Under the pieces are notes generated by a model, which did no database searches, was not told the origin of the DNA, and was given only the letters and a program-made list of their open reading frames with translations. 64,000 nucleotides of DNA from Nemertoderma westbladi. Taxonomy: Eukaryota > Animalia > Xenacoelomorpha. Positions 1 to 64,000 of this stretch are shown here, piece by piece. The stretch covers positions 6,787 to 70,786 of the forward strand of contig JAUCBJ010000974.1 of assembly GCA_032718475.1 (NCBI GenBank), written 5' to 3'. Numbering within the stretch: the first letter of the stretch is position 1; each line of letters starts with the position of its first letter. The position numbers and the translations under genes were made by a program.

Positions 1-119
1 TATGTAATTTAAAATTAATCAAACCAACAGGAATCCCTTCAAGCAATAAATTAATTTTTCTAGACCAGTTTTTCCTGCACAACACGAATATGAACTCCAT
101 TTATCCGCCCCAATAGTTA

Positions 120-345
120 TAAGAAAGTTATAAGAGGTTTTAAATAGAGGCGGCACCCTGTCGCCCTGGGAGTCAGGATAATATATGTAAAGGCGGCACT
201 CTGCCGCCATGAGGGTTAGGTTATAATTATATAAAGGCGAAACACTGCTACCCTGGGGATCAGGATAATATTATATATATCTAAAGGTGGCACTTTGCTG
301 CCATGGGGGTTAAGTTATAATTACAGTATTTAAAGGCGGCATTAT
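120..345. repeat. Degenerate tandem repeat, units of roughly 40-55 bp
   Basis: About 5 recurrences of AAGGCGGCAC, most followed by CC(C/A)TGGGG-like and ATAAT segments. Confidence 0.5.
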
Positions 346-494
346 CATTATGAACACGAGTACGTGTCGTGACAATACGTGTGATGAACTCGTACCGTGT
401 TGGTACGCAGTGTTAAAGGCAAATAGGTCTATGATACAGTTGCTGAAGTTAATAACGTTGTAGCAGGACGATATAGCTGGTTTTCTGCTCTTGT

Positions 495-1170
495 ATCTGG
501 GTCAGTACAAAACGAAGACCAAGGACGTACAAAACTAAGAGGTAAAGTAGCGTTAGGTCCCAAAGAGCGTTAGGTCTCATTGGCATTTAAAGGAGCAGGT
601 TAGTAAAGGAGCAGGTTACATAGTCATAGTTGGGGGAACCAAAACAATAAACGAAAGTTATCACATGTGTTTCGTACAGGTCTTAAGTTTTTGGGTCTTG
701 TGTATTTGTTTTGTACTCACCCTTTTGTATTCATTATTGCACGCTTGTAGCAAATTATTATTGCCAATCGCTGTTATATCTACTAATACCGTTGTGGACA
801 CCCAAGAGTCTATAGATCGGATTAGAGACCAAGTTTATTTTGCAAATTTTTTGACAATAATGCATTACGTGCTACGAGCAATGATTCAAATTTCTAATGC
901 CCTGCTGCTTGCTGTACATTCAATATAGAAGAAATGTAGAATTCACAGCTCTGAACAAGTACATTTGTTGGGTGAATTCTTAGCCCGCGAGTGTTCTTAA
1001 CCCGCGAGTTAGAAAAGGAGCAGGTTAGCAAAGGAGCAGGTTTCAGAGGAGTACTGGGGGAACCAAAACAATAAACGTTATTGTTTCGTGGGCTAAGAAT
1101 ACCCATGGGCTAAGAATGCAAGGCTAAGAATACCCACGGGCTAGGAATACTCGCATGCTAAGAATTCCTG
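495..1170. repeat. Two small related foldback (MITE-like) units, ~495-725 and ~968-1170
   Basis: Shared core AAAGGAGCAGGTTAG..GGGGGAACCAAAACAATAAACG; each has its own inverted arms (GTACAAAAC/GTTTTGTAC; GAATTCTTAGC/GCTAAGAATTC). Confidence 0.45.
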
Positions 1171-2242
1171 AGACCGTACATTTACAAAGAAATTGAGCCT
1201 GGAAATTGCTTTATCGACCACCTTATAATAAAAATATAATAAGAATAATTTCCCATTCAGCATTCATATAATTAGTTCAACAACTTATACAATTAAAAAT
1301 TAGTGATATTCGATGTTTCATTAAAAGCACTATAATATAACATCGCGATCTTAAATATTCAATTTGTTATTCCCCTCAATTATACACGATATATGATGTT
1401 TACGGACACCAAGTTGTACCTACAATCAAAGAAACTTAATATCAATAAATAACCAAAGACGAAAAAGCAATATCACACTCCCTCACATTACCCTCACATT
1501 ATACACCACACCCCCTAGTGGTAGCACAGGAATTGATGTCACCACAACTTTCAAATAATCAGTCCCACTGAGAGAGAGAGAGAGAGTAAATGTGTTGACG
1601 CCTCGGTCTAAGTTTGTAAATGTTTTTGGGTTCGTAATATGATGACGGATATTAAGAAATATAAAATGAATGAGTTGATGATAATAAGACATAGTTTAAT
1701 ATTTTATAATAATAATTGACAATCGCACTCTCATTACACTCCTAATGTATATCATAATGCTACCTAATTGATAATAATATCCTATAAAAAAGCTACGATC
1801 TTTTATACTACTATATTTTATTATAATATGTTTCATGTGTCTATCACAGAAAGTTATATCCAATAGGATTTCACATACTGGGTGAAAAGTAAGGAACAGA
1901 AAATGATTGAGGATTCACATCAAACTTATAACTCTCAATAACTACAGTAAAAAACTGGCTAAATTAATCGTGCATAGAGATAATGATTCCTGTCCTAAGG
2001 TAGACTAAAAATGTTGTACAGTAAGCAGCATTACAAATGACAGGTCGTGATTGACATATTATGCATGCTGAGTCTACATGTGCTTCGTGTTTACATATCG
2101 AATAATAATAAATAAAAAACGCATCTGAAATAACATGTGCCAAGGGGCAATTCATGCATGTCTTCTAATCTCGGGAAAATATGTCAAATAATTTTGGTGT
2201 TACATGGTCACAAACGTTCTACCGTTAACATAGCCACCCCTC

Positions 2243-5200
2243 TCAACCAGAGCCATTTTGGGCCCTTTCTAAAAGGCACAGCTTAACGGTAGGACGTATC
2301 AACGATTTGGAAGCAGCAGTACGGATTTCAACCGTGCGTACTCTGCCATCCTTTCCAGGTAGAGCTCGTACGACTCTGGCTAATGGCCAGTGTCCTCTCG
2401 GTAAGTGCCCGTCAACTACCAGAACGAGATCGCCGATAGCAAGATTACGACGTTCCCTATTCCAAATAGCTCTCACTGTTAATGTGGGTAGGTATTCCTT
2501 TTGGAAACGGTTCCAAAAGTGGTCGGTAAGCAATTGGCATTGGCGCCAACGCTTACGTAGCAACATATCACCATCGTTGAATTCACCGGGTGATGCATTC
2601 TCATAACTTTGTCCAATAAGGAAGTGACTCGGCGACAATGCATTAAAGTCATCAATACTATCGCTGACTGGAGAAATGGGTCGCGAGTTGAGAATGGCTT
2701 CAATTTCTGTCAACACGGTATAGAGTGTATCATCATGGACACACTGCTTCATGATTGTGGCACGTAAAGATTGTTTCACTGTGCGCACCAAGCGTTCCCA
2801 TGAACCACCAAAGTGTGGTGAAAGTGGTGGGATTCTTGTCCATGAGATATTGAGGTGCGACAGGGTGCTACGTATCGCGCCGTGATCGATGGCATTGAGG
2901 GCTTCCCGCAGCTCTCTTTCGGCGGCAATAAAGTTGGTTCCGTTATCAGAATGAATAACAGATGGATATCCCCTTCGAGATATGAAACGACGAAGTGCCA
3001 TAATAAAGGCATCTGCATTTAGATTATAGGCAACTTCTAAATGAACCGCGCGAGTTGTCAAACAGGTAAATAAACATACCCAACGTTTTTCTCTGCATCT
3101 TCCTCTCTTAACTGCTATAGGTCCGAGATAATCTAGACCTGTCTCAAAAAATGCCGGTTTCAGTACTGCCAATCGACAAGAGGGTAGGTCTGCCATATAC
3201 GGAGGTGCAGCCCTTGCGTTGCTTCTACGGCACACTACACACTTGTCAATAACAGAACGAACTGCGGCTTTACCTCTGGTGATCCAGACGTTTTCCCTTA
3301 ATGACGCCAATACATGATGTGGTCCTTGGTGGGCTAATTTGCTATGGGATGACCAGATCATGATCTTCGAGAGAGCATCATTATGACTCAGTATTGCTGG
3401 GTGTTTAGTAGCAATTGGTAGATCTGAATTGCCCAGTCGTCCACCCACTCTCAGAATACCCGCTTTGTCAATAAATGGGTTGAGTGGCACAAGTGGACTA
3501 TCTCTTTGTAGAGGTCGGCCTGCGTTTAATGCACTAATTTCTGCAGACCATGTCTTCTCTTGCTGCAAGCGAATGGCTAACATTCCCGCCTGATCCAATT
3601 CGGTGGCTGATGGGTCAGCCACCCCTAGTGGCATCGTCGGATGTTCCTTGCGCTGCCGGAAGCGCCGAACCCATCCTAAACATCTGGCTATGCACCCACA
3701 TAATCGATTCCAATTGGAGAATCGACTAAAGTCAATAAGTGTTGTTGTGTTACTTTCTACTATTGTAGCAGCAATAACTACAGATTTCTTAAGTTCACAG
3801 TCTTCGTTATGAACGGGCTCTGAACTGCTTTGTGAGGGCCAGCTTGCCTCAGGTTCCCACAGGAAATCTGGCCCTTGAAACCAGCGATCTGACATGGTTG
3901 CCGATGAAAGCGATAAACCTCGTGTCGGATCATCCGCTGGATTTTGTGAACTAGATATGTGATGCCATTGAGATACGTCACTGTGGTCATGTATCTCTGC
4001 TACGCGGTTTGCTACGAATGGTGTGAATCTGCGAGATTCACTTCCAATGTACTGTAATGCCGTTTTAGAATCAGTCCAATAGAAACGCTGAGAAATTGGT
4101 AATTCGATCTCTGATTGGATTAAATTCGCGACTCGAACACCCATTACACAGGCTTGGAGTTCCTTGCGAGGAACTGATATAGTGCGCAAGGGGGCTAGAC
4201 GAGATTTTCCCATAATGAGGCAGCATTTAACTTGCCCATTTTCATCAACAGCTCTGAGATATCCAGCAACTCCAAAAGCAACGTCAGAAGCATCACAAAA
4301 TATATGAAGTTGGAGTGACGCAATGTATTGTTGAGAAGGAAAATAAACCCGAGGGAGTTTAATATTTTCTACGTAGGTAAGATCGTTTAACCACCTTAAC
4401 CACACACTCAGTAGCTCTGTTGGTATGAGATCGTCCCATCCAACTCCTATCCGCCACAACTCTTGTATGACTAATTTAGCTGGTAATATGAACGGCGTTA
4501 ATAATCCCAATGGATCAAAAATTGAGCTAGTTATCGAAAGTATTTTTCTTTTAGTGAAATGGGAACTGTCTTTACTCGATGCGACAGTTGTGAATGAAAT
4601 AACATCTTCATTCGCATCCCACTGAACACCAAGAGCACGTTGCGTGGGGAGTCCATCGCAATCTAAATTAACAATGGATCGTGTGAGTTCGGTAGAAGGT
4701 ATCGAAGTAAGAACTTCACGTGAATTACTCACGAATTTAGTAAGGCGAAATCCCCTGTTGTTCAGCATAGCAATAAGTTGGCTTAACAATTTAATTGCTA
4801 CGGTGGTCGAAGTCACAGACGTCAGTAAATCATCCGAATAAAAGTCTCGTATAACCGTAGCTACAGTTAGTGCATCAAATGAAGAAGCTTGATCGGTAGC
4901 AGCACGTCGCAATCCCGTGATTGCACATGTTTGAGAGGAAACAGCGCCAAAGATATGGCGAGTCATCTCATAAACATTTGGCGGGTCGACTCTATTGTCT
5001 CCTCGCCATAGAAACCGCAAAGCGGGTCGGTCACTCTCTTGAACGCCCACTTGGTGATACATAGCCTCTATATCACCAATAATAGCAACTAAATGTTGAC
5101 GAAATCTCAACAAAATTCCGATAAGGCTATTCAATAAGTCAGGTCCGGTCAATAACTGATCATTTAACGATGTGCCACTGTACTTTGCAGCGGCATCGAA

Positions 5201-8200
5201 AACTACTCTAAGTTTTCCAGGCTTGTTTGGTTGGGTTACCCCATGGTGGGGTAAATACCAAGTTACTTTAGATGGAATCAGTGACTCCTCTTTTGTTAGC
5301 TTACGGGCAAACCCTTTGGATTCGTATCCATCTATTATTTCAGTATAGCGTTTAGCTAAATCATGATCTTTATCTAATTTCTTCTCAAGGGATAAAAGTC
5401 TATGAGTAGCCATGGGGGTGTTGTCTGGAAGACGTGGTGCATCACGTTTCCAGGGCAACCCCATCTCATAACGACCATCAACGAACTTGATCGTTCGTTC
5501 AATGATTTGTAAGGCTCTTGTGTCTTCGACTGATCGAGAAGCACAAGAATCATGAGTAGTACCAAATGCATCAGTACGCCAAAACATCTCGAGACGTTTG
5601 TCAAGTCTATCTGTTTCAGAAACAGTGGTCGTATAAACAACCAATTCGTCATTTTTAGACGTGGTAGTTTGAGATCTCCCTAAAAGATACCAGCCCAGTG
5701 CCGAACAGTGCGCTTGGGGTTGTCCTGATGCACCCACACGTCTTTCAGCAGTATTCAGAGCATCAGGTACATTGGCCCCAATAACTACTGCTACATCTGG
5801 TCGTTCATTGCAGGATAAACCAAGGCCCTGCAAATAATCAAATTGACTATCATTGCTATCAAAGGCGAATGATCGGGATGGTGCATTCATTGAAGGAAGC
5901 ACGTATGCTTCATCAACATAGAAAATTGTGTTATATGGATGATGCCCTGATATGGAAAAGTAAACACGCTTTCGTTTTTGGTCTCCACTTTTTCCAACCA
6001 GGCCGTTTAATTTTATACATTTAATTTCCCCATCTAGATTGAGTGCATCAGCGATATCCTTACGTATGAAGGAGGTCTCACTGCATGCATCAAGAAGGGC
6101 ATGAGTATTAAGAGTTTCACCGTTGGGAGAAATAATCTTAATAGGCACAGTAGGTAAAAACACAGATGTTTCGTTATTTGTTGTAGTATTACAGCTTACG
6201 TGCTTGGAATCTTGCCTGTGTGATTTAAAATAGTCATGCAATAGCGTGTGGTGTCGCTGATTGCAGTTAGACACATGACAAGAATGAATTGATGAACATT
6301 TAGATGCGTGATGATTCTGTTTGAGACAGTTGGTGCAAAGAGCATTGTCTAACGCTACTTTCCCCTTATTATCGGGTGTCATGCCAATAAATTTTGAACA
6401 CCTATATATTAAATGGGATCCATTGCAAACCAAACATATATCTCTAATATGTTCTGATGTTTCATTGGGTAAGCCTTTTGATACCGTTGGTTTGAACTGA
6501 GATATGTAATTTTGCCGTGAATCTGGCTTTGTTGTTTTATTAGATTCAGTAATAACTGAAGAAGCGTAATTTGATATTAACGGCGCCGGCTGTCTGAATG
6601 GAACCGATTTTTGAACAACATTGCCGGGGGTATTTAGATTCGGTTTAGATTTGGCATTAGATGCTGAACTCCAATCCTCTATTGGCATAACTGAAGGTTC
6701 AAAAGCAACCTTTACTCTTTGCCTCAGCCATTCTTCAAAATGTACCAAGGTCGGTTCTTCCCTTGGTCTGATACGCTGACAAGTTTCGCACCAACGTTCT
6801 CTTAAACGAAAAGGGAGTCTATTATATGCACCGCGTAATATATCCGGCGAATATAATACACTCTCTAAACGTCCCATACGTTTTAAGGTATGCACCCCTA
6901 CGGTAACGGATATTGAAAATGTTCTTAGAGCTGACTTATTGTCAGCAGGAACCATTGAGCCAGATGTTATTGAGGAGGTGAAGGCCCTCACGATTAGGCT
7001 AGGGTGTGCAAACTGCTCTTTGAGCATTTGCAGTGCAACCGCATATGCCTTCCCATCGGAACCTAAACCTTTTACCACCTCTCTAGCATCAGCACTCAAG
7101 TGGTTCAATAGTTGTGCCATGCGCCGGTTATCATCATTATAAATTTTATTATGCACATGTGTGTAAAAATTACTTATAAAGTCCGGCCATTTTAAAGGAT
7201 TTCCATCAAATTTAATAATGGTAATGGGAGGTATTCCTCGATCCTCTTCCAATCGCAATAGCGACCTCTCTAATGAAGCATTAGGGGTGATTGTATGTAG
7301 AAATGTTTCTTCGTAAGGGATTAGTCTATCCACCCAGGCATCCACAGGCTCCTGGGGTGTATGAAATTGCTTGTTAACGAAACCAGGAAAATCGCTTATT
7401 TCATCTTTGTTCTCACTAGGAAACATTATCGGCGCGGGTTTGGGTATAAATACTGGCCGAGTAGGATCCAAAACAGGTTAATTGAATGTGGAAAGTTTAG
7501 GCCTATTAACGTTAGATGTACTCACCAAAAGCGGATTTGTGGATGTGTCCATATGGGGTGCATTATAATTCATAAGTGGTGATATTTCAGCACCCGCTGT
7601 ATTTTTTCGCATTACGGTATTGGCATGGCAATAACTAACCGATGTTGAAGTCGATGTGACAAGTTGATTTGGAAGAATTGAAGTCGGATGTTGATTTAAC
7701 TCGGGTTCTTGTATGGGTTCCTGTTGCAGGAGTACATTACCAGGTTCGGTTGATCCACGGGAAACCGGGTGGCTGGTAGAATGTACGGAGACTTCATCAT
7801 CAAAGTCATGAAGTCTTGTTTCGAGGTTTTCATCATCCTCTTCAACGTCTTCTATTAGTAACTTTGCTTCCAGGGATTTCATTGCGGCTTCCTGGTCGGC
7901 TTCCAGAGTCTCAGCATTGGCCTCTACCGTCGCCTTTTCAACTCGCAGTTGGGCTCTCGCTCGAGCCTGATCCGCTGCTAGCTGGGAAAGACGTGCACTT
8001 CGTGCAGCATGTCTTGCACGTGACGTGATCGTGCATGACGAAGCCGAGTGGGTTTGATGACTCGTTCGTGTGATGTGGCTTCCTGGGGCAGAAATTCCAC
8101 GAGTAATGGGAGAATCCAGGGGTAACGATGCAGGTACGAGTTTCGGAGTAGGAACCTGTCCCGTTGAGATCCGTCTTTGAGAGGTTCGTCGCAGGGCAAC

Positions 8201-8230
8201 TCGCCGGCTGATACCGCCAGGTTCACTCAT
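2243..8230 (-). CDS. Gag-Pol polyprotein of element A, one frame with an in-frame TAA at 7478-7480
   Basis: ORFs 7478..8230 and 2243..7471 share a frame. Triple Zn knuckle CLVC/CTNC/CHVSNC, protease ALLDACSE, RT DIEAMY and YSDD, RNase H FCDAS/WTDS/NPAD, integrase LDYLGP, SDNGTNF, WERLV. Confidence 0.93.
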
Positions 8231-8300
8231 CTTGAAAGGGTGTTTCAGTAATTATTTGGGAACAAATCCCACAGAGTCATCGTAGTTAGTGGGTTGATGT

Positions 8301-8318
8301 ATCCGGTTCGAAGGACCA
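8301..8318 (-). promoter_or_regulatory. tRNA primer-binding site of element A (tRNA-Tyr type)
   Basis: TGGTCCTTCGAACCGGAT lies 1 nt after the 5' LTR and is complementary to the eukaryotic tRNA-Tyr 3' end (...CGAAGGACCA). Confidence 0.85.
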
Positions 8319-9166
8319 ATAAATGTGTTGACGCGTCGGTCTAAGTTTGTAAATGTTTTTGGGTTCGTAATATGATGACGGATATTAAGAAATATAAAAT
8401 GAATGAGTTGATGATAATAAGACATGGTTTAATATTTTATAATAATAATTGACAATCGCACTCTCATTACACTCCTAATGTATATCATAATGCTACCTAA
8501 TTGATAATAATATCCTATAAAAAAGCTACGATCTTTTATACTACTATATTTTATTATAATATGTTTCATGTGTCTATCACAGAAAGTTATATCCAATAGG
8601 ATTTCACATACTGGGTGAAAAGTAAGGAACAGAAAATGATTGAGGATTCACATCAAACTTATAACTCTCAATAACTACAGTAAAAAACTGGCTAAATTAA
8701 TCGTGCATAGAGATAATGATTCCTGTCCTAAGGTAGACTAAAAATGTTGTACAGTAAGCAGCATTACAAATGACAGGTCGTGATTGACTTATTATGCATG
8801 CTGAGTCTACATGTGCTTCGTGTTTACATATCGAATAATAATAAATAAAAAACGCATCTGAAATAACATGTGCCAAGGGGCAATTCATGCATGTCTTCTA
8901 ATCTCGGGAAAATATGTCAAATAATTTTGGTGTTACATGGTCACAAACGTTCTACCGTTAACAGAGAGAGAGAGAGAGAGAGAGAGAGATGTACTATCTA
9001 CTAAAAGGTACTACAGTATATAGTGTTTTTTTACTAGATAGCTAGTATGGTATATTTTGAAATTATAAAAACATCCTGTTAACCAACAAAAAAAAACCGA
9101 AAAAACACTAGCTACCTTAATAAAATAATATATACTAATGTTCTAGAGCACCTACGAATAACAAAA

Positions 9167-10043
9167 GGTACTAGTGTGTTATAGGTACACCCCCCCTCAA
9201 ATTTTTTTTACTAGCTAGTTTTTGCTATTTCTTTTTATAAAATGTTCTAGAACATGAGATACATTTGTAAAAAAATAATAAAATGTTCTAGAACAAATAT
9301 TATTTGTTCTAGAACAAATTTTAAAAAAGTTTACAAATTTTATTTTTTGTTAGTTATGTTTTATTTGTTGTCAAGGAAATTGAATATTCTAGAATATTCG
9401 AGTTTCTACAGATAAGATTTGACTTTCGCCCAACAACTACCGGTACAGTAGCTGAGTTTCGTAGTTTCGTTGGAAGGTTCTACACAAATAGAACCCATTT
9501 TCTGCTCTGTTGGATTTGATCAGTTAATATTACCCGCTGTCTGGTAAATAATAAATATTATACAGTATACGTATTCCAAGCATATCATTAATTTCTGAAT
9601 AATGACCTCAATACAGTGAATTTTTTTTAATTTTAATTAGCTATTAAAAAAATACTAGCTAACAGCTAACCCCCCCCCCCCCCCCCCCAAACCCATCTTG
9701 CCAGCAACGATTAAAAATTATATGAAACAAATTCTAAATAAAATTAAAAAAAAAATTTTATATTTTTTGAACTGTTCTAGAACAAAAACTATTAGTTCTA
9801 GAACTTTTGTTTTCTAGTTCTGAATAGCTAACATGTTCTAGAACATTATTAAAAAATAAAAATAGTACATTAATTTTTTTAAATTTTTTTTAAATTGTTC
9901 TAGAACAAAAAATATTTTTTCTAGAACATATATATATATTTTTTTAATAGCTAACATGTTCTAGAACATGTTCATAAAAAGAAATAGCAAAAACTAGCTA
10001 GTAAAAAAAATTGAGGGGGGTGTACCTATAAGACACTAGTGCC
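9167..10043. mobile_element. MITE with long TIRs and an 8-bp TSD (Merlin-like)
   Basis: TIR GGTACTAGTGTGTTATAGGTACACCCCCC... / ...GGGGGGTGTACCTATAAGACACTAGTGCC, about 90 bp; TSD TAACAAAA at 9159-9166 and 10044-10051; GG termini. Confidence 0.8.
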
Positions 10044-10292
10044 TAACAAAAATCCCCAAAAAAATAAATATTTTGAAAATCTCAAAAAATACTAACTAAT
10101 AAAAAAAACCATATATCACGTAATGTTCCAGAACATTCACCAATGTCAATAAAGACAACAATAACCACAATAAAATCACAAAGGTTCTTACAAATTATTG
10201 CTGTTTACATACTTTACTAAGACCGGTTATAGGCCTACAGTACATACCGGTACCGGTACTATACTAGAACACAGTGAGCTCTAGCCATAAAA

Positions 10293-12727
10293 ATGCATTC
10301 TTTGATTTTCATATGTTTCTTTCTCAGCAACGGCGTTTTTGGCACTGTGATTGGTGAAAAACGAGTCTGTGACTCATTAGAAAGTAAATCAACTTGCGAT
10401 GATGGATTGTACTGCTCTACAGATCTAAGTCACTTCGAAAATGAACCTTTTTGCATCTGCTTTGAATCCAAAGTGATGAGTGACGATGGTGACTGCATTC
10501 AATGCTCTACCGATGTACGATGTGGTAACGGAGCACTCTGTATTAAAGGAAGTTGTCATTGTAAAGATGGTTTAGTGATAAATAAATCATCCTTGCGCAG
10601 AGGACGTTTAGGCTGCCAACTACCGAAATATGTTTCTGAATGTGGAGATGTGAGTCAGTTAACAAAGAAAGGAAAATTAAGGAGAAAATTTTGTCAGTGC
10701 AAAGATGCAACTTTGACTATGGTCTGGAACAATTACACATTATTTTGGGAATGCAAGGGACACTCGCCCTATCCAGTTGTGAGTACTACTGGCGGTAACG
10801 GTGATAAATACCTGCAATATGGCGAGGGCGGTTGTAATGAAGTTACCAGACACAAAGATGATCCAATATGTGACATTGCCAAAGGCTTAAAGTGTTTAGA
10901 AGGCATACGGTTTGAAAATACGGATTTGTTTAAGAAAATGTGCATTTGTTCTGATTCCAAAGTGAAGAATGACGATGGCCACTGCGTTAAATGCTCCGAA
11001 GATGACCTTTGTGGGAACGGAGCAGACTGTATTAATGGAAGTTGTCAATGTAGAGATGGTCTAGTGCTCGATGAAACATCTCTAGGCATTGGTACACCTT
11101 GGGTACCCATAGTTTGACCAATTTTTTCATAGGAAAACGGCTGTTATCATGAGGTTTTTTCTATAACAAATATGTGATCTTCTGACAGTAGGATGATAGC
11201 TAATAATTTTGATTTTGTGTTAGCTAGTACGGTACTTTTTTTAGCTAGTGAAAAAATTTAACTATAATTTTTCTTGTGAAAATGGCTATTATCATGAGTT
11301 TTCTTGTTCTGGAATAAATATTTTACCTTCTGTCCGTAAGATGGTAGCTACTAGCTAGTAATTTTGATTTTGTGTTAGCTAGTAGGCCTACTTTTTATAA
11401 GATATTAAAAAAGTAAAACTTATTTAGAACATCAAACACAGCTATGTTTTGTGTGTTATAAGTTCTAGATTCAAAATACTGCAGTTTACAGTATAAGAGG
11501 TCAAATCATTTAAAATGAAGATTTTTTTATAAGGGTTGTACAATTTAACTTTTTTTCCAAAAAAAATGTTCTAGAATAAAGTGTTCTAGAACAAAAATAT
11601 TTATCAAAATTGATATCTAACACGTCTTCTATAACATTTATAAAAAAGGTTGAAAAAACAAGCTACTGTAGTATAAAAAATTTAAAAATACCGTTTGCCA
11701 TGATTGGGGGCGTATCTATAATTATATAAATAATTAAAAATGTGTTCTAGAACAAAACTATTTATCAAAATTGAAAGCCATCTTCTATAAAATTTATATA
11801 AAAAAATAACAAAAACTAGCTAGTATAAAAAATCTGGTCAATGGGTACCCAAGGTGTACCAACGCCCATCGTTTAGTTGGAAAAGGAATAGGGTGTAAAC
11901 AAGCCAATAACAGTGGTGAGTGTGGAGCAGATGAAAAAGAGTTCAGTATGACTACCAAAGCCCCAAAAAAGTGCGAATGCAAAGTCCAAAGTAAAATCAT
12001 GACGTGGAATATGGACAAATTATTTTGGGAATGTAAATTGAACTTGACAGCAATTGGAACAACAGAAGGCACTGATGTTGGAACAGTTCCAGGTGACCTG
12101 TATCCCAGGCAATATGGTGAAACATGTGATGAATTGTCAAATATATGCGATTTTGATAAAGGCTTAATTTGCTACAAAGATGAAAGAGACAGATTTATTG
12201 GGGAAGAAAAGTCAAGGTGTATATGTAATAAACCGATGATTTGGACCGGATCTAAATGCAAAAAATGTAATAGTGATACAGATTGCGGAAATCATGCAAC
12301 ATGCATTGGTAACACAACTTGTCACTGTAAAAAGGGAAAAGTATTTCATAAAGCTACTATTCACATTCAGCATCGAAGTTTCGGATGCAAGAATGCTGAA
12401 GATGTTTCTGAATGCGGTGATGAAAATCAATTCACATTGAGATCACAGCCATCAATGTGTGAATGCTCAAATCCATCCATGAATATGTCCTGGAACAAGT
12501 ACGCATTAACTTGGCAATGCCAAGAGCCAGCTGCCTATCAAACAACCACTGTTAATGAAGAAGTAGAAGAAGAAGAAGAAGATGATGATGTGGGTGACAA
12601 TGATTATTCAGAAAATGAATTACAGGATCCTCTTGAGAAAAATCCAACAGATGATGCATTTACCATTACCAAGTTATCGGACTGCATAATTATTATTCTA
12701 GCAAACATTGTCTCCAAATACATTTAG
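10293..12727 (+). CDS. Cys-rich secreted/surface protein with three EGF/EB-like modules, interrupted by a MITE at 11085-11866
   Basis: Signal peptide MHSLIFICFFLSNGVFG; three modules C..D..CGN.A.CI...C.C..G; acidic linker; hydrophobic C-terminus (GPI-signal-like). Joining 11084 to 11867 restores a frame of about 550 aa. Confidence 0.75.
11085..11866. mobile_element. MITE-like insertion in the Cys-rich gene
   Basis: TIR GGCATTGGTACACCTTGGGTACCCAT / ATGGGTACCCAAGGTGTACCAACGCC; AT-rich interior with TTCTAGAA and CTAGCTAG motifs as in the 9167 MITE; no clear TSD. Confidence 0.75.
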
Positions 12728-12993
12728 ATAACGTTCAATGACTATATTTTGCAACGTAATGATTAATTTTTACCGGTGCCAGTAGTGATTATTCTAAAGT
12801 AACAAAGTTTCATTAATCCGTTTAATGTTGTGTGTAGTCATTATTAAATAATTTTCAAATTATCTATAAATTATATCATACAGCTTTCTACATACAGCAC
12901 TACAGCTTATCCTTAGGCTGGACGCTACATCACCTCAGTTGTAAATTTCACAAATAATGATAATGTAGACCTACTTTATACTATATTATAATA

Positions 12994-13566
12994 CTTCGAA
13001 TACGTAAGGGAAAGGCATGGGCAGCCTTGAATAGGCTTTCCAGGATTTGGAAGTCACCGAGAATTAAACGGAAACTTAAGGTGCGATTATTCAGAGCACC
13101 AGTAGTTCCAGTACTCCTCTATGGGAGTCCATGCAGGGCTCTAACTGCTGAGGACACCAAATCTCTGGATGGCACATTCACAAGAATGCTACGCCGGGTC
13201 CATTGTGTCAAGTACAATACAAACATCTCCAACCAGACACTATATAACATTGGAGGTGTCTCATTGGTTCCCCCAAGCTTGACACTAGAACAAAATCGCC
13301 TCCGCTTTGCAGGACATTGCTTTCGCCGTGAGGACCAGCCAGTGCATCATCTTGTACTTTGGCAGCCTCATGGAGTGAATAAGCATGGTGGACAGCCCAT
13401 GACTTTCTTGAGACGCATCGTAAAGGACACTGGCCTTGAAGATGCGGATGATCTAGCAAATGCCATGGGTGATAGGGAGTTGTGGCGGTGCAATTTTGTC
13501 GACAAGATGGCACAGCATTCTAAAAAATGCAGCTGCAATGCAGCATGCCGATCCAAGTAGTAGTAG
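12994..13566 (+). mobile_element. 5'-truncated RTE-like LINE, same family as 22438-24409
   Basis: Near-identical to the 3' end of the 22.4-24.4 kb copy; (TAG)n tail; 12-bp TSD TATATTATAATA at 12982-12993 and 13567-13578. Confidence 0.88.
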
Positions 13567-13970
13567 TATATTATAATATTGTAATCATACAAGAATATAA
13601 ATTTCGTTGCAATTTGTATATATTTTCTTTAAAATATCCACTATACCAGAAAAATGCAGACAATAAAGAATACAATGTCCACTTCTGCTGAAAATAAAGT
13701 GATCCAATCAATTTTCCAATAATGCGGATATTTATCGGATATTTATCGGATAATCGGATATTTATCCAAACAATGATCTAGAAATGTAATCTGTTGAATT
13801 CGCATTATTTATTTGTATACACAGTTTGTAGTATTAAAGACATACTTTAAGATTGCGCTTGTGTAATTACCATTGCAAGCTTACGAATAAAATCCTGCCA
13901 TACATACATAATCGTAATGCATTCTCAATAAATTACATGACTTGAATACTCTTCTTCACAAAAACATTCA

Positions 13971-14044
13971 TGGCCAATATGGGGCTCGAACCCATGACAT
14001 TCGCGTTATTAGCACGACGCTCTAACCAACTGAGCTAGATAGCC
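13971..14044 (-). tRNA. tRNA-Ile(AAT) gene or pseudogene
   Basis: GGCTATCTAGCTCAGTTGGTTAGAGCGTCGTGCTAATAACGCGAATGTCATGGGTTCGAGCCCCATATTGGCCA; anticodon AAT; T5 terminator downstream; two acceptor-stem mismatches. Confidence 0.75.
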
Positions 14045-15038
14045 TGATCGGAGGGGGGAAGAAAATTAACAACAAATGAGGAAAATGAGGGGTAAGAGAA
14101 AAGGGGAGATAAATATTTATTGATTAAATTAATCATTACACATTACACAAATGAACTGCAGTGAAACATTTATGTAATTAAAATAACGTACCAAAATGGC
14201 ACAAATATAGATACCGTTATACACAACTTTATATTGAAATTAGATTAGCTACTGTACACGTTCGTGGGGCCATCGCGCAGGACGAGGCTCAGTTATCAGA
14301 TACAGATTAAAATTGAGCGACTGTATCACAAAATCAGGTTTTGAGAAATTTACCCACACCACCAATCAATCAAAGAAAGGGGGACAGTACGTGTTCACCC
14401 CTTTTAATCTGCAGCTCTACACCCCCGCAGAGTCTATGTTGACCAATAATGGGCAGGATTAAATTTGTACTAAATAATTATGCTGCTTTAATTAGGGGTG
14501 GGCTATTAGGCAGAGAAACAAGTTACTGTCTTCAAATTGAGAAGAGTCGTGGCTCATTTGAACCAGTTCATTGAGCTGGTCATTATGACATATTATATTG
14601 ACATATTTCATGCTGAATTGAGGAATTGCTAGCATCTTGAAGTTTTCGTTCCACCGATGCGTGTTTTCTAAAATTTTCTTATCTACCGGTAGATCGGCCG
14701 CTATCCAATTGAAATTTGTATTTGTATTTTATACTGTATTTGAAATATATAGATAAATAATGAAGATTATTGTTTGCACCCTATATATCATATCATGGTG
14801 CTGCTCTAATTTATATTAATTCAAATTAATAAAATGAAAAAAACAATGCACTGATCCCAGGCCAGTTGCTAAGTTCAAATATATTGGAGCGGCCCTTAAT
14901 TTTCCAGTTACCGACAACATTACAAGGGAGAATTTGTACATGTTGAACAGTTTGTATATCCACTTTATTTGGGTGTTTCCATCTGAAAGAGTCTGAAGGT
15001 TCTGCAGAACATCTGCATAAGTGTTCCATGTCAATCTT

Positions 15039-18000
15039 TCAAATTTTCATCTCATTATTTAAACCCAGACAAATTGCATCAAACCAATTGCGTCCAATTG
15101 GCTCATCCCAAATAACAATCTTTATGTTATTTATCTGTACTTCTCCTTCTGGATCAGTATCAGGCACAGGTTGAGGAACTGCTGCATCCGAATGTAAGTC
15201 TGTATCAAGCTGGTTGATGACACTGAACAAGGCTATCAAATCTTCTTCATAGAGAATTGGGTATTCTTCATCGTTGGGTTCTTCTGGGACATTTGCGATG
15301 ATTATTGCTAAGTGCGCTTTCATTTCAGTGATGGATATCTGGTTCAACTTGTAGAGTCTTGGCCTTCGTTGATAATCATTAGGGGAGGAATGTCTTCGGT
15401 ATGAGATCTCAGTCCTCAATACAGTTTTTAATTGTTCATCATTGTTATTATATTTCAATATACAATTCTCGAGTTCCTCAATATAGGTAAAAGGACCACC
15501 CCAAGATTTACATCGACGTAACTGGTTGGTAGCATATTCAATAGCAGTTCTCTCTTTATTTTTTGCTTCCAGAAGTTCACGATCATCGAGAACCTGTAAT
15601 TGAACAAAAAATAGAAGAATATTGGAAATGTTTTTAAGGTATAATGTACTTCATGGACATAAGATATCGGTGCTGTAGACAAGTTGGATCACACATGCAT
15701 ATATATATATGTATTTCCAATGGCTAATGCAAGAAGTAATCTTAATAATAATAACACTCACCCTTGCAATATGTTTAGTGGCTCTTTCAACTCCGGTTAT
15801 TGAAGATGCCTTGAATAAAGTCATTCCATCTTTTATTCCCTTTGTGGTGAGGAGCAACGAGCAGATCTTTTGCAGAGTTTGATCAAACTGAGCAAGGTCC
15901 CGCTCTGCCTCTAAGTAGTTTACTGAAAGTCCATCTAACTCTGATGGAGATAAATCACTAAGCACTGTTGCTCTCGGCTGTCGATATGGTTCTGAGAAAC
16001 CATATTCTCTACAACGTTGAGTTTGCAGATCTTTTGCTGCTTGTTGGCAAAACAGGTTTATAAAGAGTAGAACCAGATCATTAGGCTTCTTGATGATGAA
16101 TGAATAGTCAACCATATAGTTTATGTGAGTGTCCATAAACGAGTGTACATTAACAAACGACTAATCAAATCTACTGGAAGCATATTACCACAACTCAACC
16201 ACCCACATGAGAACAGGCAGAAGGGTGTACACTGAACCTATCAAACTCGGCAAAGGAATACGGCAAGGAGGCATACTATCTGCCTGGCTCTTAAATTTCT
16301 ACTTACAAGACCTCTTCGAGACCCTAGGAGAATCTGGGCTAGGACTACATCTCGGCACAGAATCTTACCCGGCCCTTGGTTACGCCGACGACCTATTGTT
16401 GCTAGCAAACCTTAAGGATGATCTCCAACAACAAATCGACATATGCACCACGTTCTTTGCCAGAAATGGCCTCATTATAAACACCAAAAAATCGCATTAC
16501 GTAAGATGTACCGATAAACAACCAAAAACAACACCAATTGAAGGTACGCAACCAAAAACAACACCAATTGAAGGCTACACCATACAAGTAGGATCAGTTT
16601 TCCTACGCGAGGAGGCCAGCTGTAAATACCTAGATTTACCACTTCCAGGTACACCGCAAACGATCAGAGACCACATAACCAAGCGCTGCTGGTTGAACGT
16701 ATCAAGGATGCGATCACGGGGCCTAACAGCCCACGACGTACCTCTACCAATCACCAAAAAAATCTGGAACACAATCTGCCTCCCGTCTATCGCATATGGT
16801 ATTGCAAATTATGGATGGCGCCTCTGTGACCCAACTATCAATAGTAATGCGAAAGGCGATGAGATCGATCATTGGTGTGGTGAACTACGTCTCAAACAAC
16901 ACCCTACACAATCTGTTGCGATGCGACGACCTGGAATCAATCGTCGCACACAGCAGATGTAGACTCCTGTACACCGCTGTAAACTCAGGAAACGTAAAAA
17001 TTGCACACCTCCACACAACACTGCTTAGCCAACACCTATGCGATACCTACACAGAACCAACTTTTGTCGAGTACTCCATTGCGAGTTGGAGGAGTAACCT
17101 ACCCACCCTACACAGCATCGTAACAGCCTCCTACAACATAAAACTGGTGTTCAAGGGCTCACGAAAACACTGCAAGCCCGTCCTGAGCACCAAGGACTGC
17201 TTCGAACACGTGGTATCTCGAAAGTAACCTAAATATTCCAAACGCAAACTACTCCATAAAGAACCAATGCATACGAGACTACTACAAACTGCCGACACTC
17301 GATGCGAACAACCGAACAGGTTTCACACGGACTCACGTTCAACTCCACCACATAACAAGCACACAAATCACACGCATTTCCGATCATGACAAATACTATT
17401 TGATTTCATAATTCCCACCTCCCTATAGTCTATAATTATATTCATTTGTTTTGGTGCATACAAACAACACTTGTGCCTTCAACAACCCTGTGTGTAATAG
17501 TTACACCCGTACACCTTATAGACACTACCATCAGACATCGTATACCCACTAATTATACAGGTAACATGTGACTACAGTGTAATGTAACCAATAGCATTGC
17601 TAATTTTAATTTTGTCGATTGTGTTCTGTTCCGTTTTTACTTGACCGACCATTTTATACAATAATAGCCGCCGGGGCCTCAAGCCGGTAATATAATTAAA
17701 AAAAAAATAGTTGCAAGCTTTTAAATCTTTATACAGTTTGGGCAGGAACTGCACCAAGTCGTTCTGTGTTGACTTTTCAACCATATTCAAAAAGGGCATT
17801 GTCACCTTCATTGTGAACAATGCCAAGCTTAGCAATTCTGCTTCAATCAATGGGTGCTCTACATAAAGCTTACAAGTCTGAACCAGGAAATTCTTTCGTG
17901 TAGTATTATTCAACAACTCACGGATATCATCAAGATGGTAAATAATTGCAGCTGCTGTATATCCTAGCTTTGCAAATCTTCTTTCAGTATAGATACTGAA

Positions 18001-19551
18001 CTTCTTTGAACGATTACTTTGGATAAGCTGAAGATCAAATTCCTCCCACAAAGATGATTGGTGACCATCATTTGTCACAAGTTTCTGGATGGCTACTATG
18101 ACAGCTAATGCAACACTTTTGTTTTCTGGGAGGAAGGATTTTAGTACTGGAAGCCGAGATAACAAAGCCTGCTTCAGATTCGCCTTGTTCTCGAGCTCTA
18201 AAAGAACTTTTAAGTTTCCTCGATCAAAAACCTCACATGTATGTGAAACACACAGCAATTGTAATGGTATATGATGTGTAAGCAATGTTTGTGCAACCAT
18301 CTCTGCAACATTCAAATTTTTGGAGACACTGTCTGTCATTAGGGCATTCATTTTTTTCCATAGAGCTACTGCAGTTGACTCTCCTGCAATTGCCAAGCGA
18401 TTAAGAACTTCAACAAGCAGTGTTGTAATTGATTCTCTTGTTTCCCGACCCAGAGTATGCGGACGAACTCTAAATGATTTCCCATTAGATAGTTTCATTA
18501 TGACTGCGGGCCAGTCTCCTTCAATTCGTCTCCTTTTTGTTGTATCAAAGTGTAGTGTGATTTTGTCACCCTCTGAAGCATCAAGAATTCCAAGAGCTGC
18601 ATTTCTCTCCTCCTGAATTGCCAACAAGTGTTTTTGGTTATCAATTACTCTTATACTGGGTAGCACATTGGCATACCGCAAATAATCAGATGCTTTGCGT
18701 GGAAGCGACTTTTCGGGCTCAAGTCCAGGCTCATGATCACCTTCATTTGATCCATCATCTGCAGTCAGCTGGTATCTATGGCCAAATATAATTTCTGTTG
18801 TAGCTTGAAAAGCACGGCGACTTTGTTCAATAGTAATGGCTGCCCTAGCACATGCAGCAGCCAAACCTGTCTTTACACTGGGAAGGAAGTTTCGAAACCC
18901 CGATCTCAACTGGAACATGGATGGGTTCAGTACATAATCAGTTTGTGTATAGGCATTTATGGTAGGTTTACTATCACGTACTAAACCAGAACGATTGAGT
19001 GATTGGTCAAGTCTGACATTGCTCAATATGGGACTACTCAAAACTAAATCCTCTTCATCGAATTCTTCAGCTTCCATTTCAGCTGCTGCCTGCTTAGCAA
19101 TAGCTTCTGCTGCACGTTTCTCTTCATATTCTTTGTCTAACTTGTCACTCAATGCCATTCGACGGGGCCCCATCTGATCAAAATAAAATTCTCGTTCTGG
19201 TCCATCAAATTTTTCAGGATCTACATTTTTACCTAGCAGATCTAAGAGCTTTTTGTGGTCCCCTTTCCAAATTGTAAGATTTTGCCTCCTTGAACCAGTT
19301 TTCTTGCACTGAACCTGAGTTCGATATGTTTTCAAAAATCCATCCAACTTGTATCTGATGTTCCGGATAGTCATGACTGTCCCTTCACCAAAGGCCTTTT
19401 GCCACTGGAAATTCAGAGCCTTTGCACAGTTCAATATATAATCATGCTGCTTTTGACTCCCATACGTTGGGGCATGTTCTATAATAGCCATAACACAATC
19501 TGACACCATTGGTAAATAGTCACCAAAGACAAAGAGAATCACATCCGGCAT
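15039..19551 (-). pseudogene. DDE transposase-like gene (CxxH-type supergroup), split by a LINE, with a probable intron at ~15594-15759
   Basis: Motifs LHFDTT, MTDSVSKN, LLCVSH (17.7-19.55 kb) and NYLEAERD (15.9 kb); GTGAGT donor near 15759 and TTACAG acceptor near 15594; TIRs not found. Confidence 0.6.
16138..17707 (+). mobile_element. 5'-truncated non-LTR retrotransposon (RT fragment, frameshifted) inserted in the transposase
   Basis: GIRQGGILS and LGYADDLLL motifs in 16207..16962; A-tail at ~17698-17707; internal 30-bp duplication at ~16519-16574. Confidence 0.8.
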
Positions 19552-21200
19552 GGTTAGAATTACAAAGCAATTGATACATCCGGTTCGAGCCGGTATTCCT
19601 GTTTTAATCTTTAGGGGTATATTAGCTTTTAATATTTAATATGTAAAAATTACAAAGATAGGCCTACCTAAAGCAGTACACTAGCTATATACTTCTGTTC
19701 TACTAAACAGAAACAGCTGAAAAGAAACAGCTGTTGAAACCGTACCATCTACACCGGGAGCCACAATGGGTTCTTAGAAATGTTACCTACACAAAGAAAT
19801 TACTTAAATTACCAGCCGAGGTGGGATCTTAACAATTTCAGCTATAAAACATGATCCAGCTTTAAAAGTACTGAGAATTGGAGCATGGGACCCGTCTCTA
19901 CCCCCACTAAGTCGATAATTGCGGATGAATGAGACCAAAATGAGGTGCATAGTGTTACTGGAAGTTTGCATTATCTCTTTCGTGGAAAAGGCATTAGTCG
20001 CAAAGAGTGTGAAAGTTAGCGGAGCGGTCTCCGGAACAGTATCCCGCCGCCTGCGCTACCCTATTGCCTAAACTATCTCTCCCAGCATGGCCTATAGTAT
20101 GTGCAGTAAGGCCTACAGTATGTCCTGCAGTCTGCCTGTGTCCTTCCGGACCGAAGTTTAATCTTCTCGAGTATTCCAAGAAATCCTCCCCGTGACTACC
20201 ATATTCTCAATCGGCAGCTACGTTCTGACGGGAAGTTTCTCTTCGATCCCCTCTTCTGTCTTCATCCTTGTACCGGTACATTCTATACCCCTCTCCTGGT
20301 GTGTGGTATATCTCACCAGGTTGTGTTTCTCCGGGGCGATGGCAATCTCCCGGTGTACGACCCCACCAGTTCTCTGTCTCCGTCTCGATTACTGACGGTT
20401 CACTGTCCGTCCTTCCCCTCCGGTTGCTCGTAGCAACGCTCCCTCGATTCTTCTCTCCTCGTCCGATTCCAGTGCAGTGTTCCTCCTCGTGAGATCTCGC
20501 TTCGACCTCCCGTATAAATTCCACTGTTCTCCTTCCATCTTCCGACTGGGCTCGACGTTTTCTCGCTCACCCGCTCAAGGCGCCAACGTCTCTCTCTCTG
20601 CCCGGTTGGATGGCCCTGGGGATATTCGTAATCCCCCTACTATTCTCTGTCGTCGGGTGCCGCGGTTCACTTAGCTCACCGCGCGGATTATCCGCCGATG
20701 CTTGTGGGACATTCTCTGCCCCCCCCCCCCCCCCCCACCTCTCACCCGCCATCGGGAGCCACGGTTCACTCAACTCACCGCACAGATTACCCGTCGACGC
20801 TCATGGGACATTTTCTGCCCCCCCCCCCTCCTCTCGCCGCTAATCGCTTGTGGTGGGGTACCCGTAGCCAGCCCCCCCCCCCCCCCCCCCGTCCGTCACC
20901 TCTTACTTCGCCCCTACGCCCCCCTCTAGTCGACGCATTATCTCTACCCCCGCTGGATTTATTCACCCCCTCTCCTCCCTGCGCAACTGCATGGCCTTGC
21001 AGCCTCTCATTGCTGGGTTTATTCGCCCCCGCTCCCCCCTGCGCAACTGCGTGGCCTTGCAGGCTCTCATTCGCCGGCTCGCTTGTTCCCCCTACATTTG
21101 TATTAACCACACTGTTAATAATTTCGCCCTGGTTTGTTACACCGTTATTAATGATATTAATTTCTTTGGGGTTATTTATTATATTATTATTACCTAAATT

Positions 21201-21745
21201 TTTTTTTTTAAATTACGTAATACTAATATAAGTTTAATGATTTTGTTTAGCACAGTTTGAAATCATATAGTTAAACACAAGTTGAGTAAAATTAATTAAT
21301 TTATATAAATCAAATTTATCGTCAGCTCTGAGTTTATTAAACTTTATTACTAAACGGGTTCAGAAAAAAAAAAGAGTTAAAAGGTAAAAAGAGTTGAGGG
21401 TCCATCGAATAGGTCACCCGGAGAGGGACCGCCCGTCGCCATAACAGACGCCGCGTTGCCCACTAGAATGGCCACCTGAATCCGCTGTAGGAGGAAGCGG
21501 AGTGAGCGGGGTTCGTGGGTGAACGCGTGCATTCGGGAGCCAACCTCCCGGAGGAAGGCCGCAGTCTCAGGGCCGGGGCGGCCGAGGGTCTCAAAGGCCA
21601 CAGGATGGAAAATGTGGAGGCCCCGCTGCTCCAGCTCGGCGTACGTCGCGCGTTTCCTCCACTCTGCCTCCTCAGCTGTGCGCCCACCGGCGATGAGGGT
21701 CTGTTGGAGGTGGCTGGGGGCGAGGGGGTCGACTACCGTAGCGTC
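21201..21745 (-). mobile_element. 3' fragment of a non-LTR element with a restriction-like endonuclease (CRE-like)
   Basis: Translates as DATVVDPLAPS..AEEAEWRKRATY..FHPVAFETLG..LLQRIQVAILVGNA; poly(A) tail; TSD CCTAAATT at 21193-21200 and 21746-21753. Confidence 0.75.
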
Positions 21746-22437
21746 CCTAAATTATTATTTAAATTATTTTGTTCGGCATTATTTATATTATTATTTAAAT
21801 TATTTTGCACATTTAAATTAGGATTATTATTACCGGGTAAAATATTATTTCCTGCAAAAAGGGTTATCTATTACGGTACTATTAATATTAACTCCCTCTA
21901 GCGTATTATTATTACCCCCCCCCCCGCCCGTACGGTCACACCAGTCTTGGGTCTGTCGTCCGGTACCTGTAAGTGGGGTATTAACAAAGGTTTCCATAGC
22001 CTCTGGTTCTTCGTAAATACTACCCGAACCAGCCTCGCTCTCCGATAAACCCATTTTTGCCAGCTCTAACCAGCGCTTTAGTTTCGCTTGATATTGCATT
22101 AACCCCCTCAGCCAGGTATGCATATCATCCCGCAACCGTTTACCCCCCCTTTCTCTCTCTCTATCCTCCCTCATATGCTGGTTGGCTAATTATGCCTCCC
22201 TCACCTCCCGCTCTCTACGCTTGTTCACTTCTCTCTCAATCCTCTCAGCCCTCCTCGCTTCCCGCTCTTTGCGCTCATTCACCTCCCGCTCTTTGCGCTT
22301 GCTTTACACTCTCTCCTCCCGCTCTTTGCACTAGCTTTCCATTCTCTCCTCCCACTCTTCACGCTCGTTTATCTCTATCTCCTCCCGCTCCCTATAGTTT
22401 CTTGCCACCCTCTCTGCCCTCTCCTTACACTCTCTCG

Positions 22438-24409
22438 CTACTACTAGGATCGGCATGCTGCATTGCAGCTGCATTTTTAAGAATGCTGTGCCGGCTTGTC
22501 AACAAAATTGCACCGCCACAAGTCCCTATCACCCATGACATTTGCTAGATCATCCGCATCTTTAAGGCCAGTGTCCTTTAAGATGCGTCTCAAGAAAGTC
22601 ATGGGCTGTCCACCATGCTTATTCACTCCATGAGGCTGCCAAAGTACAAGATTATGCACTGGCTGGTCCTCACTGCGAAAGCAATGTCCTGCAAAGCGGA
22701 GTCGATTTTGTTCTAGTGTCAAGCTTGGGGGAACCAATGAGACACCTCCAATGTTATATAGTGTCTGGTTGGAGATGTGTGCATTGTACTTGACACAATG
22801 AACCCGGCGTAGCATTCTTGTGAATGTGCCATCCAGAGATTTGGTGTCCTCAGCAGTTAGAGCCCAGCATGAACTCCCGTAGAGGAGTACTGGAACTACT
22901 GCTGCTCTAAATAATCGGACCTTAAGTTTCCGATTAATTCTCGGTGATTTCCAAATCCTGGAAAGCCTATTCAAGGCTGTCCATGCCTTTCCCTTACGTA
23001 TTCGAAGGTCCTCACCTGACTTCCGGATCCATGATCCCAGGTAACAGAAGTCGTCCACATGCTCAAGCATACCATCCTTTGAGCTTATGCTCATCCGATC
23101 AGAGACTTGCTGAGGACTTTCAAAGTTAACGGTCAGAATTTTGGTCTTTCTGGAGTTAATAAAAAGACCAACACTAGAAGCAGCATGTTCTAATGAGCTG
23201 AGGAGCCGTTGGGCTCCCTCTAATGATTCTGAGAGTACTCCTAAGTCATCAGCAAAGTCTAGATCAGTTAGGTACTTGGCAGGATTTCCTCGACTTCTGG
23301 AGCCAGTAGGTGGAGTTATCATCACCCCATCATCATTATGATGATCTAAGGACATGCGTAGAACATAGTCAACCACAATAATGACCAAGAATGGTGCAAG
23401 TGTGTCTCCTTGGAGGACGCCCCATAACACTTCAAATGGTTCTGTGTCACCGTCAATAGTAGACACAAATGTTGTCGAACCATCGTATACTGATCTGATT
23501 GCTGCAATAATTTCATCAGGAATGCCATATAATGAAAGTATGCTGAACATACGTGAGCGAGAGACTGAATCAAAGGCCTTGAAGAAGTCAACAAAGATAA
23601 CAGCCAGATGCCTGTCTTTCTTTTTTGATAATTCTTCAATTATCCTTCTAAGTGCCAAAATGGGCTCCATGGTCCCACGACCTTTACGGAACCCATTCTG
23701 ATTTCCACGGAGCAGTCTCTCAATGGGATCCCTGATGCGATTTAATAGAATCCTATTGTATAGCTTTGCAGCAATCGAGATCAATGAGATTCCCCGAAAA
23801 GAACCATAGAGTGTTAGGTTGGCCTTCTTGGGAACTGGCACCAACTTATTTGTTTTCATTTCTTGTGGGACTCTTGTTGTTCGGTACATGTCTACTATGA
23901 TGGGATAGATGAGCTTTAAACACTCAGGTATTTTAAAGACCTCAGGGGGAACACCATCAACTCCACTGGCACGATTGGTCTTAATGCTCTTTGCAGCAGC
24001 CTTCACTTCTGCAAAGGAGATATCGCCAATGGGAATATCTGGGAGTACAGACTCAGACACTTTTACTTCTATAAAGTTATCAGGCAATACCCTGTCATTA
24101 TTGAGGAGCTTTTCAAAGTGGGCTTTCCAACCATTGAGGCGATCGGCTGGTGATTCAGCCTTAACCTTGGTGGTTGGTTGGCTTTTCCGCCCAGTAAGCA
24201 GATTGATTGATTTCCATGCCTGGGATGATTGCCTGCTGTCGTCAGCATCATTGATGGCATCAACCTGTTGGTTTATTAGCTCCTGTAGATTAACAGAGTA
24301 CTGCCTGTTCAGGGACCTAGATGCAGCCTTAACTGCATTCTTGGCCGCTGTAGTCTGTTTGAGTCGGGACTCTTTCTGCGCCTTATGAAGGTCATTTCGG
24401 CACTTCTCT
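22438..24409 (-). mobile_element. 5'-truncated RTE-like LINE inserted in B gag; RT ORF 22477..24087
   Basis: FVDFFKAFDSV, GVLQGDTLAP, LDFADD and RLRFAGH motifs; (TAG)n tail; B gag reads through once the LINE is removed. Confidence 0.9.
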
Positions 24410-24953
24410 CTAGCAACACAGTTCGCTCATCCAACTGCCTTTCCAGTTCCTTTTGATCCAGCGCAACAATGTCTAGTTGACACGCCAGATCTATCTCTAA
24501 CACCATCTTGCTTTCGCGGAGGATGTAGCGGACTTATCAGTCGCGACAGACTCCCATCGCCTCTCTGTCCTACTAATTTTCCCCCGTTTGCTGGGGTTCC
24601 TACTAACCGACGACACCGAATCATCGGGGTTAACCTCGGATTTGCCGTCGTATGGGTCTGCCCATCCCACTAATTTAATTCCCCTGGCATCCACTAAGTA
24701 AGGCCCTACGTACACCACGTCGGGCTCCATCACCTCGGACCGCCACAATTCAAATAGTTCTGTGGCGACCCCCTCGCCCTCTCACTCGCTAGTTCTCCCT
24801 GTCCAAAACGGACTAAATAACGAAAATGTTTATTGGACTCACCTAGCCTCTGATATAGTTTAGGCTGGTCTACCTTTCTCCCCTCCTTAGCGTCCTTTAG
24901 TATCTTCTTCATGGTGTTGTACGCCCGTCGCAGGCGATCACTCATCCCGACGT

Positions 24954-26670
24954 GGCACGTTCCACGATAACGTCAACCAAGGGCTCATTTCTAAAAGTTA
25001 GGTATTGTTGGCTTTTGTGAACTTTTACTAGATCGAAATTTATCGCAGAATACGAATCTGAAACTATAAATCTCAAATTTATAAATTTTAGTATCGTAAA
25101 TTGCTCTGGTAGCTGGTGCGTTAAAATTTAAATTTTTTTGTCAAAATTGGAGACATTTTGTTTTTTGAAAATTTGATACAATGCAATACAGTTTTGCTAT
25201 TTTCAGCCTTTTTAGATGGAATATATACATTTTGGGAATGCAATGCCACGTTGTTCATGATCTAAAACAAGTTGACTGACTAATACTTTTGATTTTTGCA
25301 TGAGGCAATTTGAATGTCACGTACTTTACCAAAAATATGTATTATTTTATTTTATAAAGTCAAATTTAGCTCCAAGGGAACTAAAAGTGGAATCTACAAT
25401 ATTGAAGTATATTTACATCTTTTGCGTTGAACATTTCTCGAAAATTCTGTGCTTTTGACACATTTACAATGGTAAAGTACGTGACATAAAAATATTTTTT
25501 CGTAAAGTACGTGACATAAAAATATTTTTTCGTAAAGTACGTGACATAAAAATATTTTTTCGTAAAGTAGGTGACGGTTGTATGGACTATAACTGACCAC
25601 TTAAGCAGTGCCAGCGCATCACACACTGTGAATCCTGCCCATCAGGCCACCTGCTGCTCGGCGTCTATTAGATGACGACTCTATCCACCTGCAACTGAAG
25701 CCTGCAAAACGATATAACTTATGTCTACCAGATCAGGGTGGGGTGATATAAGTCCATTTGTTATGAACTATTGTTTCCCCAGAGACAACCAATTAAATAT
25801 TATCAATAATTGCTAACGCGTGCATGGCCCATGGTTGGTTAATTAGATGACAGCAACATTTTCCCAAGGACTTAGTGGTTCTAATTAATTAGAAACGTGC
25901 CAGTACCATAGCGCGTAGCGGTAACCTCGACACAGATACAGCTAGGGCCGTAGCAACGTCATCAAGAATAAGCAATCCACCATCAGCTATACGAACTGCG
26001 ACTACTGCACAATAAAAAAGACAATACATGATATCACCAGTGTGTGTAATAGCGAAACACGGACTATAATAACCGTAGGCCTACCCCTAATATTGGTTAA
26101 TCAAAATTTGATTATTATTTTCAATCACCCGGTCTTTAAAAATATGATAGAATCTGTATCTAGTTAATTTCGTTACCAAATTGGATTGTAAAAACATATT
26201 GCCGCATGGAAGCGGGGTGAAATAGATTTGGATATTCGGATGAAATCGCATGGGTCACGTACTTTACTTGGCAATGTCACGTACTTTACTTTGTTTTACA
26301 TCAAATTCACTGAATTGCGTTAGGTTTGAAATGTCGATAAAGGCTGTTTTGGAAACAGCAATATTACCTCTTGGCTGCTGTGGACTCATTTATTACCTCA
26401 AGGTGCTCAATTCGCTGGATTTTGGACTTACATTAAAAAAAATATATTTTAAAATTTCTGCGCGTCACGTACTTTACCTGCGTTTGTTTGATGATTACTA
26501 AAGCCATCTACACTAAGAAGTTTAGCTTCTATACTAAACGTGTAACAGAATACTTTGTCTCTGAGAATATCACAAGTTGATGCTCTATGAAGACTGTTGT
26601 ATATATGTAATTTGCAAAAGAATGTAAAAATTGGTCTCTGACAGTCACGTACTTTACCGTGGAACGTGCC
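24954..26670. mobile_element. Non-autonomous DNA transposon with 13-bp TIRs and a 4-bp TSD
   Basis: TIR GGCACGTTCCACG / CGTGGAACGTGCC; ACGT duplicated (24950-24953, 26671-26674); removal restores gag EEDV|GMSDR; GTCACGTACTTTAC motif in both orientations, including a 30-bp tandem array at ~25472-25575. Confidence 0.88.
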
Positions 26671-27717
26671 ACGTCCTCCTCGTTGACTCTACCTTCTCTC
26701 CTCTTCCGGCGTCGTACCGTCGGCCCCACCATCGCCGTTCTGGTGGGCCATTCGTCGCCCTCGGCCTGTGGTCGGCCGGCGACTTCGGTACTCCGAGCGC
26801 CATCGTCACCTCGCGTCGACTCCTCGTTAACTTTCTCTCCTCGTTGTCGGCCACCCTCGTTGGCGAATCCGGGGTGGCGGGCCGGAATCGTCTCGTTGCG
26901 GCCTCTCGGATCGTTTGGTTGGTGTCATCCGGGGTCCGCGTTGGCATTCTTTCTCCCTCTGATTCTCGGGGCGTCTGTTCGCTCATCTTTGGGCCTTCTG
27001 GCTTCTAACTGTTTTCCTCGGGTTGTGGTCACAGCTGTTGAGTTGTTGGAAGTTTTGACTAGTTTTGACTGTGACGGGATTGAGTCTGAGATCCCGACCG
27101 AGTAAGATTGTACGCCTCACTTGGCTGCTGGGCTGCTGAGCTAATATCTTTGGCTGAAGGCCATTGAGGAAAATAACAGAGTTTGTTTCTCAGTGTTAAT
27201 AATCTCAGAAATAACAGCACAGTCAGATGTATACAGGTATAGTAACAATAATCAATATAGCATAAATGACGACAGCAACATATGAAATGACAGTCAAAAC
27301 TATGCCGGTCCGCAACTGTCTGATTAATGAACTGACCGGTAAATCAGAAATCAGAGTAACTATATGGTTGATACATATTGGTTTCACCTCTACGCTACTG
27401 TGGCCTTTGGTACCCAATGGATGCCCTTCTATCCTTCCCCACATGCTTCCCTGCCAGCTATTGGCTTATATAATAATTGTCACTTCGCCACTCCCTGTAA
27501 GTGTTATTCCCTGGTGCTAGCCCTACTAGCTGGGTTGTCCCTCTGAGGTGGTTTGACCTCGCACCTCTCTCTGTGGCTTAGGGCGTGTGTCGCCCCCCCG
27601 AGTTGGTTATGAGGCGAGATTATTATTGGTAATCTCGCATCGCCAACTATATTGGTAAAATGACACTGGTCCCATTTTCGGTGGGTGGTGTAGGGAATTG
27701 AATCCGCTTAAAATAAT

Positions 27718-30700
27718 TATACTTTAACAATAGCGCTTAAGTGAGTTAAAATTTAAATTGGTTAATAAAGCGTACTTAATTATTTATATAATAAAATGTA
27801 TGTACATTTATTAATAAATCTAATACTACAACTAATACCTACAACAACTAATTATTTGAATTAGCCGGCCAATAGGGCGATGAAGAGTCTGTGGCTCAAA
27901 TTTGATTCCCTTTGCTTTGGTTTTGCGACGCATGACAATAATGTCAACTGCTAGCACAAGACCATTGTCGGAAATGTGGATTTTGCTGAACCGACCTGTT
28001 TGCCATTTCTTATGTGGCAAATCCTTATCCATGAGGAGTATCATTTCATTGACTTTGACATTTTCCTTCTCGGCAAACCATTTGGTGCGCACAACTGTAT
28101 GGTTGGAAGGTAATATCTCTCGAAGTGAATGGTAAATCTTTCCGAGAGTAGCTGCATCAGTTGTCACTTGGTGCGCAAATACTCATCACCCTGCTCTGGT
28201 TTAGACACTGGCAACATTACTACTGGCTTTTTCAGTAAAAAATGTCCAGGTGTCAGTGCTTCTAAGGATTTCGGCTCCAAAGAAATGGGCATGAGAGGTC
28301 TGTCGTTAAGATATGCTGCTATTTCTTCTAATAGGGTGTGGAGCAATTCATCATTCAGCATCATTATTTATATAATAAAATGTATGTACATTTATTAATA
28401 AATATAATACTACAACTAATACCTACAACAACTAATTATTTGAATTAGCCGGCCAATAGGGCGATGAAGAGTCTGTGGCTCAAATTTGATTCCCTTTGCT
28501 TTGGTTTTGCGACGCATGACAATAATGTCAACTGCTCGCACAATACCATTGTCGGAAATGTGGATTTTGCTGATCCGACCTGTTTGCCATTTATTACGTG
28601 GCAAATCCTTATCCATGAGGAGTATCATTTCATTGACTTTGACATTTTCCTTCTCGGCAAACCATTTGGTGCGCACAACTGTATGGTTGGAAGGTAATAT
28701 CTCTCGAAGTGAATGGTAAATCTTTCCGAGAGTAGCTGCATCAGTTGTCACTTGGTGCGCAAATACTCATCACCCTGCTCTGGTTTAGACACTGGCAACA
28801 TTACTACTGGCTTTTTCAGTAAAAAATGTCCAGGTGTCAGTGCTTCTAAGGATTTCGGCTCCGAAGAAATGGGCATGAGAGGTCTGTCGTTAAGATATGC
28901 TGCTATTTCTTCTAATAGGGTGTGGAGCAATTCATCATTCAGCAGTGTCTGACAGGGTACTACATGGTGAAAGGCAGTCTTGACACTCCGGATCAGTCTC
29001 TCCCAACTGCCTCCCCACCATGGAGCATCAGCTGCATTAAATCTCCAGGAGGAAGCAGTCACCTTGAGTTGTTCCTTGAGTTGTGCCAAAGTGCGCAATC
29101 TGACGACGCAGGAATAACAGGAAACTAGCCATTGAAAGGTCATTTACTATGTCTAAGTTTATAGCTCTACAAGTGAGACAGACAAAAATAACACACCAGC
29201 GCTTGATCATTGTGTCATTGATCATTTCACCTCAATCAGCCCAAAGAGGTCGACTCCCGTGTTGGTAAATGGGGGCTCGTAACCACTTACGTACATAGTG
29301 TCAACCGAGATGGGGGCATTTGTCAAGCGTCCACCCACTCGTATGAGTCCATCTAAAATGGTGCTTGTAAATATGTCAGGTAACAGCGTTGTCAGGGTTG
29401 TCAATAAGTTTCTTGTAATTCAGTGGGTCATCATGGGCTTGCATAAGCCTCAATACTTGTTTGTTGGTTGTTTCCAACTCCTCACCTGTGACCTTCTGTC
29501 TAATTTTTCTAACCTTATCAGCAGTCACAATTCTCTTACCATCTGAGTCGAAAAGGGGGGAAAAGAGTTTATTTCCTGGATGTTTATTTGATGGTTTTGA
29601 CAAAAAATTTCCAACTCTGTAGCTAGTGCAACGTCCTTTCTAACCGAATACTTTATATGTAAACATCTCTTCAAGTAGGTTAATGCCTTACACAGGCGAT
29701 GCCAAGAACTGTAGTGGTTCAGAGCATTAATTATTAGAGGCGATAAACCTGGTTTTAGATTTGGATGGTCGTTATTGACCCAGGGTAGGGCTGAGTCACT
29801 CACCGTATTACTTTCATTTAGTAACCATCGAAGATCATTTCCTGATTCTTTATCTGAGGTACTGGTAGGCCTATAATCAGATTGATCCAGAGGTTCATCC
29901 ACATCTGCGAGCTCCCCATCTGTTAACAAGACTGACATGTCCAATGGACGGAATAATTTGGACTTTATGGCATTTTTTCGAGGTCTTACAATTTCTGCAC
30001 CCTTAGCAGCTCTAATTTCTGCAGTAGAGAGTTTACGGGGCCACTCTGTTATAGGGATCATATGTTTATGGGGCCCCTTTCTTTAAAAATTCAGGCCCGC
30101 CCAACCAACAAGAGGTTGATATTAGTTCTTGGGGAGTTGCTCCTCGAGATGCGATATCGGCCGGGTTTAAGATTCCGGGGCAATGCCGCCATTGTTCTTC
30201 AGTACTTCGGCTCAAGATCTTTTTCACTCGGTTGGTTATAAACACGCTAAATTGACAGACATGATTGGTCAAATACTCGAGTACAAGTACAGCATCAGTC
30301 CAATAGTAGGTTTTCTCAATTTCATATGTGGTTTGCTCTAGAATGTTCCTAGCAATTTGGGAGGAATAAAGCACCGCATTCAACTCAGCTCAAGGAGGTG
30401 TCAACTTATTGGAAATTAGTGCTTTCGATGCGACTAGGGAGACACGGACATCTGTAGGTGTTTGGACCCGAAAATATGCCACAATGCCGAGGCCTATATC
30501 GCTTGCATCTCCGAATGCATGAAGTTGGTAGGAGTAGTCGGGGAGTACGTGTCCAAAGTAAGTACGGGGAATCCTCATTCTCTCGATGTCAGGCAATGCA
30601 TCTTCCCACTTATACCAACGTGCTAACAAGTCGCCGCACAAGGGGTTATCCCAGGAGTTGTTCCAACTCAACATTTCATGAACGAGTCCTCTTGCTTGAA

Positions 30701-31752
30701 GAATGACAGGGCTAATGAACCCAATCGGATCGAAGTAACTACTGAGAATACTTAGGCAGTTGCGCTTTGTCTGCACACGTTCAGGTCTTATTTTCAACTT
30801 GAAACACATCTCATCTGTTTCTGTTAACCATTTAAGACCCAATGTTTTAGTATCAGGTAACTCGTCCCTAACTAGGTCTAGTTCCTTATTTCCTCTCTCA
30901 ACAGGGTCAATAGATTCGAGGAACTCTCGGCTATTGCTGGTAAAGTACGGTAAATGAAATCCGCCTCTTTTCAGACAGTCAACAGTGCCATGTACAACAC
31001 TGATGGCCTCTGCAACAGTTGGGACCGACTTAAGATTATCATCCATATAAATGCCCCTTTCTATGTTCTCAATGACAGCTGGGGAGAAGTCCTTTCGATT
31101 ATGATGGGCAGTGGTTCGTATAATGGACCACGCATTTGAGGGACTCGATTTAATACCAAATGTTTGTATCGCCATGCGATATTCCAGTGGCTCCTTAGAC
31201 AGATCCCCATCAGGCCACCATAAGAATCGGAGGCTATTACGATCCTCAACTAAGGATTTCACCTGCAAAAACATCCCTTCTATATCAGAAGCGAAAGCAA
31301 TTGAATATTGGCGCAATCTGATTAAAATACCTAACAGTTGTCGCAAGAGGTTTGGGCCTGGCATCAATTCGGTATTGAGTGATTGACCTCGGAATAGTGC
31401 TGACCCATCAAAGACAACACATACTTGGCCGGGTTTGTCTGTTCTTTCCACATAGAGATGTGTCAAATAATATGTTCGGTCCGTGGTTTCCAGAACATTA
31501 GGGACTCTTTCAGCATAACCATTGTCGATATATTTATTCCTCTGTGTATTATACATCTGATGAGCCATTGGGTTGGCTTTTAGGCGTTTCTTCAGTTGGG
31601 CTGCTCGCTTTACTGCTAATGTCCTATTATTATGAAACACTGGTTTACCATTCTTCCACAGGAGGCCTATCTCATACCGTCCTTCTTTTGGAAGAGATTT
31701 AGTTGTGGATTTTTGAATATGGATGGCGCGCTCCTCTTGCACAGACAGTGCC
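27718..31752 (-). mobile_element. Bel/Pao element C, 3' part (decayed RT-RH-IN)
   Basis: SDIEGMF, IYMDD, FGDAS, YWTDA, NPADIASRG, GVDLFG and WGGSWERL motifs, with stops and frameshifts. Confidence 0.9.
27779..28944. repeat. 584-bp tandem duplication of the integrase C-terminus of element C
   Basis: 27779-28362 and 28363-28944 are near-identical; duplicate ORFs 27832..28167 and 28416..28751. Confidence 0.92.
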
Positions 31753-32372
31753 TGTTAGCGTATTCAATTCCGCTAACACCCCACAAAGTAAGCCGTTAAG
31801 CAATATTGGGGGCCACGAGGTTGGGTAACCAACCACTGTTGCCACCCCAACAAAGTGGGAAGGATAAACACACAATAGGGGTCAGGGGCCACACCCCTGA
31901 CCGAGAGAGAGTAGCAGTAGTGAAGGGAAACACTCCAAAGGGCGCCAACAGGGATATTAGCCAATGGGGGGCAGGCACCACCGGCTAGGTACCGCAATAA
32001 CGGCCAAACCGTGCAATGTATTTTATTAGGTATCAGTGATTCTTAGTTCAGTTATCTCATTGTGTTTGTCAGTTAGCTAGGGTAGAGCAGAGACTTCTAT
32101 TACCGTCCTCGCCTACCACCATTATCTGTACATACCGTAGTACTTCAATTGTTATCTATCCATTTTATACTATACCCATCTCAACGTTTATATTATACCT
32201 TCATACATATTACCGAACATCAGAACTCTTAACGAACCTTTTCACATACACGGCGGGGACGCGTAGGTAGAAAACTCAAACGGATAAATTGGGATCCGTA
32301 GATCCCGTCACAGTAATAGAACACCAGCTGCTACCCATATAAGCTATCGATCTAAAGACAAACTCCAAAGAG

Positions 32373-35300
32373 ATGACGCCAACACGGACCACGGACGAAG
32401 AACTAACGATCCGCGAGGCCGCGACCAGACGGTATAGGCCCACGACGCCGGACCCATCGGTAACAGGTCATCTGGCAGTTCAAGATGAGGGGGGCCGTCT
32501 GGAGCAGGAAGTCGAGTTGAGAGAAGGAGAGAGCGAGGTGGAAGGAGAAAGAGACGAGTCGACACACGTCGGTCGACGTACCGATGTCGCCGGCCAGCCA
32601 CAGGCCGAGGGCGATGGACGGCCCACCGGAACGGTGACGGTGGGGCCGCCGGTACGACGTCGGACCCGGAGAGATGGAGGAGAGGTCGGCGACGAGGACG
32701 TCGGGGTTTCTGATCGACTTCGACGGGCCTACAACGCGACCCGGAAGCTACTTAAGGAGGCCAAGGAGGGGGCGAGGATAGATGAGGTAAAGTTGACAAC
32801 AGGACTAGGTGAGTCGGATAGACATTTTTGTTATCTAATGCGCTTCGGGCAGAGAGAACTGGCCAAGGAGAGAGCGAGAGGGGTTGCCGAGGAACTGTGT
32901 GACTTATGGCGGTGTAGGGGTATGCAACCTAACGTAGTGTACATAGGGCGATACTTAGTCGATGCCCGGGGTATAAAATCAGTGGGTTGGAGGAGACCTG
33001 AGGAGGGCGAATCCGAGGTTGACCCCGAGGATTCGGTCTCGTCGGTCGGGAGGAATTCCAGTTCCGGGAGGCGGGGGAGAGTTAGTAGATCGGGAAGGTG
33101 GAGGGAATCCGTCGCAACCGATAAATCTGCTACATCCTCCGTAAAAAAAAGACGGGTGAGAGAGATAAACGCCACGTACCATCTCGACCTGATAGCGCAA
33201 GGTCAGAGAGAAGTAAATAGACGGTTAGAGGAGGGGAGAATGCTACTAGATAAGGAAATGGAACTGATTAGAGAAACCGGAGAGAGGGCCGAAAGGGCCG
33301 CGAAAAGCCTTAGGGAGTGTGAGGAAATAGCGAGGAAGGAACAAGAGGAGCGTGAGGCGAGAGAGGAAAGCGAACACAAAGAGCGTGAGGCGGAACGCAA
33401 GGAACGTGAGGCGAGAGAGAAAAGTGAACGCGAGGAGCGTGAGGCGAGAGAGAAAAGTGAACGCAAGGAGCGTGAGGCGAGAGAGGAAAATGAACGCAAA
33501 GAGCATGAGGCGGAACGCAAGGAGCGTGAGGCGAGGCGAAGGGAGGCAGCTAGGAGAGAGGCGGAATTGGCCGACCAGAACGCACTGGAGGGTCGGGAGA
33601 GAATAGCAAGAGAGATGCTTGAGCGAAAAGAATTGGAAAAACGCCAAAGTGAGCTTATAGAGTACAAAACTAGATGCATGCGCGAGCTGGAACTGGCGCG
33701 GTTAGGGGCGTCTGAGAGTGGGACTGGCTCGAATATTTTCCAGGAACCAAGGGCCGTGGATACATTTATTAACACCCCACTTACAGGGTCCGCACGACAG
33801 ACATGAAACTGGTGTGACCGTACGGGCGGGGGGGGGGGGGGGGGGGGGGGTAATAATAATGCTATATTAGACATCGTTAATATTAATAGTACCATATTGG
33901 ATAATCCTAACCAAACCTTTATTGCAGGAAATACATTACCTAGTAGTAGTAATTTAAATTTAAATCCGAATGATTCTGATGTTAATGTAGGAAATAATTA
34001 TAATATTAATGTAGTTACGCAAAATAATCCGAATAATCCAAATAATCTAAATAATAATCTGAATTCGAATTTACAAAATAATTCAAGAAACGCAATTGCG
34101 CAAAAGATACCATTTAGGATGTCGGAGACATCAGGATGCATGTTCGCGGGAACTATGCAGGAAATGGGTGATGAGAGAGCAGAGGAGCAGCTTAAGAGAC
34201 TGCTCAGACAGGATTTTGAAGGATTAAAGGAGATCGGGGTCGGGACCTCGGTGGAAGACAAACAGGCTCAACAAAGCGTGGAGGAGTCTATGAAATGCGA
34301 TGAGGGGCGGTATACCATAGGGATGGTATGGAAGCTACCAAAGCTACCATTGCCCGATAATAAAGGGATGGTGCTCACGAGGCTTCGTAAGTTGAAGCAG
34401 ACACTAAAACGGAGCCCCGAGAAGAATGAGTACATCCACAGAACAATTAAGAAGTACGTCGAGAAAGGATGGGCCGTGGAGTTACCGGTCGACGAACCAA
34501 ACACGGATAGGACGTATTACCTACCACTCCACGTGGCTTTAGACCCGAAGAAAGGTAAACTGCGGATGGTAGTTGACGCATCGGCAAAGACCAACGGAAA
34601 ATGCTTAAACGACTATCTACTAGAAGGTCCGAACATATACAACTCAGGGATAGAGGTCCTACTTAGATTTAGAAATGGGAAACACGCCTTCACGTGTGAC
34701 ATAGAAGGCATGTTCAACCAAGTCCGTGTAACGGAGGAAGATAGCGACAGTCAACGCTTCTTATGGTATAACGGCGACGAAGAACCGTCGATAATACCGA
34801 CGTACAAGATGGTAGTACAGAACATGGGAGCCAAGTCGTCTTCATTTACGACGACTATGGCAGTAAGAGATACAGTGAAAGGGAAGGAGGATAGATACAG
34901 CACTAGGGCCGTCGATATGATTCGACGCGGCTTCTACGTAGACGACGGAATGGAGTCTGGAAATACGGTTAAGGAGATACTGGACACAGGGCGCGAGGTT
35001 CGCGACATCCTAAAAGGATCCGGCTTTAACCTGACCAAATTCCAATCCAGTTCGGAGGAATTTATCAAGGCGATAGGGGACGAGAGACCAGAATCGACCA
35101 TGGATAATCCCACAACGGCCAAAGGGCAGGACATGGCGAACAAGAGGACAGAGTCTCAACAGAAGGCACTGGGAATCGTGTGGAACAGAGAGACAGATGA
35201 ACTGAAGTACCAGCTGAGCCAGGAGGGCGCAGACATCCACACAAAGAGAGGCTATGTGTCATACATAGCAAGAATATACGATCCCCTAGGTCTAGCATCC

Positions 35301-37575
35301 CCACTATTAGTCACGGGGAAACAGATACTCAAGAGAGTATACAAACTGAAGGATGAGTGGGACGTAGAGGTACCAGAGGAGATCAAGAAACAGTGGTGTA
35401 AGTGGACAGAAGGTTTGGAGAAGATGGGAACATACAACATGCCGTGAGTGTATTTCCCGGATGGGAACATGACGAATCTGGACTTACACATGTTCTCCGA
35501 TGCGTCGTTGGAGGCGTACGGAGCGGCACTCTATTTAGTACAACGAGAGGGGGCTCACAAGCCCAGACTGGCCTTTAGCAAAGCGAAGTCAACGCCGCCA
35601 GATTCAGCATCAGTTCCCAAACTAGAATTGACAGCTGCCAGACTAGGAGTTAGGGCCACAGCCTACCTAGTGGATACTATTCCCAACATAGTGGAGACAC
35701 ACTACTGGACGGATTCCATGGTAGTGCTTGGTTGGCTACATAACGAAAGGACGAGATACCCTATATTCGTCGCGAATAGGGTGGACGAAATAAGGGCGAC
35801 CACAGAATTGGAAAGGTGGCACTACTGCCCAACGGACGAGAACCCAGCGGACTTGTTATCGAGGGGCTTGGCACGCCACACTTTCTTGAAGAAGGAAGTA
35901 TTGTGGCAACACGGGCCACAGTTTCTGAGCAACAAGGAGGCCTGGCCGCAGATGAGAAAGGTGGACCCGGGCTCGGGAGAAGCAGCAGTATCAGAGGGAG
36001 AAGAGGGAGATTCAGAGGGAGAAGAGATATACTCCCAGATGGTGAGGGAGATAAGGGACGTGCAACCTAAACTAGAAGAACTGTGCGATAACCCGATGGA
36101 TAAACTCCTCAGATACAGCTCTAGTTGGTATAAGACCAGGAAATTAGTGGCGTACTGGAGAGCCTTCGGGAATTTCCTCGCGGGAGTTGGCAAAGGCAAG
36201 AAGATCAGGACAACCATTGATCTGGAAGGAGCGGCTAAAGCAGTCATCCGCTATGAACAACGGAAGAACTACGGCGACGAGGTGGAACACGTCGGTAAGC
36301 AACAGCATCTTCGACGGGACAGCGAGTTAATCACGCTGTCACCACAACTTAATGATGACGGGATTCTAGTAATGAACTCTAGGGTGGGCTACAACAACAG
36401 CATCGTTGTACCGCCGAAGCCCATCATCATCCCAACAGGATCTCCAATAGTCCACCAGATTATCTGGGACTCCCACAAGTCGATATTGCACGGGGGCACC
36501 AACCGAACCCTTACGGAGATACGGAGGACCTTTTGGGTTAAGCAGTTGAGGAAGAAGGTAAAAACGGTAGTGGGGCAGTGCCAGACCTGCCGACGAGCGA
36601 AGAAGGAGCGAGCCACACAGGAGATGGCACCACTACCGGCGAGTAGGGTAAGACAGCACGACCCGCCATTTACGCATTGCGGGTGGACATGTTCGGGCCG
36701 ATAAAGATCAAAGTGTTGCGGCACACGGAGAAACGCTACGGTATTATCTTCGTATGTAACAACATGCGGGCGGTAGAACTCGCCCAAGATGCAACCGCAT
36801 CAGCATTCATTAATGCATTAGAAAGGTTCAGAGACCGTAAAGGTGGGACGATCGCAGTAATGTACTCCGACAGCGGAACCAACTTTGTGGGAGCAGAGAA
36901 CGAGATGGCAGAGGCCTTGGACATCTCGGAAGGGGAGGAAGTCAGGGCAGCCATGAGACGACGACAAGTAAAGTGGGAGAGAAGGACGCCGTATGCACCA
37001 CATACACTAGGATGAGTCGAGAGACTGGTGGGCAGTTCGAAGCGTCTCATGACGAAGCTAATGTACACCCATATGGTCACAGAAGACGTCTTGAGAACAG
37101 TACTTGCGAAGTGTGAGGGTATCATTAATAGCAGACCGCTATATCCGGAGAATGATGACCCTGAATCACTAGATGTGCTGACGCCCAGCCATTTCCTAAT
37201 GGAAAGGCCAGCGACCATCGATATGCGGGGTGTAGATCCAGATGACATACACTCCCGCCAGAGTTGGAAAGTCGCTAAAGCGATAAGCGCAGAGTATTGG
37301 AGGAGGTGGGTTGAGGAATCCTACCCACGCTTCACAAAAGAAGCAAATGGAGGAAGCCGAATAGGGAGTTAAGAGAGGGAGATCTCGTAATCGTTACGGA
37401 TGATACTATCATCAACAACCAGTGGCGGTTGGCGAGAGTTGTAGGCACCTACTCCGATGAGGACGGAAGAGTCCGATCGGTAGAGGTGCGGATAGGTGGC
37501 AAGATAGGTGCGAAGGACAGAAAAACCTACAGGAGAGCTGTAGGGAAATGCTGTCTACTAGAAGGGGCACCTTAG
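32373..37575 (+). pseudogene. Gag-Pol of D: gag N-terminus with coiled coil joined to RT-RH-IN; capsid, knuckles and protease absent
   Basis: ORFs 32373, 33897 and 35448 share a frame, separated by single TGAs; CDIEGMF, FYVDD, FSDAS, NPAD and SDSGTNF motifs; frameshifts near 36690 and 37320. Confidence 0.88.
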
Positions 37576-37684
37576 AGTGGAGTTAGAGTGTAGTTTAGTC
37601 GTCCAAGTCTTGGACTGAGGGGGGTGGGATTGAGGGCGAGACGCCCTTCCCACACATAAAAGTAAAAAATAAAATAAATAAAAA

Positions 37685-38112
37685 TTAGAGTTAGTTAGTT
37701 AGTTAGGAGTTAGAAGGAGTTAGAAGGTACGTAGTACCTAGAGTCAGGAAACAGTTAGTTAGTTAGGAGGTACGTAGTACCGTTAGTTAGAGAGTTAGTT
37801 AGTTAGGAGGTACGTAGTACCGTTAGTTAGTAAAGAGAGTTAGTGGAGTTAGAGTAGTTAGGAGGTACGTAGTACCGTTAGTTAGTAAAGAGAGTTAGTG
37901 GAGTTAGTAGTAAGAGGGTACGTAGTACCGTTAGTTAGTGGAGTTAGAGTAGTAAGAGGGTACATAGTACCGTTAGTTAGTGGAGTTAGAGTAGTTAGAG
38001 GGTAAGTAGTACCGTTAGTCAGAGGTATTAGAGTAAGAGTTAGAGGGTACGTAGTACCGCTAGTTAGAGAGAGAGAGAGTAAGAGTTAGAGGGTACGTAG
38101 TACCGATTAGTA
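37685..38112 (+). repeat. Array of nine GGTAC-GTA-GTACC hairpin units in GTTA/GAG-rich spacers
   Basis: Cores at about 37726, 37769, 37809, 37864, 37917, 37959, 38001, 38046 and 38092. Confidence 0.88.
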
Positions 38113-39840
38113 ATAGGGGTAGAAGGGATATGTATAATATGGATTGTTCGAAGAGACAGTAACAAAATACCCTGCAATATCTTACTGTAAAGTTTGTGAA
38201 TCAAATCATAAATCCGACCTTCTCACCAAAACAGTAAACTCTAAGTAAGCGAATATATATTGCAGTATCGGTCTCTTATAACCGGTGAGGCAGAAAACAG
38301 TCTACGAACAGACAAACTTCGATAAAACAAAATCCCGCGCAGCGAATCCTAAAATCAGGCTGACTCACTGACGGAGTAAGGGGCTCGTATACTTTGCCGC
38401 GGTGTGATTTATATGGTTGGGCGAGAAAGATGCTAGCTAGGTGCAGAAAGGTCTAACTAGCGGGCAAAGCACAGTATGGACAAAAATTATTTTATATATT
38501 TTGAGGTGTAAATAATTTCTAACGCGCGTGTGTCTTGATTCTAAACAGTCAAAAGTCAGTTTTGCTCCTTCATATATATAATTACTGGGTCCGGTGTGCA
38601 TTTTACAAATATTCTAATTTTGTAACTTGTAGGTCCAATACTCACGAATGATAAGGCTCCTTCCCCCTTTGTGTATTTCCAGGACTCAAATTCAGGCATA
38701 AGGTTAATACTACACCCAGAATTCGTCAATTTTAATTTACCAGGTCCCTAATACTAAGAAGAAATGTGTTAGTTTACTACAGTAGGCGTACAGTTACTAA
38801 TAGCTAGCCTGGTGTTCTTATCTAGAATTTTGGCTGCCTAGATGTGCACGGCAACTTCCTAACAGAATGTTGGCGGGGAGACGGTAGATGTTAGTATCCC
38901 TAAATAGCCTCAATTTATTTGCGCCTAGTTGTAAACTGCCCTACCGCCTGAACGGTACAATCCCAATTCAGGTAAAACACAGTAACTCTTCTGGCCTACA
39001 AGTTCTAATGCAATGGACACCGTTGTACTACAAACAGTCACAGACGCACCTGTACTTAGCAAGAGTTAGGCGTACAGTTTGCTGCACCCTACCAATGTGT
39101 ATGCCTTGTACCGGTGTGCCTGCGTCCTATCTGTGTACTAGTATCTCTGCCTGCTCTCCCCCCGTAGGAATATGAAGGTCTACTGTGGGTTTTTTCTCTG
39201 AATTAAGACAGTACGGTCCCTAGATGTAATTTTTAGCACACAGCGTGTCACTACCTCTACCTTCGATCTTTGGTCTTATACTTAGGTAGCAAGGCATTGA
39301 ACGCTGTCTAACCTTTCAGGCGATGGGCGAATAACTCAAGAGTGATATTGTGGGTTGTCTCCTTCTACATTCCTCAGATGTTCTCGTTCATCGCTGTGGC
39401 CCGATGTCTAGCCTGCCATCCTGTCCCTCAGTTAGGTTCACCGTGGTAAAACATGATAAAAAAAAAGGGCAGATGTAACAAGTATTTCTAACTTTATTAC
39501 AGAATATATACGTAAATGTAACAAGAAACTAATAGATAACTAATAAAGATTAGGATAAGCAAGAATGATTGATACACTAAGAGTGAGAGATTATTAACTA
39601 ATGAACGAAATCGCACCTTTTATAGCAAATTTGTGCTGCAATCAATCGAGAAAATTCTCGATTGTTCTATGAGTTCTAATAGGTTTTTAAAGATAACTAT
39701 TGGTCCAGCGAATATATAACTTGCACGACATTGGTTACTATCTAATAACTGCAATCCCATTGGTTAATCTACTTCGAGCAAATGCAATTTAATTTGTAGT
39801 GGTTAATTTAAATGAGTTGAAACTCTGCACAAAAAATAAT

Positions 39841-39915
39841 TCGCACCTACTAGGATTCGAACTCAATACCTACTACATATAATTTCCAACGCTTTACCGA
39901 CTGAGCTACTGAACC
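39841..39915 (-). ncRNA. tRNA-derived Pol III-like unit inside the LTR of E (second copy 56618-56692)
   Basis: A box TAGCTCAGTCGG, B box GAGTTCGAATCC, T6 run 5 nt downstream; acceptor and anticodon stems do not pair. Confidence 0.6.
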
Positions 39916-40519
39916 ACTTGAATAATCATCGTACAAATAGATATAGTAAATACAAATGAGGACTTAATGTAATCTTTATAGCAAAGTTAATTCGAACAAA
40001 ATAAAATTTTCAAAATCCACGGCATTTATGAGAATATAATTCTATACCGCTCCATGAAAACAGGATATTATCGTGCATAAAATATACGGTTTTCACCAAT
40101 ACTAATCAAATTATGGAATACTTGGGACGTACTTACATATTTATAAATTAAATCTCAACAATAATACCTCTACATAATAATTCGATACAAAAATAATTAC
40201 AAATTCAAACTTTACGTATTTAAGGCTTTATTAAGTAAGTACAATATAAATCTAAATTAAATTCACCAAAATAAATCTATTGCATCTCAAATATTGCATA
40301 AATTCAAACAATCACAAATACTAATACTACTTAGATATAAAACAAATTACATAAGTTCGGAATAAATCACAAGAAAGGCTCACAAGTCTTCCGTCTGCTC
40401 TTGCCTTCTATTTAATGTAAATACAAATACTGCTTCTTTATAAAAGATAAATTGCATACTATTCGAAACAATAAATTGCGTAAGTTTGGAATGACTACAA
40501 ATATAGCACTTTCTAAATA

Positions 40520-40905
40520 TAAATCTTTACTAAATTGCATAAGTTTAGAATAATATTGCATAAGTTTAGAATAATACTGCATAAGTTTAGAATAATATAA
40601 ACTCTTTTGCATCTCAAATATGAAATATAAATCTTTCAAATATAGATTCCTTCTAAATATAAAACTTTCTAAATTTCAAAATTGGAACAATACAAATACA
40701 TAAGTTTAGAACAATGTAAATTGCATAAATTTAGAATAATATAAATTGCATAAATTTAGAACAATATAAATTGCATAAATTTAGAGCAATATAAATTTTA
40801 AACAATACAAATTACATAAACAATTCAATTTACATAAACAATTTGATTTACCTAAACAATGCATAAAACAATACATAAAACAATACATAAAACAAACAAT
40901 TCATA
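40520..40905. repeat. AT-rich tandem repeats (22-bp and 11-bp units) in the 3' UTR of E
   Basis: TTGCATAA(G/A)TTTAGAA(T/C)AAT units followed by AATACATAAAAC units. Confidence 0.75.
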
Positions 40906-40947
40906 AGAAAGGCTCACGAGTCTTCCGTCCACTCCTTCCTTCCCGCT

Positions 40948-43900
40948 TTAACGCTTAGCGGATCGAGCCCTGCCGCGTCCTCGAAAACTGCGTATCGGTG
41001 ATTTAGCTCGTGATATGGGACTTGTGGGGCGAGCCACTGGTTTACTTTGGACGTTGGGAGATGGTACGACCATTTCCTCACATATTCGTCTCTTAGTTAT
41101 CCCAAATCCTCGTCCAATCCCTCGTGACCGATCTGTTGTATCTACCGCTGGTAAAACGTCTGGGAACGCGCGAGAAGCGGACGACGCAGACCCAAGAGAA
41201 GCTTGCGCCCCCTTTTGATCAGCTGGTATATGTCCCGATCCTCCTTGCGGTTCTCTGGGAAGCGAAACCGTATCCCGAGTAATTTGAATAGTCGGTTCGT
41301 ATCCCCTTCGTTCTTCAACATTGATAGTTTTCTTTAATTGTTGGCCCACTTTCTGAACCCTTATGATCCTGTGCTGTCCGTCCTCCCGAGGGTGACGTGC
41401 AGACGGCGCGACCGGAGTAGCTGGCACGTTGGTCGCCTTTAGGACCTCCTCTTCCTCGAATACGCTCGCTCGTATACGTTTATGGTAGAACGAGGCTCGG
41501 TACGCCCATGCGACGGTTAACCAAGCTCCCTTATTTCGCTTTTCCGTTCGGAAACGATCAAATTCACCATATGTGATACGATTGACTACTTTCTGGAAGT
41601 TCCATGTATTCTTATTGTCCGGGTGAATCTGTAACAAGTATTCGCGCACAACTCGAAATCCACTATCGTGAGGCAAATATCAACTACCTCGATTAGTTCG
41701 TCATATTGTGGCATAGCGGAGATATATCCTTCCGACTGTGCTCTCATCGGGAATCGTCTTCTTTGTGCCGATACATGTTCGTCAGCTAAATCTTCCCAAT
41801 CATCAAACAGTTTTCTCACGAGTTTTACAGATTCGTGTTCGTAAGGTATGTCTCGCAATTGACATTCAGATGCTCGATGTCCCTTTATATTGCAATATGT
41901 GCATTGAGCCATAAATCTCCAGCAAGTATAAAATGTATGGGACCCTTGATCTCCACACCATCCACAGATTAGTTGAGTTGTAGTAATGTGCTTTCCACTG
42001 CACTTTGTCGAATGATGTCCAGCGACGCCACATTTACCACACATCGTATTAGCAGGGTACCACACTCGCTCATATATAAGATCGCCAATGGGTCGAGCGC
42101 TTCCTCCCACACTATAGTCATAATCGTCTGGGTCGATAGGTTGGTATGTTTCATAAGGTTGTATGCAAACTACAGCATCTGTTGCTTCTAGTTGTCGAAT
42201 CTCCGTCTGAGATTTCTTCGGGAGGTTCCTTTCAATCTCAAGAAATTCCTCTAAAGGATCATCGATGGCCGTCGTTACTTCGAAATCATCACCTAAGTGA
42301 CCGATAGGCGCACGCGTCTGCCGTGATTCGTCCGTAAGCTCCACGATACGTTCTCCTTCATAGGGTAACAATGTAAACATAGATGGTCTTTCGATAAGAG
42401 ATCCCGCACAGCGAAGATACACGTCTCGAAATATACTAAATCCTGCTCGAGTGAAGGCATTACACTGAGCGTCGGAATTGTAGAAGGGTTCGAGAAACCG
42501 TCTAAACACATCGGTATGAATTCTCCCTTCCGCGTAGAATGTATGATCTTCTCCGAGGCAAAGTGGATGTCATTTAAGAGTCCGAGACACAATGTCGGCG
42601 ACTAAGCAAACATTCACTGATGACTCTATCGCTAAATAATATTGTAGTACCGCTCTTGGAGGTGAAGTAATAGCCCAATATACGCATCCTCTCCATTTGA
42701 GCTGTGATTCAAACTCATTTATATCTGGAGTATCACCTTCTCCATACGTTTCGATATACTTTGTTCTTTTACTTTCCTTGTAATCCCAATTAAACATCAA
42801 GTAGGAAATGTATCCAGTTCCGGTTTTCTGAGTATCATACTCACGGAAGTATCCTTGTTCTATAGACCACAGTATAAGAGGTCGAGTGTCGACGTAAGGT
42901 GTCGGTAATCGGTCGTCACTGTCCGACATGCCGGCGAAGTCGCTAATTAAGTCCTCTCTTACTCCTGATCCAATCTTTACAACAGTTTTATCTAAAATCA
43001 TATTTCTCACCATCTTCGGTAACATTCTAGCATCGATATTGCAAGCCTGGTCCATTTTCTTTACTATATTAGTGATGAAATGGTGCCGCTTGGTAGTTCC
43101 TGGAGGTATAAGGCATTCGCTTGTCGCTCCTTTATCTACTGAAAACGTGCAAAACTCCGTCTGCCGCTCTAATTTGTATAGTCTTGGAGGTTAGACTCTG
43201 CTGATGGCTGCCGCCCTCGTTATCATAAAACATGTAACCGTTTTCCTGAAACGATCTAAACGTCCTATTCCATTCGTCCAATAATTCTTCCGAAGGTTGC
43301 CAAATCTTCTCTATGTCTTTCTCGTCCTCGAAACGAATGACTTTACCTTGCCAGTCCGCAGCGATATCTGTATCCGACTCAAAGGTTCCTGTTCCAATCC
43401 ATAAGCTAATTGTTTTGGTTAAATATCCTTTCAGGTTACTCGGAGCTATATCAGCGCCAGCTCTATCCAGTTCCCTAAAGTCTTGAATATGAGGCGGAAC
43501 ATTATGCACGACCTTTTGCGTAATATGTCTACGTAAATCATATATCTTAACCATATCGCTTAGAACAACTGCAGGAAGAAACTCTAAGTTCGAAATGATT
43601 TCCGGATGATCCACAATAGGTATTTCATACGTTGTATCTTGTCGAACTGGTATACTAATAGGGAAATTGAGTGTCGTACTCAATGGTTTCGTAGTTGAAG
43701 TACTATACGGTTGCATTTCTCTTGTACTTTCCGGGGATGCAATCTGTAGTCTCTGAATAACGTTTTGAGCAAAATTTATACTCTCGAAAACTTCCGGTGT
43801 CATCTCCTTAGCTGAAGTTTGATCGTGTGACGTCCAATGGTAAGGTAGGCTCGCAAGTCTTCCGCCCCATTCTTCCATCTTACCTTTCTCGAAAGCCTTG

Positions 43901-44337
43901 TAGGCTCTGTATAGGCTAAGAGCTTCTTTCTTTTCGCGGGTTGACTGAGTCGCCTCGTCCAGCGTAAGTTCGAATACATCGGGTTCAACAACCTTAGGTG
44001 GGTAAACAACAATTTCTCCCGCCTTTGGTGCAGTCATAGCGAATGAATGATATGGATTCGATAAAGGATACCCTCCTTCCTGGTAGCGTAGTTGTTGATG
44101 GTTCGAACACCTCGCCAATATCGGTTCGGGATTTTCCTTATTCAAACGCATCGGAATCGCATTTCGTTGTTCGTGCATACAAGCACCGCATTGATAATAA
44201 AGTTTATAAACTGAAAATGCTTCCTTTGTTTCTCTATCGTCCCCTCGAGTTCGTCTGTAAAGATGCATTCCATCGAATTCATCGCGTACCGCGGGCATAG
44301 GTTCGTGCGCCTTCAGGTATTGCATAGTATGATACAA
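40948..44337 (-). pseudogene. Accessory ORF of E: DEDDy-like 3'-5' exonuclease plus three CCHC zinc knuckles (two frameshifts, one TGA)
   Basis: YMFYDNEG, TIQIRAADG, LPKMVRNMILDKTVVKIGSGVRED, YVDTRPL, YYLAIES; CGKCGVAGHHSTKC, CGWCGDQGSHTFYTC, CTYCNIKGHRASEC; colinear with 57223..59832. Confidence 0.8.
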
Positions 44338-47089
44338 ACGACTAATTTCGGTATCGGGATCTTCGCTAATATCTCCCGTATCACATAAATCGGCTCTCCT
44401 TGTATCCCCTTCGCCATTATTAGAGGTATGGTTACATGATCATACTACTAGAGGGAATACAACAGAGTTTATTGTTAGTTGTGAGGAGATGTGAGAGTTT
44501 TCGTCTGCCCTTTTGGCTCGACAACGCTCTAACCTCCTACCCATAGCCTAAGATCTAGGGTTTCTTTAATGACACGCTGCTTCTTATCTAAAATTTTTGC
44601 CGAAATAAAAACGAATTTGGGCTAAACTGGCTGTGAGTCTAAAATACTCACCTTTTGATCCCAAACTATTATCAGAAAATAAGCAATCAAGAATTAGTAA
44701 TAAATATAGGGAAGTCTATTATTCGACGTAACTTATTGAAACAAGACCGTGTAAAATTTAATTAAAATTTAGAAAGGCTCGCGAGTCTTCCTTTTTCTTG
44801 TTTCTCTAATTTTAAGTTCCACCCGACTGTACCCTGAAATCTATTCACTGGAGAAAATTTTAAAATTTTTCAAATCCAAATGGATTGTCTAAAATTTCGA
44901 AAATGTCTCAATATTGTGAGTTCCAAGTAGAATTCCATTTCTTATACCTACAAATCCCGCTCCTATGTGACACATAAGGGTACTACCCTCAATGTTCACA
45001 TATAAAGACAATGGAATTCTACCGCTGTCTTTACTACGGTGTACAGGTACGTGGAAATCTATTTGTAAACTCCTTACTATTTACTAACATTTGTTGGAGA
45101 CTTGTAATCTCCAGACTTGTTTCGCGTCTCTTCAAGAAGTACGAGACGTTGAGTCGGTCTGTCTACTGTACGACCGTCAATTGTCCGTACAGTCACGGTT
45201 CTTGTCACTCCATCCATAGATGGATGTGTGTCTAAAATTACACCTGTTATCCAGAAGCGTCTTTTTAGATTCACTTCTGCCAACAGCACGTGATCTCCCG
45301 CTCTTAAAGTGCGAGTTTTGTTGTACCAGGTTGTTCTGGCAGAAATAGAGGGCAAATAATGATTTTGCCATATTTCCCAGAATTTGTTAGCTAATAGTTG
45401 CATGATTTTCCACGCTTTTCTACGGTAGCTATCGCATTCTATTGGAATAGAAATAGGCATTAATGTAGTCGGTGCCTGCATAAGCAGGTGTGCTGGTGTT
45501 AAAGCAAACTGGGATTGTTTGTTATCGGGTACTAATACTATTGGTCTAGTATTTATTATTGCCTCGATTTCAACAAACAATGTTGTCAGTTGGTCGTCTG
45601 TCAAGATGTGGTTTACTGGAATTACTTTTGCCATGGCTGTTTTTATAGATCTAATCAATCTCTCCCAGACTCCGCCTCTCCATGGACTATCTGGAGGATT
45701 AAACTTCCAAACAATCTTGTAAGGACGTAGTTCGTTTGAGATTTGATCATGATCTAATTTCTTAAAGGCTCTAGCAATTTCATTTCGAGCACCAACAAAG
45801 TTTGTACCTTGGTCTGAGTACAAGCATTTTACTAGTCCGCGTCTAGCGATAAATCGCCGCAATGCTAGTATAAAAGCGTTGGTGGAAAGATCCATCACAC
45901 GTTCAATATGAACTGCCCTACTGGACATGCATGTGAAAATCAGTCCCCAGCGTTTTACTATTATACGTACACGTTTCGTATGTATGGGACCAAAGCAGTC
46001 AATTCCAGTCTCTGTGAAGGGTGGTCTGAATGCCTGTAGTCGTGCTTGTGGAAGTTCACTCATTTCTTGGGTACTTATTCTAGAATGTACCTTCTTACAA
46101 ATAATACACATACGCGTCACTGAACTTAACGCTTTACTGGGTCTAATTAATACAAATCTTGTACGTAAGTATGAAAGACAGTGGTGTCTTCCAGCGTGTT
46201 TCAGATGTAAATGTGCATCCAGTATCATTGCACGTTGTAATTCGTGATGTTGCGGTATTATTATTGGGTACCTAAAATCAGTATTAAAGTCAATGTTTTG
46301 AAGCCGAGATTTATGACAAATTAAGCCATTATAAATTATCGGACTCCAACTCAATATTGGTGACGACTTGATTGGTTGACCTTGACTTATAGATGTGAAT
46401 TCGCGTGCGAAATATCGCAATTGGTAATGGCGAATTAATTTAATTTCACATCTGTCAATCTCAGTCAATGTGAGTCGACGTGTAAAGTCGCGTTTGCCTT
46501 TAACGTATTGTACAAAACGTACAATCCACGCTAATTTTCGGCACGCGTTGGTCCAAGAATCTGTCAAATTTACAATACGGTCGACGTAAGTATTTGTGAC
46601 GTCATCAGGTAAGTCAATGGGGAATTTGGAAGGTTTTGTTTTACTAGATGGGCCCACGAGTCCGCCGGTAGGTATTCCCTTGTTGACTGTTGATCCGTCC
46701 GGGTCTACAAGTAATTTGTCCTTCTTCGTCTTCTTACCTTGATTGTCAGTACTTTGTGTGTCGATCCCTAATGGTGGTTTTAACTCTATGGGATCACTGG
46801 GTTTCGGTAAATTTATTTTTGTGCCGATATTAATCCCAGGTTTCACCGTAGGTTGTAAGGTTGGTATGTCTCTTGAGCGTAAAGTAACACCTGTATTTAC
46901 ATTAGCGTAGGTACTACCCACATCTGTAATACATGAGGTTTCACTGTACTTATGGTTACTCAAGGGTGTCAAGTTTGGTAGTTTGTCAATAGAAGGCCGC
47001 TCCAATAGGGAAACTGCGGCTTTACTATGTGTTGCTATGTTACTAATGTCTGGTAGAACATCTTGTGAAATGTCTGATAAAATGTTTCG

Positions 47090-47248
47090 CGGAACATCCG
47101 GCGAAACGTCTAGTGACATGTCTGGCAAAATGTCTGGTTGACCGTCTGGTAACATGTCTGGTTGACCGTCTGGCGATACGTCTGGTTGACCGTCTGGCGA
47201 TACGTCTGGTAACATGTCTGGTTGACCGTCTGGCGATACGTCTGGTTG
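47090..47248 (-). repeat. 12-bp coding repeat (PDVS/PDGQ/PDML) in an expanded RNase H-integrase linker
   Basis: Repeated GTCTGG-based 12-mers. Confidence 0.85.
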
Positions 47249-50200
47249 AGAAAGGCTCGCAAGTCTTCCTGCCCTAACTTTGTGAGTTATATTCTTCCAT
47301 TTCGCCTTTGGTTTCTTCTTAAGTTTCGCCGTTGTCTTTTTCTTTGCTTTACCTTTCTTTGGTTTTTTAATTTCGGCGTCCTTAGGAATAGTATTAGACT
47401 TGTTATCGTATAGTGGCGGCCAATGTTGTGTTGCTCTTTGTAAGAATTGTGGTCCGTGTTGCCAAAATTTCTTGTTTTCCGGTTTACAGAATTCCTCAGG
47501 CATCATTCCTCGCGACGCAATATCAGCTGGATTTTGTGGTCCGGGACAATGTCGCCAATCTTCCTTTATTGAACGGTCTAGAATTTCTGCACGATGGTTA
47601 GCTACGAATGTCTTGAATTCAAGTGTGTCGTTGTTTATATAAAATAAAACTAACGTCGCGTCAGTCCAATAAAATATCTGTAAACTTGACTGTAATTCAG
47701 TCTGTATGAGGTTTACAATTGTCGTTGACAGAGTTGCGGCTTGTAGCTCAGCGCGTGGTGTCGTCATATACTTAGTAGGCATTGTTTTAGCCTTAGAAGT
47801 AATGAGCGATACATCAAACTCATCTGAGTCTACTTGTCTGCGCAAATACGCTGTCACTCCAAAGCCGTTGTCACTGGCGTCGGAAAAACAATGTAATTCT
47901 AAGTTGTCAGGAAATGTCGTCTGTAATGGAAAGTACACCCGGGGTATGGAATAATCCTCTAGCGAAGATAATTGCGCCTCCCAAGTCTTCCATAAGTCCA
48001 CTTGTTCGTTTGAGATCGGTCCGTCCCATGTCAGTCCATCTTTCCAAATACTGCGCATATATATTCTTGCTTGCAGTATTATTGGGCTGATGAAACCTAA
48101 TGGATCGAACAGTCTGCTTAGTTTCGACAAGCAAGACCTCTTTGTCAGAGAATCCCCTTCAGCGTCCAGTTTTACTTTCACTCAAAAGTTGTCTGTGTTC
48201 GGGTCCCAAAATAGTCCCAACACCTTGGTCGTCGGCAGTGGTTCGAACTCTAAGTCAATGTCCCCACCCCCACGTTCAGTCGTTTCGAATGAATTTACTA
48301 ATTCGGCGCTGTTTGAGGCAAACTTAGTGAGGTTAAAACCTCCGCCTGCTAAACAGTCCCGTAATTGATGTGCTACTGTTATAGCACGTTCTACTGTGTC
48401 ACAACTTTGTAATCCATCGTCTACATAAAAGTCTCGTTCTACGATCTCGATTACCTCTGGGTCATACATATGTTTCTGATCCCTAGCGGTCTGTTTTAGG
48501 GCGTACATAGTGCAGTTTGGGCTGTCTCTGGCACCGAAAACGCGAACTTGCATTTGGTAAGTCGCCGGTGGTTGACTTAAGTCTCCATCCGGGTACCAGA
48601 GGAACCTCAAACTGTCTCTGTCTCGCTCTAACGCTCGCACTTGGTGAAACATCGCTTCGACGTCACAAGTAAATGCTACTTGGCGCTGACGGAAGCGCAT
48701 AATCACCCCCATGAGATAATTATTCATGTTTGGTCCGTCCATCAACTCACTGTTGAGAGACATTCCTTCAAACAGGGCCGCGCAGTCGTTAACTACGCGT
48801 ACTTTATCAGGTTTGTCGGGGTGTCTCACGTAGTGATGTGGCAAATAGTATGTCTGGTCTGTCACAATCTCTGGGTTAGTCATTTTGATAGCGTATCCTT
48901 TTGTTAAATACGTCTCCATCTGGGTATTATACTGCAGATGGGCTTTCTCGTCCTTTAATAAACGTTGTCGTATTGAGTGTAAACGTCTTAAGGCTAGCGG
49001 ATAGTTATTGATAAGTTTAGGGCTTTGGCTACGCCATAGCATCCCTACCTCATAATGTCCGTCTTTCGTCTGGCGGATAGTATCTTCCATGATCTTCAAA
49101 GATTGTTTCTCTTGTTCCGACATACACGGTTCATAACTACCTGGTTCGGCTGTATCTTGTTCCAACCACCTGATAGTTTTCTCTGTTAATTCCTTGTCTA
49201 GTGCGGCTTGTTCTACTTGACAGTTCCTTAATGCGTCGTCATCGATATCGACGGGCATCGTTAATGTTATTGGTGTAGATAGACTCGCAAGCCTTCCGGC
49301 GTTATCATCTGTCGTCGATGGAACCTCTGCCTGACTCCGCTTCTTCTCAATCTCTATACTAACCTTGTGGATTGGCTGCTCTTTGTGACTTATCGTATTT
49401 GCTACACACGTCGTACCTGTAACATTGTCGTGTTTTGTCGAACGTAGTGTAGTATAGTCTATGTCAGGTGAAAAGGAATGAATCGAAGTTGTAGTTAGTA
49501 AACTACATGTACTTTGTACATCGTCTTCCTCATCACTTATATCCAGTGTGCGCACAGGCGCTCGAGTATACCACCCTATCGGAGTTCTACAGGCGTAAGC
49601 GTTTCCCGCTACGACTACCGATGGTCTGGTTTCCCACACTTGATGTAAGTTGAATTGGTCCGTCCCGATCAGCATTGCTACCGACCGATAATTAACAGGA
49701 CATTCGGGTACACCAAGGTGTCTGAAATACTTACGGTCCTCTAAGGATTGCTCCGGCACTGGACCCAGTAGATTACTAAAGTCCTTTGTGGCCGCAAAAG
49801 TTAAATCCTTAAAGGGTAACAAAGACCTCTCCTTTTCGCTATGTTGCGATTTCGGAAGAAGAGTGTCCAAGTTTAACTTAACTCGTGTCACTGGTATTGC
49901 ACGTTGTCCATGCATACTACTTACAGTGTACTTCACGTGCTTACCTTGTCTAAGGTCCGTCACGACATCAGCTACTTTCTCATGCACGTAGCTGTGAGAT
50001 GAGGCTGAATCTAGGATAGCGTAGATCCTTTTGCTCCCTTTTGTGCCAGTAATCTTAATAGGAATTACGCTGAAACCTTTTAGTTGATCAGGCGTCAGAA
50101 GAGCGATCGATGGTTGTTCGTCTCCCTCCGAGTATATGTCGTCGTCTTCAGATTCTTCACCAGAAGACCCGGATTGTTCTGGGAAGCAATCCCAAATATG

Positions 50201-51760
50201 TGTCACAAACGTTGGTGTTGTTCTTGATTCTCGTGTTGTGTAGACAGTGTTACATTTCGCTACGGCTTCCGGGTGTTCCCTAGTGAAGCGTTTTGTCGGC
50301 GTATGGCTGTCTGTGTGGAGCAGACCATCATGGTTGCGTCCACAGTAAGGACAGGTGTCCGTATTTGGGCAATCCTTGCGGACATGTCCATGTTGTGTAC
50401 ACCTCCAACAAGAATCTAACGGTCTTATTTGAAGCCGTCGTTCCTCTGAGTTTAATTCACGAAACAGATGACATCTCCTCAGCTGGTGATTGGTATACCG
50501 CTTATTAAGCCGCTCGCAGTATTGGCAACCGCTAAAGTCGGCATTCAGTTGTTGCCTGGTCTGTTTGATGCCAATAGGTGCGGACAGTTTACTACCGTTA
50601 GGAAATTGTCTTGTTTCTGTTGGTGTGGCGTAAGTGGCCGTCCTTGTGGATGTCGTCGGTTGTTTTTGTCGGTTTGATGAAGGTAAGGTGATTCCTTCTG
50701 CTACGATGTGTTGGTCAGTGTAGTTAGATCGAGTCTCTACTACTGCTTCCCTGGATATTAATAGGTACACATCCTCCAGTTTCAAGAATCCACCTCTTTC
50801 CTCCCGCTGGTATTCGATTTTTCGCCACTCCCGACGAAGTCGATGATGTAGTCTTCCTATAATTTTTAATAGGACTGTGGGAGTGTTCCCATAATCGAGT
50901 TGTCCAATAGATGTTAATGTAGTGATAGCGTTTTTAATTTCGTCAGCTAATTTAAGTAAGTCGACGGGTTTTGTAATAGCCCCCCCCTTACAGAGTTCCT
51001 CTATCACTGACTTGGCCATACTAACCGTACCTCCGTAGATTGAAGTTAAGCGATCGTATGCTAACTCGAAGGCATCTGGTACACCGACAAAGGTCTCTGC
51101 CAAACGTTTGGGTTCTCCCGATAATGTTTGAAGCAGGTAATTAAACTTCTCCCTTGATGTAAAGGCGCACACAGCGATCTGAGATTCAATGTAGTCTACG
51201 AAAGTGTGCCAATGTTTGGAGCTACCGGAAAACTTAGGTGGTTGTTGCACCGGTAGTCCTTGTCTAGCTGCGAATTTAGCTATTTCCTCGGCAACGTTCA
51301 AAGTTCCGCGTCCTGGGTTGGCAATCTGGCTGATGTTCTCTCTTCTAGGCTCTTTTCTTTGATACGATGTGTTTCTCGACGGTATTGGTCTTTGCGGAAC
51401 TTTAGGATTTCTATTGTGTTCGAATTCGGAATTTCTCGAACTGTCGGTGTGAACTTCCTCCAAGCGTTAGTCGATCTGGGCCAACTTGTTGACAACTGGT
51501 CTCAGAATGTCGGCAAATTGTTGGGTACTGATCGCGTCCGTTGGTTGTAACGCCCTTTGTATTGGTGTATTTTGTGGAGGATTATCGATAAATGAATTAT
51601 CTGAACGCTCACATTTACATTCGTCGGCCGCTCCTGTTCTAAATACCTCGCGTTCCGGGTAATCCGACTCGCTTGAAGTACTACTGTCACCTGGATACAG
51701 TGGTCGACGTGCTCGTGTCCGTTGCGTCGTTCGAATTTTAACATTCCGTTTCGGAACATC

Positions 51761-52250
51761 GTCCACTGTTCTCCGTTGTTCGGTAGGCTCACAAGTCTTC
51801 CTCGAAGTCGTAGATTGCGATGTAAACTGATTAAACGGTCGCGTGTCCACTGTTCTCCGTTGTTCGGTAGGCTCACAAGTCTTCCTCGAAGTCTTAGATT
51901 GCGATGTAAACTGATTAAACGGTCGCGTGTCCACTGTTCTCCGTTGTTCGGTAGGCTCACAAGTCTTCCTCGAAGTCGTAGATTGCGATGTAAACTGATT
52001 AAACGGTCGCGTGTCCACTGTTCTCCGTTGTTCGGTAGGCTCACAAGTCTTCCTCGAAGTCGTAGATTGCGATGTAAACTGATTAAACGGTCGCGTGTCC
52101 ACTGTTCTCCGTTGTTCGGTAGGCTCACAAGTCTTCCTCGAAGTCATAGATTGCGATGTAAACTGATTAAACGGTCGCGTGTCCACTGTTCTCCGTTGTT
52201 CGGTAGGCTCACAAGTCTTCCTCGAAGTCGTAGATTGCGATGTAAACTGA
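51761..52250 (-). repeat. 84-bp coding tandem repeat, six copies, in gag of E
   Basis: Unit TSQSTTSRKTCEPTEQRRTVDTRPFNQF; near-identical copies at 84-bp period. Confidence 0.95.
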
Positions 52251-55200
52251 ACCGGTGGTCGAGTGACAGCGTTTGAATCTAAAGGCCTTGTAGGCCTAAA
52301 CGTCTTTGGGTACGTGTAGTGCGTAACGGGTTTTGGTGTCGAAGGTGGACTCACCTGTTTTGTCGTTAGTAGTGCAGGTCCGGTCAATAAACTACTACGA
52401 TCGGTAATCGGTGGGTTACTTACCTGGACTTTCAGAATAGGCGACGACGTTGCTCTTGGCGGTATGAACTTGTCCGGAATAACAAACCTGTGTTCCGTCG
52501 CACCATGGATAGGAGAAATATTACTACTACCCGCAATCGAAACAGGTTCCTTAGTCGTAACTGGTGCAAACATAGGAGTTACTTGAGGGAATCTTTGACA
52601 TAAGTCTTTAACTAATTGTCTTTCTCGCCCAGGTGCCCCTACACTTCCTTCCTTCATTCGTTCCTGAATTTGGCGGTGCCTTACCTCTATCTGGTCCAAA
52701 TCATGTCCGTCACGAGATCTCATCAATCGATCGCGGGCTAGAAGATCCAGATTTTCCTTGGTTTTGGCTAGTTCTCTCGCCTTCCTTTCGAGTTCGAAAT
52801 GAAGTTTAACTTCTTTCTCGCGTTGTTCCGTCTGTTGTTGTTGCGCCTCGAACTCCGCTTGTCGTATAGCTGATTGAGCCTTTATTTGTCGTTTTTTCAA
52901 CTCGGCTCAGGCTTCCGAAACTCGCCTTTGTTCGTCCAACTCTGCTGCTCGTCGCTCTAAATCAGCTGCTGCTGCTCGTCGCTCTAAATCAGCTGCTGCT
53001 GCTCGTCGCTCCAACTCAGCTGCTGTCGCTCGTCGCTCCAACTCAGCTGCTGTCGCTTGTCGTTCCAACTCAGCTGCTGCTGCTTGTTGCGCTAACTCAG
53101 CTGCCGCTGTTCGCTGTACTATTTCTAACTCCAACCTTTCCATCTCAGCCACTTCCAACTCGGCTTGTTCTTGCAGATGAGAGATTCTCGCAACATTTGC
53201 AACGCGTAGTTTTTCTTCCTCTACCGCCGCTTGTACCGTTAACAGTTGAGTTTGTTCCTCAATTTCTCGTTGTTGTCTATAGTGCTGTTGTTGCTGTCTA
53301 GAAATTTCTGACGTCACTATACTTACCTCGCCAATTTCGCTGCGAATACTCACTAACGATTGGTCCAGTATTCCCGGTGCCGATTCGATTTGTACGGGTG
53401 AAGTTCCCCTCGTATATTCCGGCACGGTTTCCAAATCGCCGACGTCTTCGCCGCACATACGTAAGTGATCCGTCAGATGTTTCAATTGTCCATCCAGTCG
53501 GTACAGTTCCTGTTCTTCCTCGGGCTGTAATAACTCGTCGGAAACCGACTCACCTAGCAACTGGTCCGCTTGTTCCTGTTGTATCTGTCTAACGGTCGTC
53601 TTAAACTGAATCAGTTTCTCTCTAGCGATCATTAATTTCTCGAGGATTCTAAACTGTGTGTCCATATCCTGTCTCTGTCTAGCTAGATCTTGTAGACCAA
53701 TTAGATTATCTACAGACTTATGTACTTTACTCTGTACTCTAACCTGTAGGGTGTAGAACTCGAACCGAGACATCGGAGCGGTCAACTCGTCTAATATGCG
53801 TTGGCCTTCTCCAATACTCCTGGTAATATGCGCCATGTATCCTCCGACGCTTCTAACCACACTTTCCTGGCTTCCTACTGAACTTACCATGTCCGTTTCT
53901 CTATGTCTAGGTTGCGGGACCGTTAGAAAATCCTCGGTCCTGCCGTCGCCTCGTACTACGGCATCCGGTACTCCCGTTGGATGTACTGGTGACGCGCACG
54001 GTGTAGGTTCGGTAGGCTCACGAGTCTTCCCCTGTGGTTCTTCCGCTTCTGACTTATCCGCGTTACATGAGTCATAGTCGGTTTGTGTATTCTTCGTATA
54101 GTCTTGTTTGTCACTCATTTCGGTAGTTGTAAGTCAAGTAAAGTGAGTGTCAAAATATCAAACTTACCGTATTTTATTTCTAAACGGTATTAATTACAGT
54201 CATATAAAATTAGCCTACCGGCTGATTTTATAGCAGATGGATAAAATTAGCCTAGCGGCCAATTTTACAGCAAATAAACGTCACGGAATAAGTATATAAT
54301 AAAATTAGCCTAGCGGCCAGTTTTATAACAAATAAATCGGATAACGATATGCGTTATCAAAAGGTAAATTAAATACAATAATACGGACTAATTCAGCAAT
54401 AAACAAAGAAATCGTACGGAATGCATAAATACTTGAGACAGTGGAACCCACAATAATTTTAACTAATACGGTAATGCCTAACTTATTTATGCAACTTTTC
54501 GAACTCACCCCCTCCAATCATTCTCCAGAAAAACAGATTCCCAGATACAAACCGGACGTGAACCTTTCCGTTTCCAGCGTTGCGGACGAAGTGCGATTTT
54601 CCCAACCAAAGTTGTTGAGTTATCTATCTCCCAAACTTGCTAAACACGGTCTTGCTCTCGTTACAGTCTAGAAATGAGCTCTGAATCCTGAAAAACAAAA
54701 GAGTTAGGTTTTACTTTTACGAAAATTTTGTACCGGTACAATATGGTATTTAAACCCTTTTAAACACCGGTATTCAATTCCAAATATTTTACACGCGGTT
54801 CAGATCAAATTTTATTTCAAAAAATTAGCACTTAGCTAATCAAATATAAACTTTTACCTCAAAATACAAAATTTTTCAAATAACTTTAGTCCTACCGAAC
54901 CGTAGTTCAGTAAAACATATTCCTACTATTCGAAGAGACAGTAACAAAATACCCTGCAATATCTTACTGTAAAGTTTGTGAATCAAATCATAAATCCGAC
55001 CTTCTCACCAAAACAGTAAACTCTAAGTAAGCGAATATATATTGCAGTATCGGTCTCTTATAACCGGTGAGGCAGAAAACAGTCTACGAACGGACAAACT
55101 TCGATAAAACAAAATCCCGCGCAGCGAATCCTAAAATCAGGCTGACTCACTGACGGACTAAGGGGCTCGTATACTTTGCCGCGGTGTGATTTATATGGTT

Positions 55201-57222
55201 GGGCGAGAAAGACGCTAGCTAGGTGCAGAAAGGTCTAACTAGCGGCAAAATAAAATAATAAAATTATTTTATATATTTTGAGGTGTAAATAATTTCTAAC
55301 GCGCGTGTGTCTTGATTCTAAACAGTCAAAAGTCAGTTTTGCTCCTTCATATATATAATTACTGGGTCCGGTGTGCATTTTACAAATATTCTAATTTTGT
55401 AACTTGTAGGTCCAATACTCACGAATGATAAGGCTCCTTCCCCCTTTGTGTATTTCCAGGACTCAAATTCAGGCATAAGGTTAATACTACACCCAGAATT
55501 CGTCAATTTTAATTTACCAGGTCCCTAATACTAAGAAGAAATGTGTTAGTTTACTACAGTAGGCGTACAGTTACTAATAGCTAGCCTGGTGTTCTTATCT
55601 AGAATTTTGGCTGCCTAGATGTGCACGGCAACTTCCTAACAGAATGTTGGCGGGGACACGGTAGATGTTAGTATCCCTAAATAGCCTCAATTTATTTGCG
55701 CCTAGTTGTAAACTGCCCTACCGCCTGAACGGTACAATCCCAATTCAGGTAAAACACAGTAACTCTTCTGGCCTACAAGTTCTAATGCAATGGACACCGT
55801 TGTACTACAAACAGTCACAGACGCACCTGTACTTAGCAAGAGTTAGGCGTACAGTTTGCTGCACCCTACCAATGTGTATGCCTTGTACCGGTGTGCCTGC
55901 GTCCTATCTGTGTACTAGTATCTCTGCCTGCTCTCCCCCCGTAGGAATATGAAGGTCTACTGTGGGTTTTTTCTCTGAATTAAGACAGTATGGTCCCTAG
56001 ATGTAATTTTTAGCACACAGCGTGTCACTACCTCTACCTTCGATCTTTGGTCTTATACTTAGGTAGCAAGGCATTGAACGCTGTCTAACCTTTCAGGCGA
56101 TGGGCGAATAACTCAAGAGTGATATTGTGGGTTGTCTCCTTCTACATTCCTCAGATGTTCTCGTTCATCGCTGTGGCCCGATGTCTAGCCTGCCATCCTG
56201 TCCCTCAGTTAGGTTCACCGTGGTAAAACATGATAAAAAAAAAGGGCAGATGTAACAAGTATTTCTAACTTTATTACAGAATATATACGTAAATGTAACA
56301 AGAAACTAATAGATAACTAATAAAGATTAGGATAAGCAAGAATGATTGATACACTAAGAGTGAGAGATTATTAACTAATGAACGAAATCGCACCTTTTAT
56401 AGCAAATTTGTGCTGCAATCAATCGAGAAAATGCTCGATTGTTCTATGAGTTCTAATAGGTTTTTAAAGATAACTATTGGTCCAGCGAATATATAACTTG
56501 CACGACATTGGTTACTATCTAATAACTGCAATCCCATTGGTTAATCTACTTCGAGCAAATGCAATTTAATTTGTAGTGGTTAATTTAAATGAGTTGAAAC
56601 TCTGCACAAAAAATAATTCGCACCTACTAGGATTCGAACTCAATACCTACTACATATAATTTCCAACTCTTTACCGACTGAGCTACTGAACCACTTGAAT
56701 AATCATCGTACAAATAGATATAGTAAATACAAATGAGGACTTAATGTAATCTTTATAGCAAAGTTAATTCGAACAAAATAAAATTTTGAAAATCCACGGC
56801 ATTTATGAGAATATAATTCTATATGGATATTAGTTAGCAGTCAGTAGCGAGAGGGGGGCATATGAGTACAGTTGGATAGATCGTGTAGGCCACGCGACAT
56901 ATACTGCTGTACTGCACAGGCCCATAGAATAGGTCAGAATGTGGATTATGAAATAGAATAATCCATAAACAGTAAATAGTAGAAATAGATCAAAATAAAA
57001 TAGAATAAGAATAGGGCTAAAATTTTAACAAATTATAGTAACAGTAGGAAAGAAATTCTGGAATACAATAAAAGTAACTGACAAAACTGCAAATTAGGGT
57101 ACATCTAATAGCTTCAAAATTAAGTAGTAGGGATTTAGGCTATAAGGCGAAATTAGACAAGGAATAGGCCATTATCGGACCGTACAGACCATCCTAGCGG
57201 CATCACTCACTTATATTGCGCC

Positions 57223-59832
57223 TTGGAAAGGCACCACCTTATAGGTGAGAGATCGGGAGAGTTCGAAATGGCGGGGAAACTGATCAGGAAGAGAAAGGCG
57301 GAGTCAGGAGGAAAGGAGATACTGGTGGATTTCACCAAGAGGCATCCGGAAGAGAGGATGAGGGGATACTATGACCGGTTAGGAAAGGGTCACGCAGCAC
57401 GAGCGCTACAGGACCACTTCAGGGAGATGCATGAACAGCGGCTGGTCGGGACCTACGGGACGCCGTCGCTGGACAATGCGATCTTCGAGCATTTCCACTA
57501 CGTGGTGAAAGGGGACGAGGCGAAGTTCGGGATTCCGAAGTACGCGAGCGAGTCACCGAGGAAAGATTGGAAGAGGTTCATAGAGTCCGTCAACAGGGGA
57601 GGATACATGATCCTAGACGACGAAGGGACCGTGGAAGACGAGGAGGGTTCAAGGAGAGGATCGGCAGGATCGGCCAGGACCATACTCCTACATTTGGCCG
57701 CGCCAAATGGGGACATTTTCCTATTTGACCTGGGAACATATGGGGAGAAGGATGGGCCGAAGTTGGACCTGCTGCCGAGGGCGGTGCAGGTCCTAGTAAG
57801 GGAGAAGTCGACGACGAAAGTGGGATCGGCGATTCGCGAGGACGCGAAGAGAATCATCGGTCCGGACGCCACCAACCTCCTGGATATGCAGAAGGTCTTC
57901 ATGGCTATGACAGCACCAGACGGGTTGGGACTAGTCGGAAACACAGGCCAATACGGAGTGGTGGCAATGGGCCAGCTATTGGGGCTCGTATGCCACAAAC
58001 CGATGGACTGGGGGAAGTTCAGGGAGGAATACGGAGCAGAACTAGCGAACTCGCTAAAGTGGGGAGCGAGACCAGGAAAGCAAGAGGTGTATCAATTCCG
58101 AAGAGGAGCGATAAAGGTATATCAGAAGCGATATATCCTGCAAGAAGATTGGATAATGATAAGTTTGCTTAACTTATTCATGACCGTGGTTATCGAGAGG
58201 GAACCAGCGGCATTTCTGTTATCGGGATCACCCCTAAGCTACAGAAGAGCCTTTAAGACGGCTTTCGACGGTCTGGTAGACCACCCGGGGCTGAAGGGCG
58301 AGTCGGTGTACTACAACAGCCGACATCTGGTAGACGGGGAGATAGATACGCCGTATCAGAGATGGGAGGAGCTAGAGACGGATAGACGAGAGGCGAAGCG
58401 ACTGGAAGAAGTCGCTAGACAGGAAAGGATAGAAGCAAAGGAGAGGGAGGAGGAGGCCAGGATGCAGAGTTACGGCTTTGAGGAACAGGCGGGCTTAGAT
58501 GAACTTCGTTGGGCTTCATCAGGGAGTTCGGGGGAGTCTCTAGGGCGAGAACTGGGATGGATGGTGGGATCGCCGAAACAGTCGACGTCGGGGTTGCAAG
58601 CGATGCCCATACCAGCGGGCACCGAAGGCGACCAACCGCTAAGGAAGTTAGGGGAGCTAGAGGGATGGAGAGCTACGGGCGAAAGCCAAGGCGGGAAGGG
58701 ACATAGTGGATCCACCGGGATACCGGGGTTGGAGCCACTGCCAGAGGAGGATGAAGACGACGACGAGGTCGGAGAGATGCCGCCCATCGGGAGGATAGGC
58801 CACTCGGACACGGACTGGGTTGGCGGGAGGGTGGTGACGGCCAGTGGGGCGAGGGCCTTCTGGGATAGATCCGGCAAGCGGGCCTGGGTGCACGAGGAAC
58901 CGGCGATGGATTTCGCGGGGAGCACTATCAGGTTGGGTGAGCAACCGGGGACGGCACCACGGGTAGTATTCGGGGAGACGATGCCCGAGAGGGGCGAGGA
59001 GATCGACGTAGACAGGGACACTAACGTCCAGAAGTTCGCCTACCAGCGACTCCACAGACCACGGAGATCGCTTGGGACGAAAGACGACGTGGGGCGGGAG
59101 ACATTGGTGCTCGGCTGTGACTACTGTGGGAGACAGACCCACCAGGAAAGGAGCTGTTTGTACCGATTCCAGAAAGGGACTAGTTGTCTCTACTGCCGCG
59201 AGTCGAGCCACAGGATGGGGGCGTGTCCACGGTTGCATAACCGATGTTCGAAGTGTAACTTCCGGGGACACTACGAACGCCAGTGCGACTGGATGGATGA
59301 CGAAGAGAAGTTCAGAATCTTCGAGGAGTGGGCCGACATCGGGGCCATGACGCGGCAACGCATGAAGGCCCAGGAGTTCAAGTGGGGTTTCTTCCTTATC
59401 AATCAGGAGGCTCACTTGGAAATCATAAAGCGGAGGTTACCGTTTACCTATCAAGAGGTAGCAACGGCGGCGTCGTATGCCGGGGTGATAAATACACAAA
59501 GGTATTTGGACAGGTGGACGCCACAGAACCGAGGGGAGTTTAGGGATTTCCTGGCGGAGCACGTGCCGCGGGCAATGAAGATGATCTTATGGGACGCCAC
59601 CAGTGGGAGACAACAGGGCCATTCGGAGGGGCCACCCGCGAAGCGATATCGGGAGCTGATAACGCCGGCACCCAAGGAGCCAACGACCGGGATCAGTAAG
59701 GAGGTGGCGGCGAGAGTCCGAAGACAGAAAGCGGATCCCAGAGGAGCGGTAGTGACCAGGAAACGACCCAGGGAGGAGGACGGCAAAGGGAAAGACTTGA
59801 GGTGGTTCCCAAAGTCAGGGGGGATAAACTGA
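57223..59832 (+). CDS. Accessory ORF of D, intact 869 aa: DEDDy-like 3'-5' exonuclease plus three CCHC knuckles
   Basis: ExoI YMILDDEG; LLHLAAPNGDIFLFDL; LPRAVQVLVREKSTTKVGSAIRED (ExoII); ExoIII-like YILQED; CDYC, CLYC and CSKC knuckles; start codon uncertain. Confidence 0.85.
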   Translation: MERHHLIGERSGEFEMAGKLIRKRKAESGGKEILVDFTKRHPEERMRGYYDRLGKGHAARALQDHFREMHEQRLVGTYGTPSLDNAIFEHFHYVVKGDEAKFGIPKYASESPRKDWKRFIESVNRGGYMILDDEGTVEDEEGSRRGSAGSARTILLHLAAPNGDIFLFDLGTYGEKDGPKLDLLPRAVQVLVREKSTTKVGSAIREDAKRIIGPDATNLLDMQKVFMAMTAPDGLGLVGNTGQYGVVAMGQLLGLVCHKPMDWGKFREEYGAELANSLKWGARPGKQEVYQFRRGAIKVYQKRYILQEDWIMISLLNLFMTVVIEREPAAFLLSGSPLSYRRAFKTAFDGLVDHPGLKGESVYYNSRHLVDGEIDTPYQRWEELETDRREAKRLEEVARQERIEAKEREEEARMQSYGFEEQAGLDELRWASSGSSGESLGRELGWMVGSPKQSTSGLQAMPIPAGTEGDQPLRKLGELEGWRATGESQGGKGHSGSTGIPGLEPLPEEDEDDDEVGEMPPIGRIGHSDTDWVGGRVVTASGARAFWDRSGKRAWVHEEPAMDFAGSTIRLGEQPGTAPRVVFGETMPERGEEIDVDRDTNVQKFAYQRLHRPRRSLGTKDDVGRETLVLGCDYCGRQTHQERSCLYRFQKGTSCLYCRESSHRMGACPRLHNRCSKCNFRGHYERQCDWMDDEEKFRIFEEWADIGAMTRQRMKAQEFKWGFFLINQEAHLEIIKRRLPFTYQEVATAASYAGVINTQRYLDRWTPQNRGEFRDFLAEHVPRAMKMILWDATSGRQQGHSEGPPAKRYRELITPAPKEPTTGISKEVAARVRRQKADPRGAVVTRKRPREEDGKGKDLRWFPKSGGIN

Positions 59833-60390
59833 GACTTCGATGTGGTACGCCTGGAAGGCGCCACGTGAGACGTGCGAACTATTAAGTACGAATTTAAGTA
59901 ATCTAAATAATCAAATAAGTGCAATTTGTATGTACGTACGTAATAGCCAGTAATCTACGAGAATACATACGTTCGAAGTAAGTACTATAGTCATTCAACC
60001 TTTCTCAATTAGCTACTGGGACTGGGGGGCCAACTGACTATGGCACTATGGACGAGACACCAGACGATTTCACACTTCTTGAGTGCGACGGCACAGGAGG
60101 GGGGGTGAGACTCGTCAGAAGGGATGGGGTAGTCAAAGAGGGGTCGAGTGAAGGTGATAGTGCGGAGTACGGAGAGAGTGCGGATGCAATTCAAGTGTGG
60201 GGGGGAGGATAAGAGACTGAGTGAGGGACAGGGAAGGTGGCACTATACCCATCTCAACGTTTATATTATACCTTCATACATATTACCGAACATCAGAACT
60301 CTTAACGAAACTTTTCACATACACGGCGGGGACGCGTAGGTAGAAAACTCAAACGGATAAATCGGGATCCGTAGATCCCGTCACAGTGCC

Positions 60391-60900
60391 TTATCGAATG
60401 AGTTGGGTTCCATAGCATCTTGTGATATCCATGATCTGACATGTCCATCAAGCATATTCTGACGTCACCTCTCTGCAGCTTCACTTAAGTCATCGTAAGT
60501 GTCTGGTGAAGGGGTCCATTTAGTGAAATCACATATCTCCTGTTGATGTAGTAACATGTCGCCATTATCCATCAATCAACTAGCTTCTTCACAATCATAG
60601 AAAACTCGTTCATCATCATTGTTTGATGAAGGCTCACTGAGTGAATCAGACTGGAGGTCAAATTCATCTGTTTCCTCAAAAATTCAACACTTGGTAGTCA
60701 TGTTACATCAAAATGGTTTCAGATCGGCTCTCTCGTTCAGCCAAAGTCTTAGCTGATGGTCCTTTACAAAACCAGCTAATCCTTGTCCTGCCGGCATAAG
60801 TCGTCAAAGGCGGAGAATAGGGGACCTATTGTACAAATAAAATTCACCACAGTCAATACAAAGAATCACAGTTCCTAATGCTATGCCTAAAGAATGTAAG
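60391..60900 (-). mobile_element. Upstream continuation of element C (protease-to-RT linker, decayed)
   Basis: Translates as SPPLTTYAGRTRISWFCKGPSAKTL and GHVRSWISQDAMEPNSFDKA, joining the RT ORF at 31742; right boundary approximate. Confidence 0.8.
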
Positions 60901-61181
60901 TTAAACCCTGAAATAAATCATATAAATAGATGTTCCAGCAGTGGCCCTCAGCAACAATTTCCGCGCGGCACAATATTTTTACGCGAGGGAGTCTATAGGC
61001 CCTTCAATGTTGGGGCACCACTGCCCTTTATTTATAATCGTAACTTCAAGTTAAAGAAATCCAAAATAAAACAATAGTCGTTTACTATACCGCAACGCAT
61101 GCGATAAACACACATGTACAACTTTCAGTTCTATACTAACGGACAGAGTTGTTGTAATAAGTTAAAAGACAGCAGACTTAA

Positions 61182-62215
61182 CCCTATTACCACTGGGGGG
61201 GGGGGGGGGGGGGCGAATCGGCCCATTCCTAGTTTATAGTTGCTGTAACTATGGAACCACATTACGTAAAGGCCCAATTTTTATTGAGAATTAGCCAAAT
61301 TTAATGCCGCATCTTTTGCAAAAAACGACGTTGCAATTGGATTTCTACTTTTCGATGTGGGTGCCACCTCAAAATTTGGTCTCCAGCACCAAATTTTTTG
61401 AAATTTTCGAATTTTACAAATTCATTCGTGATTTAGTAATTATTTATGTTTGGGCTATTTTTATTTATTTTTATTGGTTTGGATCACTCTAATGCTCTAT
61501 ACAAGTATGTAAGTGTAGTGGTACGTAATTTTTGGAGCACCAAAATTAGGGCGTGGCACTTTAAAATTTCAAAATTACTTTATTCGGAAAATTTACTAAA
61601 GTTTTGATTTCGAAGCATTTTTATTGGTTTTCTGGAGCGCTGAATTGATTGAAAGTAATATAGAAACCTGAAGACGTAGTGGTTCGCCATTTTTGGTGCC
61701 CCAAAATTAGGGCGTGGCACTTCAAATTTTGAAAAATACGAGATTCGGAAAATACACTAAAGTTTTGATTTCAAATTATTTTTATAGGTTTTCTGTAGCG
61801 CTGAATCGATTGAAAGTAATATAGATGCCTCAAATCCGTGGTATACGTAATTTTCGGTGCACCAAAATTAGGGCGTGGCACTTCAAATTTTCAAAATTAC
61901 TTTATTCGGAAAAAACACTAAAGTTTTGATTACAAAAAATGGCTAACCTCTAAGTCTTTAGAAAACGAAAAATTTTGTAATTTTGTCCTGGACTACTTTT
62001 ATTTTTCATCAAAATTATGAGTCACTGCTTATGAAATTTTAACTTTTTAAGGTTTGGTAGTGTTCATCTATAGTTGTTTCACCAACAGCTCAAATTTTGT
62101 AGGATTTCATTGGACGATTACAAAAATATAGTGGGTGGGCCGAATCGCCCCCCCCCCCCCCCCCCCCCCCCCAGTGGTGCTAATGGTCAAAACACCCCAG
62201 TGGTAATAAATAGGG
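61182..62215. mobile_element. piggyBac-type MITE
   Basis: TTAA on both sides; CCCTATT..AATAGGG ends; subterminal inverted poly-G/poly-C; three internal ~161-bp repeats containing CAAAATTAGGGCGTGGCACTT. Confidence 0.85.
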
Positions 62216-62385
62216 TTAAAGTAGAAAATTGGCCAAATAATCCACTTACGTCAACTGTTGTGTGCATCCAAAGAGGAAATTATTACAGTTGCTGCATTTG
62301 ATTCGGTAATTTGTAATTTTAAAAGGGTCAAACAAATCACAATGGTCTTGCTTTCAATTTATAGATAACACTTTAACCCTGAATC

Positions 62386-63210
62386 ATGTATTGTAGAGAT
62401 ACATATAGTACGTGCAGCAGGGTATCCGGCGTAATGCAAACCTGGCAATCAGTTATACAAACTTGTTATTACAAAATTTCTTTATCTGACCCCGGTGATA
62501 TAAATGAAATATGTAAATTAAACAACATCAAGGTGGTTGCGATAAAGAACTTTACCGATAGTCAAGCACCTGTGTATAACTGGGACAACGATGACTTTGT
62601 GAAACGTAATAACATCCCGCGATATAAACTCGATCGACCCGGAGTTCGATTATTAATCTGCCAGAACGCGCCAAAGGCCCTGGAAATTTTACAAAAACTC
62701 CGTAGTTCGCCTCTGCCTTTAACCACATACGCTGGCAGAACCAGAATCGGTCGGTTCTACACTGGCCCATCGACAAAGACTTTAAACGAAAGAATGTCTA
62801 GTGAGAATATATTAACCAATCACATTCATTCAGAACACATATCGACCAATTACATCCATTCTCCTAAACCCGGTGGTTATAATGTGGAAGCGGAGAAATT
62901 CACGGTGGGAGGACCCGATTTTGGGACAAAGTTTTCAAAATTTTGCGGTGAATCCAGTAAACCCAGCGACAACAATCAACCGACATCCCGACTTAATACG
63001 GACGAATATGGAGAACCCATTGATTATGTAAACAAATCGGACAGCCCAAACTCAGACCCACCTTTGAGTATTCACTCCCGGACTGAAGCTGTCCCAGACA
63101 CCCCCCAATTATTTCAAAGTCAATCAGACTTACCTAATATTAAAGTAGGTCTATCCCCACTGATAGCCCGCGCCATGAACCATTATAGCTCATGGGATAA
63201 AATTATGTAT
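62386..63210 (+). pseudogene. Internally deleted Bel/Pao fragment of the element C family
   Basis: PLTTYAGRTRIG..GPSTKTL matches C at ~60.8 kb; PNIKVGLSPLIARAMNHYSSW matches C ORF 29525..30061. Confidence 0.75.
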
Positions 63211-64000
63211 ATTATTATGTAAATTATGCTATCTGACAGTCACGACAAATTATGTGGTTTTCAAAAATCTTGCAGAATGCTGGATTGTTGTTGGTGTATG
63301 GGTTAGGCCTAGGCCTAGGCTGTGACTTCTCTCTGTCAGTCTGGCTCTCCTAGTCCCATCATAGGGAAATGACCGCCATGGGCCACCTGCAAAAATCAGT
63401 TTTAAGTTTCTCTTCGAAAATCGATGGCTGTTCGCGCTTTCAGACCTTTGGCAGTTTAACCCACCAAATTAAGATGTCTTCTAGATATTAAATCGGTTTT
63501 TAGTCTATGACAAGTATTTGATTCACTACACTAGTCGAAACCAATCTGTGCGCGATCATTCACCCGCTGGATATTCCCGGGAGATTGGGTTCGACGGTTT
63601 AATTTTATTGCTATGTAAGCCTAATGTATTATTCGACTGACAGTACTATATAATCTCTGACAATATTATTCACCTTCGGTAATATTAACAGTTCCTTTAG
63701 GACGTGGCGCTTTATCTATATAAACAGAGTTATGACTTAAACTACTCACAACGATATGGCTTAATTATAATTCACATATATGGCGCATTCTTTAGGAATT
63801 GCTTCTTTAACAGACTCACTCATACACAATGCTGCACAATACTGCACACTAATCTGCCAATCTTCACTGATTTTAGTCACATATAAAAGGAACACAGACT
63901 GACTCATGTAGGGTCTATCAAATAACATTAGATTCACTTCAAACCACTTTAACATAAGTCACAATCGTTTATCTGTAACCCTTCTCTCTTACCTTCGGTA

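Follow-up and report, generated by a model that had tools for sequence, protein, structure and literature searches.

Among the LTR retrotransposons, self-priming without a tRNA site is described for Tf1/Tf2, the Tf1/sushi group, and Tcn1, all Ty3/gypsy chromoviruses (PMC7175516, PMC6317226). In Tf1, the primer arises when RNase H cleaves the RNA between bases 11 and 12 (PMC7175516). In the TAR lineage of Ty1/copia elements, which includes Houba and Osr-1, self-priming has been predicted from sequence (PMC6317226). These are plant Copia elements, and the excerpted description of the lineage does not include a split primer. For the Belpaoviridae, the ICTV profile describes priming by host tRNA, with a PBS of 18 nt matching tRNA-Arg or tRNA-Gly, and states that replication is poorly understood (PMC8742986). 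A search of the literature revealed no report of self-priming, or of a split primer, in Bel/Pao elements.

The stretch of DNA analyzed here, referred to as the window, is 64 kb in length and contains the elements designated A to E. A Pao-type gag-pol with the PR-RT-RH-IN order that defines Bel/Pao elements is found in A, D, and E. Specifically, A and E carry PF03564, PF05380, PF17921, and PF18701, and D carries PF05380, PF00078, and PF17921. B has gag only, and its assignment to Bel/Pao is by way of its resemblance to D. The domain order (DUF1759, Pao peptidase, RT, integrase, DUF5641), the LTRs, the PPT, and the 5-bp target duplication are like those of the ICTV Belpaoviridae/Semotivirus; the LTR ends, PPT, and target duplication are present in D and E, with the 3' end of B missing. 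Element E, however, has an LTR of 1.9 kb and a length of 18.7 kb as compared to 0.2-1.2 kb and 4.2-10 kb in the ICTV profile (PMC8742986). Its 5' LTR (54927..56823, minus strand, 1897 nt) begins with TA, and its 3' LTR (38145..40046, minus strand) ends with CA, with TA at the same spot in the 5' copy. The two are identical at 1881 of 1897 aligned positions and are flanked by an ATCCA target duplication at 56824-56828 and 38140-38144. The gag-pol of E (45077..54133, minus strand), with DUF1759, a Pao peptidase/RNase H region, integrase, and DUF5641, is split into four open stretches by in-frame stops.

Element D spans 31753-60385 and is bounded by a GTGCC target duplication at 31748-31752 and 60386-60390. 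Its 5' LTR (31753..32312, plus strand) is 560 nt long and of the form TG...CA, and its gag-pol (32343..37580, plus strand, end approximate) is interrupted by stops and frameshifts. Only the last 144 nt of the 3' LTR remain (60242..60385, plus strand), and this remnant lacks the PBS complement discussed below. The target of the D insertion was C, a pol remnant on the minus strand (27900..31747, left end approximate) that continues past 60391 and has neither an LTR nor a PBS within the window. B and D are related elements. The 5' LTR of B (27070..27729, minus strand, 660 nt) is related to that of D, and the two share the terminal TCCCGTCACA. Because B is without a second LTR, its LTR end was set by this resemblance.

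The original prediction held that B, D, and E lack a TGG-type PBS, that GT directly follows each LTR, and that each PBS is complementary to the LTR of its own element. All of the PBS and complement strings on which it relied are present in the window, and no TGG, and hence no 18-nt host-tRNA PBS of the ICTV type, follows the LTR in any of the three. The LTR ends were fixed independently of the pairing, and complementarity was scored from the first base after the LTR. In E, the PBS (54916..54926, minus strand) starts with GT directly after the 5' LTR, and its perfect 11-nt complement lies within that LTR at 55941..55951 (minus strand), where it marks the candidate 3' end of a self-primer; a second copy of the complement occurs in the 3' LTR (39174-39164). 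The PBS of D (32313..32321, plus strand) likewise starts with GT and has a 9-nt complement at 32095..32103 (plus strand). That of B (27060..27069, minus strand), which also starts with GT and is followed by a near-duplicate of itself, has a 10-nt complement at 27293..27302 (minus strand), and the helix gains 3 bp more into the terminal ACA of the LTR.

Perfect anchored complements of these lengths (10, 9, and 11 nt for B, D, and E, respectively) were equaled by 1/3000, 12/3000, and 1/3000 dinucleotide shuffles and at 3/5339, 14/5257, and 13/14849 internal positions. When a start offset of 0-5 nt was allowed, the values were 7/2000, 20/2000, and 10/2000. Each PBS finds its best partner in its own LTR, with no more than 7 nt against the other three. 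The PBSs of B and D differ at 5 of their first 9 positions, and each partner fits its own PBS; the proposal that the three sites differ and that their partners co-vary is thus borne out. Element A served as an internal control. Its PBS (8301..8318, minus strand) starts with TGG, is presumably of the tRNA-Tyr type, and has in form the tRNA site of the ICTV profile. It lacks a self-complement, its 5 nt of complementarity being reached by 1739/3000 shuffles. B, D, and E are therefore filed as a Bel/Pao variant, given that they have Bel/Pao proteins and yet no tRNA-type PBS.

The covariation that the original prediction called for in relatives was found. Tier 1 consisted of 12 families from metagenomes, in each of which the LTR ends were placed where the paired LTRs diverge; L029, in which the apparent LTR end is an indel, and L030, a duplicate of L036, were left out. 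Eleven of the 12 families are without a TGG site, and all 11 of these carry a self-complement. It is contiguous in one (L003, 11 bp, 0/2000 controls), and in ten a predicted GT-AG intron interrupts it, such that it forms only across the splice joint. The GT...AG segments show donor- and acceptor-like sequence; the predicted segment occupies 1201-1276 in L036 and 2401-2549 in L063. In the nine families with strict donors, a perfect complement of 10-15 bp spans the joint and starts 0-4 nt after the LTR, and in each of the nine, 0/2000 random internal 30-mers match. L022 has a split complement of 10 bp with a weaker donor. The remaining family, L060, has a TGG-type PBS and no self-complement. When PBSs and LTRs of different families were paired, 236 of 240 combinations gave no spliced match, and two of the four exceptions involve the sister families L021 and L063. 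At the helix terminus, the primer ends with ...AC opposite the GT of the PBS, or with AT/AT in a few families.

Of 79 loci, 65 were scanned blind, yielding 31 spliced and 5 contiguous matches located 0-5 nt after ACA/ATA, the counts being of loci and not of independent families. No match was seen at 27 of the 65, and in several that were checked, the needed part of the LTR was absent or the match had been missed by the filter. In one clade, the end of exon 1 and PBS positions 6-11 change together (L020, L057, L066, L069, L079, and L046). The held-out set comprised six loci with paired LTR ends: three of the TGG type without a self-complement, one contiguous (11 bp, 0/500 controls), one spliced (12 bp, from the same family as L065), and one spliced with a single mismatch. 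Note that the spliced cases were missed by the automatic test, found by eye, and confirmed under relaxed settings. L084 displays only the exon-2 half, with no donor found, and the donor of L076 may be mutated.

In light of these data, the notion that the matches arose by chance, or that B, D, and E are degenerate copies of elements that once had a normal PBS, can be given almost no weight. All three are indeed broken copies, and the match in D taken alone is modest (20/2000, as given above). Self-pairing is seen, however, in three of three elements in the window and in every non-TGG tier-1 family, and it persists in copies of L024 and L086 with 100% identical LTRs. Chance is already contradicted by the tier-1 and held-out results.

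The same signature is apparent in Sinbad, a named family member from Schistosoma mansoni. As judged by eye from the published sequence, no TGG follows the LTR. Rather, removal of a predicted 35-nt GT-AG segment (199-233) would join 8 + 3 nt into an 11-bp complement of positions 391-401, and the pairing site begins 4 nt beyond the LTR end at 386. Sinbad thus has the split form, as opposed to the contiguous form of B, D, and E. The main text of the Sinbad paper yielded no matches for PBS, tRNA, or self-priming, and the signature has been borne unnoticed since 2005. The self-complementary PBS extends to most Bel/Pao relatives with a typable PBS, beyond the host of the window. Of the proposal that this is a tRNA-independent Bel/Pao lineage, the independence from tRNA appears strongly backed by the relatives and by Sinbad, whereas its restriction to a private host lineage does not stand. 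In having no tRNA-type PBS, B, D, E, and most of the typed relatives differ from the ICTV Belpaoviridae.

Two other roles for these sites were considered. In the first, the partners of the PBSs would be small host RNAs, including fragments from the interior of tRNAs, with the LTR match being secondary. Half-tRNA primers are known in Copia lineages (PMC6317226), but the PBSs vary widely from one family to the next, each following the LTR joint of its own element instead of a fixed host RNA, making this explanation very improbable. The one host tRNA compared, the tRNA-Ile within the window, matches the PBSs over 2 nt. In the second, the pairing would represent a conserved RNA structure, such as a splice-sensing switch for packaging, dimerization, or translation, with a protein or a 2'-OH serving as primer. 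In its favor, several PBS cores are near-palindromic. Against it, the helix always begins 0-5 nt after the terminal CA, a spacing also shown by the TGG sites in A, L060, and L093, and self-pairing and a TGG site did not co-occur in any element (0/5 TGG elements self-pair). We consider this second role unlikely, although less so than the first.

The reading that we favor, and regard as reasonably probable on the basis of sequence, is that minus-strand DNA synthesis in B, D, and E is primed by a stretch of their own LTR RNA that pairs with the PBS. The primer would be freed at the helix end, probably by the RNase H of the element's own reverse transcriptase as in Tf1. In the split relatives, the GT...AG segment would be an intron within R, and splicing of the 5' copy would assemble the primer. 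The capped 5' portion of the RNA, some tens of bases to roughly 100 in length, would then fold back onto the PBS, and a cut 3' of the AC would yield a free 3'-OH. Strong-stop DNA synthesis would proceed through U5 and what remains of R, followed by a jump to the 3' R. Only the spliced 5' copy would be able to prime, with the unspliced 3' copy transmitting the intron, which would be inherited only when the 3' LTR copy remains unspliced. If both LTR copies of an RNA had been spliced before its reverse transcription, the product would be the intron-less, contiguous form.

Besides B, D, and E, six related loci have this form. A search of B, D, and E for an intron capable of creating or lengthening the complement gave none (best spliced scores of 0, 0, and 7 nt), and these are probably intron-less forms. 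L032 (contiguous) and L074 (split), sisters at a support of 99, have identical bases after the joint. The C/D/E group is long-branched and has no close spliced relative (45% identity or less), and the tree, which is unrooted, is compatible with both intron loss and intron gain. On balance, albeit with somewhat less assurance than for B, D, and E themselves, it would appear that a large part of Bel/Pao primes via a spliceosome-built primer and that intron-less forms arise repeatedly from doubly spliced RNA.

The likeness to Tf1/sushi lies in the absence of a tRNA site and in the complementarity of the PBS to the element's own LTR RNA (∼11 nt). The differences are several. The proteins are those of Bel/Pao, and the RT and integrase are not of the Ty3/gypsy chromovirus type. 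Furthermore, the complement in most of the relatives spans a predicted splice joint. The original prediction had placed the complement in the Tf1 register, at the very 5' end of the mRNA (∼11 nt) and with TCATATT as the initiator. This register is unlikely to hold. Judging from motifs resembling a TATA box and an initiator, transcription would begin near 27333 in B, 32049 in D, and 56027 in E, and the complement would follow the start by ∼32, 47, and 77 nt, respectively. It would probably not lie at +1 but would be internal to the transcript by 30-80 nt or more. In 8 of 10 spliced LTRs, a poly(A) signal occurs between the acceptor and the LTR end, 14-105 nt after the acceptor, and the complement therefore lies inside R and not at the 3' end of the RNA. 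No poly(A) hexamer follows the complement in B or D. Elements of the Tf1 group also have an accessory stem adjacent to the PBS helix. Pairing beyond the core helix in B, D, and E does not exceed chance, with flank extensions equaled in 322/2000, 131/2000, and 293/2000 trials. Tf1-like U5 stems showed no clear excess, being equaled in 880/2000 (B), 29/2000 (D), and 508/2000 (E).

The predicted helix probability is 0.99 for B, 0.91 for E, and 0.26 for D. In unspliced relatives, both halves of the complement have values of 0.1 or less in 13 of 14 cases; after splicing in silico, the helix reaches at least 0.7 in only 5 of 14 and falls below 0.1 in 7 of 14. That the intramolecular helix is often disfavored in folding is in keeping with an element-encoded primer acting in trans, whereby a short (spliced) LTR transcript, or a small RNA derived from it, would anneal to the PBS. 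Its source would be a poly(A)-ended transcript of the 5' LTR or solo LTRs, with a 3' exonuclease trimming it to the helix. The sequence evidence for a trans primer is the same as that for the reading favored here, and both the poly(A) signals past the acceptor and the extra, likely exonuclease, ORFs of D and E would suit it. The fixed AC end, on the other hand, would better fit an endonucleolytic cut than trimming, the paired-LTR relatives are only ∼6-8 kb long and have little space for an ORF after pol, and the Tf1 precedent is a cut in cis (PMC7175516). A trans primer is accordingly a minority prospect, though a more credible one than either of the other roles considered above.

If priming by the element's own LTR RNA is correct, self-priming would be present in all three LTR superfamilies and common among the sampled Bel/Pao elements. 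A primer built by splicing would constitute a new start for reverse transcription, coupled to RNA processing, and would distinguish the two copies of R. Such elements might also escape control by host tRNA fragments, and the failure of PBS-based annotation on them would be accounted for.

The extra ORF of D (57157..59832, plus strand, 891 aa) lies beyond the nested element E and likely encodes a 3'-5' exonuclease domain with Cys/His knuckles. Its Atlas score is 0.93, with PF01612 on 50% of the matched cluster, and no Pfam match was observed at an E value of 0.01. The extra ORF of E, in pieces after pol (40948..44439, minus strand), shows weak similarity to it across the exonuclease-like portion and the Cys/His knuckles (E values of 7e-5 and 2e-4 in a tblastn comparison restricted to the window). 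By description, these ORFs resemble ORF3 of the rotifer LTR retrotransposons Juno and Vesta, a DEDDy exonuclease; those elements belong to other LTR lineages, and the part of the report available gives no link between ORF3 and priming (PMC5408684). An exonuclease ORF as a required component is not supported because the 6-8 kb relatives leave scant room for one. A tRNA-like stretch in the U3 of E was also rejected as an encoded primer: it displays no complementarity to the PBS, ARAGORN made no call, and Rfam returned no matches at an E value of 1. Two scans of viral contigs revealed no relatives. A comparison of E with the contigs of four runs indicated that its family is many-copy and variable.

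The window is eukaryotic DNA carrying nested Bel/Pao elements, here called A to E. Element A (minus strand, about 8963-1587) has a TGG-type primer-binding site (PBS) at 8318-8301. Element D (plus strand, 31753-60385; target duplication GTGCC) was inserted into C, a minus-strand pol remnant, and E (minus strand, 56823-38145; target duplication ATCCA) was inserted within D. Element B consists of a minus-strand LTR at 27729-27070 and an interrupted gag related to that of D. B, C, D, and E are all broken. The LTRs of E, identical at 1881 of 1897 positions, open with TA rather than TG at 56823 and 40046 (minus strand), and at 1.9 kb they exceed the ICTV length range. In the stretch 60107-60385 (plus strand), the 3' LTR of D is missing its initial ~415 nt, and the purine-rich sequence ahead of it does not resemble the 5' LTR, probably reflecting a later rearrangement. 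At the 3' LTR of A, an element located inside a CT microsatellite, apparently four bases lie past the terminal CA (1587-1590, minus strand) and match the spacer before the PBS (8320-8323), as if this end had been integrated untrimmed.

The original prediction held that the PBSs of B, D, and E are complementary to the elements' own LTRs. Indeed, the complements are present, with 27069-27060 pairing with 27302-27293 in B, 32313-32321 with 32095-32103 in D, and 54926-54916 with 55951-55941 in E. Counted from the first base past the LTR they extend for 10, 9, and 11 nt, respectively, and were equalled by 1, 12, and 1 of 3000 shuffled LTRs. When a start offset of 0-5 nt was permitted, 7, 20, and 10 of 2000 controls were as good. 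Element A, as anticipated, has an ordinary PBS, and its pairing with its own LTR is limited to 5 nt, which 1739 of 3000 shuffles matched. Each PBS pairs best with its own LTR; swaps among the four elements reached at most 7 nt. The self-complementary PBS is real and far above chance.

Relatives were collected by RT alignment as 79 loci from metagenome contigs, a selected sample comprising the best 80 of 550. Most of their LTRs, as read, lack a TGG site. In the LTR, a short stretch matching the PBS starts directly after a pyrimidine-rich ...AG, and the remaining part of the match directly precedes an upstream GTRAG; the complement is thereby split across a predicted intron joint. In a blind scan for complements over any GTRAG...YAG joint, with the target allowed anywhere in 2.3 kb, the best match fell right behind ACA or ATA in many loci. 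The formal test employed 12 families with LTR ends set by paired-LTR divergence (L030, a duplicate, and L029, with a false end, were excluded). Perfect joint-spanning complements of 10-15 bp, starting 0-4 nt past the LTR, were found in nine, for each of which none of 2000 random internal 30-mers was as good. Family L003 has a contiguous 11-bp complement (0/2000 controls), L060 shows only a TGG site, and L022 fails the strict donor pattern, with 10 bp at a weaker donor. Between the two L003 LTRs (566-911 and 7075-7401) similarity is just 74%, but both have kept the PBS complement together with its flanking sequence.

Of the 79 loci, 65 entered a second scan, the other 14 being without upstream DNA; counted as loci, near-copies included, 31 gave spliced and five contiguous matches, two had only stray top matches, and 27 had no match. 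Among these last two groups, L008, L020, L058, and L025 were positive at other settings, L060 is of the TGG type, and several lack the required LTR part. Covariation in relatives, the check attached to the original prediction, was observed: the PBS and its LTR partner change together, and 236 of 240 mismatched PBS/LTR pairs gave no spliced match. In the clade of L020, L057, L066, L069, and L079, PBS bases 1-5 equal the first five bases past the acceptor, and positions 6-11 co-change with the end of exon 1. The exon-1 end of L046 likewise matches, its acceptor lying beyond the contig. The predicted split primer, found in the relatives and not in the window, is the most striking form.

The held-out set comprised 25 more loci (L080-L104). 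Their contigs come from genome bins of bacteria and archaea and carry animal-type Bel/Pao retrotransposons, most likely as contaminating host DNA. LTR ends are paired in six of the loci. Three (L093, L096, and L098) are TGG-type without a self-complement. L086, with LTRs 100% identical, is contiguous (11 bp, 0/500 controls). L091, of the L065 family, is spliced (12 bp), as is L082, with one mismatch present in both LTRs; both were missed by the automatic test, found by eye, and confirmed at relaxed settings. A further spliced case of 11 bp, its LTR end unpaired, comes from L081, and L084 has only the exon-2 half. Outside the Bel/Pao element of L098 lies a 193-bp direct repeat (2704-2896), its second copy preceded by a purine tract. 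After it comes a 15-nt stretch perfectly complementary to the repeat itself (0/500), and another self-primed LTR element possibly surrounds the repeat. Flatworms have introns about as small as the 35-nt segment of the published element Sinbad. In that sequence, read by eye from supplement 1 of PMC554778, the LTR ends at 386, the PBS starts with GT at 391, and the complement combines 8 nt before the GT at 199 with 3 nt after the AG at 233, the predicted 35-nt intron being short.

The RT and RNase H tree (38 rows, IQ-TREE quick mode, stops as X, unrooted) was accompanied by a FastTree run on 96 rows. C, D, and E cluster with a support of 100, on long branches flagged by the tool. The contiguous forms need five changes, and well-supported branches force at least three. 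The contiguous element L032 has the split-type L074 as its sister, with a support of 99. Elements whose PBS opens with GT, proposed earlier as a possible clade, are not a narrow one, because contiguous and split forms interleave and the TGG elements A and L060 share one well-supported group with the split-type L056. Intron loss is preferred over gain on mechanism only, the unrooted tree giving no direction. The contiguous complements of L051 (43-54) and B (27302-27293) are strikingly similar, and the RT tree does not link L051 to B's relative D; either convergence or common LTR ancestry may account for the likeness.

The helix geometry fits priming. The helix starts at the position of a tRNA 3' end, with the 0-5 nt spacing that TGG elements also show, and its orientation would direct synthesis into U5. 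In 8 of 10 LTRs the poly(A) signal comes after the joint, so that a cut or trimming of the RNA would be required to free the 3' end of the primer. That primer is probably encoded by the element. A short separate LTR RNA priming in trans seems unlikely, and we lean toward the element's own RNA folding onto the PBS and being cut in cis. Folding gave helix probabilities of 0.99 for B, 0.91 for E, and a poor 0.26 for D; among 14 spliced relatives, five reached at least 0.7 and seven fell below 0.1. Accessory pairings in B, D, and E were not above chance, save a U5 stem in D (29/2000, uncorrected). From TATA-like and initiator-like motifs, our guess is that in these three elements transcription begins 32-77 nt before the complement.

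The Belpaoviridae are described as tRNA-primed, with replication poorly understood (PMC8742986). The self-complementary PBS appears to be new within Bel/Pao. Self-priming is described for Tf1/sushi, Tcn1, and TAR (PMC6317226, in part); the predicted self-priming of B, D, and E would work like that of Tf1 (mechanism in PMC7175516, in part), but these elements lie outside the Tf1 group. No self-priming or split primer in Bel/Pao was found in the literature covered, including passages of PMC3601003, coverage being thin for subscription journals, Repbase Reports, and GyDB. The portions consulted make no mention of primer, PBS, or tRNA (PMC3118150), of PBS, primer, tRNA, or intron (PMC6238403), or of PBS, tRNA, or self (PMC554778, on Sinbad).

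Downstream of pol, D (57157-59832, plus strand) and E (40948-44439, minus strand) each carry a long extra ORF with Cys/His knuckles, the two being weakly similar to each other. A Pfam search with the D ORF returned no match; its resemblance to 3'-5' exonucleases is offered as a lead only, and each ORF likely contains such a domain. An exonuclease ORF3 is known in rotifer LTR elements (PMC5408684, in part), a comparable extra ORF but in lineages other than the Bel/Pao of D and E.

In the U3 of E (about 56690-56615, minus strand) and in its 3' LTR, a tRNA-like stretch with an A-box/B-box look, not called by ARAGORN or Rfam, is perhaps a captured SINE. The integrase end of C contains a 582-bp tandem duplication (27779-28944, minus strand). 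A non-LTR (LINE-type) RT (22438-24426, minus strand) is inserted into the B gag, and a second 570-bp 3' fragment of it, 96% identical, lies at 12994-13563 (plus strand). A 687-aa ORF at 17572-19635 (minus strand), without a Pfam match, gives the impression of a DNA-transposon-type protein. An element at about 61190-62170, which we take to be piggyBac-like, has terminal inverted repeats, G/C runs, TTAA-like flanks, and 161-bp internal repeats. The window also contains a tRNA-Ile (AAT) gene at 13971-14044 (minus strand) and, at 9100-12727 (plus strand), a host gene with cysteine-rich EGF-like repeats, some in inverted copies.
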